This document shows, piece by piece, positions 1 to 47,142 of a stretch of 47,142 nucleotides of DNA. This DNA comes from a virus (lineage: Duplodnaviria; Caudoviricetes). Each line of letters opens with the position of its first letter. Position 1 is the first letter of the stretch. The notes under the pieces are model-generated. The model was not told the origin of the DNA and did no database searches. It saw only the letters and a list, made by a program, of their open reading frames with translations. The stretch lies in IMG/VR virus record IMGVR_UViG_3300027790_000008, positions 1 through 47,142 of that record; one strand, 5' to 3'. Made by a program: the position numbers and the translations under genes.

Positions 1-127
1 CGACGATGAAAGTCGTGAGGTCTTGCGGCAGGAGATCGACTTCCTGCGCGAAAAGGCCCGCCAGATGGATGCCACCGCGCATTCCACCGGCCGCGAAAAG
101 GCGCTTGGGGACATCGTGCAAGACGTC
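1..127 (+). repeat. Terminal direct repeat, copy 1 (assembly circularisation overlap)
   Basis: 1-127 identical to 47016-47142; 127 is a common assembler k-mer; lies mid-CDS. Confidence 0.95.
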
Positions 128-3100
128 ATGAAAATTCAGGGACTTAACTCTGAAATCGCCGCGCTTCCTATCAACCCGGCTGCTAAGGCTGTGGGTGAAG
201 CAGAGACTTTCGGAGAGGGCTTTGACGCGGCTTTGGACGATCCTCTCGGGGTGTTGCGGACGTTTGGTCTTCGCAGTCTCCCGGCCTCTGCCCCCTCGAT
301 CGCTGGTGCCATAGCGGGGCAATTCCTTGGCGGTCCGATTGGCGCCGCCCTCATGTCAGGAGCGGCAGGCCACCAGACCGAAATGCAACTGGCAATGTCA
401 GACGGCATCATGCGGGAATTGGCTGATGCTGGCGTGGACGTGAAGTCGCCAGATGCAGTAGCCGCCTACTTGAACAGCAACGAGGCGGTTCTTGGCGACG
501 TGATCGAACGCGCTCTTGTTCGGGCCGGGGTTATCTCTGCCGCCGATGCCGCCACCGCAGGGATTGCCGGTAAGGTGGTTGCCTTGGCCCGCAACTCGGG
601 ACGCACCGCGCGGGCAGGAACCGCAGCCGCAGTCGGCACCACCATTGAGCCGATTGGAGAAATGGCGGGTGAGGCCGGGGCGCAGATCGCGTCCGGGGAA
701 AGCATCCAGCCTGGCGAGGTTCTGGCAGAAGGTATTGGCGGGGTCAGTCAAGGTGGTCCGACCGCTCTTGCTCAGACGGTTGCAGAAGGCGCCCGGAATG
801 CCCCCAAGGCACAGGCGTTCAAGGACTTCGCAAAGCAGATCGACCAGACGCTTGTGGCGCCCGCAACGCTTGGTGACGTCATTCAGCAACTATCGACGCC
901 GCAGGACACTCCTATTCCGCGCCCCGCGCCGCCCCAGCAACCGGTAGCGCCAGAGGCTGACGCGCCACCCGTGCCGGATCAACCCGTTGCGCCCGCCGTG
1001 TCCACGCAAAAGCAGGAGGAAGCCCCAGATGACGAAGCGTCGGCGCCTTTCGTACCGGAGCAAAATCAGCCACCGGAGAGTTCCGCACCAATACCGGATT
1101 GGGATGCGTCTGTTCGCGAGAACCCGACACTTCGCCTCAAGCGTCCGCTGACCCGCGCAATCATAGGTAAAAAAGGCATCAGGTGGCGGGAGGCATCCGG
1201 CCCGCGCAGGGGAGAGCTAACTCCGCTTGCAAGCGAATTTAAACACAGGGGCATCACGCCACAGACCTATCCGGGGATTTTCTCCCCGCGCGGCGCGGCT
1301 GATATTGACAATATCGTGTATTCCGAGGTTTTCGATACACCGGGCGTCCTGCCGGAAGAAAATGGGTACATTGATCGTGATGCGCTTATCGATGCTCTGG
1401 TTGGGGAAATCGAAGGGCGCCAGCCGTTCTTCACAAGGCAGTCAGATCGTCAGGCATACGAGGACTATAACCGGCAGCTTGCGGATGCTTACCGTACATA
1501 TCAGGCCGGCGAGGCCCCTTTAGATATTGTCATCCCCAACTTCTGGCGCTCCGAAATTGGGCGGAAAGAAGATGATTTTGGCGATTTCTTCGACGCGGAT
1601 TATGATCGCCAGTATGAAGTCCAGAAGGGAGTAGACGCCGCGCTGGCAGTCATCGACCCGGACCAGACATTGACGCCACATCACCGAAACGCGATGATCG
1701 CGGACATTTTCGAGAATGGCGGCGACTTCGAAGAAGCCGTACTACGGATGATGTTCGCGGAAATGCGCAGCATGGAGGAATCCCAGAATGCTACCCGAAC
1801 GCAGGAAACAGATGGCGGAATACAGGGCGAGAGCGCAGAAGGTGCTGGACAACCCGCAATCCAGCGCGGCGCAGAAAGCGTCGGCCCGTCGGGTAATCAG
1901 CCTGGCAACCGGGCTAGAGCAGGCACCAAGGAAGGCGGCGCAATCGACGTCACCGACGAAGGCGACCAGCAAGTAATTCCCGGCGCCGAAAAGATCACGG
2001 ACAAGGATCTCGCTCAACGAAAGATGGACGAACCCAAGCGGGGGGGCGATGCAGCACCGCCGGAAGGTGGTTTGTTCGATGACGACGAGCGAAACCAGAC
2101 CAGCCTGTTTGAAAGGGGTAACGATGTTCCAAGTGGAGATAGCGTACCTAAAGGAGAGCGGTCAGGTGACGGCGGGCGAAGCGTCGGATCTGAGCAAGAT
2201 GCTGAACAGCGAGGAAAGTCAGCAAGTCGAAAAGGGGGATCAACTGTTCGTCCCGATGCAACTTCTGATGCTGATGGTGGTGGCGCCGGAGAACAGACTT
2301 CCCTGCTAGATGCGGGGCGGATTGGCCGTCGCCCGCCCGGACGCCTTGGCCCGTCTTTCCTGAAATTCTCTTTCAACAACAGGACTTCCGTGTATCAGGC
2401 GGCGCTTGCGGATGCGGGCATTGACCCTGAAAAGGCGCGATTGATGCCGCCCGATCAGCAGACGCCGAAGATCGCCAAGATGATTGAGGACAAGTTTGGC
2501 GTGAAGGTCGAATTGCCGAAAATCAAGGTGAAGCGAAAGAACCGCTTTGGCCGCACCGTGGTCGAAAGTCGCACGTCAATTTCCAGCCGCGAGGCACTGG
2601 ACCAGCTTCTCGACGCCTATCAGAACATGACGATGCTGGCCTCTGTCATGGGTATCCCGGAATACGCCATTGGTCTGCCGATCGATGGCAAGGGCATCAC
2701 CCTGTCTCTGGTCTCGAAAAACGCGCTCCGGGGCGCGCTTGGCATGTTTTCGTGGGGCAGCAGTCGCAAGATTATCCTGCCGGGCCGATCCAACAGTTTC
2801 GCCCATGAGTGGGGCCATGCGCTTGATCACTACCTGAACAACATGGTGGACAACCCGACGTTCACGGACCTTCTGACGCAGAACATGGATAAGAAGGGTC
2901 TGGTCCAGCCGCTCTCCCCGCGCCGTCTGGTGACGGAGGCGTTTGCGCATGTCATGTGGTCGATGTTCGGTGACGGCATGACGGTCAACGCGCTCGTGTT
3001 GGAATTGCAGGTGCAGTCGGCAGAGTTGGGCGCGGATGGCAAACCGACGAAGAAAGCCAAGGACGCTCAGAGGCTTCTGACGGATATGCGGGAAGGGCGC

Positions 3101-6100
3101 CGCCCGCCCGAGCGCCTTCTGTCGAAATACTTCAAGAGTTCCAAGGAATTTGATGATCTGTACGGCGGCGGCGGGTATTTCACGGACCCGGCTGAAATGT
3201 TCGCCCGAGCATTCGAGGCATGGGTAGGGCGCTCCGTTGCGCAGATTTCCGATCTGCCACAGAGTTTCCTGTCAAAAGGTCAGTGGGCGTATGACAGCGA
3301 CCACGAAGACCGTCTTGCGATGACCTTCCCCAAGGACACGGACGCCGATCAATTTTCTATTGCGATGACGCGACTTTCCCAGGCCATACGGTCAACGAAC
3401 CTGTTTGGCCCGGATGCGGCCCCCAAGGCTCCAACCGATGTGGCGACGTTCGACAACAACGACCTTCTGCGGCGGGCAAAGCGCCCAGGCGCGGTGGCGC
3501 AGGAAGTGGAGGAATACAGGAAGTTCCGCAATCGGCTGCACAGCATGATCGACGCCGCTATTTCCGCGGAAACGTGGCGCAAGAAGGGGCGCGGCATTCG
3601 CCGGGTTTACCAGACGTTCATCAACACGCAGGGCGAGGCCATGAAGGCAATCGCCAACCGTCAGGAAAGTGCTGCGGCCCGACGCGCCCTGCACAATATC
3701 CGAAAGCAGGTTGCGAAAGATCCGGGGTCAGGGGAGGCCACCGGGGCGATCTATCAGGAAGAAGTGGAAATGTCGGCCAAGCGTCGGGTGCAGAAGGTGC
3801 GTGGGGCCATTCGGAAGCGGTTCGGGGCGAAGTATCTGACCGACACCGATCTTCGCATTGTTCGTGGCCTTCTGGTTGGCGAGAAGCCGGATGGAACAAC
3901 TGCCCAGCATGAGAATCTGGCCGGTGACTTGCGCGGTATCCTGAATGAAATTTGGTATGACCTGAAAAACGCCGGTGTGAGTGTCGGCTACCAGGCGGAC
4001 TATCTGCCTCATATTCTGGACACGGAGCGGGTGGATGCGGACCAGGACGGGTTCAAGGTCAAAGCCGCCGAAGTCTATGGGCTCTTGTTTGACCGGGAGA
4101 TTGTCGAGAGCGATGATCCTGACACGCAGGGCGCAGACATTAACGCGGTGATCCGTGGTCTACGCCGCGCCTTTCAATCCATGCCGGATGGCGAGCGCGA
4201 GGCCCAGCCGCGTCTGAGTGAAACCGACGAAGCCATGATTACGACCTATCGGGAAACCCGTAAGCGGGTGAAGGACTTGCAGCGGCGGCAGGCCAAGAGC
4301 GAAGACCCGGACAAGTACGAAGACAAGATAGCGGCGGCAATCGAAGACCACGAAACCGCCAAGGCTGAAATGCTGGACATGCTGCGCGACCGGTATTCGG
4401 ATCATGCTGCGGAGAAGTGGTTTATCAAGATGGGGGTCGGGCAGATCAATGACTTCGGCACCATCGGCCCGGCGTCGGCATTCCTTGAGGGGCGGACGCT
4501 TCCCAAGGAAACCGGGAGCATCATGGCCGGGTTCATGCAGGAAGACCCAATCGAGATGATTCAGGGCTATTCCTTTGCGGCCGCCAGGATCGCGGAATAT
4601 GCCAAGCGGTTCGGGGCCGATCACTCCAAGCTGGAAACCATGCTGAGCGCGGCGCGGGATGCGGGCGTGAGCAAGGAAGACATTGATGCCATGAAGGAAA
4701 TGATCAACGGCGCGACCGGGCGAATGGAAGCGTCGTCGGTTGGGTACAAGAAGTTCGCCACGTTCTTCTTTACGATCGGCACCTTGGGACTTCTCACGTT
4801 CGCCACGTTCACGTCGCTGGTCGAGAGCATGGTTGCAGGGATGCGGACGGGGCGCACCAGAGACTCGTTCAACGGGATCATCCAGAACGTCGATACGCTG
4901 GTTCGGAAGGGCAAGCGCGAGGAACTGATTTCCCTTGCCAACACCATTGGCCTGATTGCCCCGCACTCGATGGAAACCGTGATGGAAAACCGGATGGGCG
5001 CGGATGCTCTGGACATTTCCCCGGCCTCACAGCGGGCGGTTCAGAGGTTCTTTGTTATCAATGGCTTGACCCCGTTGACGAACTTTCAGCGGGTTTCGAT
5101 GCAGCCAATCGCGCACTCGTTCATCCTGTCTTTGTTGCGGGAGGTTCAGGGCGGCAGGCGTTCGGTCAATTCGGCGCTCCGGGATCAGGTTGCCGGTGAG
5201 CGCGATGGGTTTGCCAAGGGCGAATTGAATGAACTCGGGATTTCCAAGGCTGACAGGGCTGACCTTCTGGAATGGCTCGAAAGTCTGGACGGAATGCCGA
5301 AGATGGAGGATCTGTTTGCCCCCAATGGCGACATGCACCCGGCGGGCGAGATTTATTCCCGCGCAATCAATCGCTTGGTGAATGAGATTATTCAGAACCC
5401 GCTCAAGACCGATCGCGCTGTTATGGCAAACCACCCGGATCATGCGGCCAAGTACGGCATCATGTCGTTCATCGACGCCTTCACCCGGAATATCCTTCTG
5501 CGCAACCTCAAGCGGGGCGTGAAGGACACCGATAGTCTTGGTGTTCGTGGTGTGAAGCGGAGCGCGAACGTCGCTCTGGCAATGGCCCCATATGCGGCGC
5601 TTTTGGGCGGGCACGTCCTGACCACAATTCTGCGTGAGGCGCTTCTGAATCAGGACAGGTGGGAGGAAAAGCGCGAGGAAGGTGAGCTTGAGGAATGGCT
5701 GTTCGAGCGGGCGTTTGCCAGAACTGGCGTCCTTGGGCGGCTTGATCCTTTGGTTCAGCTTGTTGTAGGCATCAAATACGAGCGCGATCTGACCACGGTA
5801 ACGGCTGGTCCGTACCTCGGGTACTTCCTGCAACAGATGTTTGTTACGGGTAAAGCCCTCATGTCTGGCTATCGCAATTCGAAAAACACCAACACGACGG
5901 AATATAATGCTGTTCGGGCAGCCTATCGTCTGATGATCCAGCCCGCGCTTGCTTTTGGTATCTCGTCGCTTGGCCCTGCTGGCCCAGCCTCGCAATGGAT
6001 TTCCCGCGGGCTTCTGTATTCCGTCAGCAAGCACGACACGTCCGCCAAGTTCGCAGATACCCTTGTCGGGGAAAAGGGATTGAAACATCGCGGAGACCCG

Positions 6101-6136
6101 CCGTGGTGGGAGACAGGCGACGGTCTGTTCCAATAG
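23..6136 (+). CDS. Giant internal virion (ejection) / large polyvalent protein, 3' part; true start at 46564, ~2195 aa total; zincin-like HExxH plus LPD1-like domain
   Basis: In frame with ATG 46564 across the circular join; motifs SFAHEWGHALDHY and YFTDPAEMFARAFEAWV; last and largest gene of the ejection-protein cluster. Confidence 0.8.
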   Translation: MRQEIDFLREKARQMDATAHSTGREKALGDIVQDVMKIQGLNSEIAALPINPAAKAVGEAETFGEGFDAALDDPLGVLRTFGLRSLPASAPSIAGAIAGQFLGGPIGAALMSGAAGHQTEMQLAMSDGIMRELADAGVDVKSPDAVAAYLNSNEAVLGDVIERALVRAGVISAADAATAGIAGKVVALARNSGRTARAGTAAAVGTTIEPIGEMAGEAGAQIASGESIQPGEVLAEGIGGVSQGGPTALAQTVAEGARNAPKAQAFKDFAKQIDQTLVAPATLGDVIQQLSTPQDTPIPRPAPPQQPVAPEADAPPVPDQPVAPAVSTQKQEEAPDDEASAPFVPEQNQPPESSAPIPDWDASVRENPTLRLKRPLTRAIIGKKGIRWREASGPRRGELTPLASEFKHRGITPQTYPGIFSPRGAADIDNIVYSEVFDTPGVLPEENGYIDRDALIDALVGEIEGRQPFFTRQSDRQAYEDYNRQLADAYRTYQAGEAPLDIVIPNFWRSEIGRKEDDFGDFFDADYDRQYEVQKGVDAALAVIDPDQTLTPHHRNAMIADIFENGGDFEEAVLRMMFAEMRSMEESQNATRTQETDGGIQGESAEGAGQPAIQRGAESVGPSGNQPGNRARAGTKEGGAIDVTDEGDQQVIPGAEKITDKDLAQRKMDEPKRGGDAAPPEGGLFDDDERNQTSLFERGNDVPSGDSVPKGERSGDGGRSVGSEQDAEQRGKSASRKGGSTVRPDATSDADGGGAGEQTSLLDAGRIGRRPPGRLGPSFLKFSFNNRTSVYQAALADAGIDPEKARLMPPDQQTPKIAKMIEDKFGVKVELPKIKVKRKNRFGRTVVESRTSISSREALDQLLDAYQNMTMLASVMGIPEYAIGLPIDGKGITLSLVSKNALRGALGMFSWGSSRKIILPGRSNSFAHEWGHALDHYLNNMVDNPTFTDLLTQNMDKKGLVQPLSPRRLVTEAFAHVMWSMFGDGMTVNALVLELQVQSAELGADGKPTKKAKDAQRLLTDMREGRRPPERLLSKYFKSSKEFDDLYGGGGYFTDPAEMFARAFEAWVGRSVAQISDLPQSFLSKGQWAYDSDHEDRLAMTFPKDTDADQFSIAMTRLSQAIRSTNLFGPDAAPKAPTDVATFDNNDLLRRAKRPGAVAQEVEEYRKFRNRLHSMIDAAISAETWRKKGRGIRRVYQTFINTQGEAMKAIANRQESAAARRALHNIRKQVAKDPGSGEATGAIYQEEVEMSAKRRVQKVRGAIRKRFGAKYLTDTDLRIVRGLLVGEKPDGTTAQHENLAGDLRGILNEIWYDLKNAGVSVGYQADYLPHILDTERVDADQDGFKVKAAEVYGLLFDREIVESDDPDTQGADINAVIRGLRRAFQSMPDGEREAQPRLSETDEAMITTYRETRKRVKDLQRRQAKSEDPDKYEDKIAAAIEDHETAKAEMLDMLRDRYSDHAAEKWFIKMGVGQINDFGTIGPASAFLEGRTLPKETGSIMAGFMQEDPIEMIQGYSFAAARIAEYAKRFGADHSKLETMLSAARDAGVSKEDIDAMKEMINGATGRMEASSVGYKKFATFFFTIGTLGLLTFATFTSLVESMVAGMRTGRTRDSFNGIIQNVDTLVRKGKREELISLANTIGLIAPHSMETVMENRMGADALDISPASQRAVQRFFVINGLTPLTNFQRVSMQPIAHSFILSLLREVQGGRRSVNSALRDQVAGERDGFAKGELNELGISKADRADLLEWLESLDGMPKMEDLFAPNGDMHPAGEIYSRAINRLVNEIIQNPLKTDRAVMANHPDHAAKYGIMSFIDAFTRNILLRNLKRGVKDTDSLGVRGVKRSANVALAMAPYAALLGGHVLTTILREALLNQDRWEEKREEGELEEWLFERAFARTGVLGRLDPLVQLVVGIKYERDLTTVTAGPYLGYFLQQMFVTGKALMSGYRNSKNTNTTEYNAVRAAYRLMIQPALAFGISSLGPAGPASQWISRGLLYSVSKHDTSAKFADTLVGEKGLKHRGDPPWWETGDGLFQ

Positions 6137-6144
6137 TGGCCTGA

Positions 6145-6159
6145 TTGGTGTTTTTGGTG
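6145..6159 (+). promoter_or_regulatory. Phage-specific motif TTGGTGTTTTTGGTG upstream of virion gene 6196
   Basis: Exact 15-mer also at 22918, 36364 and 38434, always at or near a gene boundary just upstream of a gene start and followed by a -10-like hexamer. Confidence 0.7.
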
Positions 6160-6195
6160 TATTAAAGGGCACCATCAACTCAAGGAGGGCCAATA

Positions 6196-7089
6196 ATGGC
6201 AACTTTCGATACTGTGGAAATGGTGCTGGCGTCGTCCGTTGCTGACGCAGGCACCTTCAACGTCTCGTATCCGGACAACCGGAATGCAGGCGATTACACT
6301 GGCGGCAGCAACCACGGCGTTGTGAGTAATCGCTACGGAGAACTCGACGCTCGGGCCGGGGAAGTTTCTTTCTCGTTCGGGGCATCGAATATCACCGTCA
6401 CCAACAATTCTGGACAGACCCTTGCCGCCGGCGAAACCATTTTCGTCCAGCTTGATCGGCTGGGCGCAGACATGGAAACCAATGCCCTTGCGCACCCGGA
6501 AAGCATGGCGCACACCCATGTAGTGACCATCAACCTTGGTGCGCCTGATACGGCCGACGTTGACGGGATCTTCGCGGCATACACCGGATCGACACCGGCG
6601 CTGGACGGCGCTCTGGTCTCTGGCGGGGTGGCGACACTGGATGTTCCGCGCAATATCGTCGTGGATTCCGGTGGAGCAGATACGGCCGTCCTGACCTTCA
6701 CCGGAACCGACGTGCACGGGGCGACCGTGGTCGAAAGCATCACCCTGAACGGCATTACCGCCGTTGCCGGGAAGAAAGCCTTCAAGACCATCACGGGCGT
6801 ATCGTCCAGTGGCGCGATTGCCAATGGCGCGTTTGCTGGTCCGGGCGATGTTCTCGGTTTGCCTGTGTTCTTGCCGCAGGTTGGTCAGGTGCTTGCCGAG
6901 TTGGAAGATGGCGCCGCAGCCACCGCAGGAACCGTTGTTGCCGGGGCGACAGCCGTTGCGACCGCCACGACCGGCGATGTGCGCGGCACCTACGATCCGA
7001 ACAGTGCCGCGGATGGCTCCAAGTCGTTCCAACTTGTCGTGGCCCTGGGCGACCCGTCGGCCAAAGGCAACAGCCAGTACGCCGGTTAA
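6196..7089 (+). CDS. Virion structural protein (head decoration / cement-like), 297 aa
   Basis: AAGGAGG RBS; Gly/Ala/Thr/Val-rich beta-type composition; followed by a hairpin like the one after the major capsid gene. Confidence 0.6.
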   Translation: MATFDTVEMVLASSVADAGTFNVSYPDNRNAGDYTGGSNHGVVSNRYGELDARAGEVSFSFGASNITVTNNSGQTLAAGETIFVQLDRLGADMETNALAHPESMAHTHVVTINLGAPDTADVDGIFAAYTGSTPALDGALVSGGVATLDVPRNIVVDSGGADTAVLTFTGTDVHGATVVESITLNGITAVAGKKAFKTITGVSSSGAIANGAFAGPGDVLGLPVFLPQVGQVLAELEDGAAATAGTVVAGATAVATATTGDVRGTYDPNSAADGSKSFQLVVALGDPSAKGNSQYAG

Positions 7090-7096
7090 CGCAAAT

Positions 7097-7124
7097 GGGC
7101 GGGGCTTCGGTCCCGCCCGTCTTC
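7097..7124 (+). terminator. Hairpin / probable intrinsic terminator
   Basis: GGGCGGGGC-TTCG-GTCCCGCCC stem-loop followed by a short pyrimidine tract. Confidence 0.55.
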
Positions 7125-7143
7125 TACACATGGATGGCATCAG

Positions 7144-10056
7144 ATGGCTCTCTCAATTAACGACACCCGGTATTTTGCGGTAAGCGTTTTTCTTGCCGAA
7201 GACATCGCCAACGGGGGCACCCTTGTTCTGGATTATCCCTCTGGCGTGACGCAGGACGAATGCCTGCCAGACGGAACGCACTACGCGGAAACCACTCTTT
7301 TTTATAGGTTAAATGCGACAGACGACTTCACTGTTTCATTCGGCGCCTCCAACATCACAGTCACAAATGCCTTTGGTAAAACGTGGCCCGCCGGCATGAA
7401 AATGGACTTCGGGTTCGATCTGCGCGGGTTTAACCAGGACATTCTTGGTGTTGGCGACGGCGGAACAGGGTCTCGGACGGCGGCGGGTGCGGCCGCTGCA
7501 TTGAGGTTTGATCTGAGGTTTGACACAAGGGCAGCCGCAGAGGCAGGCACGACAGGAGCGGCGCAATATATCAAGGTCGGACCTTATCTGTACATTTATT
7601 CCGCGACCGGCACCGCATTGACCACTGGCGACGGGCGCACATGGTCGCCAGTTGCCGAAGGCAACACCATCTCGGTCCTGCATTGGGCGGAAAACACTGC
7701 CCCCGGCACCACAGATTTGACGGCAGCGGCGCAAAGCGCGATCGAATTTGCAAACGAACACGGGCTGAAGGTTGTCGGGGACGGGGTTGGCACGCCGATA
7801 GCGATCTCGGACACGCTGGTTCTGGGAAGTTCGTCGCATTGGCTGATTTTTGATGACCTGCACTTGCTGGCGATCGGCGGTGTTTGGCCGGACGACAGCG
7901 ACGGGTATTCCAAGCCGATGATTAACGCCGACGGCACGGATGGGGTCGGGTTCGAGAATGTTCTGATCGACTGTGGTTTTGTCGCTTCCGGCGTGTTCGT
8001 GGCCAACCAAGAAGGAAGCTATTTTGGACCGTCCTTTTTGGTCCAGCGCTGGCGGGCGCGGGCCGACGATATGAGCTATGGCGTGCGGACCAAAACCAAG
8101 GCCGGGCAATTGCGCGGTCTGCCTGGGGCGACAGCGCGCCAATACAAATGGGGTGACGCGGGCTTTGATCTCCAGGGGAATCGCACCGGCTATGGCTGGA
8201 AGATGGAAACCGCTGATTTCACACTTACAGATGTCTATGGATATTACACAAAATATCCCGTCCATAAGTCTGGTTTCGGTAGCTGGTCGATTACAAACTT
8301 GCACGCTTTCAACGGGGCTTTAAACACCGTTACTGATACATCTCAAATTTATGCTCTTTACATTGAACATCCTTCAAACGGTCAAGTAAATGGTATTTAT
8401 GCTGATAACGGAACAATTTTTGTTAATGCTGACGATCTTCATAATGGTGGTGCAACACTGACGATCAACGGCGGTGTAAATCATGAAAATGTGAACGGCG
8501 ATAACGATGTTGGTTTGAGATTTAGTACGTCTGTTCAAAACAACAATATGGCCGGTTTGGTCCTTACCGACTTCATCGGTACAGATGCGTCTGCCATTGC
8601 ATTGGATACTACCGGCATTGGCAGTTATACCGATCCTTTGAAAGCCTCAATTGATAACGTCGCTACAAAAAACGGAAGCATTCTAACGGCTCTAGGCGCG
8701 TATTTATCAAAACGTGGCATTTTCAAACTTATCAATGACGGAATGCAATTTTATTCGTCGGGCCTTCAGTTCATTTTTAACTTCAACAAAGGGTTGAAGA
8801 TTAATCTGGATTATGACGGTAATACTGGTAGTGGTGCTGGTAATGATCTGACTGTAACCGTAAACGGTACGACAACTACTTTCGTGTTGCGCGAAAATGA
8901 ACTTCAATTAAACATTCCTGTAAAAATTAATAATGACCTAATCGTGGACACGGATGCCTTATTCGTGGATGCGGTGAACAACAGAGTTGGTGTTAATACA
9001 GCATCTCCGGTGAACTCTTTTCATGTGAGCGGGTCGTCAAGGGTCACGGGTGTTACTTATGCAGAAAGCACAATAGTCAATGATGGAACCTTCTTTTCTG
9101 ACAGCACTAATGACGCGACGAAGGGAATTATTAGGGTTAGGGATAGTGCGGCCAACAACGCAGGCCAGCTCGTCGCGTCAGGCTTTGACGGGGCGGGGGC
9201 TAAGACTACGTGGACTTTCGAAAACACTATTGAGGACGTGGTTTTTGACGTTAACGGGGTAGGCATTGGGCAAACATCTCCGACAGCTAAACTTGATGTC
9301 TCTGAAGCCGCTACGTCCAGACCCCCAATAAGAGGGCGGGCATCCAGCGCTTCTTTCGTCAATTCGGTTCTTGCTACCTCGTGCGGGACCTTAGCATCTT
9401 CTTCGTATTTCTTCATGACTTCGTATAGTTCCGGGGGGGACTTGGAGTTCAGAGTTCGAGGGGACGGAGATGTCGCTGCAGACGGATCGTTTACAGGGGG
9501 TGGAGCGGACTATGCCGAGTATTTCGAATGGGCCGATGGCAACCCGGGCGCCGAAGATCGGCGCGGGCTTTCGGTGGTGCTGGATGGTGACAAGATCCGC
9601 CCGGCGAAATCTGGCGAAACACCGATTGGCGTGATCAGTGCGAACCCCAGTGTGATCGGCGACGGGGATATAGATCGCTGGAAAGGCAAATACCAGCGCG
9701 ACGATTTCTGCCAGCACATCCTTGAAGACTATGACGTGCTGGAATGGGTCGAAGTGGTCACGGAAGAGGTGGACGGGGAAAAGACGTCTCGCGACCTCCC
9801 GCACAGCTATCCCGAGGACGAAATCCCCGAGGGCCTGACACCGCCCAAGGATGCGACCCGCAAGACGCTTCAGCGCCGCAAGCTTGACCCGGCCTATGAT
9901 CCGGCCATGCCCTATATCCCGCGCGCCGAGCGGCCTGAATGGTCCACGGTCGGTCTCATGGGCAAGCTGCGGCTGCGCAAAGGCCAGCCGGTCGACTCTC
10001 GCTGGATCAAGATGCGCGACGTGAGCGCGGGCGTCGAGGAATGGCTTGTGCGGTAG
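7144..10056 (+). CDS. Tail or head spike/fibre with beta-helix-like middle and C-terminal peptidase G2-type autocleavage chaperone domain, 970 aa
   Basis: GTTDLTAAAQSAI beta-helix entry motif; NNRVGVNTASP and GVGIGQTSPTAKLDV fibre motifs; GGADYAEYFEWADGNP...YIPRAERPEWSTVGLMGKL. Confidence 0.8.
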   Translation: MALSINDTRYFAVSVFLAEDIANGGTLVLDYPSGVTQDECLPDGTHYAETTLFYRLNATDDFTVSFGASNITVTNAFGKTWPAGMKMDFGFDLRGFNQDILGVGDGGTGSRTAAGAAAALRFDLRFDTRAAAEAGTTGAAQYIKVGPYLYIYSATGTALTTGDGRTWSPVAEGNTISVLHWAENTAPGTTDLTAAAQSAIEFANEHGLKVVGDGVGTPIAISDTLVLGSSSHWLIFDDLHLLAIGGVWPDDSDGYSKPMINADGTDGVGFENVLIDCGFVASGVFVANQEGSYFGPSFLVQRWRARADDMSYGVRTKTKAGQLRGLPGATARQYKWGDAGFDLQGNRTGYGWKMETADFTLTDVYGYYTKYPVHKSGFGSWSITNLHAFNGALNTVTDTSQIYALYIEHPSNGQVNGIYADNGTIFVNADDLHNGGATLTINGGVNHENVNGDNDVGLRFSTSVQNNNMAGLVLTDFIGTDASAIALDTTGIGSYTDPLKASIDNVATKNGSILTALGAYLSKRGIFKLINDGMQFYSSGLQFIFNFNKGLKINLDYDGNTGSGAGNDLTVTVNGTTTTFVLRENELQLNIPVKINNDLIVDTDALFVDAVNNRVGVNTASPVNSFHVSGSSRVTGVTYAESTIVNDGTFFSDSTNDATKGIIRVRDSAANNAGQLVASGFDGAGAKTTWTFENTIEDVVFDVNGVGIGQTSPTAKLDVSEAATSRPPIRGRASSASFVNSVLATSCGTLASSSYFFMTSYSSGGDLEFRVRGDGDVAADGSFTGGGADYAEYFEWADGNPGAEDRRGLSVVLDGDKIRPAKSGETPIGVISANPSVIGDGDIDRWKGKYQRDDFCQHILEDYDVLEWVEVVTEEVDGEKTSRDLPHSYPEDEIPEGLTPPKDATRKTLQRRKLDPAYDPAMPYIPRAERPEWSTVGLMGKLRLRKGQPVDSRWIKMRDVSAGVEEWLVR

Positions 10057-10169
10057 CGGCGCGCGCCAAGCTGAAGATCACAGGCAAAATGGCCCGCTTC
10101 TGGGCCTGAGCAACCCCGACCGGGCGGCGGGATAGGCCCATGACCCCGGCAAAGCGAAAGTAAAAGTCG

Positions 10170-10427
10170 ATGCTGAAGGAAATATTTGATGATGCGACCA
10201 GCAGCTTTGTGAGCTGGTCTGTCGTGGCAATCGGAGGCGGGTTTGTGTGGCTGATACGACGTGTTTTCACAAACCAGAAGCAAATCGAACTGTTGCAGCG
10301 TGATCTGAAATTGCGCGAAGAAACCAGGCAGCGGGATCGTGAAGATTTGCAAGAAGTGAAGGCTGACGTCAAGGAGCTGGGCCGCGACATCCGGCGCATT
10401 TTTGAAACGCATGGAGGGATGCAATGA
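10170..10427 (+). CDS. Small membrane protein (one TM plus coiled coil), holin/antiholin-like
   Basis: Hydrophobic FVSWSVVAIGGGFVWLI then charged heptads; directly upstream of the endolysin with an ATGA overlap. Confidence 0.55.
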   Translation: MLKEIFDDATSSFVSWSVVAIGGGFVWLIRRVFTNQKQIELLQRDLKLREETRQRDREDLQEVKADVKELGRDIRRIFETHGGMQ

Positions 10428-11191
10428 AACTCGCCAAAAACTGGCGGCGGAACTTGCTGCTGTCCTATACGGTATGGGCCTTTTACACGCTGGCCGCGCT
10501 CACTGTCGCGCCTGATCTGATTTACCTCTGGACCGGGATCGACACGAACCCGGCGGTCTGGTCGATCCTGAGCCTCGTGACAATCATCCTCGGGCTTTTC
10601 GGGCGGTTTGTCATCCAGACGCCCGAAGGCCGCTGGAGGCGCCGCTCTGTGGTCGGCCTGATTATCCTCGCAACAGCCTTTCTCGCATTCCCCGCGCTGG
10701 CGCAGACGACCGAACGGCAGACGATGGAAGTCGCCACGCCCCTTGTGATGAAATGGGAGGGGGAGAATAGATGCTCGGACGATCCGGCACTGAACTGTGC
10801 GTACCGGGATATTGTCGGGGTGCCGACGATCTGCTTTGGCGAGACGCAGGGCGTCAGGATCGGGGACCGGGCAACGGATGCCGAATGCCGCGCCATGCTT
10901 CAGCGCCGTCTTGCAGATGATTATCGCGCTGGCCTGCATCGGTATTTCACGGACGAGACCAGGCGCGCCCGGCTGACGCCAAAACGGGACGCGGCATATG
11001 TTTCACTGGCCTATAACGTGGGCATCCGCGGGGCTGGACGCTCCACCGCCACCCGCCGCCTGAACGCGGGCGATCTTGCCGGTGGCTGCAACGCTCTGAC
11101 GTGGTGGAACAAGGCTGGCGGGCGCGTCGTGCGCGGTCTGGTTCGAAGGCGCGCCGACGAGTATCGGCTTTGCATGGAGGGTCTTGGATGA
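10424..11191 (+). CDS. Endolysin (GH24 phage lysozyme) with N-terminal holin-like TM segments and a signal-like sequence
   Basis: WEG...AYRDIVGVPTICFGET catalytic E-D-T motif; SLAYNVG and GLVRRRADE; three hydrophobic segments before the catalytic domain. Confidence 0.9.
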   Translation: MKLAKNWRRNLLLSYTVWAFYTLAALTVAPDLIYLWTGIDTNPAVWSILSLVTIILGLFGRFVIQTPEGRWRRRSVVGLIILATAFLAFPALAQTTERQTMEVATPLVMKWEGENRCSDDPALNCAYRDIVGVPTICFGETQGVRIGDRATDAECRAMLQRRLADDYRAGLHRYFTDETRRARLTPKRDAAYVSLAYNVGIRGAGRSTATRRLNAGDLAGGCNALTWWNKAGGRVVRGLVRRRADEYRLCMEGLG

Positions 11192-11478
11192 TCCCGCTCA
11201 AATTGGCCCCCTGGCTGATCCTCGCCGCTCTTGCCCTAGCGGCTCTGACCGGCTGGCAGGGCTATCGGATGGGCTATTCGGCCAGCGAGAATGTGCAGCG
11301 TCAGAAGCTGCTCGATCAGATTGAGGCCGGGCGGAAATTGGAAGATGCCCGCCGCGTCATTGCGCAAGAGCGTGACCGGCTGGCACGAGAATTGGAGGGA
11401 GCGGCCTATGCGGACCCCGTGGTTGTCGAGCGTTGCCTTGGTGCTGGCCGGGTGCAGCGCCTCAACGCCATCCGTTAA
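11188..11478 (+). CDS. Inner-membrane spanin (Rz-like), 96 aa
   Basis: N-terminal TM then coiled coil; ATGA overlap with the lysozyme; overlaps a lipoprotein ORF. Confidence 0.75.
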   Translation: MIPLKLAPWLILAALALAALTGWQGYRMGYSASENVQRQKLLDQIEAGRKLEDARRVIAQERDRLARELEGAAYADPVVVERCLGAGRVQRLNAIR

Positions 11479-11632
11479 ATCAGCAGACCCTTGCGCCAAG
11501 CCGGTGGTGATCCCGGCGGATGGGGTGAGCGATCGGCAGGTTGAGGTGTTGTGGAGCCGGGATCGTCGCGCGCTGCTGGACTGTGGCGACAAGGTGGAAA
11601 CTCTGAGCGGCCGAAATGTCAGGCCACAATAA
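11408..11632 (+). CDS. Outer-membrane spanin lipoprotein (Rz1-like), 74 aa
   Basis: GGAGGGA RBS; MRTPWLSSVALVLAGC lipobox; starts inside the i-spanin in another frame. Confidence 0.75.
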   Translation: MRTPWLSSVALVLAGCSASTPSVKSADPCAKPVVIPADGVSDRQVEVLWSRDRRALLDCGDKVETLSGRNVRPQ

Positions 11633-11693
11633 CCCGGCCACGTCGCGCACCGGGAACTGACCAACGCGCGGCCAACCCCGAGGGGTAAACGAT

Positions 11694-11993
11694 ATGCGAT
11701 CCATTTTGGCTATTATGGCCCTTCTTTCGCCAACGCTAGCGGGCGCGCAATCGAACTGTATGGCGCGAGAGCTGGTCACTCAGGTGCTGATCGACCAATA
11801 CGGCGAAAGCATCACAGGCGAAGGGCTGGTCACAATGGGCGGCGTTCCGGCGATCTTGCAAGTTTGGTCCTCGCCCGAGACAGGCACGTTCTCTGTGGTT
11901 ATCACCCGCCCGGATGGCATAGCCTGTGTGGCGGCATCTGGTGAGAACTGGATTGCTGTCGAACCGCAGGGCGATCCCGGCGAGCCATCGTAA
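11694..11993 (+). CDS. Secreted/periplasmic hypothetical protein, 99 aa
   Basis: GAGGGG RBS; signal peptide MRSILAIMALLSPTLAGA; two Cys. Confidence 0.7.
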   Translation: MRSILAIMALLSPTLAGAQSNCMARELVTQVLIDQYGESITGEGLVTMGGVPAILQVWSSPETGTFSVVITRPDGIACVAASGENWIAVEPQGDPGEPS

Positions 11994-12087
11994 TCCGGGC
12001 CGCGCGGACCAGCGGCATTAGCAAAGGAAAGGCACGACCCAAGAGGTTCCCGAGTGGAGCCGTCCCGTCTGTCCCTAGACGTTTCTT

Positions 12088-12119
12088 GCCCCGCTGGCCC
12101 TATGGCTGGCGGGGCTTTT
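12088..12119 (+). terminator. Intrinsic terminator ending the late/lysis transcript
   Basis: GCCCCGCTGGCC-CTAT-GGCTGGCGGGGC followed by TTTT, between convergent genes. Confidence 0.75.
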
Positions 12120-12143
12120 GCGTTTGGGGGTAAGTGGACTGGT

Positions 12144-12338
12144 TCAGTAGGTGAATTTTCGGGCGTGTTTCTTGCCGCCTTCAATCGCGTCCTCGACTGT
12201 CTGGCAATTCTCGACGCCGCCGAGGTTCTGCCGCGTCACGCCGCACGAAACGCGAGCCTGAAAGGGGCCGCTGTTTTTGCTGTCGAACACCTGAACCCGG
12301 ATGCCTTGTGATTGCAGTTCGTCGTAGTGGGTCGCCAT
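12144..12338 (-). CDS. Left-array cassette L8, hypothetical protein, 64 aa
   Basis: GAAAGGAAA RBS within the junction repeat. Confidence 0.7.
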   Translation of the reverse strand: MATHYDELQSQGIRVQVFDSKNSGPFQARVSCGVTRQNLGGVENCQTVEDAIEGGKKHARKFTY

Positions 12339-12362
12339 GTGTTTTCCTTTCGGTGGGGGTTT

Positions 12363-13295
12363 TTAGGATTGACTGTCTAGGGCGCGAACCGCGTCAATTG
12401 CGGCGGTCCAGCCAAGACGGAATGAATCGGCATTCTGCGAAGGCGTATCAACGGGAAGGCCGTGCTTTGCCAGCGCCTCCTTCAATGCGTCATGGTTGTA
12501 TGCGGGCTTGTCGTGCAGGCTCATGTTTTTGCCTTTCGGGGGTTTTGCCGCGAGCGGGGCTGGATAACCGTCATGCACGACGCCATCCAGTTCCCGGCCC
12601 TTGGCCTTGATTTCGCGTTGGTTGCGGCCTTCCCATTGCTTGAACAGGAAAGGCACATCGGCGGCGGCACACTGGTCGCGCAGGCTGCGAAACCAGTCAG
12701 GATCAACAGGACGATAGGCGCTACCGTTTTCGCCCCCGGTAATGACCCATTCCAGCCCGTCGATATGATGCGATAGATCGACCGGGCCAAGCAGCGGCTC
12801 CATACTCAAGAAGTGAACCACGGCAGGCACGGCAGTCAGGTGCGCCAGCCGGTCGGCTTCTTTCTGGCTTTCGACGGTCGCCCCTAGCCACACGTTCGGA
12901 TAACCGTTGCCCCAATCCTTGGGCAGATAGCGCGCGATGTTCTGCGGGCGCTTTGTCAGCATGAGGAAATCGAGGTTCGGGCACTGCCGGATCAAGGCCC
13001 ACAATTCATGCCGCCAAGCGGTCAAGATGCTCTTATGGTTGTCGAACACGTCAGCCAGTGAAGCTACAAACACACGCGGGCGCTCGGCAGCGCCTTGAGC
13101 CTGCTTATTCCATTTGATCGGGTTGCCCCATGTCTTTGTGCGCGTCCTCGCTGCATGTGGCCCCCAACGCTCACCGCCGAAGCGGTTATCCCAAGCCTCT
13201 GCATAGCAGTGATCGCAAGCTGCGCTGACCTTTGTGCAGCCGATCCATGGGTTGAACGTATGGGTGGTCCATTCGATGCCACTGTTCTCGGCCAT
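12363..13295 (-). CDS. Phage Gp37/Gp68 (DUF5131-type, radical-SAM-like) protein L6, fused in frame to a 53-aa cassette L7 (12363-12524)
   Basis: IEWTTHTFNPWIGCTKVSAACDHCYA, VFVASLADVF, LTKRPQN, SMEPLLG, WVITGGE, FLFKQW and GRELDG motifs. Confidence 0.9.
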   Translation of the reverse strand: MAENSGIEWTTHTFNPWIGCTKVSAACDHCYAEAWDNRFGGERWGPHAARTRTKTWGNPIKWNKQAQGAAERPRVFVASLADVFDNHKSILTAWRHELWALIRQCPNLDFLMLTKRPQNIARYLPKDWGNGYPNVWLGATVESQKEADRLAHLTAVPAVVHFLSMEPLLGPVDLSHHIDGLEWVITGGENGSAYRPVDPDWFRSLRDQCAAADVPFLFKQWEGRNQREIKAKGRELDGVVHDGYPAPLAAKPPKGKNMSLHDKPAYNHDALKEALAKHGLPVDTPSQNADSFRLGWTAAIDAVRALDSQS

Positions 13296-13321
13296 GTGGT
13301 GCCCTCCGGGGATTGTTGGAT

Positions 13322-13651
13322 TCAGGAAAATTCTTCGCTGGCCCACTCATGCCAGTCGAAATCACAGCCGCACGACCATTTGGTGAACCAGCCACCCTTG
13401 CTGTCTGGCAGGTCCCCCATATCGTGTGGGGTCTCGTGGCAGTTGGGACACTCTGGCATTGAGACCGTGACCACCGTTCCCGGCGGGAAGGTTCGCGCGG
13501 AGAGCATAAGCGTCCCCTCGCGCCCGACTGGCCCGTCTCCGTCCATGTCGCCCTCCGCCGAACCCATCCAGCGGGGCTCGTGCCGGTCGCAGTTGGGTCC
13601 GGCGTAAACGTCAGGCGCGTGGCGCGCTCTCATGGTTTCGCGTAGCTGCAT
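13322..13651 (-). CDS. Left-array cassette L5, hypothetical Zn-ribbon protein, 109 aa
   Basis: CPNC...CGC; GGAGG RBS in the junction. Confidence 0.75.
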   Translation of the reverse strand: MQLRETMRARHAPDVYAGPNCDRHEPRWMGSAEGDMDGDGPVGREGTLMLSARTFPPGTVVTVSMPECPNCHETPHDMGDLPDSKGGWFTKWSCGCDFDWHEWASEEFS

Positions 13652-13667
13652 AGTGCCTCCGGGGTTT

Positions 13668-13898
13668 TCAGGACTGTTTGGTTAGAACTGCCGCTGCGGT
13701 TTCGAGAATTTTCTCACAAGCGGGATGCTTTGGCGTCCACGCGGCATCGGCTGATACCCGGTTTAGGGCGCTCTCTAGTTCGCGGATGCGAGCGTTGGCC
13801 ACGTCTGCGCGGACGTATTCGGTATAGCCTGATCGGCTGGGCTTGCGTCTAACCCAGTGATCGAGGTTGGCCCATATCCGCTCTGGTGTCTCTGACAT
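13668..13898 (-). CDS. Left-array cassette L4, hypothetical protein, 76 aa
   Basis: MSETPERIW...TEYVRAD motif common in small phage proteins; GGAGG RBS. Confidence 0.75.
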   Translation of the reverse strand: MSETPERIWANLDHWVRRKPSRSGYTEYVRADVANARIRELESALNRVSADAAWTPKHPACEKILETAAAVLTKQS

Positions 13899-13911
13899 AT
13901 CGGCCTCCGGG

Positions 13912-14163
13912 CTAGTTGGATTCAGCAGTTCCGTTTCTGACTTCATGCCATTCTACGGCTGTATCTGGCGTTTCGGCAGCTATCCAGTGGGTTCCGGCCC
14001 ATGCCTCAACATCGACGGGCAATCCGGCCATCGACCGATCAGCAAATTGGAAATGCCCGCCCGCACCGTACAAGGAATATCCTGTGTCCCATATCGCCAT
14101 TTGGACGCCAGCGACCCCCTTCAACTTGACGTAACAAATTTGCATGTCTTTTGGCGTTTTCAT
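13912..14163 (-). CDS. Left-array cassette L3, hypothetical protein, 83 aa
   Basis: ATG at 14163 after the junction RBS; ends ESN* inside the next junction. Confidence 0.7.
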   Translation of the reverse strand: MKTPKDMQICYVKLKGVAGVQMAIWDTGYSLYGAGGHFQFADRSMAGLPVDVEAWAGTHWIAAETPDTAVEWHEVRNGTAESN

Positions 14164-14180
14164 TCTAGGTGCCTCCGGGG

Positions 14181-14582
14181 TTAGTTGGATTCGGGTTTCG
14201 ACGGGATGTATTCTTGGTTCCGGCTGGCCTTGAATTGGAACCCGGTGAAAGTCAGGCCATGCTTGTCCTGCCACGCGTCCATTGTCTCGCGCACCATCTT
14301 TTCAAGGTCGGCGCGGAGTTCCGGTTTGATCGGAAAGATTTCGACGTCTCCCTCGGGGTCGCCGTGATCCTCGTAGGCGCGTTCTTCGGCTTCCTCTGCG
14401 AACATGTGGCCGTCAAAGTATCGGCTTATCTTGATATTGGCTGGCTTCATCGCCTCAACAATGTGGCCGCCGTCCTGTTCTTCGGATGCGATGTAGACCG
14501 CTTCCTCTCTGGTTTCGCATTCGGTGTGGTAGCGTTCATCGTCGTGGCCGACCCACCATTTCCAGTTCTCTTGTTCGCTCAT
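14181..14582 (-). CDS. Left-array cassette L2, acidic hypothetical protein, 133 aa
   Basis: GGAGG RBS; ends ESN* inside the junction. Confidence 0.8.
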   Translation of the reverse strand: MSEQENWKWWVGHDDERYHTECETREEAVYIASEEQDGGHIVEAMKPANIKISRYFDGHMFAEEAEERAYEDHGDPEGDVEIFPIKPELRADLEKMVRETMDAWQDKHGLTFTGFQFKASRNQEYIPSKPESN

Positions 14583-14603
14583 GTGGTATTCCTCCGGGGG
14601 TTT

Positions 14604-14951
14604 TTAGGACTGGTTCGCCAAGCGCAGCAAAGCGTCCGCATGGCAGGGTTTGTCGAGCGGGCACCAGCAAGCGAGGTCTTTGCCCGCCAACTCGTGCAGG
14701 CTTCGCCGAATAACTACCCGCTTTGCCGCCATGCTCTCACGGGTTTGCCCTTGTGGGATGCCCCAATCTTCGCCGCGCATCCACCCCGAGAAAGCGTCAA
14801 CGGCAGCCCCGCGCCCGTCTCCATAGCCAATCTCGGCGGCGGCGCGAAAGTCGAACGGGTTCCCCCACTTGCTAGGCCGCGCCACAATCACAGCGTCAGG
14901 GTGGTCTTTGCGCCACGGCTTCTGGCGGGTCATTTGAATGCGCTTTGGCAT
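14604..14951 (-). CDS. Left-array cassette L1, DUF4326-type protein, 115 aa
   Basis: VARPSKWGNPF...LAGKDLACWCPLDKPCHADALLRLAN signature. Confidence 0.85.
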   Translation of the reverse strand: MPKRIQMTRQKPWRKDHPDAVIVARPSKWGNPFDFRAAAEIGYGDGRGAAVDAFSGWMRGEDWGIPQGQTRESMAAKRVVIRRSLHELAGKDLACWCPLDKPCHADALLRLANQS

Positions 14952-15002
14952 GGTGCCTCCGGGGTAGTTGGATTGCGGCGCGGCATTGCGCCCTTGCACA
15001 CT

Positions 15003-15054
15003 AAATTACACCAGAAATTGGCGTATTGCAACCGCCAAGTTTTGGCGTTATGGT
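15003..15054. promoter_or_regulatory. Symmetric divergent sigma70-type promoters sharing a palindromic -35 TTGCAA
   Basis: TTGCAA at 15026-15031; 17 bp to TATGGT (15049-15054) rightward and 17 bp to TAATTT (complement of 15003-15008) leftward; TTGGCG/CGCCAA inverted repeats in the spacers. Confidence 0.7.
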
Positions 15055-15060
15055 GGCTGC

Positions 15061-15222
15061 ATGACATGGCAAGATTACCTCAGCAATAAAGAGCGCGCGG
15101 AACTTGAGCGGGCAGAGCGCAAGCGCGACGACGCGCGAGCGGAGTACAACGCTCTTAGGGTGAAGCTGAAAAGCCGCGCGGACAATCGCCGCAGGAAGGA
15201 GCGCGCCAGTGAAAAGGACTAG
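15061..15222 (+). CDS. Small basic coiled-coil protein, 53 aa, probably leaderless
   Basis: MTWQDYLSNKERAELERAE...; ATG 6 nt after the -10 box; no RBS. Confidence 0.65.
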   Translation: MTWQDYLSNKERAELERAERKRDDARAEYNALRVKLKSRADNRRRKERASEKD

Positions 15223-15772
15223 CCTCTATCGCCATTTTGACGCGAGCGGTAAGCTGCTCTATGTCGGCATCTCGGCCAGCTTCATGGCGAGGCTATGCCA
15301 GCATTCGTCCACGTCGCATTGGTATTGGCGTATCGCCAAGGTCGAGGTCGAGCATTTCAAGACGCGCGCTCATGCGCAGTATGCCGAAGCCTTGGCGATC
15401 CGCGATGAAGGGCCGCTTTACAACAAAGCGAAGCCAGTCCCTCGCAATCCTGACATTCCGATACCTAAGCTGGTGATGCCTCCCCCTGCGCCTGTCGTGC
15501 CTGACACACCGCGCAAGATCGGCTATATCTGCGCGGAAAGCCGGTTCGTGGGGCCGCAGTCGGTAGGCTTGCGTCATGTCGGTGTACCGGACGCCCTGAC
15601 CTTCGTTGACGTGCTTGAAGAAGTGGGCGACGAGCGCCCGATGCTCATTCGCATGGCAAAGACAGCGCAACATGCCGGAACGGAGGTCTATCACCTTCAT
15701 AGCTCCGCGATCCCGCAGGACTTGCGGGCTATCTTGGAGGGCCGTGGCGTGGTTATCAAATGCGCCGCCTAA
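15209..15772 (+). CDS. GIY-YIG nuclease-family domain fused to a degenerate resolvase-like domain, 187 aa
   Basis: SLYRHF...LLYVGIS...RLCQH...E..AI..E.PLYN; Pro-rich linker; KIGY...RPML...RGV C-terminal domain. Confidence 0.7.
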   Translation: MKRTSLYRHFDASGKLLYVGISASFMARLCQHSSTSHWYWRIAKVEVEHFKTRAHAQYAEALAIRDEGPLYNKAKPVPRNPDIPIPKLVMPPPAPVVPDTPRKIGYICAESRFVGPQSVGLRHVGVPDALTFVDVLEEVGDERPMLIRMAKTAQHAGTEVYHLHSSAIPQDLRAILEGRGVVIKCAA

Positions 15773-15845
15773 GCGAGTTCGCCCGGCGGCGAAACAATTT
15801 CAACGCTGCGCGTTCGCGCGGCAGGGTCTAAACAGGAGCGAGATT

Positions 15846-16070
15846 ATGGCGGGTTATGCGATCAGGTCAGTTTGCCCGTGCGGGTGGTGGTGCACGCCTG
15901 CCTTCGGTTCAGAGTTTTTTTCCCGCACCGACTTTCCGGTCTGCCCAAAATGCGGTGCTCCTGCGCGCGATCGGGAGCTTGTGTCAGCTCGCATCGTAAA
16001 GGTTGAGGGCCGCCCATGGTGGCGGTTTCCAGAATGGCGCCTCGAGCTGGCGCCGAGTGAATCCAGATAG
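15846..16070 (+). CDS. Right-array cassette R1, Zn-ribbon protein, 74 aa
   Basis: CPCG...CPKCG; AGGAG RBS; ends ESR* in the junction. Confidence 0.75.
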   Translation: MAGYAIRSVCPCGWWCTPAFGSEFFSRTDFPVCPKCGAPARDRELVSARIVKVEGRPWWRFPEWRLELAPSESR

Positions 16071-16080
16071 GAGCGAGGCG

Positions 16081-16173
16081 ATGCCAGTACCGAACCTGCA
16101 ACCGGGCGAATTCATTTGCCGCCACTGCTTCTTGCGGCGGCGGTTCGGGCCGGAAATCGAAATAGATTTTTGA
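16081..16173 (+). CDS. Right-array cassette R2, 30-aa peptide MPVPNLQPGEFICRHCFLRRRFGPEIEIDF
   Basis: Read by eye, below the ORF-track cutoff; fills the space between two junctions exactly. Confidence 0.65.
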   Translation: MPVPNLQPGEFICRHCFLRRRFGPEIEIDF

Positions 16174-16192
16174 TCCAGAAAAGGAGCAAGGC

Positions 16193-16429
16193 ATGGCGAA
16201 ATACCAAGGCGGATTGACAGAAGCCCCGGCAATTGGCGCGTATCTGCCGCAGCATTCGGACGGTCCCGCGCGGACGCCATGCCCTAGCTGCGACGGCATT
16301 GCGATTGTCGTTTGGCGACCGGGCGGTGCTTTTCAGCAGCGGACAGAATGCGCTTGCGGGCGAAAAACACGTTGGGTGATGTGCGGCCATGATGCTGAGC
16401 CTGATACAACCGACGACGAATCCAGATAG
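16193..16429 (+). CDS. Right-array cassette R3, Zn-ribbon protein, 78 aa
   Basis: CPSC...CACG; ends ESR* in the junction. Confidence 0.75.
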   Translation: MAKYQGGLTEAPAIGAYLPQHSDGPARTPCPSCDGIAIVVWRPGGAFQQRTECACGRKTRWVMCGHDAEPDTTDDESR

Positions 16430-16440
16430 GAGAGCAAGGT

Positions 16441-16590
16441 ATGGTTTGGGGAAAGTCAAAAGAGAATGTGATGCGTATTCTGCCGCGGGGCTTGCGGGGC
16501 AACGTGCGAGGCAAGTTTCTCTGCAAGGGGCATGACGCGCTTTACTGGCGCACTCGCTGGACCGAAGTCCGGCTTATGAAGTTTTGGTAG
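16441..16590 (+). CDS. Right-array cassette R4, basic 49-aa protein (MVWGKSKENVMRILPRG...MKFW)
   Basis: Read by eye; runs from junction to junction. Confidence 0.65.
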   Translation: MVWGKSKENVMRILPRGLRGNVRGKFLCKGHDALYWRTRWTEVRLMKFW

Positions 16591-16608
16591 TCTGAATAGG
16601 AGCGCGAC

Positions 16609-16860
16609 ATGGCTGAAACAGTGGAAATTGACATGCCCAAGGATGCGGCGGTGCGCGTTATGTGCCAAGACCTGCACAAGATGCGTGAAGGGCTGGCCGC
16701 GATGGGGCTGCACGCGCACATTCTCGATCAGGTGAGCGACAAGCTGAAAGAGCAGGCGCGTCAGATTGAGCATCACAGAGCGGATCGCGCCTACATCATC
16801 GGCCACAATGACGGGTGGGATGCGGCAATGGCTACCGGGCTTGCGGGCGACGTGGAATAG
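16609..16860 (+). CDS. Right-array cassette R5, hypothetical protein, 83 aa
   Basis: AGGAG RBS; stop TAG is part of the next junction. Confidence 0.75.
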   Translation: MAETVEIDMPKDAAVRVMCQDLHKMREGLAAMGLHAHILDQVSDKLKEQARQIEHHRADRAYIIGHNDGWDAAMATGLAGDVE

Positions 16861-16870
16861 GAGCGAGGTC

Positions 16871-17107
16871 ATGGACGATTTGAGGCCGGGCGCTGGTCTG
16901 CCAGAAATTGAGTTTCTGCCGATCCAATGCCCCAAGTGCGGGCGCACAGCGAATAGCGCGAGGGATGATCTAGACCCTCCGTCGGCAGTTCGTGCAGAGA
17001 TTTTATGCCCCGATTGCGTCGGTGGCGACTTCGGGACCACGACATATTTCGACGCGGAGGGCAGGGAGTTGGTGCCCGGTCCTGACGGAAGCGAAGAACC
17101 CAAATAG
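16871..17107 (+). CDS. Right-array cassette R6, Zn-finger protein, 78 aa
   Basis: CPKC...CPDC; stop TAG in the junction. Confidence 0.75.
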   Translation: MDDLRPGAGLPEIEFLPIQCPKCGRTANSARDDLDPPSAVRAEILCPDCVGGDFGTTTYFDAEGRELVPGPDGSEEPK

Positions 17108-17147
17108 GAGAAAACTATGCCAGAAATTCAAGCACCAAACACACCAC

Positions 17148-18254
17148 TTAGATCCCGCGCTGATCCACGACGCTCAAGAGTTCGTCCATCGTGTGATGGC
17201 GGTACACCCGCAGGATTGTCCGGGCGTCGGTGGCCGTCAACTTGGCGACGGTCTCGATCGCAACGCCCCGCCGCAACATGAGGGTAATGGCCGTGTGCTT
17301 CATGACGTGCGGCGTGACCCATCCATAGCCAATGTCCCGCATGAACGTGTCGAAGGCCGACGCAGACCGCATCCCGCAGACCCGCTTGCCCCGGCCTCGG
17401 ATCAAAAAGGCTTCTTCCAGATCGGCCCGGATGCCGACGGTCATAGGAACCACGGGACGCCGCTTTCTGGATACAACCTTATCCGGCGGGTTGAAGTCGA
17501 TCTTCCCGGTGATGAAATCAACCTGCGGCCCGAACCGAAGATCCAGAAGGACGCCTTTCCGCGCGCCATAGGCCAGCCCCATTTTCGTGAACAGGCGGAC
17601 CCCCAGAGGCGCATCCGGCAGGCGGGCGATAATCTCCCGCTCCTGCTGTTCGGTTAGCCAGGTATCCCGCCCTTGCCCGTCAGAAGGCTTCTCAAACCGA
17701 TAGACGGGTTTGCCGCGGATCATTCCCTTGCGGCTCCCGAAGTTCAGGACAGCTTGCAGGGCGGTAATCTCCCTGCGGATCGTCGCGGGCTTGACTGCGC
17801 GTTCTCCGTGGCTCCCAGCGGCTCTACGGCGCGCGTAAGCGTCAACGTCCTGATCCCGGACCGCCACAGCCGCCGTCTTGCCAAAAGCTGCCAGCGGGGC
17901 GCGCATGTTCTGCCTGTCGGACTTTTCATTCCCGCGGCGCCGTGAGTGCATGTAGATGTACGCCTCGAAGACGTCGGCAACCGTCTTGTCGTCAAAGTCG
18001 TCGTCGGCATTGCGCACCGTCAAGAAGCGGGCCAACGCGGCCTCTGCCTTATCGCGGCTTCCAGTTTTGGTGCTTTTGCGCTTGGACCGCCACCCGCCGC
18101 CTTGGTTTTCAGACCACCGGATTTCGTAATATCCGAATGAGTTGGGTTCGTCGCTCAGATGCGGGAAGGTTCTCATGACGTGTACGGCTCTATCAGGTCG
18201 ATGATTTGAGAGGCGACGGACAGGGGCGGGCATCGGTGCTTCTTCACTGGTCAT
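17148..18254 (-). CDS. int: Tyrosine recombinase / phage integrase (start codon uncertain)
   Basis: Arm-binding-like N-terminus (YEIRW...RKSTKT), core-binding KPATIRREITALQAVLN, catalytic YGAR, PHVMKHT and VYRH. Confidence 0.88.
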   Translation of the reverse strand: MTSEEAPMPAPVRRLSNHRPDRAVHVMRTFPHLSDEPNSFGYYEIRWSENQGGGWRSKRKSTKTGSRDKAEAALARFLTVRNADDDFDDKTVADVFEAYIYMHSRRRGNEKSDRQNMRAPLAAFGKTAAVAVRDQDVDAYARRRAAGSHGERAVKPATIRREITALQAVLNFGSRKGMIRGKPVYRFEKPSDGQGRDTWLTEQQEREIIARLPDAPLGVRLFTKMGLAYGARKGVLLDLRFGPQVDFITGKIDFNPPDKVVSRKRRPVVPMTVGIRADLEEAFLIRGRGKRVCGMRSASAFDTFMRDIGYGWVTPHVMKHTAITLMLRRGVAIETVAKLTATDARTILRVYRHHTMDELLSVVDQRGI

Positions 18255-18457
18255 TCCGTTTCCTCTCTCTCAATCAGTATCCCCGTGATCGGCACCTTGC
18301 CCACCATGACAGTCGCCCGTCGTGGGCCGTAGTCGCACCGGCAATAGAGCGGGGCCATCTGGCGTATCTTCGGGCAGTCGGGGCACAGCCCGTCCGGTCG
18401 TGTGACAAGTTCGCCCTGTGCGCTGCTGTGCGGGCCTGTTTTGACGGTTGCAATCAT
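18251..18457 (-). CDS. Small hypothetical protein with Cys motifs, 68 aa
   Basis: ATGA-coupled to both neighbours. Confidence 0.55.
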   Translation of the reverse strand: MIATVKTGPHSSAQGELVTRPDGLCPDCPKIRQMAPLYCRCDYGPRRATVMVGKVPITGILIEREETE

Positions 18458-18846
18458 ACGAACTCCGCATCCGGGATGACCATGATCCCTTCTTCAAGCA
18501 GCATGGCGTGGGTCTCTCGGAGGGCGTGAATCATCCGCTCCAAGACTGCCGCCTCGTAGTTGAGGACAACAAATTCGTGCCGCTTCTTATCGACCCCTGC
18601 CATGATGTCGTGACAATGCTTGCATCCGAACATCACCAGCATGTCGGTCGGCTTAGTGCTTGTGCCTTTGCCACCCGCGGCCCCCATGTTGTCCGGGTGG
18701 CATCCGACTGTCGTGTCCGGGCCGGAACATGTGTAACCAGGATAGAAAGAACTGATCCGCAACGTGCACGGCATACCAGCGGCGGCCGCCATGATCTGTT
18801 CGGAGCGCACCTTGGGAAGCATGTGTGGGCGGTAGTTGTTGATCAT
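18454..18846 (-). CDS. DUF1364/YbcO-like His-Me finger nuclease-domain protein
   Basis: PCTLRI...C...TTVGCH...G.STKPTD...GCKHCH. Confidence 0.75.
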   Translation of the reverse strand: MINNYRPHMLPKVRSEQIMAAAAGMPCTLRISSFYPGYTCSGPDTTVGCHPDNMGAAGGKGTSTKPTDMLVMFGCKHCHDIMAGVDKKRHEFVVLNYEAAVLERMIHALRETHAMLLEEGIMVIPDAEFV

Positions 18847-19079
18847 GTCCGCGCCTTCATCAGTACGCCCTTAATGGCTGCCTCTCTAAAAGCCCGTCGT
18901 CCAAGCCGCATCGCATAAATCGCTCGGTGTAATTCGATACCGAGGATTTGGGCTACCTGATGCTCGGACATTTTGTCTCTCGCGGCTTTAGTCAAAAAAT
19001 CATCCAACTCAACCGGATCAAAGTTCCCGTAGACAGTCAGGCTTGGTTTCTTGGGGGCGGATGTACGCATGAGACTCAT
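18843..19079 (-). CDS. Small protein, possible HTH, 78 aa
   Basis: ATGA-coupled start at 19079; MSEHQVAQILGIELHRAIY HTH-like segment. Confidence 0.55.
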   Translation of the reverse strand: MSLMRTSAPKKPSLTVYGNFDPVELDDFLTKAARDKMSEHQVAQILGIELHRAIYAMRLGRRAFREAAIKGVLMKART

Positions 19080-19411
19080 GTCACCGCCCCGCCAAGTCCG
19101 CAGTAGCCTTCCTTGCGCTCGATGCCATAGCCTTCGGGGTTCCGCACGATCCGCTGCACCGCCTTGTTGTGAAAGCCGACAACCGCCTTCTCCTTGCCGG
19201 TGCGCTCCTTGTGCTGTTCCGCCAGGGAATACATTTCCCGCTTGATTGCGGCCGAGAACTCGGGATCTGTGGCGAGCCGCGGCTTCCATCGCCAGACCGG
19301 GCAGGCATCGCCCATGCAGTTCGGGCCTTTCTTGTCGGCAAATGTCCGGGCCAGCGGACAGGGCATGGTTTCACGGGCCTGCGCCACGGAAAGATAGAGG
19401 GTATCAGTCAT
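19076..19411 (-). CDS. Hypothetical Cys-rich phage protein, 111 aa
   Basis: CPL...CMGDACPVWRW...GYCGLGG motif. Confidence 0.75.
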   Translation of the reverse strand: MTDTLYLSVAQARETMPCPLARTFADKKGPNCMGDACPVWRWKPRLATDPEFSAAIKREMYSLAEQHKERTGKEKAVVGFHNKAVQRIVRNPEGYGIERKEGYCGLGGAVT

Positions 19412-20417
19412 CGGCCTTCTCCTTCGCGAATTTCATGGATTGATCCCAGCCGCCAAGCCATTGCCCGGCCATGACGTGATCGTTGTGCGGGCATTCCGTG
19501 CGGGGTGTTCCGGCCTGCTGTGCCTTCGCGCCATCGGTGAACAGATCGTCCATCGGCGTTGCGTCGGACGTGTCGATTTCATCCGTCCAGTGGCCTCCAT
19601 CCGCGTCGAGGATTTCGCCATCGACCACCTTGGGTTCGTCGGCCTGCGCTTCCTTGAGTTTCTGAGCGAGGTTCTTTTGCGGCTCCGGGGTAATGTCCTT
19701 GATAGGGGCGCTGTCCTGCTCGACCATCACCCGGCGCATGTCTTCGGCGGACAGGTCCAGACGCTTGCAGAGGCGACGGATCACCGTCTTCTTCCACATT
19801 TCGTCCGTCCATTGCTGCCAGATGCCGTTCGGGTTTTCGTGCTTGCGCTGCTGGGGGGAAGACCGACGTATCTTCTCGATCTGGTCGCGGTCCATGAACT
19901 CCCGAACGATTGTTCCGTCCTTGAGTTTCGCGATTGCATAGGCGGCAACCGCACCGCCCTTCTCGCCAAAAAGGATCGGCTTGTGGATCAGGGTTTCATT
20001 GTCGCCCACCACATATTCAAACCGTCCGTCATCCAGTTCCCCTTGATAAACAATGTGCGCCCGAATGTCGGACACATCACCCGAGCGGCGGGCCATCTTG
20101 ATAAGGCCGAACACCATTGGCATTGCCTGGGCGACCTTACCTTCCTTGGTGAAGAACGGCACAATTGCCGCCTCCCGGCCATCCGGCACCAGCCCTGCGG
20201 CGGCAATGGTGCGGATCGACTTCATGACTGTCGCCGGGTTGCAATTCAGGATTTCAGGATTGTCCTGCACCGCCACAACGGCTGCGTTCCGAAACGCCTC
20301 CACTGTCACGTTCGACGGCAGGGCGAGTTCCTTCCGGTCGATCAGCGCGTTAAGATCCTGCTTGAATGCCACGATCGGTTTGACGGCGGTCTTCTTTGTG
20401 GTTGCTACCTCGTTCAT
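19404..20417 (-). CDS. recT: RecT-family ssDNA annealing protein with C-terminal RMF-like extension
   Basis: GLVPDGREAAIVPF, GLIKMARRSG, AYAIAKLKDG, W...DEMWKKTVIRRLCK. Confidence 0.92.
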   Translation of the reverse strand: MNEVATTKKTAVKPIVAFKQDLNALIDRKELALPSNVTVEAFRNAAVVAVQDNPEILNCNPATVMKSIRTIAAAGLVPDGREAAIVPFFTKEGKVAQAMPMVFGLIKMARRSGDVSDIRAHIVYQGELDDGRFEYVVGDNETLIHKPILFGEKGGAVAAYAIAKLKDGTIVREFMDRDQIEKIRRSSPQQRKHENPNGIWQQWTDEMWKKTVIRRLCKRLDLSAEDMRRVMVEQDSAPIKDITPEPQKNLAQKLKEAQADEPKVVDGEILDADGGHWTDEIDTSDATPMDDLFTDGAKAQQAGTPRTECPHNDHVMAGQWLGGWDQSMKFAKEKADD

Positions 20418-20420
20418 GTC

Positions 20421-21401
20421 TTACTCCAAGTTCGGCAAAAGTCCGTGCTTCTGCATCTGTTCAAATCGCTTCTGCATACTGTCCGGGTATTGGTAGGCAA
20501 TCGGGTCAGGAGCCACGCCAGGCCACTCCCCCGTGTCGAGCCCGTGCTTCATCCTGTCCAAGCCCTGACGGATCAAAACCCGCGCCCAATAGATGCTCAC
20601 AGGGTCAATCTCTATCGGCACAACCTCGAAAGGCGCGGACGTCTGCACGAACACAAGCGCGCACCGCTCTGCCGTGGTCCCGAAGACAACTTCTGCGCCC
20701 ATGACCGCCAGCGCCATTTGCAGCGGATAGCCGAAGTCCGTGACAGACCTTTGCGCGGAGATAATCAGATCTCGCGATTTCGGGGCAAAGGTTTTCAGAT
20801 CCCCGAAGTCAACGCCATTCGACGGAATGCAGTCCGGGCGGGATTTGATCCATATGCCCGTGATCGGATCTTGCCAGACCATGCTGATTTCGATCAGGTC
20901 GGACGTCAGAACCTCGACGGCAAAAGTGTTCTCCCGAAGGTTCTCACCCATGCGCATAATCTTCTCGACCTGTTCTTCTTTCAGGAGCAAGCGACCGGCG
21001 GCGTTGGCGTCGAACTCTGCCCACCATTCCGCACCTTTTGCGGCAGCATCCGACCATACACCGTCCCGCTCAAAGGCTTTCACCTGTACTGCGGTCGGGC
21101 GGCGGGGCGCATCCTTCGGCACATAGACAAAGTGTTCGTCAAATACCTCGTCACCGAGGATCAGCGCATGAGCGGCCCGGCCAAGGATCAGACTGTCGGA
21201 CGGTTCCTTTTCGGGGTAGCGATCCGGGTTCAGATCAGACGTTTTCCAGAACGCATGAGGGCTTTGCAGGGCCAGAAGCCGAATACCCGTTGAACTGACA
21301 GAAGGCCCATCGCAGCATTGGCTGTGATACCAAGACATGCTCATGCGATAGGCGCCGGGTTCGGTGATGATTTCGCCGTCTGCAATCTCGCGAATGTTCA
21401 T
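20421..21401 (-). CDS. Exonuclease VIII-like PD-(D/E)XK nuclease (RecE partner, DUF3799-type)
   Basis: GRAAHALIL, EISMVW, KSRPD, DLKT and YPLQMA; immediately upstream of recT. Confidence 0.88.
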   Translation of the reverse strand: MNIREIADGEIITEPGAYRMSMSWYHSQCCDGPSVSSTGIRLLALQSPHAFWKTSDLNPDRYPEKEPSDSLILGRAAHALILGDEVFDEHFVYVPKDAPRRPTAVQVKAFERDGVWSDAAAKGAEWWAEFDANAAGRLLLKEEQVEKIMRMGENLRENTFAVEVLTSDLIEISMVWQDPITGIWIKSRPDCIPSNGVDFGDLKTFAPKSRDLIISAQRSVTDFGYPLQMALAVMGAEVVFGTTAERCALVFVQTSAPFEVVPIEIDPVSIYWARVLIRQGLDRMKHGLDTGEWPGVAPDPIAYQYPDSMQKRFEQMQKHGLLPNLE

Positions 21402-21592
21402 TTTGTCATCCTCGCCTCAATGGCCTTCCAGATCCCGGCGGCCGTTGGGTCGTCGGCCCGAATGAAAAACTGGACTGGATTAATCAGGAACGCCCGGATT
21501 TGATGCGGGGGCAGGTCGGGCAGCTCATGGGCGTCGATGCTCCACAATATCCTGATTGCATTGCTGAACTCTCTCTGTGTCAAAAGACGCAC
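21398..21592 (-). CDS. Hypothetical protein, 64 aa
   Basis: Overlap-coupled in the leftward operon; FIRADD...IW motif. Confidence 0.65.
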   Translation of the reverse strand: MRLLTQREFSNAIRILWSIDAHELPDLPPHQIRAFLINPVQFFIRADDPTAAGIWKAIEARMTK

Positions 21593-21840
21593 TCCGTATA
21601 TGCTTTGGTTTGCTCAATGATTGCGGCGGTGTTTGCGCCAGCCTTCACGAAAGTCATGGCCACCACGATCACCACAGCGGCAACGACAATGATTTGAGCG
21701 GCCCGAAACCACTTCTCCGTCCGGTCAGCCCGCTTTTTGGCGAGATAGATGGCGGCAGTCAGTGATCGGTCAAGAACGGGGCGGGTTGGGTCGCCAAAAG
21801 CGCGGCCCCGCCAGAAACTCGGGGGATACGGGTCCATCAT
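21580..21840 (-). CDS. Hypothetical membrane protein, 86 aa
   Basis: One TM (IIVVAAVVIVVAMTFV); coupled to its neighbours. Confidence 0.6.
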   Translation of the reverse strand: MMDPYPPSFWRGRAFGDPTRPVLDRSLTAAIYLAKKRADRTEKWFRAAQIIVVAAVVIVVAMTFVKAGANTAAIIEQTKAYTECVF

Positions 21841-22178
21841 TCACACTCCATTTCAAATTGCGCCCGGATCAGGGCGTCACTGGTTTTCCGCGCGCGGTAC
21901 TCCGCAAGGAAATTCTGGATTTCCTCGTGGTGGTTTCGCGGGGTTGGAAAAGGAAGCGCAGACGGCCCGCCACTCGGGGACTCCATTCCAGACGGATCGT
22001 CTGCGCTAACCCCGGCGGGGGATGCTGCCGAGGTGTTCGAATAAAAATGGCCGGTGGCGGTGTCTCCGTGAGTGGTGGCGTCACCACCGGCCAGTTGCGC
22101 GCGACCGAGGCAGGAGGCGGACAGCCCCCATGAAGTCGCGCGGGGTGTGTTCAGAATGTGCCGAATGAAGCGGATCAC
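21837..22178 (-). CDS. Hypothetical protein, 113 aa
   Basis: GTGA/ATGA coupling in the operon. Confidence 0.5.
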   Translation of the reverse strand: MIRFIRHILNTPRATSWGLSASCLGRAQLAGGDATTHGDTATGHFYSNTSAASPAGVSADDPSGMESPSGGPSALPFPTPRNHHEEIQNFLAEYRARKTSDALIRAQFEMECE

Positions 22179-22600
22179 GACGCCGCCTCGTCAGCTTGAG
22201 CGCGCCAGCGGGCCGCGCGGTGCATCGCAATGGAAATGTCCGCCGATACCCATCCGGGCCGAACTCCGGTGCCATAGCGCGCCTCAAGGGCGGCTGCGTC
22301 ACGCTCGTAGTTCTCGGCAATGCCAAGGCACTCTTGCTTGGTCAGGGGCGAGTCTTCCCGGCCCATGATCGTAACAACCGCGCCGATGCTGTCCGTGACG
22401 GCCATGCGCACGGCGGAAAGCAGCTTGTCCTGTTCGGATTCGTCTGCCGGATCGTCGCTTTCGGCTATGTAGATTGCTGCCAAAACGCCCGCGAAAAATT
22501 GAATTTGGCTTGGTGCTTCACCATTTTCAACGGCATCTGCGGCTATGGCCCGGGCCTGTTCGAAGCAAGAAATTAAGGGGGTTTGCTGATTTTCGGTCAA
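22175..22600 (-). CDS. Hypothetical protein, first gene of the leftward operon (TTG start likely at 22600)
   Basis: GAGGG RBS before TTG; no HTH or S24 motif seen. Confidence 0.6.
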   Translation of the reverse strand: MTENQQTPLISCFEQARAIAADAVENGEAPSQIQFFAGVLAAIYIAESDDPADESEQDKLLSAVRMAVTDSIGAVVTIMGREDSPLTKQECLGIAENYERDAAALEARYGTGVRPGWVSADISIAMHRAARWRAQADEAAS

Positions 22601-22917
22601 TGTCGTGCCCTCGTTTTGGTGAGGGTACAATATACAGCGATACGATTATTTCAAGTCGAAAATAAGCCCATTGCGGTATTTTCCGGTGAACACTGAGTTG
22701 CTTTATGCGCGATTCACTCGGGACAAGAATCTGTCTTGGCGTGTGGAGGTGATATGAAGGACTGCATAACGGACGATGTGCAGGGCGCACCAAGCAATTT
22801 GCTTATGAATTACGCAACTGGCATAAAAGTGTCCGTTCCCCTGCCGCAACGCAAGTACCTGATACAAAATAGCTTTCTTTGCTAATTTCGCGCATTGGCC
22901 TTCTGTCCGTTGTTCGA

Positions 22918-22932
22918 TTGGTGTTTTTGGTG
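22918..22932 (+). promoter_or_regulatory. TTGGTGTTTTTGGTG motif upstream of the tandem-HTH regulator
   Basis: Exact copy, within the AT-rich divergent intergenic region 22631-22945. Confidence 0.7.
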
Positions 22933-22945
22933 GTAATCAGATTGC

Positions 22946-23428
22946 ATGACAAAGATGTATGCAAGAACCGTATCCCACGTTTACGATATGTGGCCCGGTG
23001 TGGCCGACATGGCGAACGATCTAGGGGAAAGCCCCCGCGCTCTGATTGAGTCGCGGCTGTCAAAGCAGTTACCGGACCCGAGGCATGATCCTATCCTATT
23101 GGAAAGGGCTGAGAAATCCGGTGTTCACCTGACCCAAGCCAAGATCGACAAGATGCGGTATCAGCCCAAGGCGCCGAAGCGAAAGGCTGTGCGGCGATCC
23201 GGGCGGGTTGTATCCGGCGAACTGGCGGAACGGCGCGAACGCATTGGTGGGTTTGTGCAGTCATTGGGTGGGTACGCCCATGCCGCGGATGCTGTTGGAA
23301 TGAGTGAAAACGCACTCCGCATTGCGGTGACGCGAGGTCAACTGCAACGCAAATACAAGCATGAAATCCTGCTGGCCGCATCGGCAAAGGGGATCGAGGT
23401 CGGGGATGATCTGTTTGACCGGCTTTGA
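22946..23428 (+). CDS. Cro-like regulator with two tandem HTH domains, 160 aa
   Basis: WPGVADMANDLGES... and LGGYAHAADAVGMSENALRIAVTRGQL, both Cro-type; first gene of the rightward operon. Confidence 0.65.
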   Translation: MTKMYARTVSHVYDMWPGVADMANDLGESPRALIESRLSKQLPDPRHDPILLERAEKSGVHLTQAKIDKMRYQPKAPKRKAVRRSGRVVSGELAERRERIGGFVQSLGGYAHAADAVGMSENALRIAVTRGQLQRKYKHEILLAASAKGIEVGDDLFDRL

Positions 23429-23430
23429 AA

Positions 23431-23507
23431 TTCACGGGCAACGGACTTTCTCTCCGTGGCAAGCCGTCAAAACAGGGGGGGAAGCGGCGCCCGTGAAGTG
23501 CCCCCCC
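23431..23507 (+). ncRNA. Candidate structured cis-RNA (three-way junction plus G7:C7 pseudoknot)
   Basis: TTCACGGGC/GCCCGTGAA, ACGGA/TCCGT and GCCG/CGGC stems; loop G7 complementary to a downstream C7. Confidence 0.5.
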
Positions 23508-23528
23508 GATACCTCCCAAGTTGGAACT

Positions 23529-23559
23529 GCCGGGGCCTGAATGGTCCCGGCTTTTTTTT
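23529..23559 (+). terminator. Intrinsic terminator (tR1-like position)
   Basis: GCCGGGGCC-TGAAT-GGTCCCGGC followed by T8. Confidence 0.85.
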
Positions 23560-23572
23560 GAAAGGAAACTAA

Positions 23573-24058
23573 ATGAGTGAGGGTGCAGAAATCCGCCGGG
23601 CCTTTGACGGGCCTGACATTACCCACGACAGTCTGATCGACCACCTGACGGCCCGGATTGCCGAAGAACATGAACGGTCATCCGATGCCAGCGAGAGTGC
23701 GGCCAAGACGTCGGAGTATGTCGAGAAGACGGGCATGAACACGCAGGCGTTGTCTTGGTGCAAGACGATCCTCAAGAAGATGCCGAAGAAGGACGGGCAG
23801 GCGAAGGCGATGGACGTCATCATGTCGATGGAAGCCGCCCTGCCGATGGTCAAAGCGCATGTCGCCGGGCAGGGAACGGCAGATATGTTCCCCGAAGACA
23901 ACGGCGATACGGTGAAGGTGACGGCCGCTCTGGGCGAGCCTGAAAGCCCGGACGTGCCAGAAGAATTTGCCGACGATACGGCGGATTTTTATGCCCATGC
24001 GTCCGAGGTCGAAAACGACACGGTGGAACCGATCGACTTTGGGTCTGCCGCCGAATGA
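23573..24058 (+). CDS. Hypothetical protein (helical N-terminus, acidic tail; possibly GapR/DUF2312-like)
   Basis: AAAGGAAA RBS; family resemblance weak. Confidence 0.6.
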   Translation: MSEGAEIRRAFDGPDITHDSLIDHLTARIAEEHERSSDASESAAKTSEYVEKTGMNTQALSWCKTILKKMPKKDGQAKAMDVIMSMEAALPMVKAHVAGQGTADMFPEDNGDTVKVTAALGEPESPDVPEEFADDTADFYAHASEVENDTVEPIDFGSAAE

Positions 24059-24579
24059 AGATCGTCGCGCTTGATATTGCGACACAAACCGGTGTTGCCG
24101 TTGGAGATTCCGGCGGCAACCCGAAGTCCTGGTCTGTGGATTTGGGAAAGTCGCTGTCACAGGCGCGGCGGCTTTCCGAAGTTCTCAGGTTGACTCAGGA
24201 GCTTATCGAAACACATGCCCCGGATTTCGTCGCTCTGGAAGCGGCCATCGGGGGCAGGAATGCGAGTGCCTACCTGATCAAGCTGGTTGGCTGCGTCGAG
24301 GCGGTTTGTGCCAATCGCGGGGTGCCGTGCGAGGCGTTTCACAGCGGGTCGATCCGCAAGCACTTCTTGGGCAAGGCATATACCGCGCGAGACTTCCCGC
24401 ATTTCAAGGTTGCCGCCGCCAAGAAGGCGATCAAGGGGCTGGTCATGGACCGGTGCCGCCTGCTGGGCTGGGACGTCGAGGATGACAACGCCGCCGATGC
24501 CTGTGCGCTCTGGGACTATGTGTGCGCAAACCGGGCGCGCGGGTATCAGGCAAGACCTGTGGGGGGGCTGTTCAAGTGA
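24055..24579 (+). CDS. RuvC-like Holliday junction resolvase
   Basis: IVALDIATQTGVA, VALE and DDNAADACALW RNase H-fold acidic residues. Confidence 0.8.
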   Translation: MKIVALDIATQTGVAVGDSGGNPKSWSVDLGKSLSQARRLSEVLRLTQELIETHAPDFVALEAAIGGRNASAYLIKLVGCVEAVCANRGVPCEAFHSGSIRKHFLGKAYTARDFPHFKVAAAKKAIKGLVMDRCRLLGWDVEDDNAADACALWDYVCANRARGYQARPVGGLFK

Positions 24580-25652
24580 TCGGCCTGACCCTCTGTTCCG
24601 GCATTGGTGCGCCCGAGGTCGCGGCCCCGTGGGTTGCATGGCGGTTTGCGTCGGAAATAGATCCGTTCCCGCGCGAGGTTCTGCATCAGCGACACGGATA
24701 CAGTCTGCCGGAAGATCACAACCAAGGCGATCCGCTCTTGTGGGACGACATGACCGAAGTGACGCCGGAACTTTTACGAAACCAAGGCATTCCGCTGCCT
24801 GATCTGATCGTCGCCGGAACACCCTGTCAGGCGTTCTCGATCGCGGGTCTGCGGCAAGGCGTGAAAGATGATCGCGGCAACCTTACCCTGAAATTTGTGG
24901 AGATTGTTCATGCAATCCAATCTGTTCGACCTGATGGGCGACTCGCCGTCGTATGGGAAAACGTGCCCGGAATCCTCTCGGACAAAGAAAACGCCTTTGG
25001 GTGCTTCCTGGGAGGACTTGTCGGCGCAATGGATGCCCTACAGCCGCCAGGAGACGGAAGCTGGCCCGGTGAAGGTATGGTGCAGGGGCCAAGGGCACGG
25101 GCTGCATGGTCCGTTCTTGACGCGCAATGGTTCGGAGTGGCGCAGCGGCGCCGTCGCGTGTTCGTTGTCGTCGATTTTGGAAACTGTGTCGATCCCGCAG
25201 CGGTATTACTTGAGCCAGACAGCTTGCGCGGGGATACTCCGCCGCGCCGAGAAACGGGGCAAGGCGTTGCCGCAGATGTTGCACCAAGCCTTGTCGGCAG
25301 CGGTCGAGGGGTAGAGCGAGCGGGTGACACCCGCGGGCAGGATCCGGTTGTTGCAGATTGGCCGGCGTCGGTGCCACCGACGCTCAACGCTCACTTTGGC
25401 GACAAGATGGGCCTTGAGAACCAACATGCGCTTTCGGGGGGGGGGCTGTTCGTTCCCGGAAGTGTCGATGTGCCTCAATGCCGGTGCGATGGGGAGACAG
25501 GACGCGGAGACCGAGACGCTAATTCCCGTAAGCGGAGGCGTCTTCGATGTTGCTCACTCACTACGTGGCGAAGGCTTCGACGCGAGCGAGGATGGAACCG
25601 GGAGGGGAACACCATTGGTGCCCGTTGCAATCCAAGAGCGCGCGGTCAGTGA
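24576..25652 (+). CDS. C5-cytosine DNA methyltransferase, N-terminal frame (motifs I-VIII); true protein sequence ends near the G10 tract at ~25445
   Basis: LCSGIGA (I), GTPCQAFS (IV), ENVPG (VI), QRRRRVF (VIII); GTG start overlaps the RuvC stop. Confidence 0.9.
   Translation: MIGLTLCSGIGAPEVAAPWVAWRFASEIDPFPREVLHQRHGYSLPEDHNQGDPLLWDDMTEVTPELLRNQGIPLPDLIVAGTPCQAFSIAGLRQGVKDDRGNLTLKFVEIVHAIQSVRPDGRLAVVWENVPGILSDKENAFGCFLGGLVGAMDALQPPGDGSWPGEGMVQGPRARAAWSVLDAQWFGVAQRRRRVFVVVDFGNCVDPAAVLLEPDSLRGDTPPRRETGQGVAADVAPSLVGSGRGVERAGDTRGQDPVVADWPASVPPTLNAHFGDKMGLENQHALSGGGLFVPGSVDVPQCRCDGETGRGDRDANSRKRRRLRCCSLTTWRRLRRERGWNREGNTIGARCNPRARGQ
24910..25314 (+). CDS. Overprinted +1-frame ORF, M.EcoHK31I beta-polypeptide-like, 134 aa
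   Basis: GGAGA RBS 6 nt before ATG; CSLSSILE...PQRYYLSQTACAGILRRAEKRGKALP motif. Confidence 0.65.
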   Translation: MQSNLFDLMGDSPSYGKTCPESSRTKKTPLGASWEDLSAQWMPYSRQETEAGPVKVWCRGQGHGLHGPFLTRNGSEWRSGAVACSLSSILETVSIPQRYYLSQTACAGILRRAEKRGKALPQMLHQALSAAVEG

Positions 25653-26349
25653 AAATCCAGCGTCGGGACCGCAGGGCAAGGGGTTTCAGGAAGATGTGGC
25701 CTATACTCTTGAGGCACGCAACAAGGTTCAAGCCGTGGCTTTCGCTGAGAACAGCCGTGGAGAGCTGCGCCTGCAAGGCGGTGACGGGCAGGTTGCGCCC
25801 CAGCTGACAACAGGTGGCGGCAAGCCCGGTCAAGGTCAGCCGTGCGTTGCATTCGATTGCAAAGGCACGGAGGTCCAATACACCGAAGACGGCTCTCACC
25901 CGACGCTTCGCAGTATGGGACACCTCTCAAGCCACCAAAATGCGGGCGGTCATGCAGCGGTGGCGTTTGGTTTATCGACTTCCGTGACGCCCAAGTATGG
26001 AGAAGAGGTTCAGCCTACCATTACGGTCCCAAGTCCAAGCGGCGGCGGGCAGCCTCCAGCTGTAGCTACTCCGTGGGCAGTTCGCCGCCTCACACCTCGC
26101 GAATGCGAGCGCCTGCAAGGCTTCCCCGATGATCACACATTGATCCCCAGAGATCGCAAGCGCGTGCTCAAGGATATGGAAGACGAGGTGCAATACCTGC
26201 TCTCCGAATATCCCGACATGACACCAGAAGAGGCGATCATGCTGGCAGCGGATGGCCCGCGCTACAAGGCGCTCGGCAACAGTATGGCCGTGCCTGTCAT
26301 GCGCTGGATTCTGGACCGGGTTCGCATCAGTTGGGAGCAAAACAAGTGA
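25324..26349 (+). CDS. C5-cytosine DNA methyltransferase, C-terminal frame (TRD-like repeats and terminal motifs)
   Basis: VAHSLR, VAYTLEAR and HPTLRS repeats; RRLTPRECERLQGFPD and RYKALGNSMAVPVM. Confidence 0.85.
   Translation: MTPAGRIRLLQIGRRRCHRRSTLTLATRWALRTNMRFRGGGCSFPEVSMCLNAGAMGRQDAETETLIPVSGGVFDVAHSLRGEGFDASEDGTGRGTPLVPVAIQERAVSENPASGPQGKGFQEDVAYTLEARNKVQAVAFAENSRGELRLQGGDGQVAPQLTTGGGKPGQGQPCVAFDCKGTEVQYTEDGSHPTLRSMGHLSSHQNAGGHAAVAFGLSTSVTPKYGEEVQPTITVPSPSGGGQPPAVATPWAVRRLTPRECERLQGFPDDHTLIPRDRKRVLKDMEDEVQYLLSEYPDMTPEEAIMLAADGPRYKALGNSMAVPVMRWILDRVRISWEQNK
25436..25445 (+). repeat. G10 homopolymer at the MTase frame switch
   Basis: CTTTC-GGGGGGGGGG-CTGTTC; losing one nucleotide fuses the two MTase frames. 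Confidence 0.85.
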
Positions 26350-26528
26350 CTGACATATCTCAGAAAAATACCATGTGGCAGGCCAAGGTTCGCCGGCTTC
26401 TGAAAGAGGGTTTCGGCGTCGATGATATGGTTGCCTTGCACGACATGGACCGGGCCGAAGTGCTGAGAGAAATCGCCATTCTGCGCGAGTCCGGGGATCT
26501 GCGGAAAATCTATGGAGTGGAGCAATGA
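26346..26528 (+). CDS. Small hypothetical protein, 60 aa
   Basis: GTGA/ATGA coupling on both sides. Confidence 0.55.
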   Translation: MTDISQKNTMWQAKVRRLLKEGFGVDDMVALHDMDRAEVLREIAILRESGDLRKIYGVEQ

Positions 26529-27403
26529 GCCGACACGCATTTGATCCAGAGATTGCATCATTGGTCGGGGTCAACGCGGCCGTGATCTTCCAGAACATCG
26601 TGTGGTGGTGCGAGCGGAACGCGATCAAGGGCAGGAACATTCACGACGACAACGCCTGGACCTTCAACAGCGTGACGGCGTTTGGTGATCTGTTCCCATA
26701 CCTGACTGCCAAACAGATCAGAACCGCGCTGGCGAAGTTGGAAGATTCCGAGCTGGTGCAAGTGGACAATTTCAACACGGACAATCGCGATCGAACCAAG
26801 TGGTATGCGGTCCACCCGGACCAAAAAGCATTTGCCCTTATGGTCAGTCCCCATTTGCCCAAAAGGGCAAGTCCCACATTTGCCCTAGAGGGCAGACCAT
26901 TACCAGATATAAACACAGATAGTAAACATACCCCCATACCCCCAGAGGGGGATGATCTTTTCTCAGCAGAATCGGAACAGAGAGAGCAAGAACAGGACTC
27001 GGAACTGAAAGCTATCGAAGAAGGATTCAACGAGTTCTGGAATCAATGGCCGAGTCATCCGCGAAAAGCCGGAAAGGCTGATTGCCGAAAAGTTTACGTC
27101 CAGACCTGCACCGGGAAGTTCCCGAAGGCTGATAAGATTTCACCAACGACGTTGAACCGATGTGCCCGAGCATATTTCGCGTCCGTGTCCGATCAGCAGT
27201 ACCTCAAGGGGCCGCTGCCCTGGTTGCGCAAGCCCGGATGGGAACCATTCCTGGCGGCAAAGGCGATGTATTCCGCCGAAGACCTGACGCACCGCCAATA
27301 TTCGATGCTGTCCGAGGGTCGGGTTCCGCCAAGCATGATGGACGGGGATCAGCCGAATGATGCCGCTAGGTACTTTTTGAAGGCATACGGCCATGTCGTC
27401 TGA
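26525..27403 (+). CDS. Phage replication initiator (winged-helix N-terminus, internal iterons)
   Basis: VGVNAAVIFQNIVWW...WTFNS...LFPYLTAKQIRTALAKLE...DRTKWY; FNEFWNQWP...RKAGK C-domain; upstream of DnaB. Confidence 0.8.
   Translation: MSRHAFDPEIASLVGVNAAVIFQNIVWWCERNAIKGRNIHDDNAWTFNSVTAFGDLFPYLTAKQIRTALAKLEDSELVQVDNFNTDNRDRTKWYAVHPDQKAFALMVSPHLPKRASPTFALEGRPLPDINTDSKHTPIPPEGDDLFSAESEQREQEQDSELKAIEEGFNEFWNQWPSHPRKAGKADCRKVYVQTCTGKFPKADKISPTTLNRCARAYFASVSDQQYLKGPLPWLRKPGWEPFLAAKAMYSAEDLTHRQYSMLSEGRVPPSMMDGDQPNDAARYFLKAYGHVV
26829..26930 (+). repeat. Putative replication origin: three CATTTGCCC iterons plus an AT-rich tract
   Basis: CATTTGCCC at 26829, 26852 and 26877, two with a TGCCC-N4-GGGCA palindrome; followed by an A-rich run; lambda-type ori inside the initiator gene. 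Confidence 0.7.
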
Positions 27404-27617
27404 AGAGGATATTATCGGGCGCAAGCCGGTTATGGGGCCATGTTCGCCGTTTGAAAGCAATATGGTCTGGAAGCCGATGCGGTATCTGGTGCAGAACGGC
27501 AAGAAAACCGTGGTGGTACCGACTCCAGGAACTGCTGGCGTTCCAATCAACGAGGCAACCGGGCAGGCGAAGGTGTCCATACCTGTTTTACCATGGGAGG
27601 ACGGTGATGACGCTTAA
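27393..27617 (+). CDS. Hypothetical protein, 74 aa
   Basis: Bridges the initiator and the helicase with short overlaps. Confidence 0.55.
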   Translation: MSSEEDIIGRKPVMGPCSPFESNMVWKPMRYLVQNGKKTVVVPTPGTAGVPINEATGQAKVSIPVLPWEDGDDA

Positions 27618-28998
27618 CCCGCCACATGCGACCGAGGCTGAACAGCAATTGCTGGGCGCCGTGATGGTGGACAACGAGCGGTTTTATCGCGTCGGGTCGA
27701 TCCTGAGAGAAGATCACTTCTTTGAGCCGGTTCATGCCCGGATCTGGTCGGCAATCCGCCAGCGTCTTGACCGTGACCTTTTGGCCGACGCGATAACATT
27801 GGCCGATGATCTGCAAGGTGATCCAGGATTGAAGGAGCTCGGGGGCGGTAAGTACCTGGTGCGGTTGATGGGCGCGTCGGTCTCAGGGAGCCTTTTGGGA
27901 GATTATGCGGCTGTCATAATCGCGACTCATGATCGCCGCACCTTGGTAGAGGCTCTGGACAGTGCGAAGTCTCGTGCGCTGGATGGCGGTCTAGATGGTG
28001 CCGGTGATGCCGTGGCGGATATCGAAACATTCCTGCACCGACGCTCCGACATATCGATGGCCCCGCGTAGCATGTCGTTGCTCCGGGCTCAGATCGATTC
28101 CGTGGAACAGATCAAAGAGATATACCAGGGCGGCGCGATAGGTGTGCCCAGCGGGATTGCCGCTCTGGATGAAGTACTGACACTGGCGCCCAAGCGATAC
28201 ACGATGCTGGCCGGCGCAACGTCGATGGGGAAGACCGCGCTTGGCCTGTCGATTGCGAAGGCGGCGGCATCGGCTGGGTATGGGGTCGGCTACGTGTCGC
28301 GCGAAATGCCCGAAACCGATCTTGCGAACCGGATCAACAGCATGAAATCACTTGTTCCGTACAAGGCTTATGACCGCCCTATGAGCGAGGCCAGCTTTAG
28401 GCGGGTGGTCGAGGCGGCGAAGTCGCTGGAAGATTTGCCTATTGAGATATTCAGCGACCGGGTGAACGACGTTCCCGCTATCGTATCCGAATGTAAGAAG
28501 TTGCGGGCCAAGTGGCGGCTAAATGACAATTTTCACGGTCTCAAGTTGCTGGTGGTGGATTATATCCAGCTTATCAAGGGCCGCGGGGAATCCGCCTTTG
28601 TGCGCCTGTCCGAAGTCGCGAACGACCTGAAATCGGTAGCAAAATCGCTTGATGTGCATGTCCTGGCGCTGGCCCAGATCGATCGCAAAATCATCGAGCG
28701 CGAGGATACACGGCCCAAGCTGTCGGATCTTCGTGGGTCTGGTGACTTGGAAAACGCCCCGGACAACGTGATTTTTGTCCATCGGCCAGAATACTACCTC
28801 AAGCGCAGCACTCCCCCGAAGGCGCCCGATGACCGCGCCGATTGGGAAGCCGATCTGGTAAAGTGGAAGGACAAGGCCGAAATAATCATCGGGAAGGCGC
28901 GGATGGGTGAGATTACATCGGTAACTGTGGGTTGCGACATGGGCACCAACCGGTTTTTCGATTTGCCCGATCACGATTCTGAAGGCTGGAACTTCTGA
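27607..28998 (+). CDS. dnaB: Replicative DnaB-family helicase, 463 aa
   Basis: PPHATEAEQQLLGA, Walker A GATSMGKT, VVDYIQL, LAQIDR, RPKLSDLRGSGDLE and IIGKAR. Confidence 0.93.
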   Translation: MTLNPPHATEAEQQLLGAVMVDNERFYRVGSILREDHFFEPVHARIWSAIRQRLDRDLLADAITLADDLQGDPGLKELGGGKYLVRLMGASVSGSLLGDYAAVIIATHDRRTLVEALDSAKSRALDGGLDGAGDAVADIETFLHRRSDISMAPRSMSLLRAQIDSVEQIKEIYQGGAIGVPSGIAALDEVLTLAPKRYTMLAGATSMGKTALGLSIAKAAASAGYGVGYVSREMPETDLANRINSMKSLVPYKAYDRPMSEASFRRVVEAAKSLEDLPIEIFSDRVNDVPAIVSECKKLRAKWRLNDNFHGLKLLVVDYIQLIKGRGESAFVRLSEVANDLKSVAKSLDVHVLALAQIDRKIIEREDTRPKLSDLRGSGDLENAPDNVIFVHRPEYYLKRSTPPKAPDDRADWEADLVKWKDKAEIIIGKARMGEITSVTVGCDMGTNRFFDLPDHDSEGWNF

Positions 28999-29207
28999 TG
29001 GTCGGCATGGGATCGATGGACGTCATCGCAGAGGCTAACCGGATCAAGGATCGTCTGCGGGCCTGCAAAACCCGTGCTGAGGTCGAGGACGTGGCCGACC
29101 AGGAGCGCGCCCAGGTCAAGGCGATGCACGATCAGGGTGGCGAGCCGCAGACATTGGCGGGCCACATTGTTCGCCTGAAAGAGCAATGCTTGCGGGATCT
29201 GGAATAA
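28998..29207 (+). CDS. Hypothetical protein, about 69 aa
   Basis: Coupled to the dnaB stop. Confidence 0.55.
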   Translation: MVGMGSMDVIAEANRIKDRLRACKTRAEVEDVADQERAQVKAMHDQGGEPQTLAGHIVRLKEQCLRDLE

Positions 29208-29275
29208 CCAAAGACGGCCCCGGTTTCCCGAATGCCGCCTTTAGTTTGTGCTGGACTTCGCGAAGATCCCAGACG

Positions 29276-29668
29276 TCATTGCGTTACCGCGCTGTCGCCT
29301 CGCTTCTTGTTTTCTGCAATCTTTTTTAAGTTGCAGGCGGTTGCGGCCTCTAATTCAGCTTGTGAAGCCTTAAGTATGTCTGGGTTTTCGTACTCCCAGA
29401 CCTTCATCGCCTCATAGCGCATCCGCCATTCGGCTAAATCATCGTCGCTTCGAACGAGTGTATTTGGTACGTGCCGAAAGAGGTGTGTCTGAGTCATCAA
29501 GATTGCAGGATATTTTGGCTTTCGGTGGCACCATCCGCCATCGAAGCCGTGCGGAGATTCACCGGTCAAGCCGCTGACTTCTATGCTTGGCTCTCGGTAC
29601 TCCAACCCGCCGGTAGGCGAGTGCCTGATTAAATAGACGTATACATGCTCGTCATTGTAGATGCTCAT
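29276..29668 (-). CDS. Hypothetical protein, 130 aa
   Basis: AGGAG RBS before ATG 29668; lower GC. Confidence 0.6.
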   Translation of the reverse strand: MSIYNDEHVYVYLIRHSPTGGLEYREPSIEVSGLTGESPHGFDGGWCHRKPKYPAILMTQTHLFRHVPNTLVRSDDDLAEWRMRYEAMKVWEYENPDILKASQAELEAATACNLKKIAENKKRGDSAVTQ

Positions 29669-29712
29669 TTCAGCGTCTCCTATGTTGGCGGGCAACGGTG
29701 CCCTTGCTAATA

Positions 29713-29790
29713 CTATTCAAAATTCAGAGCAATGATGACGCCGATCCCGACGATGAAGGCCCAGCCGATCAGGTCTATCCAGATTGGCAT
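29713..29790 (-). CDS. 25-aa single-TM peptide MPIWIDLIGWAFIVGIGVIIALNFE
   Basis: Read by eye; GAAAGGAAG RBS. Confidence 0.55.
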   Translation of the reverse strand: MPIWIDLIGWAFIVGIGVIIALNFE

Positions 29791-29837
29791 TGTGCTTCCT
29801 TTCGTGTGCCCTTGGTGGCGTAGTGCTGGTATTTAGA

Positions 29838-30155
29838 TCAGCCCCACAGGTCCAATTGTTTGACTGCGGGCGCTACGTTGCGCTCACAGCCCGGAATGAC
29901 GGTCTGTTCTCCTTCCGAGGTGAGCTCGGTAGAAAACGCCTCGGAATATGGGCGCAGGTCCATGCCAGAGGCGATCAGGGATCCGACGGTTTCATGCCCG
30001 CCAGTGCACATGTAGCCATACCACCGACGATCCCCGCCGGCATAGTCCACAGCATACATCCACTCGACGCCGCCAAGCGCGCAATTGCGGAATACTCTTG
30101 TACGCCGCCCGAAAGCCGCGCCGTTGTCGTGGAATACTTCCTGGTTATTGGTCAT
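29838..30155 (-). CDS. Hypothetical protein, 105 aa, with C-terminal QLDLW clamp-binding-like motif
   Basis: AAGGAG RBS before ATG 30155. Confidence 0.65.
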   Translation of the reverse strand: MTNNQEVFHDNGAAFGRRTRVFRNCALGGVEWMYAVDYAGGDRRWYGYMCTGGHETVGSLIASGMDLRPYSEAFSTELTSEGEQTVIPGCERNVAPAVKQLDLWG

Positions 30156-30217
30156 TTCCGTTTCTCCTTTTCGACCACATAGGGAAGGGGCGCCGCGACG
30201 CCCCTCTGCCGATGGGG

Positions 30218-30658
30218 TCAAGCGACGGCCTTGGCAACTTTGGCCGCAAGTTCTTCCATCGGGCGCCGCGCTTGATCCGTGAAAGTAAAATAGCGGCCTT
30301 TGATTTGCCCGTGCCATGACACAAGATCCGCCGTCAGTCTCTCGGAGACGTGGAAAAGCTCGACGCCTTGGACAGTGCGCCAGCGACAAGGCGGCAAGAC
30401 TTCGAGGGCATACCAAAAATCAGCTTCGGTTTCTTCAACAGGGTCCGTGACTAGGCCAGCTTCAAATGCAGATTGCAGCTCGTCAAGTTCCGCATCAGAT
30501 ATAGCCTTCAGTTTGATTCCGCGCTCGGCTTCATATTGTTCGATGGTGAGTCCATCGGTATAGGCAACGGTCCCATCCGGTGTCAGGAAGCTCTGGACGC
30601 CAGAATAGGGCTGGTCGGCTTTTATGATCCAGACGGTTTTTGAGAAAGGCGAGGTCAT
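30218..30658 (-). CDS. DUF1419-like protein, 146 aa
   Basis: FWYALEVLPP...FHVSE motif; AAGGAAG RBS. Confidence 0.65.
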   Translation of the reverse strand: MTSPFSKTVWIIKADQPYSGVQSFLTPDGTVAYTDGLTIEQYEAERGIKLKAISDAELDELQSAFEAGLVTDPVEETEADFWYALEVLPPCRWRTVQGVELFHVSERLTADLVSWHGQIKGRYFTFTDQARRPMEELAAKVAKAVA

Positions 30659-30659
30659 T

Positions 30660-31142
30660 TTATACTTCCTTTTGTGCGTGGGGGTTGCGCTCGGCGTCAT
30701 GCGGCTCGGGGCCGACGTAGTAGTGCGGGCGGGCTTTTCCGGTATCAGCCCGATACAATTTCCCGCCGCTATCCCGCGCGCCACGCCATGAGCAGGAGCG
30801 GCACGGGACGCAAAGTGGCCCGGTGTGGTTGGTGCTGATCTGATTAAGCGCGCCGCAGCAGTCGCAGCGATACGGCCGCCAAGCGACATAAAGCCCATAT
30901 TCCGCCGGAAATTCGGCATCCGGGGCAACGTCATTTTTGTCAACGGTGACAAATCTGTGCTTACTGTCATGGGCATTGCCAGATAGTTCGCGGGCTGTGT
31001 GTTCAGGCAATGCCCATGCGTCGAATGGGTCGCCGGTGCAATCCAACTGCCCGAAAATGACACGGGTGCCGGTTGGGATTTTGAAAGTGTTGCGGCTGTC
31101 AAATCGGCCAATCACTTCGCGGGTTACGGTGCCTCTTTGCAT
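30660..31142 (-). CDS. Hypothetical Zn-binding protein, 160 aa
   Basis: CDCCG...TNH...CRSCSW; GAAAGGAAA RBS. Confidence 0.7.
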   Translation of the reverse strand: MQRGTVTREVIGRFDSRNTFKIPTGTRVIFGQLDCTGDPFDAWALPEHTARELSGNAHDSKHRFVTVDKNDVAPDAEFPAEYGLYVAWRPYRCDCCGALNQISTNHTGPLCVPCRSCSWRGARDSGGKLYRADTGKARPHYYVGPEPHDAERNPHAQKEV

Positions 31143-31181
31143 GGTGTTTCCTTTCGAGTTGTTCCGGGGTTTCGGATCGGA

Positions 31182-31427
31182 TTAAGCGATGTAGACTGTC
31201 TTTGGGCTGAGCTGCGCGAGGTTGGTGACGCTAAGAGGCTGCAGGCGACCTTCGGCCAGATCCCGCGCCGCAATGGCCGCGCGTTTCCTGTTTGTGTAGG
31301 TCCAGCTGCTTCCATGGCCCACGTTATCCCTGAGCGTCACGCGCCATGCCTGAGCGTCATGCACGGCGCAGCTCTCCCAAGTGCACTCGCCCTCGGCTTC
31401 CCGGACAGGTTCAAAAAGTACCAGCAT
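31182..31427 (-). CDS. Hypothetical protein, 81 aa
   Basis: AAGGAG RBS. Confidence 0.65.
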   Translation of the reverse strand: MLVLFEPVREAEGECTWESCAVHDAQAWRVTLRDNVGHGSSWTYTNRKRAAIAARDLAEGRLQPLSVTNLAQLSPKTVYIA

Positions 31428-31498
31428 CGTCTATCTCCTTTGGCTGTCATGCTTGGCGCATGGGATCGGGCCGCGCTCTGTCGGCCCTCACCGATGCG

Positions 31499-31903
31499 TC
31501 AGGCACATGCCCGCGCTGCATCATTCCGCCAGCGCAGAGCCCATTCGCGGCAATCCGCATATTTTGCCGGCGCGTCTGCATCCGTCCTGATCGGCGTCAG
31601 CTTGTCGAGGATCTGGCGCGTCACACCCGCCGTCGAATAAGGGCCCATGGTTTCATCCATCGCCTTAATGGATACGGAGCGCCAGCCGCGCGCGCCAAGA
31701 CCATGCCCCTTGATGACAAAGGCCACGACGACGCTATCTGCATCGCCAGTGGCATAGATGCCGCGCGAATAATCCGCAGCAGGAAGCCGCATAGCAGCGC
31801 AAGCACCCTCGGATGTAGCGTGACATGCCAGTACGGTGCCCGGCAGTTCATCGGCCAGCAGCGCGCGAAGGTTCTTGTCGGTCTCAAATATGATCGTGCC
31901 CAT
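31499..31903 (-). CDS. Hypothetical protein with KxMDETMGPY motif (DUF6927-like), 134 aa
   Basis: GAGGAG RBS; first gene of the leftward early operon. Confidence 0.7.
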   Translation of the reverse strand: MGTIIFETDKNLRALLADELPGTVLACHATSEGACAAMRLPAADYSRGIYATGDADSVVVAFVIKGHGLGARGWRSVSIKAMDETMGPYSTAGVTRQILDKLTPIRTDADAPAKYADCREWALRWRNDAARACA

Positions 31904-31938
31904 GGTGATACTCCTCTATATGGCATGAAAAGAATATT

Positions 31939-31953
31939 CACCAAAACCACCAA
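31939..31953 (-). promoter_or_regulatory. TTGGTGGTTTTGGTG motif (1 mismatch) upstream of the leftward operon
   Basis: Followed on the minus strand by AATATTCT (-10-like). Confidence 0.55.
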
Positions 31954-32028
31954 AATCAAGAAAGATCACGACAAAAGATGAAATAAAAGCGACAAAGACA
32001 CCAAAACCGCCACCCGCTACAATGAGGT

Positions 32029-32613
32029 ATGACTAAGGACACACTCATACGGCAGGCAGGGATAGGGCTCAGGGTAATGGCGCCAGGCCGCGGCAATGTC
32101 GCGCCGACTCAGTGGCGCACATATCTCAAGGCGGTAGCAGAGGCAGCCCGCAAGCCCAGGCGCGGCCGACCTGGACCGCCGTCTAATCCGATCGACCCGG
32201 CACTAGGGCCAAAAGCCTTGCACGGCAATGGTCCACCACCACAGGAGCGCCGCTGTCAGTACAGCAATCGAGAAGGCCGCCAGTGCCGTAAGTGGGCAAT
32301 GCGCGGAGCGACACGGTGCTTCGCCCACGGCGGATGCAGGCAGGTACCGGCTCACCCGGCATCGATCCGCCTCTATCACAATGGCAGGATCACAGCCAAC
32401 GACGCCCGACGCCGAGCATCCGCTATCATATACAGCAAACACCATAAAGCAGGGAGAGCAGCAGTCATGACCGCGCAGCGGTCCCTGCCATACGAACTGT
32501 CACGCGAGGCAATTGCAGATGGCATCCTCTCATACTACGCAGACGACGCAGGCAAAGCGTGGCGCCAATGGCTCGATCAAATCAAGAAATATGGAGCAAA
32601 ATCAAATGCCTAG
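32029..32613 (+). CDS. HGGxSTG-like Zn-finger protein of the packaging module, 194 aa
   Basis: RRC...GRQCRKWAMRGATRCFAHGG; TACAAT -10 box 5 nt upstream. Confidence 0.65.
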   Translation: MTKDTLIRQAGIGLRVMAPGRGNVAPTQWRTYLKAVAEAARKPRRGRPGPPSNPIDPALGPKALHGNGPPPQERRCQYSNREGRQCRKWAMRGATRCFAHGGCRQVPAHPASIRLYHNGRITANDARRRASAIIYSKHHKAGRAAVMTAQRSLPYELSREAIADGILSYYADDAGKAWRQWLDQIKKYGAKSNA

Positions 32614-32866
32614 CAAAGCGGAGATTAACGGTAGGGGGGGAAGGGATCGGATTTCTTCGCTGTCCGGGATAGACGAGGCGCGCCAGGTATTCCGCGATGT
32701 GCTGGCCGATCCCGATGCGACGAGAACCGAAAAACTCAATGCCGCCAAAGCCTTAGCCGATCTGGAACGCAAAGATGACCAGCTTGGCTCGGGCCTGTTC
32801 AAGCTGACACGCGACGATATCCGGGCCGAGATTGCCCGAGTTCGTGCGCAGATAGACGCTAAGTAA
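32606..32866 (+). CDS. Probable terminase small subunit, 86 aa
   Basis: GGAG RBS; helical ...TEKLNAAKALADLE...LTRDDIRAEI pattern; upstream of a pac-like site and TerL. Confidence 0.5.
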   Translation: MPSKAEINGRGGRDRISSLSGIDEARQVFRDVLADPDATRTEKLNAAKALADLERKDDQLGSGLFKLTRDDIRAEIARVRAQIDAK

Positions 32867-32889
32867 CTGTAAACATTGATGACGCGCTC

Positions 32890-33000
32890 CCTTGTCAGGG
32901 GAGAGGGAGGGGAGGCGGCCCACCCCCTGGGGTATCCGACCGGCGCCGCGCTTTATGTTTATCCGCCCCTCTCACAAAATTTTCGCGAAAAAAAGGTGGT
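32890..33000. other. Candidate packaging (pac/terminus) region
   Basis: Non-coding G-runs and C-runs followed by AAAATTTTCGCGAAAAAAA; strand composition flips from A/C-rich to G/T-rich here. Confidence 0.45.
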
Positions 33001-33186
33001 GTTACAACCTGTGGGGTGTCTGTGGCGTGGTATTTTGGTGTCTTTTGGGTTTTGGTGGTCAACCTGTGGGTGAATTATGTTGTGTTTGGTGTTGTGGTTT
33101 TTCCTGAATTATTGAGTGTTTATGGTGTTGGTGATTGTGGTGTGAAGGCGATTGGTGGATTTGTTGTAATGTGGTAGTTAGGTGTC

Positions 33187-33522
33187 ATGTCGAGTGTTGC
33201 GCATATTGCTTTGGTCCGCGGGGAGGATCTTCACCAGGAGTTTCGGGTTCTGGACAGTGACGGTGCTGTCGTTGATGTGAGTTCGTCAGCGGGCAGTATG
33301 AGTGCGGTTTGTGAGAACAAGGCGATCGAGGCGGATTTGACGCTTGATGTGACGGACGGCGCGTCCGGGTCTTTGTATCTTGGCGGTCTTTCTGGTCTGA
33401 CGGCATCTTGGCCTGTTGGTGTTTGGGGTATTCGTTTGTGGATGGATTGGGCAAGTGCGTCCGTGAAGCCGAACATTGAGGTTCTTGTTGAGTTGCGCCT
33501 GACGGTGAAGGAGGGCTTCTGA
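33187..33522 (+). CDS. Virion adaptor-like protein (RG[DE] start, BppU-N-like), 111 aa
   Basis: IALVRGEDL...DSDGAVVDVS pattern typical of fibre-attachment domains. Confidence 0.55.
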   Translation: MSSVAHIALVRGEDLHQEFRVLDSDGAVVDVSSSAGSMSAVCENKAIEADLTLDVTDGASGSLYLGGLSGLTASWPVGVWGIRLWMDWASASVKPNIEVLVELRLTVKEGF

Positions 33523-34589
33523 TGGCTGATCGGGTTATTGAGGTTGTGAAGCGTGGGCAGTCTGGCGAGGACGGTTCGGTTGGCTTGATTTTGGTTTCTG
33601 AAAAGAGTTCTTCGTACACGGCGACGGCTGGTGAGCGCGGGTATGTTTTTCGGTGCACGGCGACGATGACGTTAGGTTTTGAGGCTGCTGCGACGTTGAC
33701 GACGGGCTGGCATTGCATGGTTCACGCGGATGGCGGGGCTGTGACGCTTGATCCGAGCGGGTTTGAGACTGTGAACGGCGCTGCGACCCATGTTGTCCCG
33801 GACGGGAGTTCTGTTCTGGTTTACACGGACGGTTCGGAGTTGTGGGCGCAGTATTTCCATTCGCAGGGATCGACGGGTCTTGGCGGCTTTCCGTCTGCGG
33901 CGGATAAGTCGATCTATTCGACGGGCGTCGGGGCTTGGGCGGAAATGGCGGTGACGTCGTTTGCGCGGACGATTCTGGACGATGCGTCTGCGTCTGCTGC
34001 ACGGACCACGCTGGGGCTTGGCGGGTTGGCGACCCTGGATATTCTGGACGAAGACGGCTTCGGGTCCGATAGCGCCACGCGCCCGCCCTCGCAGCAGTCG
34101 ACAAAGGCATACGTGGATGCCAACGCCATTTCGGTTGCGGGAACACTGACCAGCACGTCATCGGGCACATCGGTGACGTTCACGGGCCTGCCGAGCGATG
34201 TGACGAAAATCGAGATTTCTTTCATCGGCGTTTCGACCGATGGCACGGACCAGATACTTGTCCAGATCGGCGATTCCTTGGGTTACGAGACCAGCGGTTA
34301 TGACAGCGCATCCATGCAGAGCGGCGGCGACGGCGTTTCAACGTCAGGCTTCAACATTTTCCGGTCATTCGCATCCGACGCGATTTCAGGGCTAATGACC
34401 TTGGTCCTTGCGGACGCCTCTACAAACCAATGGGTGGCCAGCCACGGCGCCCGCCGGTCTGGGTCAACCGCCTGTGCCGGGGGCGGCGAAAAGGCGCTGT
34501 CGGGCACTTTGGACCGCATTCGCATACTGCCGGAGGGGTTGGACAACTTCGACGCTGGCAGTGTGAATATCCGCTACTACAGGAATTGA
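33522..34589 (+). CDS. Tail-fibre-like protein, 355 aa
   Basis: TSFARTILDDASASAARTTLGLG and PSQQSTKAYVD fibre motifs; C-terminal LDRIRI...FDAGSVNIRY domain. Confidence 0.75.
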   Translation: MADRVIEVVKRGQSGEDGSVGLILVSEKSSSYTATAGERGYVFRCTATMTLGFEAAATLTTGWHCMVHADGGAVTLDPSGFETVNGAATHVVPDGSSVLVYTDGSELWAQYFHSQGSTGLGGFPSAADKSIYSTGVGAWAEMAVTSFARTILDDASASAARTTLGLGGLATLDILDEDGFGSDSATRPPSQQSTKAYVDANAISVAGTLTSTSSGTSVTFTGLPSDVTKIEISFIGVSTDGTDQILVQIGDSLGYETSGYDSASMQSGGDGVSTSGFNIFRSFASDAISGLMTLVLADASTNQWVASHGARRSGSTACAGGGEKALSGTLDRIRILPEGLDNFDAGSVNIRYYRN

Positions 34590-34593
34590 CCCG

Positions 34594-34812
34594 ATGACAA
34601 CAGTTCGGTTCAAGCGTGGTGACACGCTGCTGATTAACTGTCTGGACACAGCCGGGGACATGACCGGAACGACTGTCGAGGCTGCGTCCTATATCCTGGC
34701 ATCTGGCGACAAGACGCTGAGCGCGACACTAGATCGGGTGCGAATCACGTCGAGCGGGTCCGATACCTTTGATGAAGGGTCAATCAACATTGCCTACACC
34801 CGCAACGGATAA
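34594..34812 (+). pseudogene. Chimeric remnant: adaptor-like start fused to a second fibre C-terminus, 72 aa
   Basis: N-terminal FKRGDT; C-terminal GDKTLSATLDRVRI...FDEGSINIAYTRN parallels the end of 33522-34589. Confidence 0.55.
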
Positions 34813-36361
34813 GCGCGAGCTCCAAAACTACCTGGGCCTGCTGGAATACGAACTCGCCTTGCAGGAGGCCGAGGACGACCTGATCCGCTTTGCCGAAGTC
34901 ACCATGCCCGATTTCCGCCGCCGGAACGACATTGCCGCCACAAAATACCACGCCTCACGGCATCACCGCGTCATGGCCGACGTCATGATGCAGATCGAGC
35001 GCGGCGAAAAACGTAAGGTTATCCTCAACTTACCGCCCCGCCATGGTAAAAGTGAGCTATGCACAAAGCGCATGGCTGCATGGTTTCATGGCCGAAATCC
35101 CGATAAGGACGTCATCATCGCCACCTACAACGAGAAGTTCGCCGCCGACTTCTCCAAAGACGTCAGGGAAGTCCTCAAATCACAGCGATTCCGGCAGGTG
35201 TTCCCGGACTATCGCCTCATTCAAAGCAGCGACGAACGCCTGAAAAACGCAGAAGGAGGTGAGATGTTCTTTCTCGGGCGCCGGTCAGCCACCACCGGAC
35301 GCGGCGGCGATCTTATCCTTGTCGATGACCCGACCAAGGACGACAAGGAAATCAAGTTCACAGCCTTCCGCGAAGATTGCTGGCAATGGTTCACCCAAAC
35401 CCTGCTCACCCGCCGGCATACCGACCGGGCCGCGATCTGCGTGACGCAAACCAGGTGGCACGAAGATGATATTGTCGGCCGCATCACCGACAGTTCAAAC
35501 CCGGCCTGGTCTCAGGAGTTCTCCGAAGGGTTCGAGGTCATCGACCTGCCCGCCATTGCCCTCGAAGACGACGTGATCGGGCGAGAACCTGGGGAAGCCC
35601 TATGGCCCGCCCGGTTCGGACGCCAGTACCTCGATGAAATGCGCGCCGCAAACCCGACCTCATTCGCCGCGCTCTATCAATGCGACCCGACCCCAGAAGA
35701 TGGCGTTTACTACAGCAAGGACGAAATCTTCGAATACGACATTGACGAGCTGCCCAAGAACCTCCGCATGTACGTCGCGTCTGATCATGCCGTCGGAACA
35801 GCCCAGCACAACGACGCAACCTGCATGATCCCGTTCGGGCTGGATGAGGACGGCTGCGCATGGGTCATGCCGCATATCGTCTGGAAGCGCCTGGACGGCA
35901 AAGCCGCCGTCGAAGAAATGCTGATGATCATCGAAAAGTACAAACCCGTCTACTGGTACGCGGAAAAGGGCCATATCTCCAAGGCAATCGGCCCGTTCCT
36001 CAGGGCGCGGATGCGGGAAACCGGCGTCTTCGTGCCCATCCTCGAAGACCACCCCGTTGCCGACAAGGAACAACGCGCCGTTTCCGCCCGCGCCCGCTGC
36101 GCACAAGGCCGCATCCGGTTCCCCCGCTTCGCCCCCTGGTGGCCCAATGCCAAGGCCGAATTGCTCAAATTCCCCAACGGACGGTTCGATGACTTCGTGG
36201 ATACCGTGTCCACGATCGGCAACCGCCTCGCCACGCATACAAACGCCACGCACATTCGACGCAAGCCGACCAACAAACCCGGAACATTCGGGCATCTGTT
36301 GGCGCAGTTCAAGCGAGACGATGCCGCCGCCCGCGCCGCCAAAGCGCGATCCGGTTGGTGA
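34769..36361 (+). CDS. terL: Terminase large subunit (start may be 34772 or TTG 34790)
   Basis: Walker A LPPRHGKS, TGRGGDLILVDDP, QTRWHEDD, nuclease ASDHA and FPNGRFDDFVD. Confidence 0.95.
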   Translation: MMKGQSTLPTPATDKRELQNYLGLLEYELALQEAEDDLIRFAEVTMPDFRRRNDIAATKYHASRHHRVMADVMMQIERGEKRKVILNLPPRHGKSELCTKRMAAWFHGRNPDKDVIIATYNEKFAADFSKDVREVLKSQRFRQVFPDYRLIQSSDERLKNAEGGEMFFLGRRSATTGRGGDLILVDDPTKDDKEIKFTAFREDCWQWFTQTLLTRRHTDRAAICVTQTRWHEDDIVGRITDSSNPAWSQEFSEGFEVIDLPAIALEDDVIGREPGEALWPARFGRQYLDEMRAANPTSFAALYQCDPTPEDGVYYSKDEIFEYDIDELPKNLRMYVASDHAVGTAQHNDATCMIPFGLDEDGCAWVMPHIVWKRLDGKAAVEEMLMIIEKYKPVYWYAEKGHISKAIGPFLRARMRETGVFVPILEDHPVADKEQRAVSARARCAQGRIRFPRFAPWWPNAKAELLKFPNGRFDDFVDTVSTIGNRLATHTNATHIRRKPTNKPGTFGHLLAQFKRDDAAARAAKARSGW

Positions 36362-36363
36362 AG

Positions 36364-36378
36364 TTGGTGTTTTTGGTG
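36364..36378 (+). promoter_or_regulatory. TTGGTGTTTTTGGTG motif upstream of the portal gene
   Basis: Exact copy followed by TAGCAT. Confidence 0.7.
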
Positions 36379-36393
36379 TAGCATCCGCTCAAA

Positions 36394-38421
36394 ATGAGGA
36401 CCGACATGGAAGATCACGAAACGCCGGAAGCCCGCAAGCAGCGCATCGCAAACCTGTGCAGCATGGTCGAGGCCGACAAGAAGCATTGGGAATACGCCTT
36501 CAAGCGTATGCGCAACTGGCGCCGCTTCGCCCGCGGTCTTCAATGGCCGGGGATGACGAAAGGCGAACTGTCCGACTCCGAGCGGGAATATGTCGCCAAC
36601 ATCACCATGCGTCACCTGAAACAGCGCACCGCATCGGTCTATGCCCGCAACCCCGATTTCCGATTCCGCAAGACCAAGCGCCTCAATACGATCTATTGGG
36701 ACGGCACCGCCGCATCCCTCATGTTCGCCCAGCAGCAACTCATGGCCGACCCCAACAACATCGAGGCCACCCTGATCCTGCAAGAAGCCATGCAGAGCCG
36801 GGCCAACAGCCAAATGCTCGACAAGATCGGGGAAACAGCGACCGTCCTCTACAAGTACTTTTTCCGGGAGCAAATCCCCCCGGTCAAGAAAATGATGAAA
36901 AAACAGGTGCTTGCGTCATTCACTGACGGGACGTCCTACATCAAGCAAACCTTCCAGCGCGCCACGTCCCTTCCCCCGGAGATTGACCGGGCACTGGCCG
37001 ACCAAATGTCTCAACTCGCCGCGCTTGAGCGCATGACCGAGGATATGGCCGAAGGCGAAATCGAACCCAACAGCGCCGAAATGGAAGAACTCAAGGAGCG
37101 GATCACCGCCCTCGAAAACAGCGAACACATCATTCTTCGCGAAGGACTCGCCCTCGACTATCCCGACGGGACCAGCATCATCCCGGACCGGAACCTGACA
37201 TACCTGCCGGGGTTCGTCGGCTGCGGGCACGTCACCGAGGAATACTGCCTCACCCCCGAGCAAATCCGCGAAGTCTACGGCATCAACGTGAAGGAAAACT
37301 TCACCGCCTACACGGATCGCGGACCCGAAAGGGATTCCGGGGCAAACAACGATACCGACGGGCGCACCACCGCCCGCGTCTGGGAAATCTGGGACCGGGC
37401 CGCAAACACCGTCTGCACCGTCTGCGAAGGGTACGACGATTACCTCGAAGAACCGCACGAACCCCTGACCTATACCGAACGGTTCTGGCCGTGGTTCGTC
37501 TACGCGCCGAACGCCATTGCCGACGATGAAGACCCGTTCCCGCCGTCCGACGTGGAACTGATCCAGTGTCAGCAGATGGAAATCAACCGTTCCGGCGAAA
37601 GTCTGCGCGAACACCGCTATGCCAGCCGCCCAGGATGGGTGACAGGCTCCGCAGTCAGCGATGAAGACGGGGCGAAACTCGCCAACCGCAACGCGCATGA
37701 CGTCGTTGCCCTCGAAGGCATGGGGCCGGATGAAGACATTCGCAAGCGGTTCCAGCCCTTCCCGACCAACCCGATCGACCCGAACCTCTACAATACCACC
37801 CCGGCCTTCACCGACATTCTGCGCTCCGTCGGAACACAGGAAGCCAACCTTGGCGGAACGTCCGGGGCCACGGCAACCGAATCCAGCATCGCAGAAAGCA
37901 GCCGTCAATCCGTCACGTCGTCAGCCATTGACGAACTCGATGACCTTCTGACGGAAATGGCCCGCGCCGGTGGGCAGATACTCATGCTCGAAATGTCGCC
38001 CGAAAAGGTGAAGGAAATTGTCGGACCAGGCGCGGTATGGCCTGAACAATCCCGCGAGCAGACCGCCAAGGAAGTCTTTCTTGAAGTGGTCGCGGGCTCT
38101 GCCGGCCGTCCGAACCAGACGCAGGAAGTCCAGATCCGCGAACGCATGTATCCGCTCCTGTTCCAGCTTCCCGGCCTGAGCCATGAAATGATGGTCAAGG
38201 ATGCGCTGCGAGTGCTGGACGATGGCGTTGATTATGAGGACTGGATTGACATGACCGCCCTGCCCGTCGTGGCAATGAACGGCCAGATGCAGGCTGAGGC
38301 AAACCGTGGGAGCATGGAAGGCGAGGGAGGCGGGGCATCCAATGCGCCAAACCCGCCCGAACCTGGCAATGCAGGACCGGCCCGGCCCGGCCAGCAAGGC
38401 ATGGGCGACCCCAATATGTGA
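36394..38421 (+). CDS. Portal protein (start possibly 36406)
   Basis: Size and position after TerL; helical protein with QQMEINR and GATATE..I portal-type motifs. Confidence 0.85.
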   Translation: MRTDMEDHETPEARKQRIANLCSMVEADKKHWEYAFKRMRNWRRFARGLQWPGMTKGELSDSEREYVANITMRHLKQRTASVYARNPDFRFRKTKRLNTIYWDGTAASLMFAQQQLMADPNNIEATLILQEAMQSRANSQMLDKIGETATVLYKYFFREQIPPVKKMMKKQVLASFTDGTSYIKQTFQRATSLPPEIDRALADQMSQLAALERMTEDMAEGEIEPNSAEMEELKERITALENSEHIILREGLALDYPDGTSIIPDRNLTYLPGFVGCGHVTEEYCLTPEQIREVYGINVKENFTAYTDRGPERDSGANNDTDGRTTARVWEIWDRAANTVCTVCEGYDDYLEEPHEPLTYTERFWPWFVYAPNAIADDEDPFPPSDVELIQCQQMEINRSGESLREHRYASRPGWVTGSAVSDEDGAKLANRNAHDVVALEGMGPDEDIRKRFQPFPTNPIDPNLYNTTPAFTDILRSVGTQEANLGGTSGATATESSIAESSRQSVTSSAIDELDDLLTEMARAGGQILMLEMSPEKVKEIVGPGAVWPEQSREQTAKEVFLEVVAGSAGRPNQTQEVQIRERMYPLLFQLPGLSHEMMVKDALRVLDDGVDYEDWIDMTALPVVAMNGQMQAEANRGSMEGEGGGASNAPNPPEPGNAGPARPGQQGMGDPNM

Positions 38422-38433
38422 TTTCTTTCCGGT

Positions 38434-38448
38434 TTGGTGTTTTTGGTG
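38434..38448 (+). promoter_or_regulatory. TTGGTGTTTTTGGTG motif upstream of scaffold/capsid genes
   Basis: Exact copy followed by TATAGAT. Confidence 0.7.
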
Positions 38449-38484
38449 TATAGATGATGCCGACAACACCAGGAAAGGGAAGTC

Positions 38485-39612
38485 ATGTCGGACGATTTTC
38501 AAGATGACGAACTGACGGCGGACACCGTAAGCGTCACCGAAAACACCGAGACCGGGGTAGACCCGGAGGCGGAACAGGCATCCTCGCCAGATGAGACGGA
38601 TGGCGGGTCATCGTCAGACCCGGCGGAATCGGACAAGGGAACTGCGGAGGCAATCCGCGACGAGTTCCTGAAAAAGTACGGAGAACCCGAAACTGACCCG
38701 GAGGCGGATACCCCCGAGGCCAAGGACGGCGATACGGACGAAGACGATCCCGAGCGCGATAAGGCGTCCGAGAGCAAAGACAGCAACGATGATGATGGCG
38801 AAGACGAGAAGTTTCGCATTTCTGACAAGGATTTCAAAGCCTTGCCGGAAAATGTGCGGAACCGCCTCGGGCATCTGAACACGCGGGCCAAGCGCGCCGA
38901 GAGAAAGGCCACGGAATACGAGGCCGAACTTGAAGCCACGCGGGTATCGCATGAGCGGATGAACGATCTGGAAACCTTTGTTCGTGAAAACCGGATCGAA
39001 ACGGAGAACATGAGCAAGGCGTTCAAGATGATGGCCCAACTTTCAAAGGGCGATTATCAGGGGTTCCTCACCGAGATTTCTCCATTCGTGCAGATGGCGC
39101 AGCAGGCTTCCGGGGAGGTCATCGCGGATGATCTTGTCGCGCAGGTCGAAGACGGCGCTATCAGCGAGCAGGCCGCACGGGATCTGACCCGTCAGCGCGC
39201 CCAAGCCCAACGCCTTGAGGCCGAGAACCGGCGCTTGCAGCAGGAAAGCGCAGCGCAGGTTGAGCAGCAGAACGCCGCCGCGTCTCAAAGCCAGATCGTC
39301 AATGCAGTCGCCAGCCGTGAACGGCATTACAGCTCTACGGACCCGGATTACGCCCTGAAACGAGAGGCAATCGGGAACTTCGTGAAAACGGTGCTGAGCA
39401 ATGGCGGGATACCCAAATCCGCCGAACAGGCCGCGCGGATCGTTGACGACGCACATGCGTTTGTCAGCCAGACATTCCGCCGGCCCGAGCCACGCACCGC
39501 AACACCGAGACGACCGAATGCCACCACTCCATCACGCGGGCGGCGCGAACCGGTGACAACCAAGGACGTCATCACCGACGCGCTTCTGGAAGGTATGCCC
39601 GCACAGGCATAA
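38485..39612 (+). CDS. Capsid scaffolding protein
   Basis: Acidic disordered N-terminus plus coiled coil; lies between portal and capsid. Confidence 0.75.
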   Translation: MSDDFQDDELTADTVSVTENTETGVDPEAEQASSPDETDGGSSSDPAESDKGTAEAIRDEFLKKYGEPETDPEADTPEAKDGDTDEDDPERDKASESKDSNDDDGEDEKFRISDKDFKALPENVRNRLGHLNTRAKRAERKATEYEAELEATRVSHERMNDLETFVRENRIETENMSKAFKMMAQLSKGDYQGFLTEISPFVQMAQQASGEVIADDLVAQVEDGAISEQAARDLTRQRAQAQRLEAENRRLQQESAAQVEQQNAAASQSQIVNAVASRERHYSSTDPDYALKREAIGNFVKTVLSNGGIPKSAEQAARIVDDAHAFVSQTFRRPEPRTATPRRPNATTPSRGRREPVTTKDVITDALLEGMPAQA

Positions 39613-39623
39613 GGAACTGAAAA

Positions 39624-40724
39624 ATGTCTATGGAAGGTTTCAGCGCGGCGCAGATCGCCCACGCACAAGCCACCGGTCTCGATCACTATGTTCGCGGAAC
39701 TCTGTTCCAGAACGGCATTCAGGAGAAGCCGCTTCTGGCAAAGTTCGAGGCTTCCGGGAAAAGTTTCCCCGGCGGCAACGAGAACATTTCCATCGGGGTC
39801 AAGATGGACAATGGAGCGGACGGCACGAATGACAGCGTGACCGGCTTCTCGCACACCGATACCGTGAACTTCTACAACCCCGGCAAGGGGAAGCGCGCTG
39901 CCTACACCTGGCGCGAGCATCACATTGGCATGACCATGAGCGAAACCGAGCTCAAGCGTCATGGCATCCTTGTTGATGACAAGTTCTCGGGCAAGACGCG
40001 CCGCCGTGGCGATCGCGGGCTGCACATTCTCGCAAATGTGCTGGACGAGGCGCTGGCGGACTTCGCAGAACAGTATGCGGACACCATGAACACCCTCATG
40101 TGGGGCGATGGCACGGCCGACACTTCTGCGCTGCACGGTCTGCGTTCGTTTATCCTCGACATTCCCACGCTGGGAACCGTCGGCGGTCTGTCGAACGTGT
40201 CCTATGCCAAGTGGCGGAACCGGGCCTATACCGCGGCATTCGCAGCGGACGGCTCCTACGATGCCACCTATGGCGGGAACAAGGTCACGTCGGCAGCGAC
40301 CAATGGCGGCGTTCTCTTGCAGGTGTTGCAGAACGAGTGGCGTCAGCTTCGTCGCTACGGTGGCCGGCCGGATTGCTTCTACGCGGGTTCGGATTTCATC
40401 GACGCGATGGAAGTCGAAATGCGCGCAAACGGCAACTATTCCGACACCGGGTTCACCAAGGCCCAGGACGGGGCAATGGGCGAAATGATGTTCAAGGGCA
40501 CGAAGGTCATCTACGACCCGACGCTGGATGACCTTGGGCGCGCGAAATTCGCCTACATCTGGGATAGCCGGGACATCTTCCTGAACAAGCTGGAAGGCGA
40601 TTGGAAGCGTCAGCGCACTCCGGCCCGCCCCTACGATCAGTTCGTGTTCCATCAGTCGTTGCTCTGCACCGGCCAGATGGTTGCACGGCGCCGGAACTCG
40701 TCTCTGGTGGTCGAAATCAACTGA
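39624..40724 (+). CDS. Major capsid protein, 366 aa
   Basis: Position and size; LMWGDGT...LHGL and TVGGLS...WRN HK97-fold motifs; downstream hairpin. Confidence 0.88.
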   Translation: MSMEGFSAAQIAHAQATGLDHYVRGTLFQNGIQEKPLLAKFEASGKSFPGGNENISIGVKMDNGADGTNDSVTGFSHTDTVNFYNPGKGKRAAYTWREHHIGMTMSETELKRHGILVDDKFSGKTRRRGDRGLHILANVLDEALADFAEQYADTMNTLMWGDGTADTSALHGLRSFILDIPTLGTVGGLSNVSYAKWRNRAYTAAFAADGSYDATYGGNKVTSAATNGGVLLQVLQNEWRQLRRYGGRPDCFYAGSDFIDAMEVEMRANGNYSDTGFTKAQDGAMGEMMFKGTKVIYDPTLDDLGRAKFAYIWDSRDIFLNKLEGDWKRQRTPARPYDQFVFHQSLLCTGQMVARRRNSSLVVEIN

Positions 40725-40727
40725 ACC

Positions 40728-40750
40728 GGGCGGGGCTTCGGCCCCGTCCA
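40728..40750 (+). terminator. Hairpin after the major capsid gene (weak terminator or stabiliser)
   Basis: GGGCGGGGC-TTCG-GCCCCGTCC, no U-tract. Confidence 0.45.
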
Positions 40751-40768
40751 CCACCCCAAGGAGGAATC

Positions 40769-41221
40769 ATGGACCTGATTCAATGCACTGTGGAACTCAC
40801 CCCGGAAGATGGCGGCGTCGTGCTTACCGAGATTGTCAAATCCGGGCCGGATGCACTAACGCCGGCAGAAGCGGCCATTCTCATGTTCAAGCTGGGCGGT
40901 GGGGTTGGCATTCCGATCAAGAATGCAACCGTCGTTGGGCAGATTGACCGACACAAGCGCGTCGAACTGGCCCGCCTTCTTAACAAGTATGGGCGCGAAA
41001 TCGTGCAGACCGTCATCCCGATGATTTCCTCCATGCCTGTCACGCTGGACGATCTGGAATTGCCACCGGAAAACCGTGGCAGTTCCGTGACACCCGAGGA
41101 ACGGCTTCGCGCCGAAATCGAACGGCTTGGCTCTACCGTCCCGAAAGGCAAACTGTCGATTGCCGATCTTGAGGCTCTGCTTGCAGAAGCGCGGGCCGAA
41201 AAAGACGACAAGGCTGCCTGA
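40769..41221 (+). CDS. Hypothetical virion-associated protein, 150 aa
   Basis: AAGGAGG RBS before ATG 40769. Confidence 0.7.
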   Translation: MDLIQCTVELTPEDGGVVLTEIVKSGPDALTPAEAAILMFKLGGGVGIPIKNATVVGQIDRHKRVELARLLNKYGREIVQTVIPMISSMPVTLDDLELPPENRGSSVTPEERLRAEIERLGSTVPKGKLSIADLEALLAEARAEKDDKAA

Positions 41222-41913
41222 TGCGCAGCGGGATCACACTCGCGACGCTCCGCAAGGAAGTCATGATCGAGGCCGGTTTCTCCACGGAGACCGGCCATGC
41301 TGTTCATTCTGCGGAGCGGTTGCGGCATCTGTTGCAGCGCACCGAACGGGTGATGGCAACAATGGACGATTGGCCCGGCATCCACTTCGAGGAAGAAGTA
41401 GCGGTTTCGGCGGATGCGCAGTATGTGACCCTGCCGACCAATATCAGCTTCACCGAAATCGACACCGTGCACGTCGCGTTTGGCGACGAGTGGCTTCCCG
41501 TCACGCAGGGAATTGGTGCGATGGAGCGGAGCGTCTACGACGACACTCAGCGGGCCACCCCTATTCGTCGGTGGGAAGTGACCGCCGGGGCAACCACCAC
41601 ATTCGAGGTCTGGCCGATCGGGGCCACGGCGCAGACGCTTCTGTTCACCGGGGCGAAGAAACTTGGTGCCTTTGTTGACGATGACGATACCTGCACCCTC
41701 GATGCGGACGTTCTTGTTCTGCGCGTTGCGGCTGAAATCCTTGGCCGTGACCGGAAAGAAGACGCCGCCCTGAAACTGGAAACCGCCCGCACCCTGACAA
41801 ACCAGATCACCAAGAAGCAAGGTGTTCTCAAGCGGGGCAACATCAACCTTGGTCGTCGCCGCACAGTCAACTTGCGTCCGGGGATCGACTACATCGCGCC
41901 GGGATCGGTATGA
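41221..41913 (+). CDS. Head-tail adaptor (tail tubular protein A-like)
   Basis: Position and size; TLATLRKEV start, DWP and EVWP motifs. Confidence 0.7.
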   Translation: MRSGITLATLRKEVMIEAGFSTETGHAVHSAERLRHLLQRTERVMATMDDWPGIHFEEEVAVSADAQYVTLPTNISFTEIDTVHVAFGDEWLPVTQGIGAMERSVYDDTQRATPIRRWEVTAGATTTFEVWPIGATAQTLLFTGAKKLGAFVDDDDTCTLDADVLVLRVAAEILGRDRKEDAALKLETARTLTNQITKKQGVLKRGNINLGRRRTVNLRPGIDYIAPGSV

Positions 41914-43535
41914 GTTACTACGTCATTGAGAACTTCGCCAATGGCGTCGATGTACGCCGCAGTCAGGAAGTGGCCCCAGCGGGGTCTCTTCGCGTTTTGA
42001 GCAATGCCTTCATCAACGAGGGCGGCGAGATTCAGAAGCGGCAGGCTTTCTCTCTTGAGGCCACCCTGACCGACTATGCGCAGTCCACCTATTACAAGGG
42101 CCGGATCACCGGGCCTCACACGGTTCCAGGCTATCCTGACAGCGCGTTTTTCCGGCATCGGCATGACAGCCTTCCCGGCGGATCATGGTCATCTGGCGCC
42201 GGGTCAGTTGCAGAAAGCTATTCTGTCGGCAGCGGGTATTCCGCCATGACCTTCTGGGCCATGAAGTCCACGATCGCGCTTTCGAACTTCGGGGCGCTGA
42301 TGGCCGCCGCAAATTACAGCGAGTTTTCATCAACGGGGTATGTGGTCGAGCAGCACGTCCAATCGTCGGACTATGAATACACTCAGGATCATGTCAGCGT
42401 GGCCTTCACCGGTGGCGAGCCCACAGCCGAGTCTCTGGTTTCCGCGAACAATGACCGTGACTACCAGATGACGCTGGACGGCAAGGGGTATGTGATCGAG
42501 GGCAACACCCTGTACGCCTCTGCCGTTGACGATGCAACGGACATGGCTGGCACCGGGTCTGGAAGCCTTCTCATGACGTCCAAGGGGCGCCCGATCGGGA
42601 ACGCCATGTCGCTTGGGGATTACTACGGGCAGCTTGCCGTGTTCGGGCGGCGCGGGGTCCAGTTCTACACCGTCGATCCTGACTTTTCCCTGACGCAGTA
42701 TCAGCGCACGGTTCCCATATCGTTGTTCGCGCCGCGTTCCGTGACCGGCTTTGGCGATGGCGACGTGATTTTCATGGGGTATGACGGGCTGCGCTCCCTG
42801 CAAGCCAGAGACAGTTCAAACCTTGCGGCCGTGTCCGACATTGGTTCCCCGATCGACAGGCTGATCAAGGCGGAAATAGAGTACGGGGATGCAGATCAGG
42901 AGCCGTTGTTTTCCAGCGCCGCCGCCGACCGCTCGAATGCGGATTACTACAATCTCGCCAAGGGCGTCGTCCACCCGCAGAATGGACAGTTCTGGCTGTT
43001 CCTCAAGGACAAGGTGTTCGTCCTGTCCCGCCACCCCGCCGCAAGGGTACTGGCATGGTCTTCCTACGATCTGCCGACGCCCGCCGTGGCGAACTACAGC
43101 GACCGCAACGGGCGCCTCAAAGGTCGGTGGTGCGCGGACGTTTGCACCGTCGGACAGACTATCGTTTTCCGAAACTTTGCAGATGAAGTCTACATTTACG
43201 GCGGGTCAGACGGGGGCGCATATGACGGGGCGACCGCAGAAGCCATTACGCCGTTCATGGACATGGGGCAGCCTGGGCACAACAAATCCTTCACCGGGAT
43301 CGACGTGGTTTGCGAAGGGGAGTGGAGCATTGAGGCATCCGTAAATCCGTCGCCAGATGATGTGGCAACGGCGTGGGCCCCGGTGGCGACCGTGAACAAC
43401 AGCACCCGAGGGCAGTACCGGGTTCCGATGGACATGCAGGGTACGCAGATCGCGCTGCGCCTGACGTCCGCCAGCGAGTACGCCGCCCGCGTCGGGCAGA
43501 TCGTGATCTACTATGACGGGGGTGCGGAGAAGTGA
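41910..43535 (+). CDS. Tail nozzle (tail tubular protein B / stabilisation protein-like)
   Basis: NFANGVD...NAFINEGGEIQKR start; beta-propeller-type composition; AWSSY motif. Confidence 0.75.
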   Translation: MSYYVIENFANGVDVRRSQEVAPAGSLRVLSNAFINEGGEIQKRQAFSLEATLTDYAQSTYYKGRITGPHTVPGYPDSAFFRHRHDSLPGGSWSSGAGSVAESYSVGSGYSAMTFWAMKSTIALSNFGALMAAANYSEFSSTGYVVEQHVQSSDYEYTQDHVSVAFTGGEPTAESLVSANNDRDYQMTLDGKGYVIEGNTLYASAVDDATDMAGTGSGSLLMTSKGRPIGNAMSLGDYYGQLAVFGRRGVQFYTVDPDFSLTQYQRTVPISLFAPRSVTGFGDGDVIFMGYDGLRSLQARDSSNLAAVSDIGSPIDRLIKAEIEYGDADQEPLFSSAAADRSNADYYNLAKGVVHPQNGQFWLFLKDKVFVLSRHPAARVLAWSSYDLPTPAVANYSDRNGRLKGRWCADVCTVGQTIVFRNFADEVYIYGGSDGGAYDGATAEAITPFMDMGQPGHNKSFTGIDVVCEGEWSIEASVNPSPDDVATAWAPVATVNNSTRGQYRVPMDMQGTQIALRLTSASEYAARVGQIVIYYDGGAEK

Positions 43536-43990
43536 TCGTATCAGATCCCAATCTGGCCGAGATTGCCTTTGTCTGCGAAAACATGCGCGACAAGAGCCAA
43601 GAGGACGTATTCGGCGTTGTCGAGGCAAGCCCGTCTCGATTGGCCCAAAGCCTTCACCGCGCCTATGGGTTCAAGTGGGTCTTTTATCACGACGGGCTTC
43701 CTTGCGCGGCCCTTGGGGCGACACAGGTTCATACCGGGGTTTGGTCCCTGTTCGGGTTCGGAACCGACGATTGGCAGAAAGTATGGCGTTTGGTGACTTT
43801 GGTTGCGAAGCGAGATATGATGCAGGCAGTTTCGGCCGCCGGCGCGCACCGGGCGCATTGCGTTTCACCCGCCAGCCACACTGATACCCACAAGTGGCTG
43901 CGGTTTCTCGGAGCAAGTCATGTGGTCGAAATGCCGAAATACGGACTGAAGGGTGAAGACTACCTTCTGTTCTCGTGGTTGAAGGAATGA
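43532..43990 (+). CDS. GNAT-fold protein (T7 gp13-like position)
   Basis: NMRDKSQED start, W.FGTD and HKWLRFLG; follows the nozzle gene. Confidence 0.65.
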   Translation: MIVSDPNLAEIAFVCENMRDKSQEDVFGVVEASPSRLAQSLHRAYGFKWVFYHDGLPCAALGATQVHTGVWSLFGFGTDDWQKVWRLVTLVAKRDMMQAVSAAGAHRAHCVSPASHTDTHKWLRFLGASHVVEMPKYGLKGEDYLLFSWLKE

Positions 43991-43993
43991 AGC

Positions 43994-44332
43994 ATGTGCA
44001 TGACAGGTAGTTTTTCATCTGACCCGGCCGCGCAGAAGATGGCCGAGACCGCCATTATGGGGCAGTTTTTCAACGGGTCGGCAGGCAATCCGATGCGCGA
44101 CGATCATTTTGACGCTTCACCCGCGATTTCCACACCCGCGGCCCCGACAGTGACGGGATCTTCGAATCCTATCTTGTGGGATCTTTACGGCCCGGCAGAA
44201 TATGGCAACCCGAACTCCCCAACGATCATTCAAAAGATCATGGAGGAAGAACGGATCATGCGGGATGCGCCTGGCGCACAGAGCCTTGCGCCGCTAATTT
44301 CCGAGTTTCTTGCTCGCAGGACGGGAGTTTAA
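43994..44332 (+). CDS. Small internal virion protein (Met-Cys start)
   Basis: Position in the ejection cluster. Confidence 0.55.
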   Translation: MCMTGSFSSDPAAQKMAETAIMGQFFNGSAGNPMRDDHFDASPAISTPAAPTVTGSSNPILWDLYGPAEYGNPNSPTIIQKIMEEERIMRDAPGAQSLAPLISEFLARRTGV

Positions 44333-44335
44333 GTC

Positions 44336-44989
44336 ATGTGCGGCGCACCGAAGATCGACACGTCATATCAGGACTTCCAGAGGGAAGAAGCCATTCGTGC
44401 GCGGGAGGAAGAAACCGCCCGCCAGGCGCGCATTGACGACGGCATAGGCAAGATCAAGGCGATATTCGAAGGCGGAACCGTTGACGGAGCCACTTATGCA
44501 GGCATGACGCCGGTGCTGGAACAGCGGGAACAGGCCATGCGGGACTTCTACCTTCCGCAACTCGAAACACAGGCCGCCGATGCTCGTGATGAGCTGACGT
44601 TCGGACTCAAGCGGGCCGGTCTTCTCAACTCCACGGCAGCGGGCGAAAAGCAGGGCGACCTTGGGCGTGACCTTGCTCTGGAGCGCGGGTCAATCCTTGC
44701 CAAGATCGCGTCGGATCTGAGCGGGACACAGAGTCGGATCAATCAGAACCGTGCGTCGATTGAAGCGGGGCTTCGGTCTTCCGGGGATCAGACGGCGGCC
44801 ACGGATGCCGCCTTGCGGTCCGCAGTCACATTCCGGGCAGAAGAACCCGAGTTGTCACGCCTACCCGCGCTTTTCTACGGCATTGGGACAGGAATAGGCG
44901 CCGCGCGCCAGGGATATGAGACCGGCAAGATTCGCGCCGCCGCCACGCCCGCGCCACTCAACCGCTCATCAGGAAGGAATGTTGCCTAA
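44336..44989 (+). CDS. Internal virion / ejection protein (Met-Cys start)
   Basis: Helical Ala/Gln/Arg-rich; RAGLLNSTAA motif. Confidence 0.65.
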   Translation: MCGAPKIDTSYQDFQREEAIRAREEETARQARIDDGIGKIKAIFEGGTVDGATYAGMTPVLEQREQAMRDFYLPQLETQAADARDELTFGLKRAGLLNSTAAGEKQGDLGRDLALERGSILAKIASDLSGTQSRINQNRASIEAGLRSSGDQTAATDAALRSAVTFRAEEPELSRLPALFYGIGTGIGAARQGYETGKIRAAATPAPLNRSSGRNVA

Positions 44990-45726
44990 TGTGTACCGGA
45001 CTTGAGCCGCTTATAGCTTCCGGGGTCGCCAAAGGTGGTCTTGCCGCAGCACTTCCCGGCATTCTCGCCAATGCGGGCGGGGCGCTGATCAACAACCAGA
45101 TCCAGAATCAGGCAATCTCCGAGCAGAACCGCCAGAACCAGATCGCAATGGATATGGAGCGCACCGCGCGGGAGAACGAAACCGAGCGTCAACGTGTGTT
45201 CGAAGACGAACAGGCGCAGGCGGTCATGCAGGCATTGCAGATGGCCAACCCGGAAACGGTTGCCGAGGACGTGACTGAAACTGCACCAGATTCCGAGATT
45301 GCCGGGTCCGCAGACGAAATGATGATCCCATTTCTGCCCGGTCAAAACGCAGATGGCGATGTTGCCACGTCGATTGGGAAAATCATCAATTCCGCCCTCA
45401 AAGAGTCTCGGGGTCTTCTCAAGGCGCAGTCGGAACTTTCCGCCCAAGGCACCGCTTTCGGCGGGATCAGTGACGCCATTGCCCGGATGGCAGGCGACGT
45501 TTCGAATATCGGATCAAAGCGGAACGCATCATCGCGCGTTGCCGATATGGAGACATTCATTCCAGCGGCAAGGGTGACTCCGAGCAATTCGATCGTCGGT
45601 GATGCCTTGATGCTGGCAGGGCAGAGTCTCGCTGGTATGGCAGGGAAGGCCGCAGGGTCCAGCGGCGCAACATTCAGCCCGAAATTGCCACTCACGGCGC
45701 AACGCTACGGAAGCACGGTGTACTGA
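44989..45726 (+). CDS. Internal virion / ejection protein (Met-Cys start, hydrophobic Gly/Ala N-terminus)
   Basis: T7 gp14-like architecture. Confidence 0.65.
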   Translation: MCTGLEPLIASGVAKGGLAAALPGILANAGGALINNQIQNQAISEQNRQNQIAMDMERTARENETERQRVFEDEQAQAVMQALQMANPETVAEDVTETAPDSEIAGSADEMMIPFLPGQNADGDVATSIGKIINSALKESRGLLKAQSELSAQGTAFGGISDAIARMAGDVSNIGSKRNASSRVADMETFIPAARVTPSNSIVGDALMLAGQSLAGMAGKAAGSSGATFSPKLPLTAQRYGSTVY

Positions 45727-45727
45727 T

Positions 45728-46564
45728 ATGCGGACAAGCCCATATAACAACCCGATGTTCGCTCAAGGTCTGGCCGGGATGGTCGAAGGCTTTGTTGGAA
45801 ACCCGGAGGCCGAGGGGCGGAATGCTCTCGCCGCATCTCAGGCGCTCCTGAACAACCAGACAGCGCAATATCGTGACGCGATTGGAGAAACCGGCTTGTC
45901 CGGGGATCTGTCCTCCATGATGATCCGGGCGCTTCAAGCTGGCCCGGACTATTCGCGCTATGCAGACTCGGCAGCATCCGATTCCCTGAAATACGGGTCC
46001 ATTGGCTTTGGCAGCCCGGATCTCACGCCGGAAGGCAGTATTGCATCCCTGATTGCCGCGCATACAGGTTCACCTGGCGGACGTGCCCGCTCTCCCGGCA
46101 GCACCACGGGTTCGAACGGCGCGACGGTGCAGACGTCCGATCTGACGCAGGGAGAGTTGAACCGCGTTGGCCGCATGGTGCGGGACGCAGGGTTCGACGG
46201 AGCGCAGTCGGCCACGGTGCAGGGCGCGGTTATCGAAGCATATGCCACAGGACAATACGGCACTCTGGACGAAGCCGCCGCCGCAGTCCTCCCCGGCGCC
46301 AAGGTCGAAAATGTCACGGTTGGAACGAACCCGAATGTGGCTTGGGACGGCGATAAGGGGTTCATGGGCGAGTTCATGGACATGTTCCGCGGGCCGTCCG
46401 ACATTACGGAGCCGCAGGTCACGTTCAAGGACGCCGCACCATCTGCAAGCCCCGACGAGGCAAATGTGCTGGATCAGGCCAGAGCCGCAATCGCCGCAGG
46501 CAAGGATCCGCGCGCCGTGGCGGCCCGCCTCAAGGAAATGGGGATTGACCCAGGGAGGCTCTAA
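45728..46564 (+). CDS. Internal virion / ejection protein, 278 aa
   Basis: C-terminal QARAAIAAGKDPRAVAARLKEMGIDP motif; TAATG-coupled to the giant protein. Confidence 0.65.
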   Translation: MRTSPYNNPMFAQGLAGMVEGFVGNPEAEGRNALAASQALLNNQTAQYRDAIGETGLSGDLSSMMIRALQAGPDYSRYADSAASDSLKYGSIGFGSPDLTPEGSIASLIAAHTGSPGGRARSPGSTTGSNGATVQTSDLTQGELNRVGRMVRDAGFDGAQSATVQGAVIEAYATGQYGTLDEAAAAVLPGAKVENVTVGTNPNVAWDGDKGFMGEFMDMFRGPSDITEPQVTFKDAAPSASPDEANVLDQARAAIAAGKDPRAVAARLKEMGIDPGRL

Positions 46565-47142
46565 TGGGCCTGTTCGATGACCTTCCGGACGTAAAGAAGG
46601 CCGGTCTGTTTGATGATCTGCCTATGGCTGGGGCAAGCACCCCTGATCCCGTGATGCCCACCGATCCCGGCGCAACGGGCTCTCTGGCCGATATGTTCGT
46701 CCCGGCACAACTTCCATCGGATATGGTTGCCCCGACCATGCCGAAGGATGGCGCAGTTCCCGCCCCCCTTTCGCCGCCCGCAACTACGGCGCCCTCCTTT
46801 GATGATCTTCCCGACGTGCCGCAACAAGACGCGACGTGGCAGGACGATCTGAAAGCCGGGTGGCTGCAACTACAGCAGTTTTTGCCCGGACGCCGGATCA
46901 AGCGCGCCATTGGCGACATCGGCGCGACCGAGACAATGATCGAGGATGCTTCGGGGCGCCGGGATTACTACCTTATGGAAGCCGAGGCGCTTGAAGCCGA
47001 GTTGCCGAACCTGCCCGACGATGAAAGTCGTGAGGTCTTGCGGCAGGAGATCGACTTCCTGCGCGAAAAGGCCCGCCAGATGGATGCCACCGCGCATTCC
47101 ACCGGCCGCGAAAAGGCGCTTGGGGACATCGTGCAAGACGTC
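46564..47142 (+). CDS. 5' part of the giant ejection protein (continues at position 128 through the circular join)
   Basis: ATG 46564 with GGGAGG RBS; MGLFDDLPDVKKAGLFDDLP...; no stop; 158 codons to the position equivalent to 23. Confidence 0.85.
   Translation, partial: MGLFDDLPDVKKAGLFDDLPMAGASTPDPVMPTDPGATGSLADMFVPAQLPSDMVAPTMPKDGAVPAPLSPPATTAPSFDDLPDVPQQDATWQDDLKAGWLQLQQFLPGRRIKRAIGDIGATETMIEDASGRRDYYLMEAEALEAELPNLPDDESREVLRQEIDFLREKARQMDATAHSTGREKALGDIVQDV
47016..47142 (+). repeat. Terminal direct repeat, copy 2 (assembly overlap)
   Basis: Identical to 1-127. Confidence 0.95.

Follow-up and report, generated by a model that had tools for sequence, protein, structure and literature searches.

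Divergent arrays of small phage gene cassettes exchanged at a short junction, a possible target of a Gin-like serine invertase decayed in this genome

It has long been asked how phages acquire and reorder tiny accessory genes while keeping each one intact, and conserved linkers have been proposed as an answer. The tested case of such a linker found in the literature is the PeSL. The stretch of DNA analysed here (the window) is a virus record of 47,142 bp, complete and bearing direct terminal repeats, and it contains two back-to-back arrays of small cassettes, L1 to L8 on the minus strand and R2 to R7 on the plus strand. In this locus the linker and the borders of the cassettes are known at base resolution, and intact as well as decayed versions of a candidate enzyme are available. 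No description of such a cassette system was found in the literature searched.

The mapped coordinates bore out the preliminary description of 14 small open reading frames (ORFs) arranged as a leftward array of eight and a rightward array of six, tightly packed and mutually unrelated. Stop-to-start gaps were 13–26 nt in the left array (0 at L6/L7) and 10–19 nt in the right, with no pair of proteins similar at E < 0.01. The left array (all features on the minus strand) opens with a head junction (14952–14974) in which no gene ends and which is 1 base shorter than that of run X2, followed by cassette L1 (DUF4326, 115 aa; 14604–14951), junction L1/L2 (14583–14611), L2 (133 aa; 14181–14582), the canonical left-type junction L2/L3 (14164–14191), L3 (83 aa; 13912–14163), junction L3/L4 (13899–13922), L4 (76 aa; 13668–13898), junction L4/L5 (13652–13675), L5 (109 aa; 13322–13651; copies in L234 and L255 at 86–89% identity), junction L5/L6 (13296–13322), L6 (DUF5131, Gp37/Gp68-like; 12525–13295), L7 (53 aa; 12363–12524), junction L7/L8 (12339–12370) and L8 (64 aa; 12144–12338), for which there was no family match. 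A terminal junction (12126–12140) with box and C-run but neither RBS nor gene behind it follows, and a terminator-like GC-rich hairpin (12088–12115) closes the array. The L6/L7 junction (12525–12550) is regular in relatives and damaged in the window, where the C-run and RBS are retained but the box and stop of L6 are lost and L6 continues in frame through L7, giving a single ORF of 310 aa.

On the plus strand, R0 (53 aa; 15061–15222), with homologues upstream of an intact invertase in L402 and L410, and R1 (ORF 15209; 15209–15772) precede a 23-codon ORF (15760–15831) that ends within the right head junction (15825–15845), a junction of the same type as ends the intact invertase gene in relatives. 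The cassettes and junctions that follow are R2 (74 aa; 15846–16070), R2/R3 (16060–16080), R3 (30 aa; 16081–16173), R3/R4 (16172–16192), R4 (78 aa; 16193–16429), R4/R5 (16419–16440), R5 (49 aa; 16441–16590), R5/R6 (16589–16608), R6 (83 aa; 16609–16860; 82% identity to a copy in G005), R6/R7 (16852–16870), which has a degenerate box and retains the stop/RBS overlap, R7 (78 aa; 16871–17107; 83% identity to a copy in G004) and a last right junction (17097–17116). A tyrosine integrase of ordinary prophage type (17148–18254, minus strand) converges on the right array, and RecT and a RecE-like exonuclease are encoded at 19404–21401 (minus strand).

The cassettes leave no room for promoters, and both arrays are predicted to be transcribed from a divergent promoter pair at the centre (15003–15054). 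One palindromic −35 hexamer, TTGCAA (15026–15031), is common to both directions with 17-bp spacers to TATGGT and TAATTT, and is overlapped by three TTGGCG/CGCCAA hexamers. The symmetric promoter reported earlier is present as a shared −35 in the sequence, but it falls below the threshold of the promoter scan. Hairpins had also been noted at the array heads; these fold in silico but are not apparent at the heads of relatives. A head junction in which no gene ends is found on the left but not on the right, where the 23-codon ORF ends. We infer that this ORF is a relic of the invertase E helix, and a similar 29-codon ORF follows the R1 homologue in L072.

Patterns derived from the window's own junctions matched 7 times for the left type (6 within the array) and 9 times for the right type (5 within the array), compared to 1.75 and 1.54 matches in shuffles, with neither count reached in any of 100 shuffles. 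Matrices trained without the window's cassette families placed array junctions in the first 7 ranks among 94,254 positions for the left type, and 6 of the 8 top matches inside the array for the right type. Each array has its own stereotyped junction, as first described. The two types do share a core, but this is A-R-T-C-Y rather than the GAATCC-A originally read, and it is missing or changed at L6/L7, R6/R7 and the end of R7.

A left cassette consists of a C-run and RBS, the gene, and a 14-bp end (A-RTCY-6 nt-CC-CC) that usually provides or adjoins the stop codon. Of 85 left junction families, 48 had a box-to-SD distance of exactly 14; position +12 was C in 93 of 97, and position −1 was A in 74% and 94%, giving a sharp left edge. 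Among 12 pairs, box positions +4 to +9 were shared with the upstream gene at 0.85 compared to a background of 0.59, and among 13 pairs the SD-ATG spacer was shared with the downstream gene at 0.65 compared to 0.35 (P about 1e-4 for each). A gene on the move carries with it the left 14 bp of the junction at its end and the RBS spacer of the junction at its start. Terminal cassettes keep the box and C-run despite no RBS following.

The two junction types are found again in dozens of phages and in Rhodobacteraceae prophages, and a survey yielded 215 cassettes in 179 families at 57 loci. Whichever mechanism applies, the motif is a handle for collecting early accessory genes, among which host-interaction factors are likely to be found. 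In all comparisons the neighbours of a shared cassette differed (16/16 upstream, 12/12 downstream). L2 has two copies in a Brevirhabdus prophage (L204; 97% and 99% DNA identity) and one in a Salipiger prophage (L234). Between near-identical relatives, cassettes were replaced, deleted or reordered at the junction C-run, with identity to the window ending there at 13311 in X2 (the C-run edge of L5/L6), 12542 in X3 and 13661 in X4. Cassettes were replaced in X2 while the shared parts differed from the window by 0–1 substitutions, and in X4 an L4-like cassette was joined to the terminator hairpin site with only the C-run region in common. All 20 block ends lay at junctions, most exchanges falling in the C-run and some breakpoints in the SD or at the ATG (L6 in X6 and X10), and spacers were unlike each other between 97%-identical cassettes. 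In X8, where R4 precedes R3, the joint runs through a 15-bp perfect repeat between junctions R4/R5 and R2/R3; one contig holds a single back-joint (16417 to 16059), and in another a foreign gene precedes R4, an arrangement more in line with reordering than with a circular intermediate. A fixed gene order, randomly placed indel breakpoints and a motif general to RBSs had been named beforehand as observations that would speak against a cassette shuffling platform. Order proved variable, breakpoints were located at junctions and the motif was not a general RBS, so the platform is supported; the arrays are real and mobile.

Three catalysts had been suggested, among them the GIY-YIG/resolvase-like fusion heading the right array. 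The fusion (R1) is present, with a GIY-YIG domain and a serine-invertase catalytic domain (about 15479–15772), but the latter is dead, having lost the catalytic Ser, the DRLGR motif, the E helix and the HTH that binds DNA. ORF 15209 aligned to an invertase clade with 97.7% probability, and a better candidate catalyst would be the intact invertase from which this half decayed; PF00239 gave no match in the window, which encodes no intact invertase. The nearest solved relative of the intact clade enzyme is Gin (4m6f, E 2e-49; Tn3 resolvase 2e-32), clade enzymes are small serine recombinases that retain the catalytic Ser and a DRLGR-type motif and score 137–146 bits with Pfam Resolvase, and all 27 members have a GYARVST motif. 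At least two strong junctions were present at 22 of 27 clade loci compared to 0 of 30 loci of more distant homologues, a count between related clade members made with a matrix trained partly on these loci. The gene ended in a right-type box in 14 of 17 core-clade genes and 0 of 29 outside the clade. Boxes numbered 2.35 in the upstream 200 bp in the core clade, 0.21 outside it and 0.09 in the background, the RTCY box being repeated across the invertase's own divergent promoter, in part overlapping −35/−10 hexamers. The invertase gene is itself cassette-like, so its link to the junction could be hitch-hiking.

We tentatively read the junction as the target site of this Gin-like enzyme, whose gene is intact at the head of the array in some relatives, at slightly under an even chance. 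The invertase would bind the RTCY box and cut at the fixed CC, cassettes would be excised and inserted between directly repeated sites, and phages without the enzyme would trade either with enzyme that a co-infecting phage or a prophage provides or through recombination over short homology at the same junction. The wider proposal, which we hold with slightly less confidence, is that Rhodobacteraceae temperate phages, and probably those of other hosts, carry an integron-like system in which a Gin-type invertase at a two-way promoter moves whole genes between one-armed direct sites, with a box at every cassette end and accessory families shared by the hundred in a common pool; arrays such as the present one would lack an enzyme of their own and be served in trans. 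Should the invertase prove to be the catalyst, the arrays would form a cassette system distinct from the IntI/attC type, and the use of many short direct sites by a small serine recombinase would be of interest for DNA assembly.

The left junction can be compared by eye with the sites of the Din family (Gin/gix, Hin/hix, Cin/cix, Min/mix). The gix and hix sites have a 12-bp arm, a 2-bp core and a GG register (PMC3241671, Table 3), to which the left junction appears to correspond, with the TC outside and the AAC(C) inside of the gix arm also in register; the first base and core differ. The dix core is -A, unlike the CC of the junction (PMC3241671, Table 3), and the right-type junction is out of the gix/dix register. 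Numerous sites in one region are also a feature of Min, and secondary crossover sites are known for Cin (PMC4270481). Unlike in Din systems, whose 26-bp site places 12-bp arms in inverted orientation on either side of a 2-bp core, each junction has one arm only, the sites are directly repeated within an array and delimit gained or lost genes rather than an invertible segment, and the window's own enzyme copy is dead.

The 14-bp register, the link between clade and junction, and junction identities below minimal pairing segments favour the invertase. This reading is weakened by one-armed sites, no conserved symmetric site having been detected near the enzyme in 26 clade loci, and by continued exchange in phages without it. 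Among array groups found by DNA pattern, the intact enzyme was present in the DNA examined for just 6 of 37, and a Pfam resolvase is absent from the window, G004, G005 and G406, all complete. The clade occurs in only 3 of 401 host-family genomes, yet X2 shows cassettes replaced with 0–1 substitutions elsewhere. More distant homologues also lie at divergent arrays of a similar kind, most of which lack the box.

A comparably serious explanation, to which we also give somewhat less than an even chance, is that the junctions are PeSL-like linker repeats on which general recombination (RecT/Rad52-type or host RecA) acts over 5–25 bp, selection keeping those products with a whole gene, stop and RBS; the invertase and its dead derivatives would then be a long-standing first gene of the right array, possibly a repressor of the divergent promoter, and would move no cassettes. 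Mobility in complete phages without the enzyme fits this account, as do breakpoints spread over C-run, SD and ATG and the X8 joint on a 15-bp perfect repeat. So does the maintenance of decayed enzymes as open frames, at 50% identity between the window and L072 and at 47–71% identity for the G004 type (whose low-confidence model had a serine integrase as top fold match; Z 6.2, rmsd 3.9, 129 aligned), and this upkeep suggests a role other than catalysis. The window encodes RecT/RecE and G005 a Rad52-family gene; however, the array phages have no common annealing protein, five of them yielding RecT 0, ERF 0, AAA_24 0 and Rad52 1, which counts against RecET as catalyst, another of the earlier suggestions. 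Relaxed recombination by Rad52-like recombinases exchanges modules between temperate phages, and De Paepe et al. (2014; PMC3945230) quote minimal pairing segments of 23–27 bp for Red-beta and 31–34 bp for RecA, whereas perfect identity was 5–14 bp between the window's left junctions, 15 bp at most on the right, and confined to the C-run region at the X4 terminator joint. General recombination also leaves unexplained the sharp −1 edge, the 14-bp register, and the box on terminal cassettes and the invertase promoter. According to Arbiol et al. (2010; PMC2839356), the PeSLs of T4-type phages are recurring intergenic elements with SD and ATG at their end, where ORFans are gained, lost and replaced, with no dedicated recombinase identified. 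They measure about 100 bp, and each carries a sigma70-like promoter and a stem-loop terminator. The junction of the present arrays is 14–25 bp long, lacks both, extends over the upstream stop and is tied to an invertase clade.

We consider it improbable that the junction is mainly an expression signal (for translational coupling, RNA processing or protein binding) with breakpoints gathered there because gene borders tolerate illegitimate exchange. Such a role, in translation, has been proposed by Pope et al. (2011; PMC3203893) for the SAS of Cluster K mycobacteriophages. These are likewise short and asymmetric, carry an SD a few bases ahead of the start codon of non-structural genes, and are rare in hosts. 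The junction does include a stop codon and strong SD, the R base falls at the third codon position of the upstream gene in 70 of 85 left and all 16 right families, and its TCC could pair with the GGA of the SD, but the hairpin would be only 3 bp. Unlike in the SAS as there described, the conserved left part of the junction belongs to the upstream gene end, marks exchange points and persists at array ends where no RBS follows. The crossovers of near-identical relatives lie inside it, the matrix scan placed it at none of this genome's other gene starts, and 401 host-family genomes gave 29 matches compared to 2 for a control.

An IntI-like action of the convergent integrase, the remaining suggestion, is very unlikely even though its gene adjoins the right array and integrases lie near arrays in L016, L264, L055, L010, L009 and G005, since the junction is constant while these enzymes are mutually unrelated (best long alignments 25–29% identity, two matching no other), NCBIfam gave the window's integrase only weak XerC/XerD/XerA matches far below cut-off, and the junctions have no attC-like palindrome, none being among the window's 25 longest inverted repeats. 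We read this integrase as a bystander. Integrons combine the tyrosine recombinase IntI and an attI site with cassettes carrying attC, a long imperfect palindrome after each gene. The present arrays resemble them in lining up compact cassettes behind one promoter, and in a stop codon often within the site, a head recombinase gene pointing away from the left array and a head site without a gene. They differ in a site of about 14–25 bp that is not palindromic, gaps of 10–26 nt, a small serine recombinase as candidate enzyme with no IntI-type recombinase tied to the array, and two divergent, phage-borne arrays with separate junction types.

The virus record is complete at 47,142 bp with direct terminal repeats, and it carries endolysin and spanin genes to the left of the array region and genes for a tyrosine integrase, RecT and a RecE-like exonuclease to its right. 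The endolysin (10424-11191) has a long hydrophobic N-terminal portion (weak DUF7940 match) preceding the lysozyme domain, RecT (19404-20417) has an Rmf/CrpP-like domain at its C-terminus (Pfam RMF, E 1e-5; NF041886, 32.9 bits, cut-off 28), a 2037-aa ORF at 23-6136 had no PHROG match, and GC content falls to 44.7% at 8001-9000, within a 970-aa pre-neck appendage-like gene. The presumed major capsid protein (39624-40724) matched just two cultured phages (48% and 39%) and blastn against cultured phages gave no matches beyond DUF5131 stretches. Locus searches returned one distant locus with the window's integrase and none with ORF 15209 (15209-15772, plus strand), the head gene of the right array. 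The host is probably a member of the Rhodobacteraceae, since arrays with this junction also occur in named genomes of Salipiger, Brevirhabdus, Marinibacterium, Pseudooceanicola, Sulfitobacter, Maritimibacter and Thioclava.

The preliminary description reported tight packing of eight leftward and six rightward ORFs; stop-to-start distances of 10-26 nt bear this out, except that cassettes L6 and L7 of the left array are fused. The left junction reads A-RTCC-6 nt-CC-CC-GGAGG-spacer-ATG (box, C-run, SD and start) and the right junction A-RTCY-RRA-TAGGAG-spacer-ATG. The observed junction counts were reached in 0 of 100 shuffled sequences, using patterns themselves derived from these junctions. With matrices trained without the window's cassette families, seven left-type array junctions ranked first (18-24 bits; best outside the array 13.5) and six of the top eight right-type matches fell inside the array. 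The strict left pattern gave 29 matches in 23 of 401 host-family genomes compared to 2 for a reversed control, and all six matches in genome G001 lay within 3.7 kb. The junction is therefore not a common RBS, which counters one of the refuting outcomes listed in the preliminary description. A first right-junction pattern was too loose (~1,500 matches) and the actinobacterial matches of the pattern scan were mostly chance; neither set was used except for loci passing array filters.

Conservation begins abruptly one base ahead of the box, where A is found in 74% of the 85 left families and in 94% of the 16 right ones. RTCY served as the alignment anchor, so its own conservation is not independent. 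The box-to-SD distance was 14 in 48 of the 85 left families, while C occupied position +12 in 93/97 families and +13 in 80/97. The box was considered as an integron inverse core, which was dropped because AAC is not invariant across variants, and as a peptide-level constraint (C-terminal ESN/QSS), which was rejected since boxes are also found behind stop codons (21/85 families). Truncation of L1 by its own junction was ruled out because the homologues of L1 likewise terminate at this motif or immediately beyond it.

The arrays are widely distributed and their cassettes move as units. DNA-pattern scans, together with loci fetched with the invertase described below, yielded 215 distinct cassettes from 57 loci in 179 protein families (run X1, possibly the window's own source, and locus L298, equal to the window in length, were excluded from every count). 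27 of the 179 families occurred in more than one locus and just one in both array types. Among 22 cassette pairs with at least 80% DNA identity, the upstream neighbour differed in 16/16 with a readable upstream junction and the downstream neighbour in 12/12 with a readable downstream junction; these pairs are not independent, as some families yield several and two are within-genome duplications. Two 94%-identical cassettes occurred in opposite order in genome G005 and locus L264, so the variable gene order anticipated in the preliminary description was found. L2 was present in two copies in locus L204, one of them 99% identical to that of the window. Ten DNA blocks were common to other phages and five cassettes of the window, and their ends lay no more than 10 nt from a junction in 20/20 cases; such intervals make up 14.7% of the region. 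Part of this clustering is expected if whole genes are selected for, so the nominal p-value overstates it. Genomes G004 and G005 carry both array types, and neither matched the portal or capsid proteins of the window.

The two ends of the junction follow different genes. Similarity at box positions +4 to +9 was 0.85 between junctions with the same upstream gene compared to a background of 0.59 (p ~1e-4), and 0.69 with the same downstream gene (p 0.07, not significant). Similarity of the SD-ATG spacer was 0.65 with the same downstream gene compared to 0.35 (p ~1e-4), and 0.30 with the same upstream gene (not significant). The box thus goes with the upstream gene and the spacer with the downstream gene, which places most exchanges in the interval from +9 to the SD.

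Breakpoints in near-identical relatives, read from contigs only, lay at the junctions, and arrays almost certainly shuffle there. In run X2, an RNA library whose contigs may be DNA, the centre and right array matched the window with 0-1 differences and L6 matched it perfectly. In place of L1-L5 there were ~980 other bases, ending in the sequence flanking the head junction; identity ended at the C-run edge (13311). We infer that these contigs come from one phage. An X3 contig shared 11039-12542 with the window and stopped at the L6/L7 C-run, and in X4 the 3' part of L4 ran through its box and C-run into 12 other bases and then the terminator. In X8 a 151-nt contig ran from the end of R4 across a 15-bp repeat into the start of R3, and another placed a foreign gene ahead of R4, which together put R4 before R3. 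Other breakpoints argue against a single fixed point: L6 broke exactly at its ATG in X6 and X10, and the break in R6 lay at right-junction position +7 in X3 and +5 in X5. The identity of relatives also begins or ends at 17132-17140, just past the last right junction; 17117-17148 is a candidate attP region, and the ORF of 54 aa that begins at 17117 probably does not represent a cassette.

In six loci (L016, L020, the Sulfitobacter prophage L248, the Maritimibacter prophage L257, L264, L388) the ORF 15209 slot is occupied by a small serine recombinase gene that is intact and points away from the left array; among solved structures the enzyme is nearest to Gin. It was absent from the DNA fetched for the Salipiger prophage L234 and the Brevirhabdus prophage L204. 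The C-terminal half of ORF 15209 is a decayed copy of this invertase (97.7% probability) that lacks the catalytic serine, DRLGR and the HTH, which discounts ORF 15209 as one of the catalysts suggested in the preliminary description. 56 loci were fetched by the enzyme alone, plus one new locus from the search of 401 host genomes (its other two matches were already in the set). A 27-member clade (support 99, quick tree) carried GYARVST in 27/27 members, and at least two strong junctions were present in 22/27 clade loci compared to 0/30 outside; the matrix was partly trained on the same loci, and an earlier regular-expression count gave the same trend. The enzyme is thus linked to the arrays. In the 17-member core of the clade, 14 genes end in a right-type box, and the promoter carries two boxes 13 bp apart, often plus a mirror pair; this arrangement overlaps the promoter hexamers in part, and the window's centre is without these boxes. 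In a nine-member sister group (L415-L423) a left-type end precedes the invertase gene, and the switch to a different upstream gene occurs exactly at the C-run (by eye).

We propose that the invertase would bind the box and cut at CC, and would excise or insert cassettes between direct sites. A new gene would turn into a cassette by inserting between two sites, after which trimming would bring it to the edge of the arm; this would account for stop codons that adjoin the box and for the bias in codon phase. Arrays without the enzyme would be served in trans or by short homology. As a whole, this mechanism falls a little short of an even chance.

General short-homology exchange could instead move the cassettes, which we regard as a serious possibility of somewhat below even probability. 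Several results count against the invertase as the catalyst. Of the 37 array groups that the DNA pattern picked out, six had an intact enzyme, two a relic of the window type and 21 no match in the fetched DNA, while a G004-type protein matched strongly in six and weakly in two; many of these loci are short, and L012, L120 and L124 may be chance. Pfam resolvase was found in none of four complete phages including the window, a symmetric 26-bp site was searched for near the enzyme and not found, and the clade is rare in hosts (3/401 genomes), exchange being nevertheless recent. The preliminary description had named RecET as a possible catalyst, which is countered by the presence of RecT in 0/5 array phages; of the other families searched, ERF and AAA_24 were each found in 0/5 and Rad52 in 1/5. 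That the junction is an expression signal and nothing more is unlikely; terminal cassettes without an RBS behind them also end in a box and C-run. Recombination by the tyrosine integrase, also raised in the preliminary description, is highly improbable, as the integrases beside arrays are unrelated to one another and the window's copy is not IntI-like.

Conservation of the decayed invertase versions among themselves points to a second, non-catalytic role. G004-type head genes, which fill the invertase slot, form a conserved 160-aa family without a Pfam match (G004 19828-20313; L342 6400-6882; L055 6128-6607; also L071, L265 and L302). Their profile match to the invertase was weak (16.6%; 8.2% for the G005 type, a weakly similar head gene from one of the 21 no-match groups). 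A predicted G004-type model (mean pLDDT 59.6) gave nothing in Foldseek at E<0.001, and a wide structure search gave only a weak serine-recombinase lead. GIY-YIG domains recur at arrays, C-terminal in the G005 head gene (41097-41891), N-terminal in the window and L072, and free-standing in L398 near 6479.

About a dozen distant intact homologues also sit at divergent promoters of small-gene arrays with stop/RBS junctions, as judged by eye (L425, L427, L428, L430, L431, L436, L437, L439, L449-L452). Their junctions are of TAGGAGCG and AGGCC types and the RTCC box is mostly absent. These arrays widen the system without deciding whether the enzyme cuts or regulates.

The outcome is like that of integrons, whose features, along with resolvase autoregulation, are general background; judged by defining features, the arrays are nevertheless not integrons. 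Nor are they, on that basis, PeSL arrays of T4-type phages (PMC2839356) or a classical invertase system (PMC3241671, Table 3; PMC4270481). PMC3203893 (SAS) and PMC3945230 (Rad52-like recombination) served as further comparisons. We regard the arrays as a new form of cassette shuffling mediated by linkers; that they represent a categorically new serine-recombinase cassette system is conceivable, and we lean modestly against it. A literature search, with subscription papers mostly beyond its reach, found no description of such arrays or of an invertase-linked phage cassette system.

PADLOC matched the GIY-YIG domain weakly and otherwise only L6 (12525-13295, DUF5131; candidate models PDC-M41B and PDC-M30B, ~190-197 bits), whose reading frame continues into L7. 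Small leftward genes form a second cluster at 29276-31903 on the minus strand. One junction there, at ~31143-31180, looks like the left type: it opens with a box-like sequence and has a C-run and GAAAGGAAACACC ahead of the ATG.

Follow-up and report, generated by a model that had tools for sequence, protein, structure and literature searches.

The window (the whole 47,142-nucleotide stretch of DNA analyzed here, a metagenomic circle) carries an island composed of a left array of small genes, a central hub, and a right array, the left array being one half. The sequence-only reading had made no link from the left array to the resolvase-family hub gene or to the right array. The hub, the right array, and the surroundings contain the following features:

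12088..12115, no strand: terminator-like hairpin of 12 bp, separating the lysis module from the end of the array
14976..15060, no strand: hub intergenic region, with two palindromes and a pair of divergent sigma70-like promoters, picked out by eye, that have TTGCAA (15026-15031) in common
15061..15222, plus: putative 53-aa regulator, with homologues just upstream of an intact recombinase in three loci (L063, L065, and L070)
15209..15772, plus: hub gene, a GIY-YIG-like domain fused to a truncated serine-recombinase domain predicted to be catalytically dead
15826..17116, plus: right array of six small genes; its right-type junctions, RTCYRR(N)2-4GGAG, contain the same heptamer core as the left ones
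17148..18254, minus: tyrosine integrase at the island boundary, on the distal side of the right array
19404..21401, minus: RecT-like annealase and RecE-like exonuclease, a candidate for short-homology exchange

The hub promoters picked out by eye fall below the threshold of the promoter scanner, and the GTCCAGA repeats of intact relatives are absent from 14976..15060. The regulator homologues in L063, L065, and L070 gave E values of 7e-9, 0.009, and 0.08, respectively. The right array also shows gene-sized sharing, and cassette families keep to one array type in 21 of 22 cases, with one doubtful call set aside.

Junctions and cassettes of the left array

Read from the hub in the direction of transcription, the left array alternates junctions (J1 to J8) with cassettes:

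14952..14975, minus: J1, first junction after the hub; arm from 14973; no protein ends there
14604..14951, minus: cassette 1, DUF4326 protein, 115 aa, ending NQS in J2
14583..14610, minus: J2, arm GTCCTAAAAACC, 8 of 8 Din-consensus arm positions
14181..14582, minus: cassette 2, 133 aa, phrog_1672, ending ESN
14164..14190, minus: J3, ATCCAACTAACC-CC-GGAGG
13912..14163, minus: cassette 3, 83 aa, no family, ending ESN
13899..13921, minus: J4, strict-pattern copy
13668..13898, minus: cassette 4, 76 aa, no family, ending KQS
13652..13674, minus: J5, arm GTCCTGAAAACC, identical to the gixL left arm at 10 of 12 positions
13322..13651, minus: cassette 5, 109 aa, phrog_24515, ending EFS before the J6 core
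13296..13321, minus: J6, stop-less variant ATCCAACAATCC-CC-GGAGG
12363..13295, minus: cassette 6, DUF5131 (gp37/gp68 family); its frame continues across J7 into cassette 7, giving 310 aa
12525..12547, minus: J7, 5' arm and stop absent, C-run and RBS kept
12363..12524, minus: cassette 7, 53 aa from its own RBS, ending SQS
12339..12369, minus: J8, arm ATCCTAAAAACC, longer linker, GAAAGGA-type RBS
12144..12338, minus: cassette 8, 64 aa, no family

All eight junctions quoted in the sequence-only reading were located on the minus strand, where each precedes an ATG (at 14951, 14582, 14163, 13898, 13651, 13295, 12524, and 12338). They are co-oriented, are ∼19 to 25 nt long, and have an SD-ATG spacer of 4 to 8 nt. 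A strict pattern, RTCCWR N5-8 CCGGAGG, composed post hoc with the sites already known, matches six times in the window, always in the left array (starts at 14973, 14610, 14190, 13921, 13674, and 13321), compared with a mean of 0.06 and a maximum of 2 in 300 dinucleotide shuffles; none of the 27 genes called with an SD beyond the island has RTCYWR upstream of it. The proposed scan with a position weight matrix (PWM), in leave-one-out form, ranked the six strict junctions 5 to 16 among 94,238 positions. J7 ranked 935 and J8 ranked 15,366; the matrix is ungapped, and J8, despite a good arm, has a linker 6 nt longer. The description of eight repeats thus holds for six strict copies, while J8 is weaker and J7 has lost both the 5' half and the stop. 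When only the 5' 15 nt went into the PWM, the junctions ranked 43 to 60,384, an uninformative result, since without gaps the length of the C-run shifts the register.

The junctions had also been said to dictate the C termini of unrelated proteins. The termini listed (NQS, ESN, ESN, KQS, EFS, and SQS) are correct, but only five junctions (J2 to J5 and J8) encode a C terminus. J1 precedes the first gene and so closes no protein; EFS is not junction made, because the J6 stop (TGA) stands before the core; and J7 has neither an RTCC arm nor a stop, so that DUF5131 reads in frame into cassette 7 as a single ORF. In relatives, DUF5131 ends at 12547 with a full stop-bearing junction, and by this sequence comparison J7 is a copy that has lost its 5' half. 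The further argument that selection on the RBS alone does not account for the conservation is supported, in that the arm is conserved across three reading frames and where a stop precedes it, as expected of a DNA-level feature. The A-tract persists where +7..9 is not a stop codon (AAT, AAA, or AAC in 34 of 42). Junction-type ends are restricted among homologues, which supports the view that the genes behave as cassettes: such ends are rare in DUF4326 homologues (6 of 120 among the matches listed, versus a background of 15 of 522), and for the 133-aa gene they occur in 6 of the 12 closest homologues and 0 of the remaining 14 (26 in total). PADLOC matched DUF5131 to the candidate models PDC-M41B/M30B and gave weak PDC-S14 matches and nothing else; we claim no defence role for the array genes from these matches.

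The site scan found no promoter-like or same-strand terminator-like sites at the left junctions, and 90-nt folds gave no consistent hairpin over them. An anti-SD hairpin was ruled out as a general cause by the low probability of UCC:GGA pairing (0.00 to 0.22) at six of seven tested junctions; at J1 it is 0.93.

One could read the junction as a translation-initiation or coupling element like the SAS of mycobacteriophages, which by spreading became a homology hotspot, its link to a recombinase reflecting shared island ancestry. As described in PMC3203893, the SAS/ESAS of cluster K are asymmetric one-orientation repeats that lie 3 to 7 bp before an ATG, include an SD and often an upstream stop, reach beyond 16S pairing, and precede small non-essential genes. 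The junctions resemble them in asymmetry, SD, orientation, and closeness to the ATG (every copy 4 to 8 nt before it), and most contain an upstream stop; the UCC can also pair with GGA at J1. However, such pairing is low at the six other tested junctions, the arm is kept in any reading frame, and the heptamer also lies away from start codons, in the inner hub repeats and within the 5' end of the enzyme gene. Nor do the junctions match the 13-bp SAS consensus GGGATAGGAGCCC: the left consensus is RTCCAACTAACCCCGGAGG, and the right type has only ATAGGAG in common with it. They are confined to an island around a recombinase gene, whose upstream region they also mark, and the association is specific to one recombinase subfamily. 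Finally, genes change at the junctions, whereas SAS tend to stay with a gene family across genomes (PMC3203893). We consider this reading unlikely.

Gene-by-gene exchange at the junctions

Across many alphaproteobacterial (pro)phages, the genes linked by this junction differ. The motif was found in unrelated (pro)phages with other genes, in at least 10 named Rhodobacteraceae genomes among 19 matches as well as in IMG/VR contigs, and a 41-nt junction query retrieved the cultured phage AmM-1. When the island was compared with cultured phages by blastn, the 40 records listed out of 163 contained practically nothing but relatives of DUF5131. Chance or an assembly artefact might be suspected, the window being a metagenomic circle for which one run, perhaps its source, shows full sharing; six matches against 0.06 expected, together with the same junctions in isolate genomes and AmM-1, refute this and leave it a practically negligible probability.

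Homology blocks are gene sized, spanning junction to junction. Copies of cassette 2 that are 99% identical occur twice in a Brevirhabdus prophage, with different neighbours. The suggestion that new cassettes enter near the promoter, leaving the distal copies most diverged, was not upheld, as near-identical copies are known for cassettes 1, 2, 5, and 6 and for distal cassettes 7 and 8.

The comparison with near-identical contigs drew on runs X1 to X4, X6 to X9, and X18. These contigs break at 14964, 14597, 14177, 13308, and 12542, all within C-runs. Run X18 is identical from the J1 C-run (14964) onward and differs in the 5' half; homology in run X9 stops at 14597, in the J2 C-run; homology in run X4 ends at 14177 (J3) and 13308 (J6), both at offset +13; and run X2 is identical from 12542 down, with 0 differences over 12100-12542. 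Identity is also polar. At the upstream junction, the SD-ATG spacer has an identity of 0.74 versus a null of 0.40 (n = 12, P = 2e-4), and at the downstream junction the 5' half reaches 0.83 versus 0.60 (n = 9, P = 2e-4), the downstream spacer staying at 0.39 versus 0.42; as an exception, the upstream 5' half lies slightly over its null (0.69 versus 0.56, P = 0.026). The first ∼10 nt of a junction thus accompany the gene lying upstream, and the spacer accompanies the one lying downstream, which places most exchanges at offsets +9..+13. Exceptions to this placement are the 133-aa gene, which shares only AC plus ATG upstream in X4, X9, and L029, and DUF5131, for which sharing begins at its own ATG in X4 and X8. 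One X7 contig links two right-array genes in swapped order at a junction (16417 back to 16059); this join is either a circle or another gene order in another phage.

The hub enzyme and its relatives

In the window's hub gene, YARVS reads YICAE, and DRLGR, helix E, and the HTH are absent; the domain is 40% identical to an intact relative over 90 aa (E = 7e-13). By these motifs it is related to an intact Gin-like serine recombinase but catalytically dead. Intact motifs are present in relatives (L062-L078), with catalytic residues invariant in 19 of 19 and dN/dS values of 0.09 to 0.18 in 7 pairs. The best PDB match of the intact enzyme is the DNA-invertase entry 4m6f (E = 5e-52; Tn3 resolvase, 7e-35), and the closest named enzyme is Mu Gin (49% identity over 159 aa). 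A second dead family (L001/L058 type) has weak homology to the intact enzyme (hhalign, 33.8%, E = 4e-4), the window's own being closer.

Using the enzyme alignment to scan 2 of 64 metagenome parts gave generic resolvases only (39 to 52% identity), which therefore served as negative controls (78 of 80 usable). With patterns composed after the loci were inspected, the junction heptamer occurs as a direct repeat just upstream of the gene in 12 of 17 recombinase-anchored loci (a set that takes in the query locus, the near-duplicate pair L067/L068, and L073, which was also motif found) versus 2 of 74 controls. A junction lies at the recombinase stop in 13 of 15 versus 1 of 76, and at least two left junctions are present in 7 of 16 versus 0 of 44. 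The heptamer has no adjoining start codon in the inner hub repeats and within the enzyme 5' end.

Among motif-found loci with at least three junctions, some of them truncated, an intact enzyme is in view in 5 of 21, a dead one in 5, and none in 11. Isolate prophages encode the intact enzyme and AmM-1 a dead one. Few chromosomes encode the subfamily: 4 of 401 genomes at family level and 1 of 401 at class level (centre genome counted, top 7 candidates per genome scored). With a cutoff of E ≤ 1e-40, the L030, L038, and L037 genomes yielded no member. Searching viral contigs with the window's hub protein gave no confirmed relative, and the strict hub-repeat pattern gave 0 matches.

The heptamer could instead be an operator, which a resolvase-family protein binds both at its own promoter and wherever a gene starts, silencing the arrays in a stoperator-like manner while RecET, not the enzyme, swaps genes on short homology. 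Upstream of the enzyme, the hub repeats overlap (by eye) a −35/−10-like arrangement; the sites are asymmetric and point the same way as transcription; catalysis has been lost repeatedly; and RecT and RecE are encoded in the window. Yet in L001, in L058, and in this window the dead forms stop short of the DNA-binding domain and so could not bind alone, the intact forms retain all catalytic residues under purifying selection, and the 14-nt spacing mode and AACC-NN-GG register are left unexplained. We take this as a minority possibility.

A Min- or shufflon-like multiple-inversion system, in which the enzyme flips the centre and trades genes between two promoters, would suit an invertase-like enzyme lying between arrays whose junctions are inverted about the hub, as well as the hybrid junctions in L022, L064, and L065 and the presence of DUF5131 in both array types. 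It is very unlikely, given that cassette families are almost wholly segregated by array and that, by eye from gene lists, the hub faces the integrase or away from the lysis genes in nearly all informative loci, L065 being the sole exception; a tblastn check of orientation resolved only a few loci.

Site geometry and relation to known systems

The distance from RTCY to GGAG peaks at 9 to 10 (32 of 94, right type) and at 14 to 15 (23 of 94, mode 14), with flat controls. The arm consensus of 65 junctions matches published Din left arms at T2, C3, C4, A9, A10, C11, and C12 plus the post-core GG; the gixL left arm and the Din arms are listed in Table 3 of PMC3241671. The left arm TTC---AAAC(C), 12 bp from a 2-bp core, is matched at 8 of 8 positions in J2 and J5, 7 of 8 in J3 and J6, and 6 of 8 in J1 and J4, so that left junctions fit the Gin/Hin geometry of a 12-bp arm and a 2-bp core. 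Right-type junctions are without AAACC. The symmetric 26-bp Din site (right arm GGTTT---GAA, core ending in A) is absent; the right side reads GGAGG-spacer-ATG, with core CC.

The reading we favor, at roughly even confidence, is that the left-array junctions are relic invertase crossover half-sites used in single-gene exchange between phages. Each junction would be the left arm and core of a Gin-like serine-recombinase site, its right arm replaced by the RBS of the next gene. The enzyme would bind RTCYRR(A) and cut at +12/+13, in which case a captured gene would end in the 12-bp arm, so that unrelated proteins end SN, SS, or QS, and would start behind a standard RBS under a hub promoter. As the enzyme here is unable to act, present swaps would depend either on RecET working on the ∼19-nt homology or on a co-resident phage supplying an intact enzyme.

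Din invertases (Hin/hix, Gin/gix, Cin, Pin, and Min/mix) offer the closest enzyme and the same arm, core, and GG, and Min has several sites with variable right arms (PMC3241671, Table 3). Here, in contrast, there is a left arm only, with an RBS as the right arm; the repeats are direct and lie between whole genes; the outcome is gene exchange, with no inversion seen and no enhancer identified; and the window's small serine recombinase is dead and truncated. The arrays are inverted about the hub, whose orientation looks fixed in the loci viewed. Several observations count against the half-site reading: 16 of 21 arrays have no intact enzyme in view; the right arm and conserved core A of Din sites are missing; array junctions are direct repeats, whereas Hin acts on inverted sites with Fis and an enhancer (PMC3798978); and the mapped exchange interval is the best-conserved part, where homologous crossovers would fall.

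PeSL of T4-type phages, as PMC2839356 describes them, are repeated intergenic elements of hyperplastic regions, where recombination between copies shuffles genes and makes mini-circles. The junctions are likewise repeated where genes are shuffled; unlike PeSL, which combine a promoter with stem-loop terminators, they have neither and are tied to a site-specific recombinase. The 7-bp end motif of Tn3 site III (the oligonucleotides used for crystallization begin TGTCTGA; bioRxiv 2021.12.07.471667) resembles the junction/hub heptamer, and Sin site II has direct-repeat half-sites, as at the hub. By analogy, Tn3-type geometry (25 bp plus 3 bp) would also predict a +12/+13 crossover; however, there is no I-II-III layout, no transposase was seen in the loci viewed, and the enzyme is nearer the invertases.

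The island also exchanges single-gene cassettes at a site, as integrons do. In an integron, a recombinase gene lies next to a promoter and to a series of unrelated one-gene cassettes, the 3' end of each overlapping the recombination site, an arrangement that recurs here. Unlike them, the island has a serine-recombinase-derived hub gene and no IntI-type tyrosine recombinase at the array head (its only tyrosine recombinase is a phage integrase, located where the right array ends distally), junctions of just ∼19 to 25 nt with no attC-like hairpin, two divergent arrays, and no promoter-proximal age gradient, near-identical copies existing for proximal and distal cassettes alike. Tentatively, and leaning slightly toward doubt, we suggest from these sequence comparisons that alphaproteobacterial temperate phages hold a serine-recombinase counterpart of the integron, in which a Gin-like enzyme no longer devoted to inversion would take up and exchange single genes at half-sites with an RBS as second arm, in two divergent expression arrays with separate cassette pools that would be usable in trans after local enzyme death.

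The literature searched contained no description of this island type, although mention in genome papers or supplements is possible. It has long been asked how phages acquire and reshuffle their many tiny accessory genes precisely at gene boundaries, a question usually framed as illegitimate recombination plus selection versus dedicated boundary sequences. With a boundary sequence, an exchange point, and a candidate enzyme all identified, it becomes directly testable. If the proposal is true, the island would represent a second, independent route to an integron-like device, built on a different enzyme family; it would entail a relaxed reaction at half-sites, which would be new among enzymes of the invertase type; and the junction would serve as a marker for mining mobile phage accessory genes.

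Junction repeats and their setting

The window is the circular 47-kb genome of a temperate phage, with a 127-nt terminal repeat and genes for an integrase, RecT/RecE, a terminase, a portal and a major head protein. Its island lies between the integrase and the lysis module and comprises the following features:

14975-12339, minus strand: left array, junctions J1 to J8, typically built from an RTCYRR(A) arm, C-run, SD, spacer and ATG (J7 without the arm)
14604-14951, minus strand: DUF4326 cassette
14181-14582, minus strand: 133-aa gene
13295, minus strand: DUF5131 cassette
15209-15772: hub gene
15826-17116: right array

All eight junctions precede ATGs as quoted in the sequence-only reading. 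A strict junction pattern matches the window six times, always in the array and nowhere else on either strand (shuffles, 0.06 matches each, maximum 2 among 300), and the junction core lies upstream of the SD in 0 of 27 other SD-bearing window genes. J8 has a good arm and a longer linker. J7 lacks both arm and stop, so that DUF5131 and the gene after it are fused; because relatives in other metagenome runs diverge from the window at 12547 (X3, X4, X6 and X8) or 12553 (X9) and have a full stop-bearing junction there, J7 is, judged from these contigs, a recent lesion. The earlier proposal that junctions set protein C-termini holds at five of them; J1 ends no protein, J6 has its stop before the core and J7 has none.

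That homologues would end in this way only within arrays was borne out in part. Among homologous proteins retrieved without genomic context, whose status outside arrays was inferred, 6 of the 120 listed for DUF4326 have junction-type ends (background, 15/522); for the 133-aa gene, 6 of its 12 nearest homologues have them and none of the other 14 does. Across arrays, the stop falls at several offsets (-10, -9, -7/-6, or before the core); the junction constraint therefore acts on nucleic acid, not on protein. A translation element resembling SAS (as described in the available text of PMC3203893) is an unlikely explanation, given that anti-SD pairing is confined to J1.

By exact pattern, the junction was located in 29 viral stretches in one scan, 15 in another and 19 stretches of genomes in a third, about half of the 29-stretch set and a few of the 19 being lone chance matches without an array. 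Gene content differs from array to array, and DNA common to the window and other loci is gene-sized.

Window DNA shared with other loci
14168-14613, 97-99%: L029/L030
13309-13662 and 14172-14582: L008
16856-17113: L001
16589-16868: L007

Three loci carry two copies of a whole cassette in a single array, separated by other genes: L029 (8006-8411 and 8687-9092, 100%), L014 (1893-2305 and 3470-3884, 93%) and L008 (7269-7605 and 9430-9767, 95%). The whole island is present in one run only, a marine sediment metagenome from which the window possibly derives, and the 40 of 163 cultured-phage records listed by blastn with the island include no close relative. The same island occurs in cultured Aurantimonas phage AmM-1 (3400-6348), with a dead-type hub gene, a left array and a short right array.

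Several other features of the window were recorded. A loose left-junction likeness with a GAAAGGA RBS (31143-31185, minus strand) lies upstream of a 160-aa gene (30660-31142) that belongs to another group of small genes on the minus strand. Contigs from X2, X3 and X6 diverge at 17140, all into the same downstream sequence, and others join at 17132; 17132-17140, beside the integrase end, is a possible attachment site. One DNA methyltransferase spans two overlapping frames (24522-25652 and 25324-26349), possibly through a frameshift, split gene or assembly error. Strand skew is strong around a tail-fibre-like gene (33001-34000; GC skew +0.37, AT skew -0.38). Finally, TTGGTGTTTTTGGTGT(A) occurs at 6140-6162, 22913-22935, 36359-36381 and 38429-38451, several copies preceding structural genes, and may be a late promoter or operator.

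Hub recombinase and site geometry

The layout in unrelated phages is a left array, then a divergently oriented gene, then a right array. At this hub position, L022 and L046 encode an intact serine recombinase (PF00239); window 15209-15772 encodes a fusion of a GIY-YIG-like domain with a dead, truncated homologue of that enzyme (40% over 90 aa, E 7e-13). The nearest relatives of the intact enzyme are invertases, its catalytic residues are invariant across 19 sequences and its dN/dS is 0.09-0.18.

Thirty-one loci were recovered with the intact enzyme as query. Hub statistics, with generic resolvases as controls, used the 17 closest, a set that takes in the query locus, one near-duplicate pair and one locus that the motif had picked up as well; the following patterns were recognized post hoc. 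The junction heptamer recurs as a direct repeat of 13-bp period ∼95-110 nt upstream of the YARVS codons (12/17 versus 2/74), the recombinase stop lies in or directly next to a right junction (13/15 versus 1/76) and at least two left junctions lie upstream of the recombinase (7/16 versus 0/44). The full hub site in several loci reads TCTGGAC-N5/6-TCTGGAC, 22 nt, GTCCAGA-N6-GTCCAGA; in others, a small regulator gene, sometimes homologous to the window 53-aa gene, precedes the right repeat pair.

Within L062-L078, the N-terminal S-E-S-E/N of the recombinase uses TCY codons, placing extra junction-core copies inside the gene. In a second clade of the intact enzyme (L079-L087 and L202), the gene is co-oriented with a left-type array and located at its distal end, and the junction variants are longer. 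Upstream of the recombinase, L066-L068 and L071 have large opposite-strand genes (353-622 aa) where the left array would be; by impression, these are possibly defence cargo.

Sites of the Din (Hin/Gin/Cin/Pin) invertases consist of a 12-bp arm, 2-bp core and 12-bp arm (PMC3241671, Table 3; PMC3985619, Table 1). Across 25 recombinase-anchored loci, distances from RTCY to GGAG peak at 9-10 and at 14 (controls flat), and the 65 junctions at distance 14 have the consensus RTCCAACTAACC-CC-GG. Against the 8-position Din left-arm consensus, window arms score 6-8 matches; the J5 arm matches gixL at 10/12, and the A-tract is kept without a stop at +7..9 in 34/42. The conservation noticed earlier 12 nt upstream of the SD is thus explained as one arm. 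The junctions lack a conserved right arm and core A, and right-type junctions share just the heptamer. The heptamer also resembles a Tn3 binding motif (available text of bioRxiv 2021.12.07.471667).

Exchange points and proposed mechanism

Polarity was assessed on one pair per family of homologous cassettes whose neighbours are unrelated. The SD-ATG spacer goes with the downstream gene (identity 0.74 versus 0.40 background, n = 12) and the junction 5' half with the upstream gene (0.83 versus 0.60, n = 9); no excess is seen for the downstream spacer (0.39 versus 0.42) and a slight one for the upstream 5' half (0.69 versus 0.56, p = 0.026). When run contigs were aligned to the window at ≥90% likeness, breaks at 14964, 14597, 14177, 13308 and 12542 all fell within the C-run, and one fell in a right junction (16595/16597). 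Most exchanges are bracketed to +9..+13, counted from the R of RTCY, where Din and Tn3 geometries alike place the cut (+12/+13). As exceptions, the 133-aa gene has just two common bases before its ATG, in X4 and X8 the DUF5131 likeness starts at the ATG, and the entire upstream junction is common to the window, X9 and X6. In X2, 12100-12542 is unchanged and ∼0.9 kb of other genes replaces 4.6 kb of window; the order of two right-array genes is swapped in one X7 contig. Near-identical copies exist of both proximal and distal cassettes, so the proposed age gradient, with new cassettes entering near the promoter, is not upheld.

The junctions are candidate invertase half-sites, relic or active, a reading whose chances we put at about even. 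This restraint reflects four points: enzyme status in the 21 motif-found loci with at least three junctions (5 intact, 5 dead and 11 with none within the sequenced stretch), the AmM-1 island, the requirements of Hin, and the conserved C-run/SD, where RecET crossovers would also be expected to land. An operator, with genes shuffled by RecET, we regard as possible though doubtful. Hin performs controlled inversion and requires Fis and an enhancer (available text of PMC3798978), whereas exchange between the direct-repeat junctions here would need relaxed control; routine inversion is very improbable.

The island falls outside integrons, Din inversion systems, SAS and, going by the available text of PMC2839356, PeSL. 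The literature searched contains no account of the island, and the main text of the Paracoccus virome paper (PMC6536676) lacks the words "resolvase," "invertase" and "cassette." The analysis adds an intact form of the enzyme with repeats at the hub, a Din-like site geometry and a mapped point of exchange; the mechanism we infer is one in which the junctions would serve as half-sites.

Follow-up and report, generated by a model that had tools for sequence, protein, structure and literature searches.

Do phages gain and reshuffle their tiny accessory genes by recombination at linkers or by illegitimate recombination? This old question is raised by an array of small open reading frames (ORFs) and short, repeated junctions in the window, that is, the whole 47,142-nt stretch of viral DNA that was analyzed. 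The window spans a complete virus record, bounded by direct terminal repeats; it encodes terminase, portal, major head protein, internal virion protein, endolysin, DnaB, RuvC, RecE/RecT, and a tyrosine integrase, and this combination of structural and replication genes with a tyrosine integrase identifies a temperate phage. The host is likely a roseobacter; in the left array, one gene is shared from junction to junction with a Brevirhabdus locus (99% identity) and two with Salipiger loci (79–81%), and the sequencing runs that contain most of the window come from marine or ballast water. Among cultured phages, the DUF5131 gene is the sole match to the window, and the window integrase as query identified one distant viral locus and none in genome contigs.

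Organization of the right array

The right array (15825–17110) consists of six small ORFs tiled by seven junctions (J1–J7; Table 1). A preliminary description had identified seven junctions, each followed by an ATG, and a check of the letters confirms both (the ATGs are the first positions of ORF1–ORF7 in Table 1); the 16-mer in its heading is exact only at J2, and at J6 the core has been lost. As it also described, four of the genes stop on the junction TAG (with the ends ESR*, ESR*, DVE*, and EPK*) and the other two stop just before the core (TGA, 16171–16173; TAG, 16588–16590). The 30- and 49-aa ORFs that it predicted to have been missed (ORF2 and ORF4) both fill their slots; ORF4 has relatives at 77–90% identity, but none were found for ORF2, either in the protein collection or by tblastn of 277 loci (0 matches), and DNA matches to ORF2 in two loci (L275 and L277) were rejected as antisense chance matches inside other genes.

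None of the six proteins has a PADLOC, PHROGs, or above-cut-off Pfam match; ORF3 and ORF6 fall in unnamed small clusters of the ESM Atlas (0.92–0.94), with no structure match at TM 0.5. The 90% cluster of ORF1 contains 8 proteins, 7 of which end in SESR or SES and one of which continues past SESK; a scan of viral contigs with ORF1 gave a single weak and unrelated match. CxxC motifs are present in four of the six products (ORF1, ORF2, ORF3, and ORF6), as reported, but a Zn finger does not define the cassettes: of 152 junction-led genes in 28 loci (131 families; median length, 79 aa), 35 have CxxC. The small size of the cassettes, their place behind an autoregulated promoter, and their turnover suggest that they may be accessory genes for host interaction.

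The spacer between the two divergent arrays likely contains overlapping divergent promoters and an operator; a sigma-70 scan of the spacer found 0 sites, and a copy of the core is absent from it. The region 15020–15273 is 74% identical to that in another locus (L316) with the same head genes and other cassettes. The 53-aa protein encoded next to the spacer is likely the autoregulator of the platform; in other platforms, an RHH-like gene occupies its position. Promoter or terminator calls are absent from 15870–17000, the right junctions have no hairpin, hairpins at 15773–15824 are no more stable than those of shuffles (z −0.07), and an Rfam scan of the window and of L242 gave 0 matches. An RNA run (X2) was set aside as evidence for transcription because it carries the array as assembled contigs.

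Table 1. Features of the window: positions, strand, and remarks
Feature	Positions	Strand	Remarks
Hairpin terminator of left array (predicted)	12088–12115		From sequence
Left array, 7 genes	12144–14974	−	Junctions of core + (A)CCCC + GGAGG
Spacer between divergent arrays	14975–15060	.	CGCCAA/TTGGCG repeats
53-aa helical protein gene	15061–15222	+	Relatives in same position: L316 (73%), L240 (45%), L076 (43%)
Head gene: GIY-YIG domain + dead small serine recombinase fragment	15209–15772	+	By sequence similarity
Junction J1 (GGTCTAAACAGGAG)	15825–15838	+	14th of 46 by core matrix
ORF1, 74 aa	15846–16070	+	Two CxxC-type pairs; ends ESR*
Junction J2 (AATCCAGATAGGAG)	16060–16073	+	Sole exact copy of 16-mer
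ORF2, 30 aa, putative	16081–16173	+	One CxxC; fills slot exactly
Junction J3 (GATCCAGAAAAGGAG)	16172–16186	+	Longer by one base
ORF3, 78 aa, Zn-ribbon-like	16193–16429	+	Ends ESR*
Junction J4 (AATCCAGATAGGAG)	16419–16432	+	Matches junction pattern
ORF4, 49 aa, basic/aromatic	16441–16590	+	Relatives in 3 protein clusters
Junction J5 (AGTCTGAATAGGAG)	16589–16602	+	Left break point of block common to another phage
ORF5, 83 aa, helical	16609–16860	+	Relative in L240
Junction J6	16850–16863	+	Core eroded, TAGGAG alone remains; 45th of 46
ORF6, 78 aa, double CxxC	16871–17107	+	Relative in L071
Junction J7 (AACCCAAATAGGAG)	17097–17110	+	Last in right array
ORF7 remnant, 8 codons	17117–17140	+	54-aa ORF after J7 runs on into integrase antisense
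Tyrosine integrase	17148–18254	−	Convergent on right array; PHROG 1/216, PF00589
RecT-like annealing protein + exonuclease VIII	19404–21401	−	PHROG 148 and 412

Anatomy of the junctions

The right junction is RRTCYARMWA followed by GGAG, and the left junction is the same 10-nt core followed by (A)CCCC and GGAGG (39 and 37 sites); the length is 14–15 nt in the right array and 14–20 nt over both types. GGAG is located 6–8 nt upstream of the ATG, and in 61 of 99 adjacent pairs core position 11 is the last base of the upstream gene's stop. The core-to-GGAG distance is 10–12 on the right and 13–20 on the left. A fixed-register cut is unsupported; registers 11 and 12 intermix (30 of 45 neighbors are alike, 25.3 by shuffling; p 0.10), and the junctions contain no second conserved half-site, the flank after GGAG not being inverted.

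With two mismatches allowed, RRTCCARATAGGAG has 6 matches genome-wide (1.12 expected; a count of 6 arose in 1 of 100 shuffles), and 5 of these matches fall inside the 1.3-kb right array; by itself, this count is modest. In leave-one-out scoring, five of the seven junctions rank above every site outside the arrays, J6 ranks below 1 such site, and J3 ranks below 9. When a core matrix from 140 junctions elsewhere is applied to the 46 GGAG-led ATG ORFs of the window, the top 11 are array genes (5 right, 6 left); these 140 training junctions came from searches with a matrix seeded from the window, so part of their conservation stems from the search itself. Well-led genes elsewhere in the window genome lack the core.

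The core is conserved in 24 cases in which the upstream gene stops at or before the core start, that is, where the core is non-coding; it is also present at the ends of arrays, where no gene follows (L071, L074, L085, and L222), and is kept around non-coding units (L242). The constraint is therefore on the nucleic acid. Where the core is coding, its serine codon is TCC or TCT in nearly all cases, and AGC and TCG lead inside the cassette genes, a difference that is partly a product of the search. GANTC, a methylation motif, was considered as the core and rejected, because the base preceding the core is often C or T.

The preliminary description had proposed that the two arrays represent non-interchangeable cassette classes. 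The preference is strong: the 99 pairs of neighboring junctions comprise 53 left-left, 45 right-right, and 1 mixed, so that 98 are of one type. However, judged from their sequences, the classes are not sealed: they have a common core, relatives of ORF3 are found behind left-type junctions (L246, 65% aa identity; L274, 75% over 51 aa), and one locus (L149) has both types in one run. In another (L138), a left-like core carries a right tail.

Arrays of this kind were sought by pattern. A scan of viral contigs with exact 15-mers gave 68 single matches, the level of chance, with 0 related to the window by blastn. In 401 family genomes, the right pattern matched 82, nearly all with single matches, and examination of 15 regions identified arrays in two genomes only (G211 and G014); the left pattern matched 24 genomes (27 sites; 9 with the reversed control).

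Cassettes are exchanged at the junctions

We compared assembled contigs from 4 of the 20 runs that hold the stretch; runs with a small share were left out. A contig of 2,674 nt from run X3 (record 12) has 0 differences from the window over 16597–17140 and is unrelated to it on both sides; the left end of the match is the T of TAGGAG in J5, and ORF5 and ORF6 stand together across J6 there also. A second contig from that run (record 9) aligns with the window in two flanking stretches (33 differences in 1,043 nt and 38 in 1,124 nt), and between these it has 914 nt where the window has 4,589 nt; it has no right-array sequence at 85% likeness. The two contigs meet at the ORF7 remnant: record 12 diverges after 17140 and record 9, on the integrase side, begins at 17132, an overlap of 9 nt. 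In run X2, the right array is almost unchanged, in pieces, and the left array is different.

More distant loci document other exchanges. In L316, the spacer, 53-aa gene, and head gene of the window are followed by five junctions and four unrelated cassettes. The ORF6 relative in L071 (83% aa identity; 80% nt over 16856–17113), also matched from junction to junction, is the first cassette of another array, with different neighbors and a different head module; the ORF5 relative in L240 (82% aa, 85% nt) is matched from junction to junction and is directly behind an intact resolvase. Third codon positions hold most of the differences in both genes (by position, 10/6/24 for ORF5, n = 40; 14/5/27 for ORF6, n = 46). 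L242 and L243 have a 638-nt unit in common (99.7%) in changed order, with the switch within AAAGGAG; cassettes are duplicated in L076, L082, L132, and L221; and the array in L222 is empty. In some left-array pairs (the window and L076; the two copies in L132), the switch is at the ATG and the spacers differ. Arrays with a dead head gene, or with no resolvase observed, also contain near-identical shared or duplicated cassettes (the window, L076, and L221).

ORF3, ORF5, and ORF6 thus have other neighbors in other phages, with joins at or beside a junction, and cassettes bounded by junctions are gained, lost, duplicated, and reordered. The cassette reading of the preliminary description holds: the region is not invariant among relatives, its joins fall at junctions, and a close relative has no array.

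A serine recombinase clade is linked to the junction

The preliminary description did not include a resolvase-derived head gene. From position 15503, the head gene of the right array is 40% identical (36/90; E 3e−14) to the intact PF00239 resolvase that heads the array in L074. The catalytic set of serine recombinases is Y6, R8, S10, D36, R68, and R71 (PMC2794168); the window head gene has GYICAES where GYARVST is expected, lacks R8/S10 and the DR..R motif, and ends before helix E, so that the C-terminal HTH is absent. As predicted from these residues, the head gene is a catalytically dead, HTH-less remnant of a serine recombinase. In a tree, the fragment forms a long branch that falls with the array-linked resolvases; a direct Pfam search with it and with six dead heads of other arrays gave 0 matches.

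The head gene family has 11 near-full-length relatives. Of 59 loci found with the GIY-YIG/recombinase fusion family, the two with a full-length match both head right-type arrays, and 1 of the 57 with GIY-YIG only has an array. A second dead family heads six other arrays; its structure model (pLDDT 71, from 6 sequences) best matches the Tn3 and gamma-delta resolvases (E 1e−4 to 1e−3). The flanks examined of the arrays in L073, L076, L078, L082, and L086 contain no resolvase.

The link to intact resolvases was evaluated in loci chosen by resolvase similarity alone, with the query's own locus excluded and with L272 substituted for L249, whose sequence ends at the resolvase stop. Of the close members (58–91%), 13 of 13 have a junction where the resolvase stops, as does 1 of the 19 distant members. 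The independent counts are smaller than these, since two loci (L243 and L244) nearly duplicate each other and 13 of the 18 distant tree rows form one clade. The resolvase promoters contain 20 core copies in 14 close loci (2.2 expected; two of the 14 were first found through junctions) and 6 in 19 distant loci (2.9 expected). In the close members, one strand carries copies at about −135 and −122 and the opposite strand at about −92 and −79, the copies of each pair being 13 nt apart; in L250 and L222, the outer copy is the first left junction. All 14 close rows keep GYARVST and the K[LM]DR[LM]GR motif, and the intact clade is full length, with a GRP arm and C-terminal domain. The intact clade is present in 3 of the 401 family genomes searched (E 1e−60), and searches with the intact resolvase had no match in phages (E 1e−30) or plasmids (E 1e−55). 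One resolvase clade is, then, linked to the junction, and a small serine recombinase likely gave rise to the platform, its dead remnant now standing at the head of the right array.

Comparison with known systems

Integrons consist of IntI, attI, and arrays of attC cassettes, and attC sites (about 60–140 nt) fold into hairpins and follow each gene. The platform resembles an integron in its head recombinase and promoter, its units of a gene and a trailing site (gained, lost, and reordered as such), its duplications, its gene-less cassettes, and its empty arrays. It differs in having no IntI (the sole tyrosine recombinase is the phage integrase), no attC hairpin, a site of 14–20 nt, and a head enzyme of the serine family, a putative catalyst in relatives and dead here; because the stops overlap or abut the next Shine-Dalgarno, there is no room for an attC. 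The array behaves as an integron array would, without belonging to the integrons. An origin from attC was also considered, given that left cores contain the attC motif RYYYAAC, and was ruled out: there is no hairpin and no second box, and right cores lack RYYYAAC.

The closest mechanism is that of the PeSL cassettes in the T4-type phages RB49 and phi1 (Arbiol et al., 2010, PMC2839356), in which non-essential ORFans are separated by repeats that mark where genes were inserted, deleted, or replaced; the exchange was ascribed tentatively to homologous recombination, and the cassettes were likened to integrons. The junctions share with PeSL and with Botstein-Campbell linker sequences the placement of repeated elements between ORFans at points of gene replacement, and gain, loss, and replacement at the repeat are observed here. 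However, a PeSL is a promoter and a terminator hairpin that isolate each gene, whereas the right array has a stop/Shine-Dalgarno junction inside one gene run, with no promoter and terminator stem-loop before each ORF. Also unlike PeSL as described there, the junctions form two arrays that diverge, have a serine recombinase clade linked to them, and are spread over temperate phages with differing backbones.

The closest sequence is the SAS of cluster K mycobacteriophages, with near-same letters (GATAGGAGC): an asymmetric AGGAG repeat just before the ATG of small non-structural genes, often with an upstream stop (PMC3203893). The junctions are likewise an AGGAG repeat before an ATG, conserved beyond the part that pairs with 16S. 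As described there, the SAS acts in translation initiation, with no part in exchange ascribed to it, and its copies are scattered along a genome arm; in contrast, the junctions are at every boundary of a compact array, exchange is observed, and the core is in a recombinase promoter.

With Tn3/gamma-delta res and the gix/hix sites of Gin/Hin, the system shares the PF00239 fold, repeats that resemble binding sites between divergent promoters, and a gix-like core (PMC7157771, PMC3985619). Binding of resolvase to Tn3 res, between divergent genes, autoregulates both (PMC7157771), and by analogy the layout of the core in the close-clade promoters recalls res. Unlike these systems, the flanks examined contain no transposase or invertible segment, and the junction is a single half-site: it has one gix-like half, not two inverted half-sites around a fixed 2-bp core. 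We found no description of a resolvase-linked junction array by searching open-licence papers and bioRxiv. The right array is a case of modular shuffling mediated by linkers and is set apart by its link to a recombinase.

Mechanism of exchange

The reading that we prefer, to which we give about an even chance, is that cassettes are swapped by short-homology recombination at the junctions, on a platform founded by a serine recombinase. Each cassette ends in a 14–15-nt junction that contains the Shine-Dalgarno of the next gene and, mostly, its own stop codon; the right array would be one operon, expressed from the divergent promoter and translationally coupled. The core may be a binding half-site for the recombinase, initially an operator in its own promoter, that was copied along with every cassette. 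Once present in many phages, the junction would persist as a common homology patch for RecT-type annealing, and this patch would serve even with a dead recombinase, as in the window phage; the RecT-like protein and exonuclease VIII are candidate machinery, with a presumptive role at the junctions.

We favor short-homology exchange because near-identical cassettes are shared despite a dead or absent enzyme; because the core-to-GGAG distance is variable, registers are mixed, and a second half-site is absent; and because RecE/RecT are encoded nearby, 2–4 kb from the right array. The ATG switches in some left-array pairs and the same-type neighbors were also counted for homology over a fixed cut. 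Against it, the cleanest break points have only 6–7 nt in common (TAGGAG, AAAGGAG), which is short for annealing proteins; neither a recombination product nor a circle nor a transcript was observed; and mosaicism at gene boundaries arises without linkers too. The catalytic motifs of the intact clade, for their part, imply a substrate.

The 6–7 nt at these break points, the intact-looking enzyme, and the Gin-like core keep site-specific cutting in play. Here the junction would be a half-site for a small serine recombinase that excises and inserts cassettes, an analogue of the integron that we regard as possible but doubtful; the window phage, with its dead copy, would be served in trans, or its array would be frozen and now be transferred block by block. 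The junction at the resolvase stop, the core copies in the resolvase promoter with two left and two right, and the catalytic residues kept in the intact clade argue for such cutting, as do the empty array in L222 and the exact reordering between L242 and L243, loci in which the gene is intact. The core also resembles the Gin half-site (TCCA AAA CC, the lower strand of the gix core; Table 1 of PMC3985619), and a gix-like reading puts the cut at GA on the right and CC on the left, which would explain the purity of the classes. Stated in full, and just as tentatively, the resolvase clade, in temperate phages of roseobacters, would bind the 10-nt core, repress its own divergent promoter, and capture, excise, and reorder small genes at single-half-site junctions that also serve as stop codon and ribosome-binding site, with different crossover dinucleotides separating the arrays and the window array frozen behind a dead enzyme. 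However, the second half-site is absent and the register is variable, some switches are at the ATG, the intact clade is rare in the family genomes, and its link to the junction is counted with near copies and with distant controls drawn largely from one clade; furthermore, small serine recombinases normally resolve or invert rather than integrate.

That the junction is a translation signal only, a coupled stop and a strong Shine-Dalgarno perhaps bound by an RNA-binding factor of phage or host, with the mosaic produced by ordinary illegitimate recombination and by selection that favors intact and expressed genes, is unlikely in our estimate. Both the spacing of GGAG and the stops at core position 11 fit this explanation, as does the SAS, a like sequence (GGGATAGGAGCCC) located 3–7 bp before non-structural genes (PMC3203893); but junctions remain where no gene is behind and around non-coding units, the core is in promoter DNA on both strands and is missing from well-led genes elsewhere in the window genome, and the resolvase link would be left unexplained. 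Far less probable still is that the conserved ends (ESR, ESK, QSN, and QSK) act as a peptide signal at the C terminus, for instance a degron, with the DNA repeat as a by-product: the 61 upstream genes that read through the core to the stop would agree with this, but the 24 conserved non-coding cores do not, nor does the codon choice for serine, with the bias from the search already mentioned.

Implications

Short-homology exchange or not, the junction defines a portable platform, with a 14-nt junction common to phages with different backbones, a candidate enzyme, and cultured hosts (Salipiger, Brevirhabdus, Phaeobacter, and Marinibacterium), so its mechanism can be tested with plasmids. If the resolvase cuts, the platform would capture genes without belonging to the integron family and would do so with an unusual minimal-site recombinase. 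The junction is also a gene finder: the families that it identified are mostly unannotated and could be screened as a library for proteins of host takeover or counter-defence. Among 115 cassette proteins from other loci, 25 match any PHROG, and 3 have a named function.

Cassette arrays in related loci

In four comparison loci from other contigs or genomes (L076, L082, L132 and L221), cassettes, each a gene with its trailing junction, are duplicated inside a single array with 96-100% identity; a run of N lies close to the L221 duplication, so an assembly effect is possible at that locus. At L222 (G014:C15), right behind the resolvase (the intact small serine recombinase that heads related arrays), the right array is empty, that is, the resolvase stop is followed by one full junction with no gene after it. 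The cassettes of L242 and L243 are larger and lower in GC (0.52 vs 0.63 for the resolvase), and these arrays contain repeats of a hairpin-forming, non-coding element, roughly 230 nt long, for which an Rfam search returned no match; of the natural loci, these two are best suited to testing whether a system of this kind is active. The left-type array of L330 has eight junctions and is close to a stand-alone GIY-YIG gene.

Recurrent motif and other regions of the window

The window contains 18 matches to TGGTGTNTTTGGTG with at most two mismatches (0.84 expected), five of them exact. Most of the copies lie 20-50 nt upstream of a structural or regulatory gene, and the motif may serve as a promoter of the phage or as a binding site for a regulator.

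Past the integrase start is a second variable region, in which contigs from sequencing runs X2, X3 and X4 have other sequence in two segments (18265-18506 and 18747-19303); in this comparison, the junction is absent from the region. Elsewhere, two overlapping frames both have DNA methyltransferase matches and represent either one frameshifted gene or two adjacent genes. The DUF5131 (gp37/gp68) gene in the left array matches PDC-M41B and PDC-M30B, two PADLOC models for candidate defence genes (E 1e-58).

Coordinates of arrays, duplications, motif copies and other features
Feature	Locus	Position
Array	L242	6647-10446
Array	L243	6647-8521
Left-type array	L330	1107-3050 (-)
Duplicated cassettes	L076	9997-11123
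Duplicated cassettes	L082	8517-11002
Duplicated cassettes	L132	862-3617
Duplicated cassettes	L221	8080-9706
TGGTGTNTTTGGTG copies	Window	6146-6159, 22919-22932, 36365-36378, 38435-38448
TGGTGTNTTTGGTG copy, point of join between right array and integrase side	Window	17133-17146 (-)
Further TGGTGTNTTTGGTG copies	Window	near 31939-32012 and near 33036-33166
Second variable region	Window	18230-19303
Methyltransferase frames	Window	24522-26349
DUF5131 gene	Window	12363-13295 (-)
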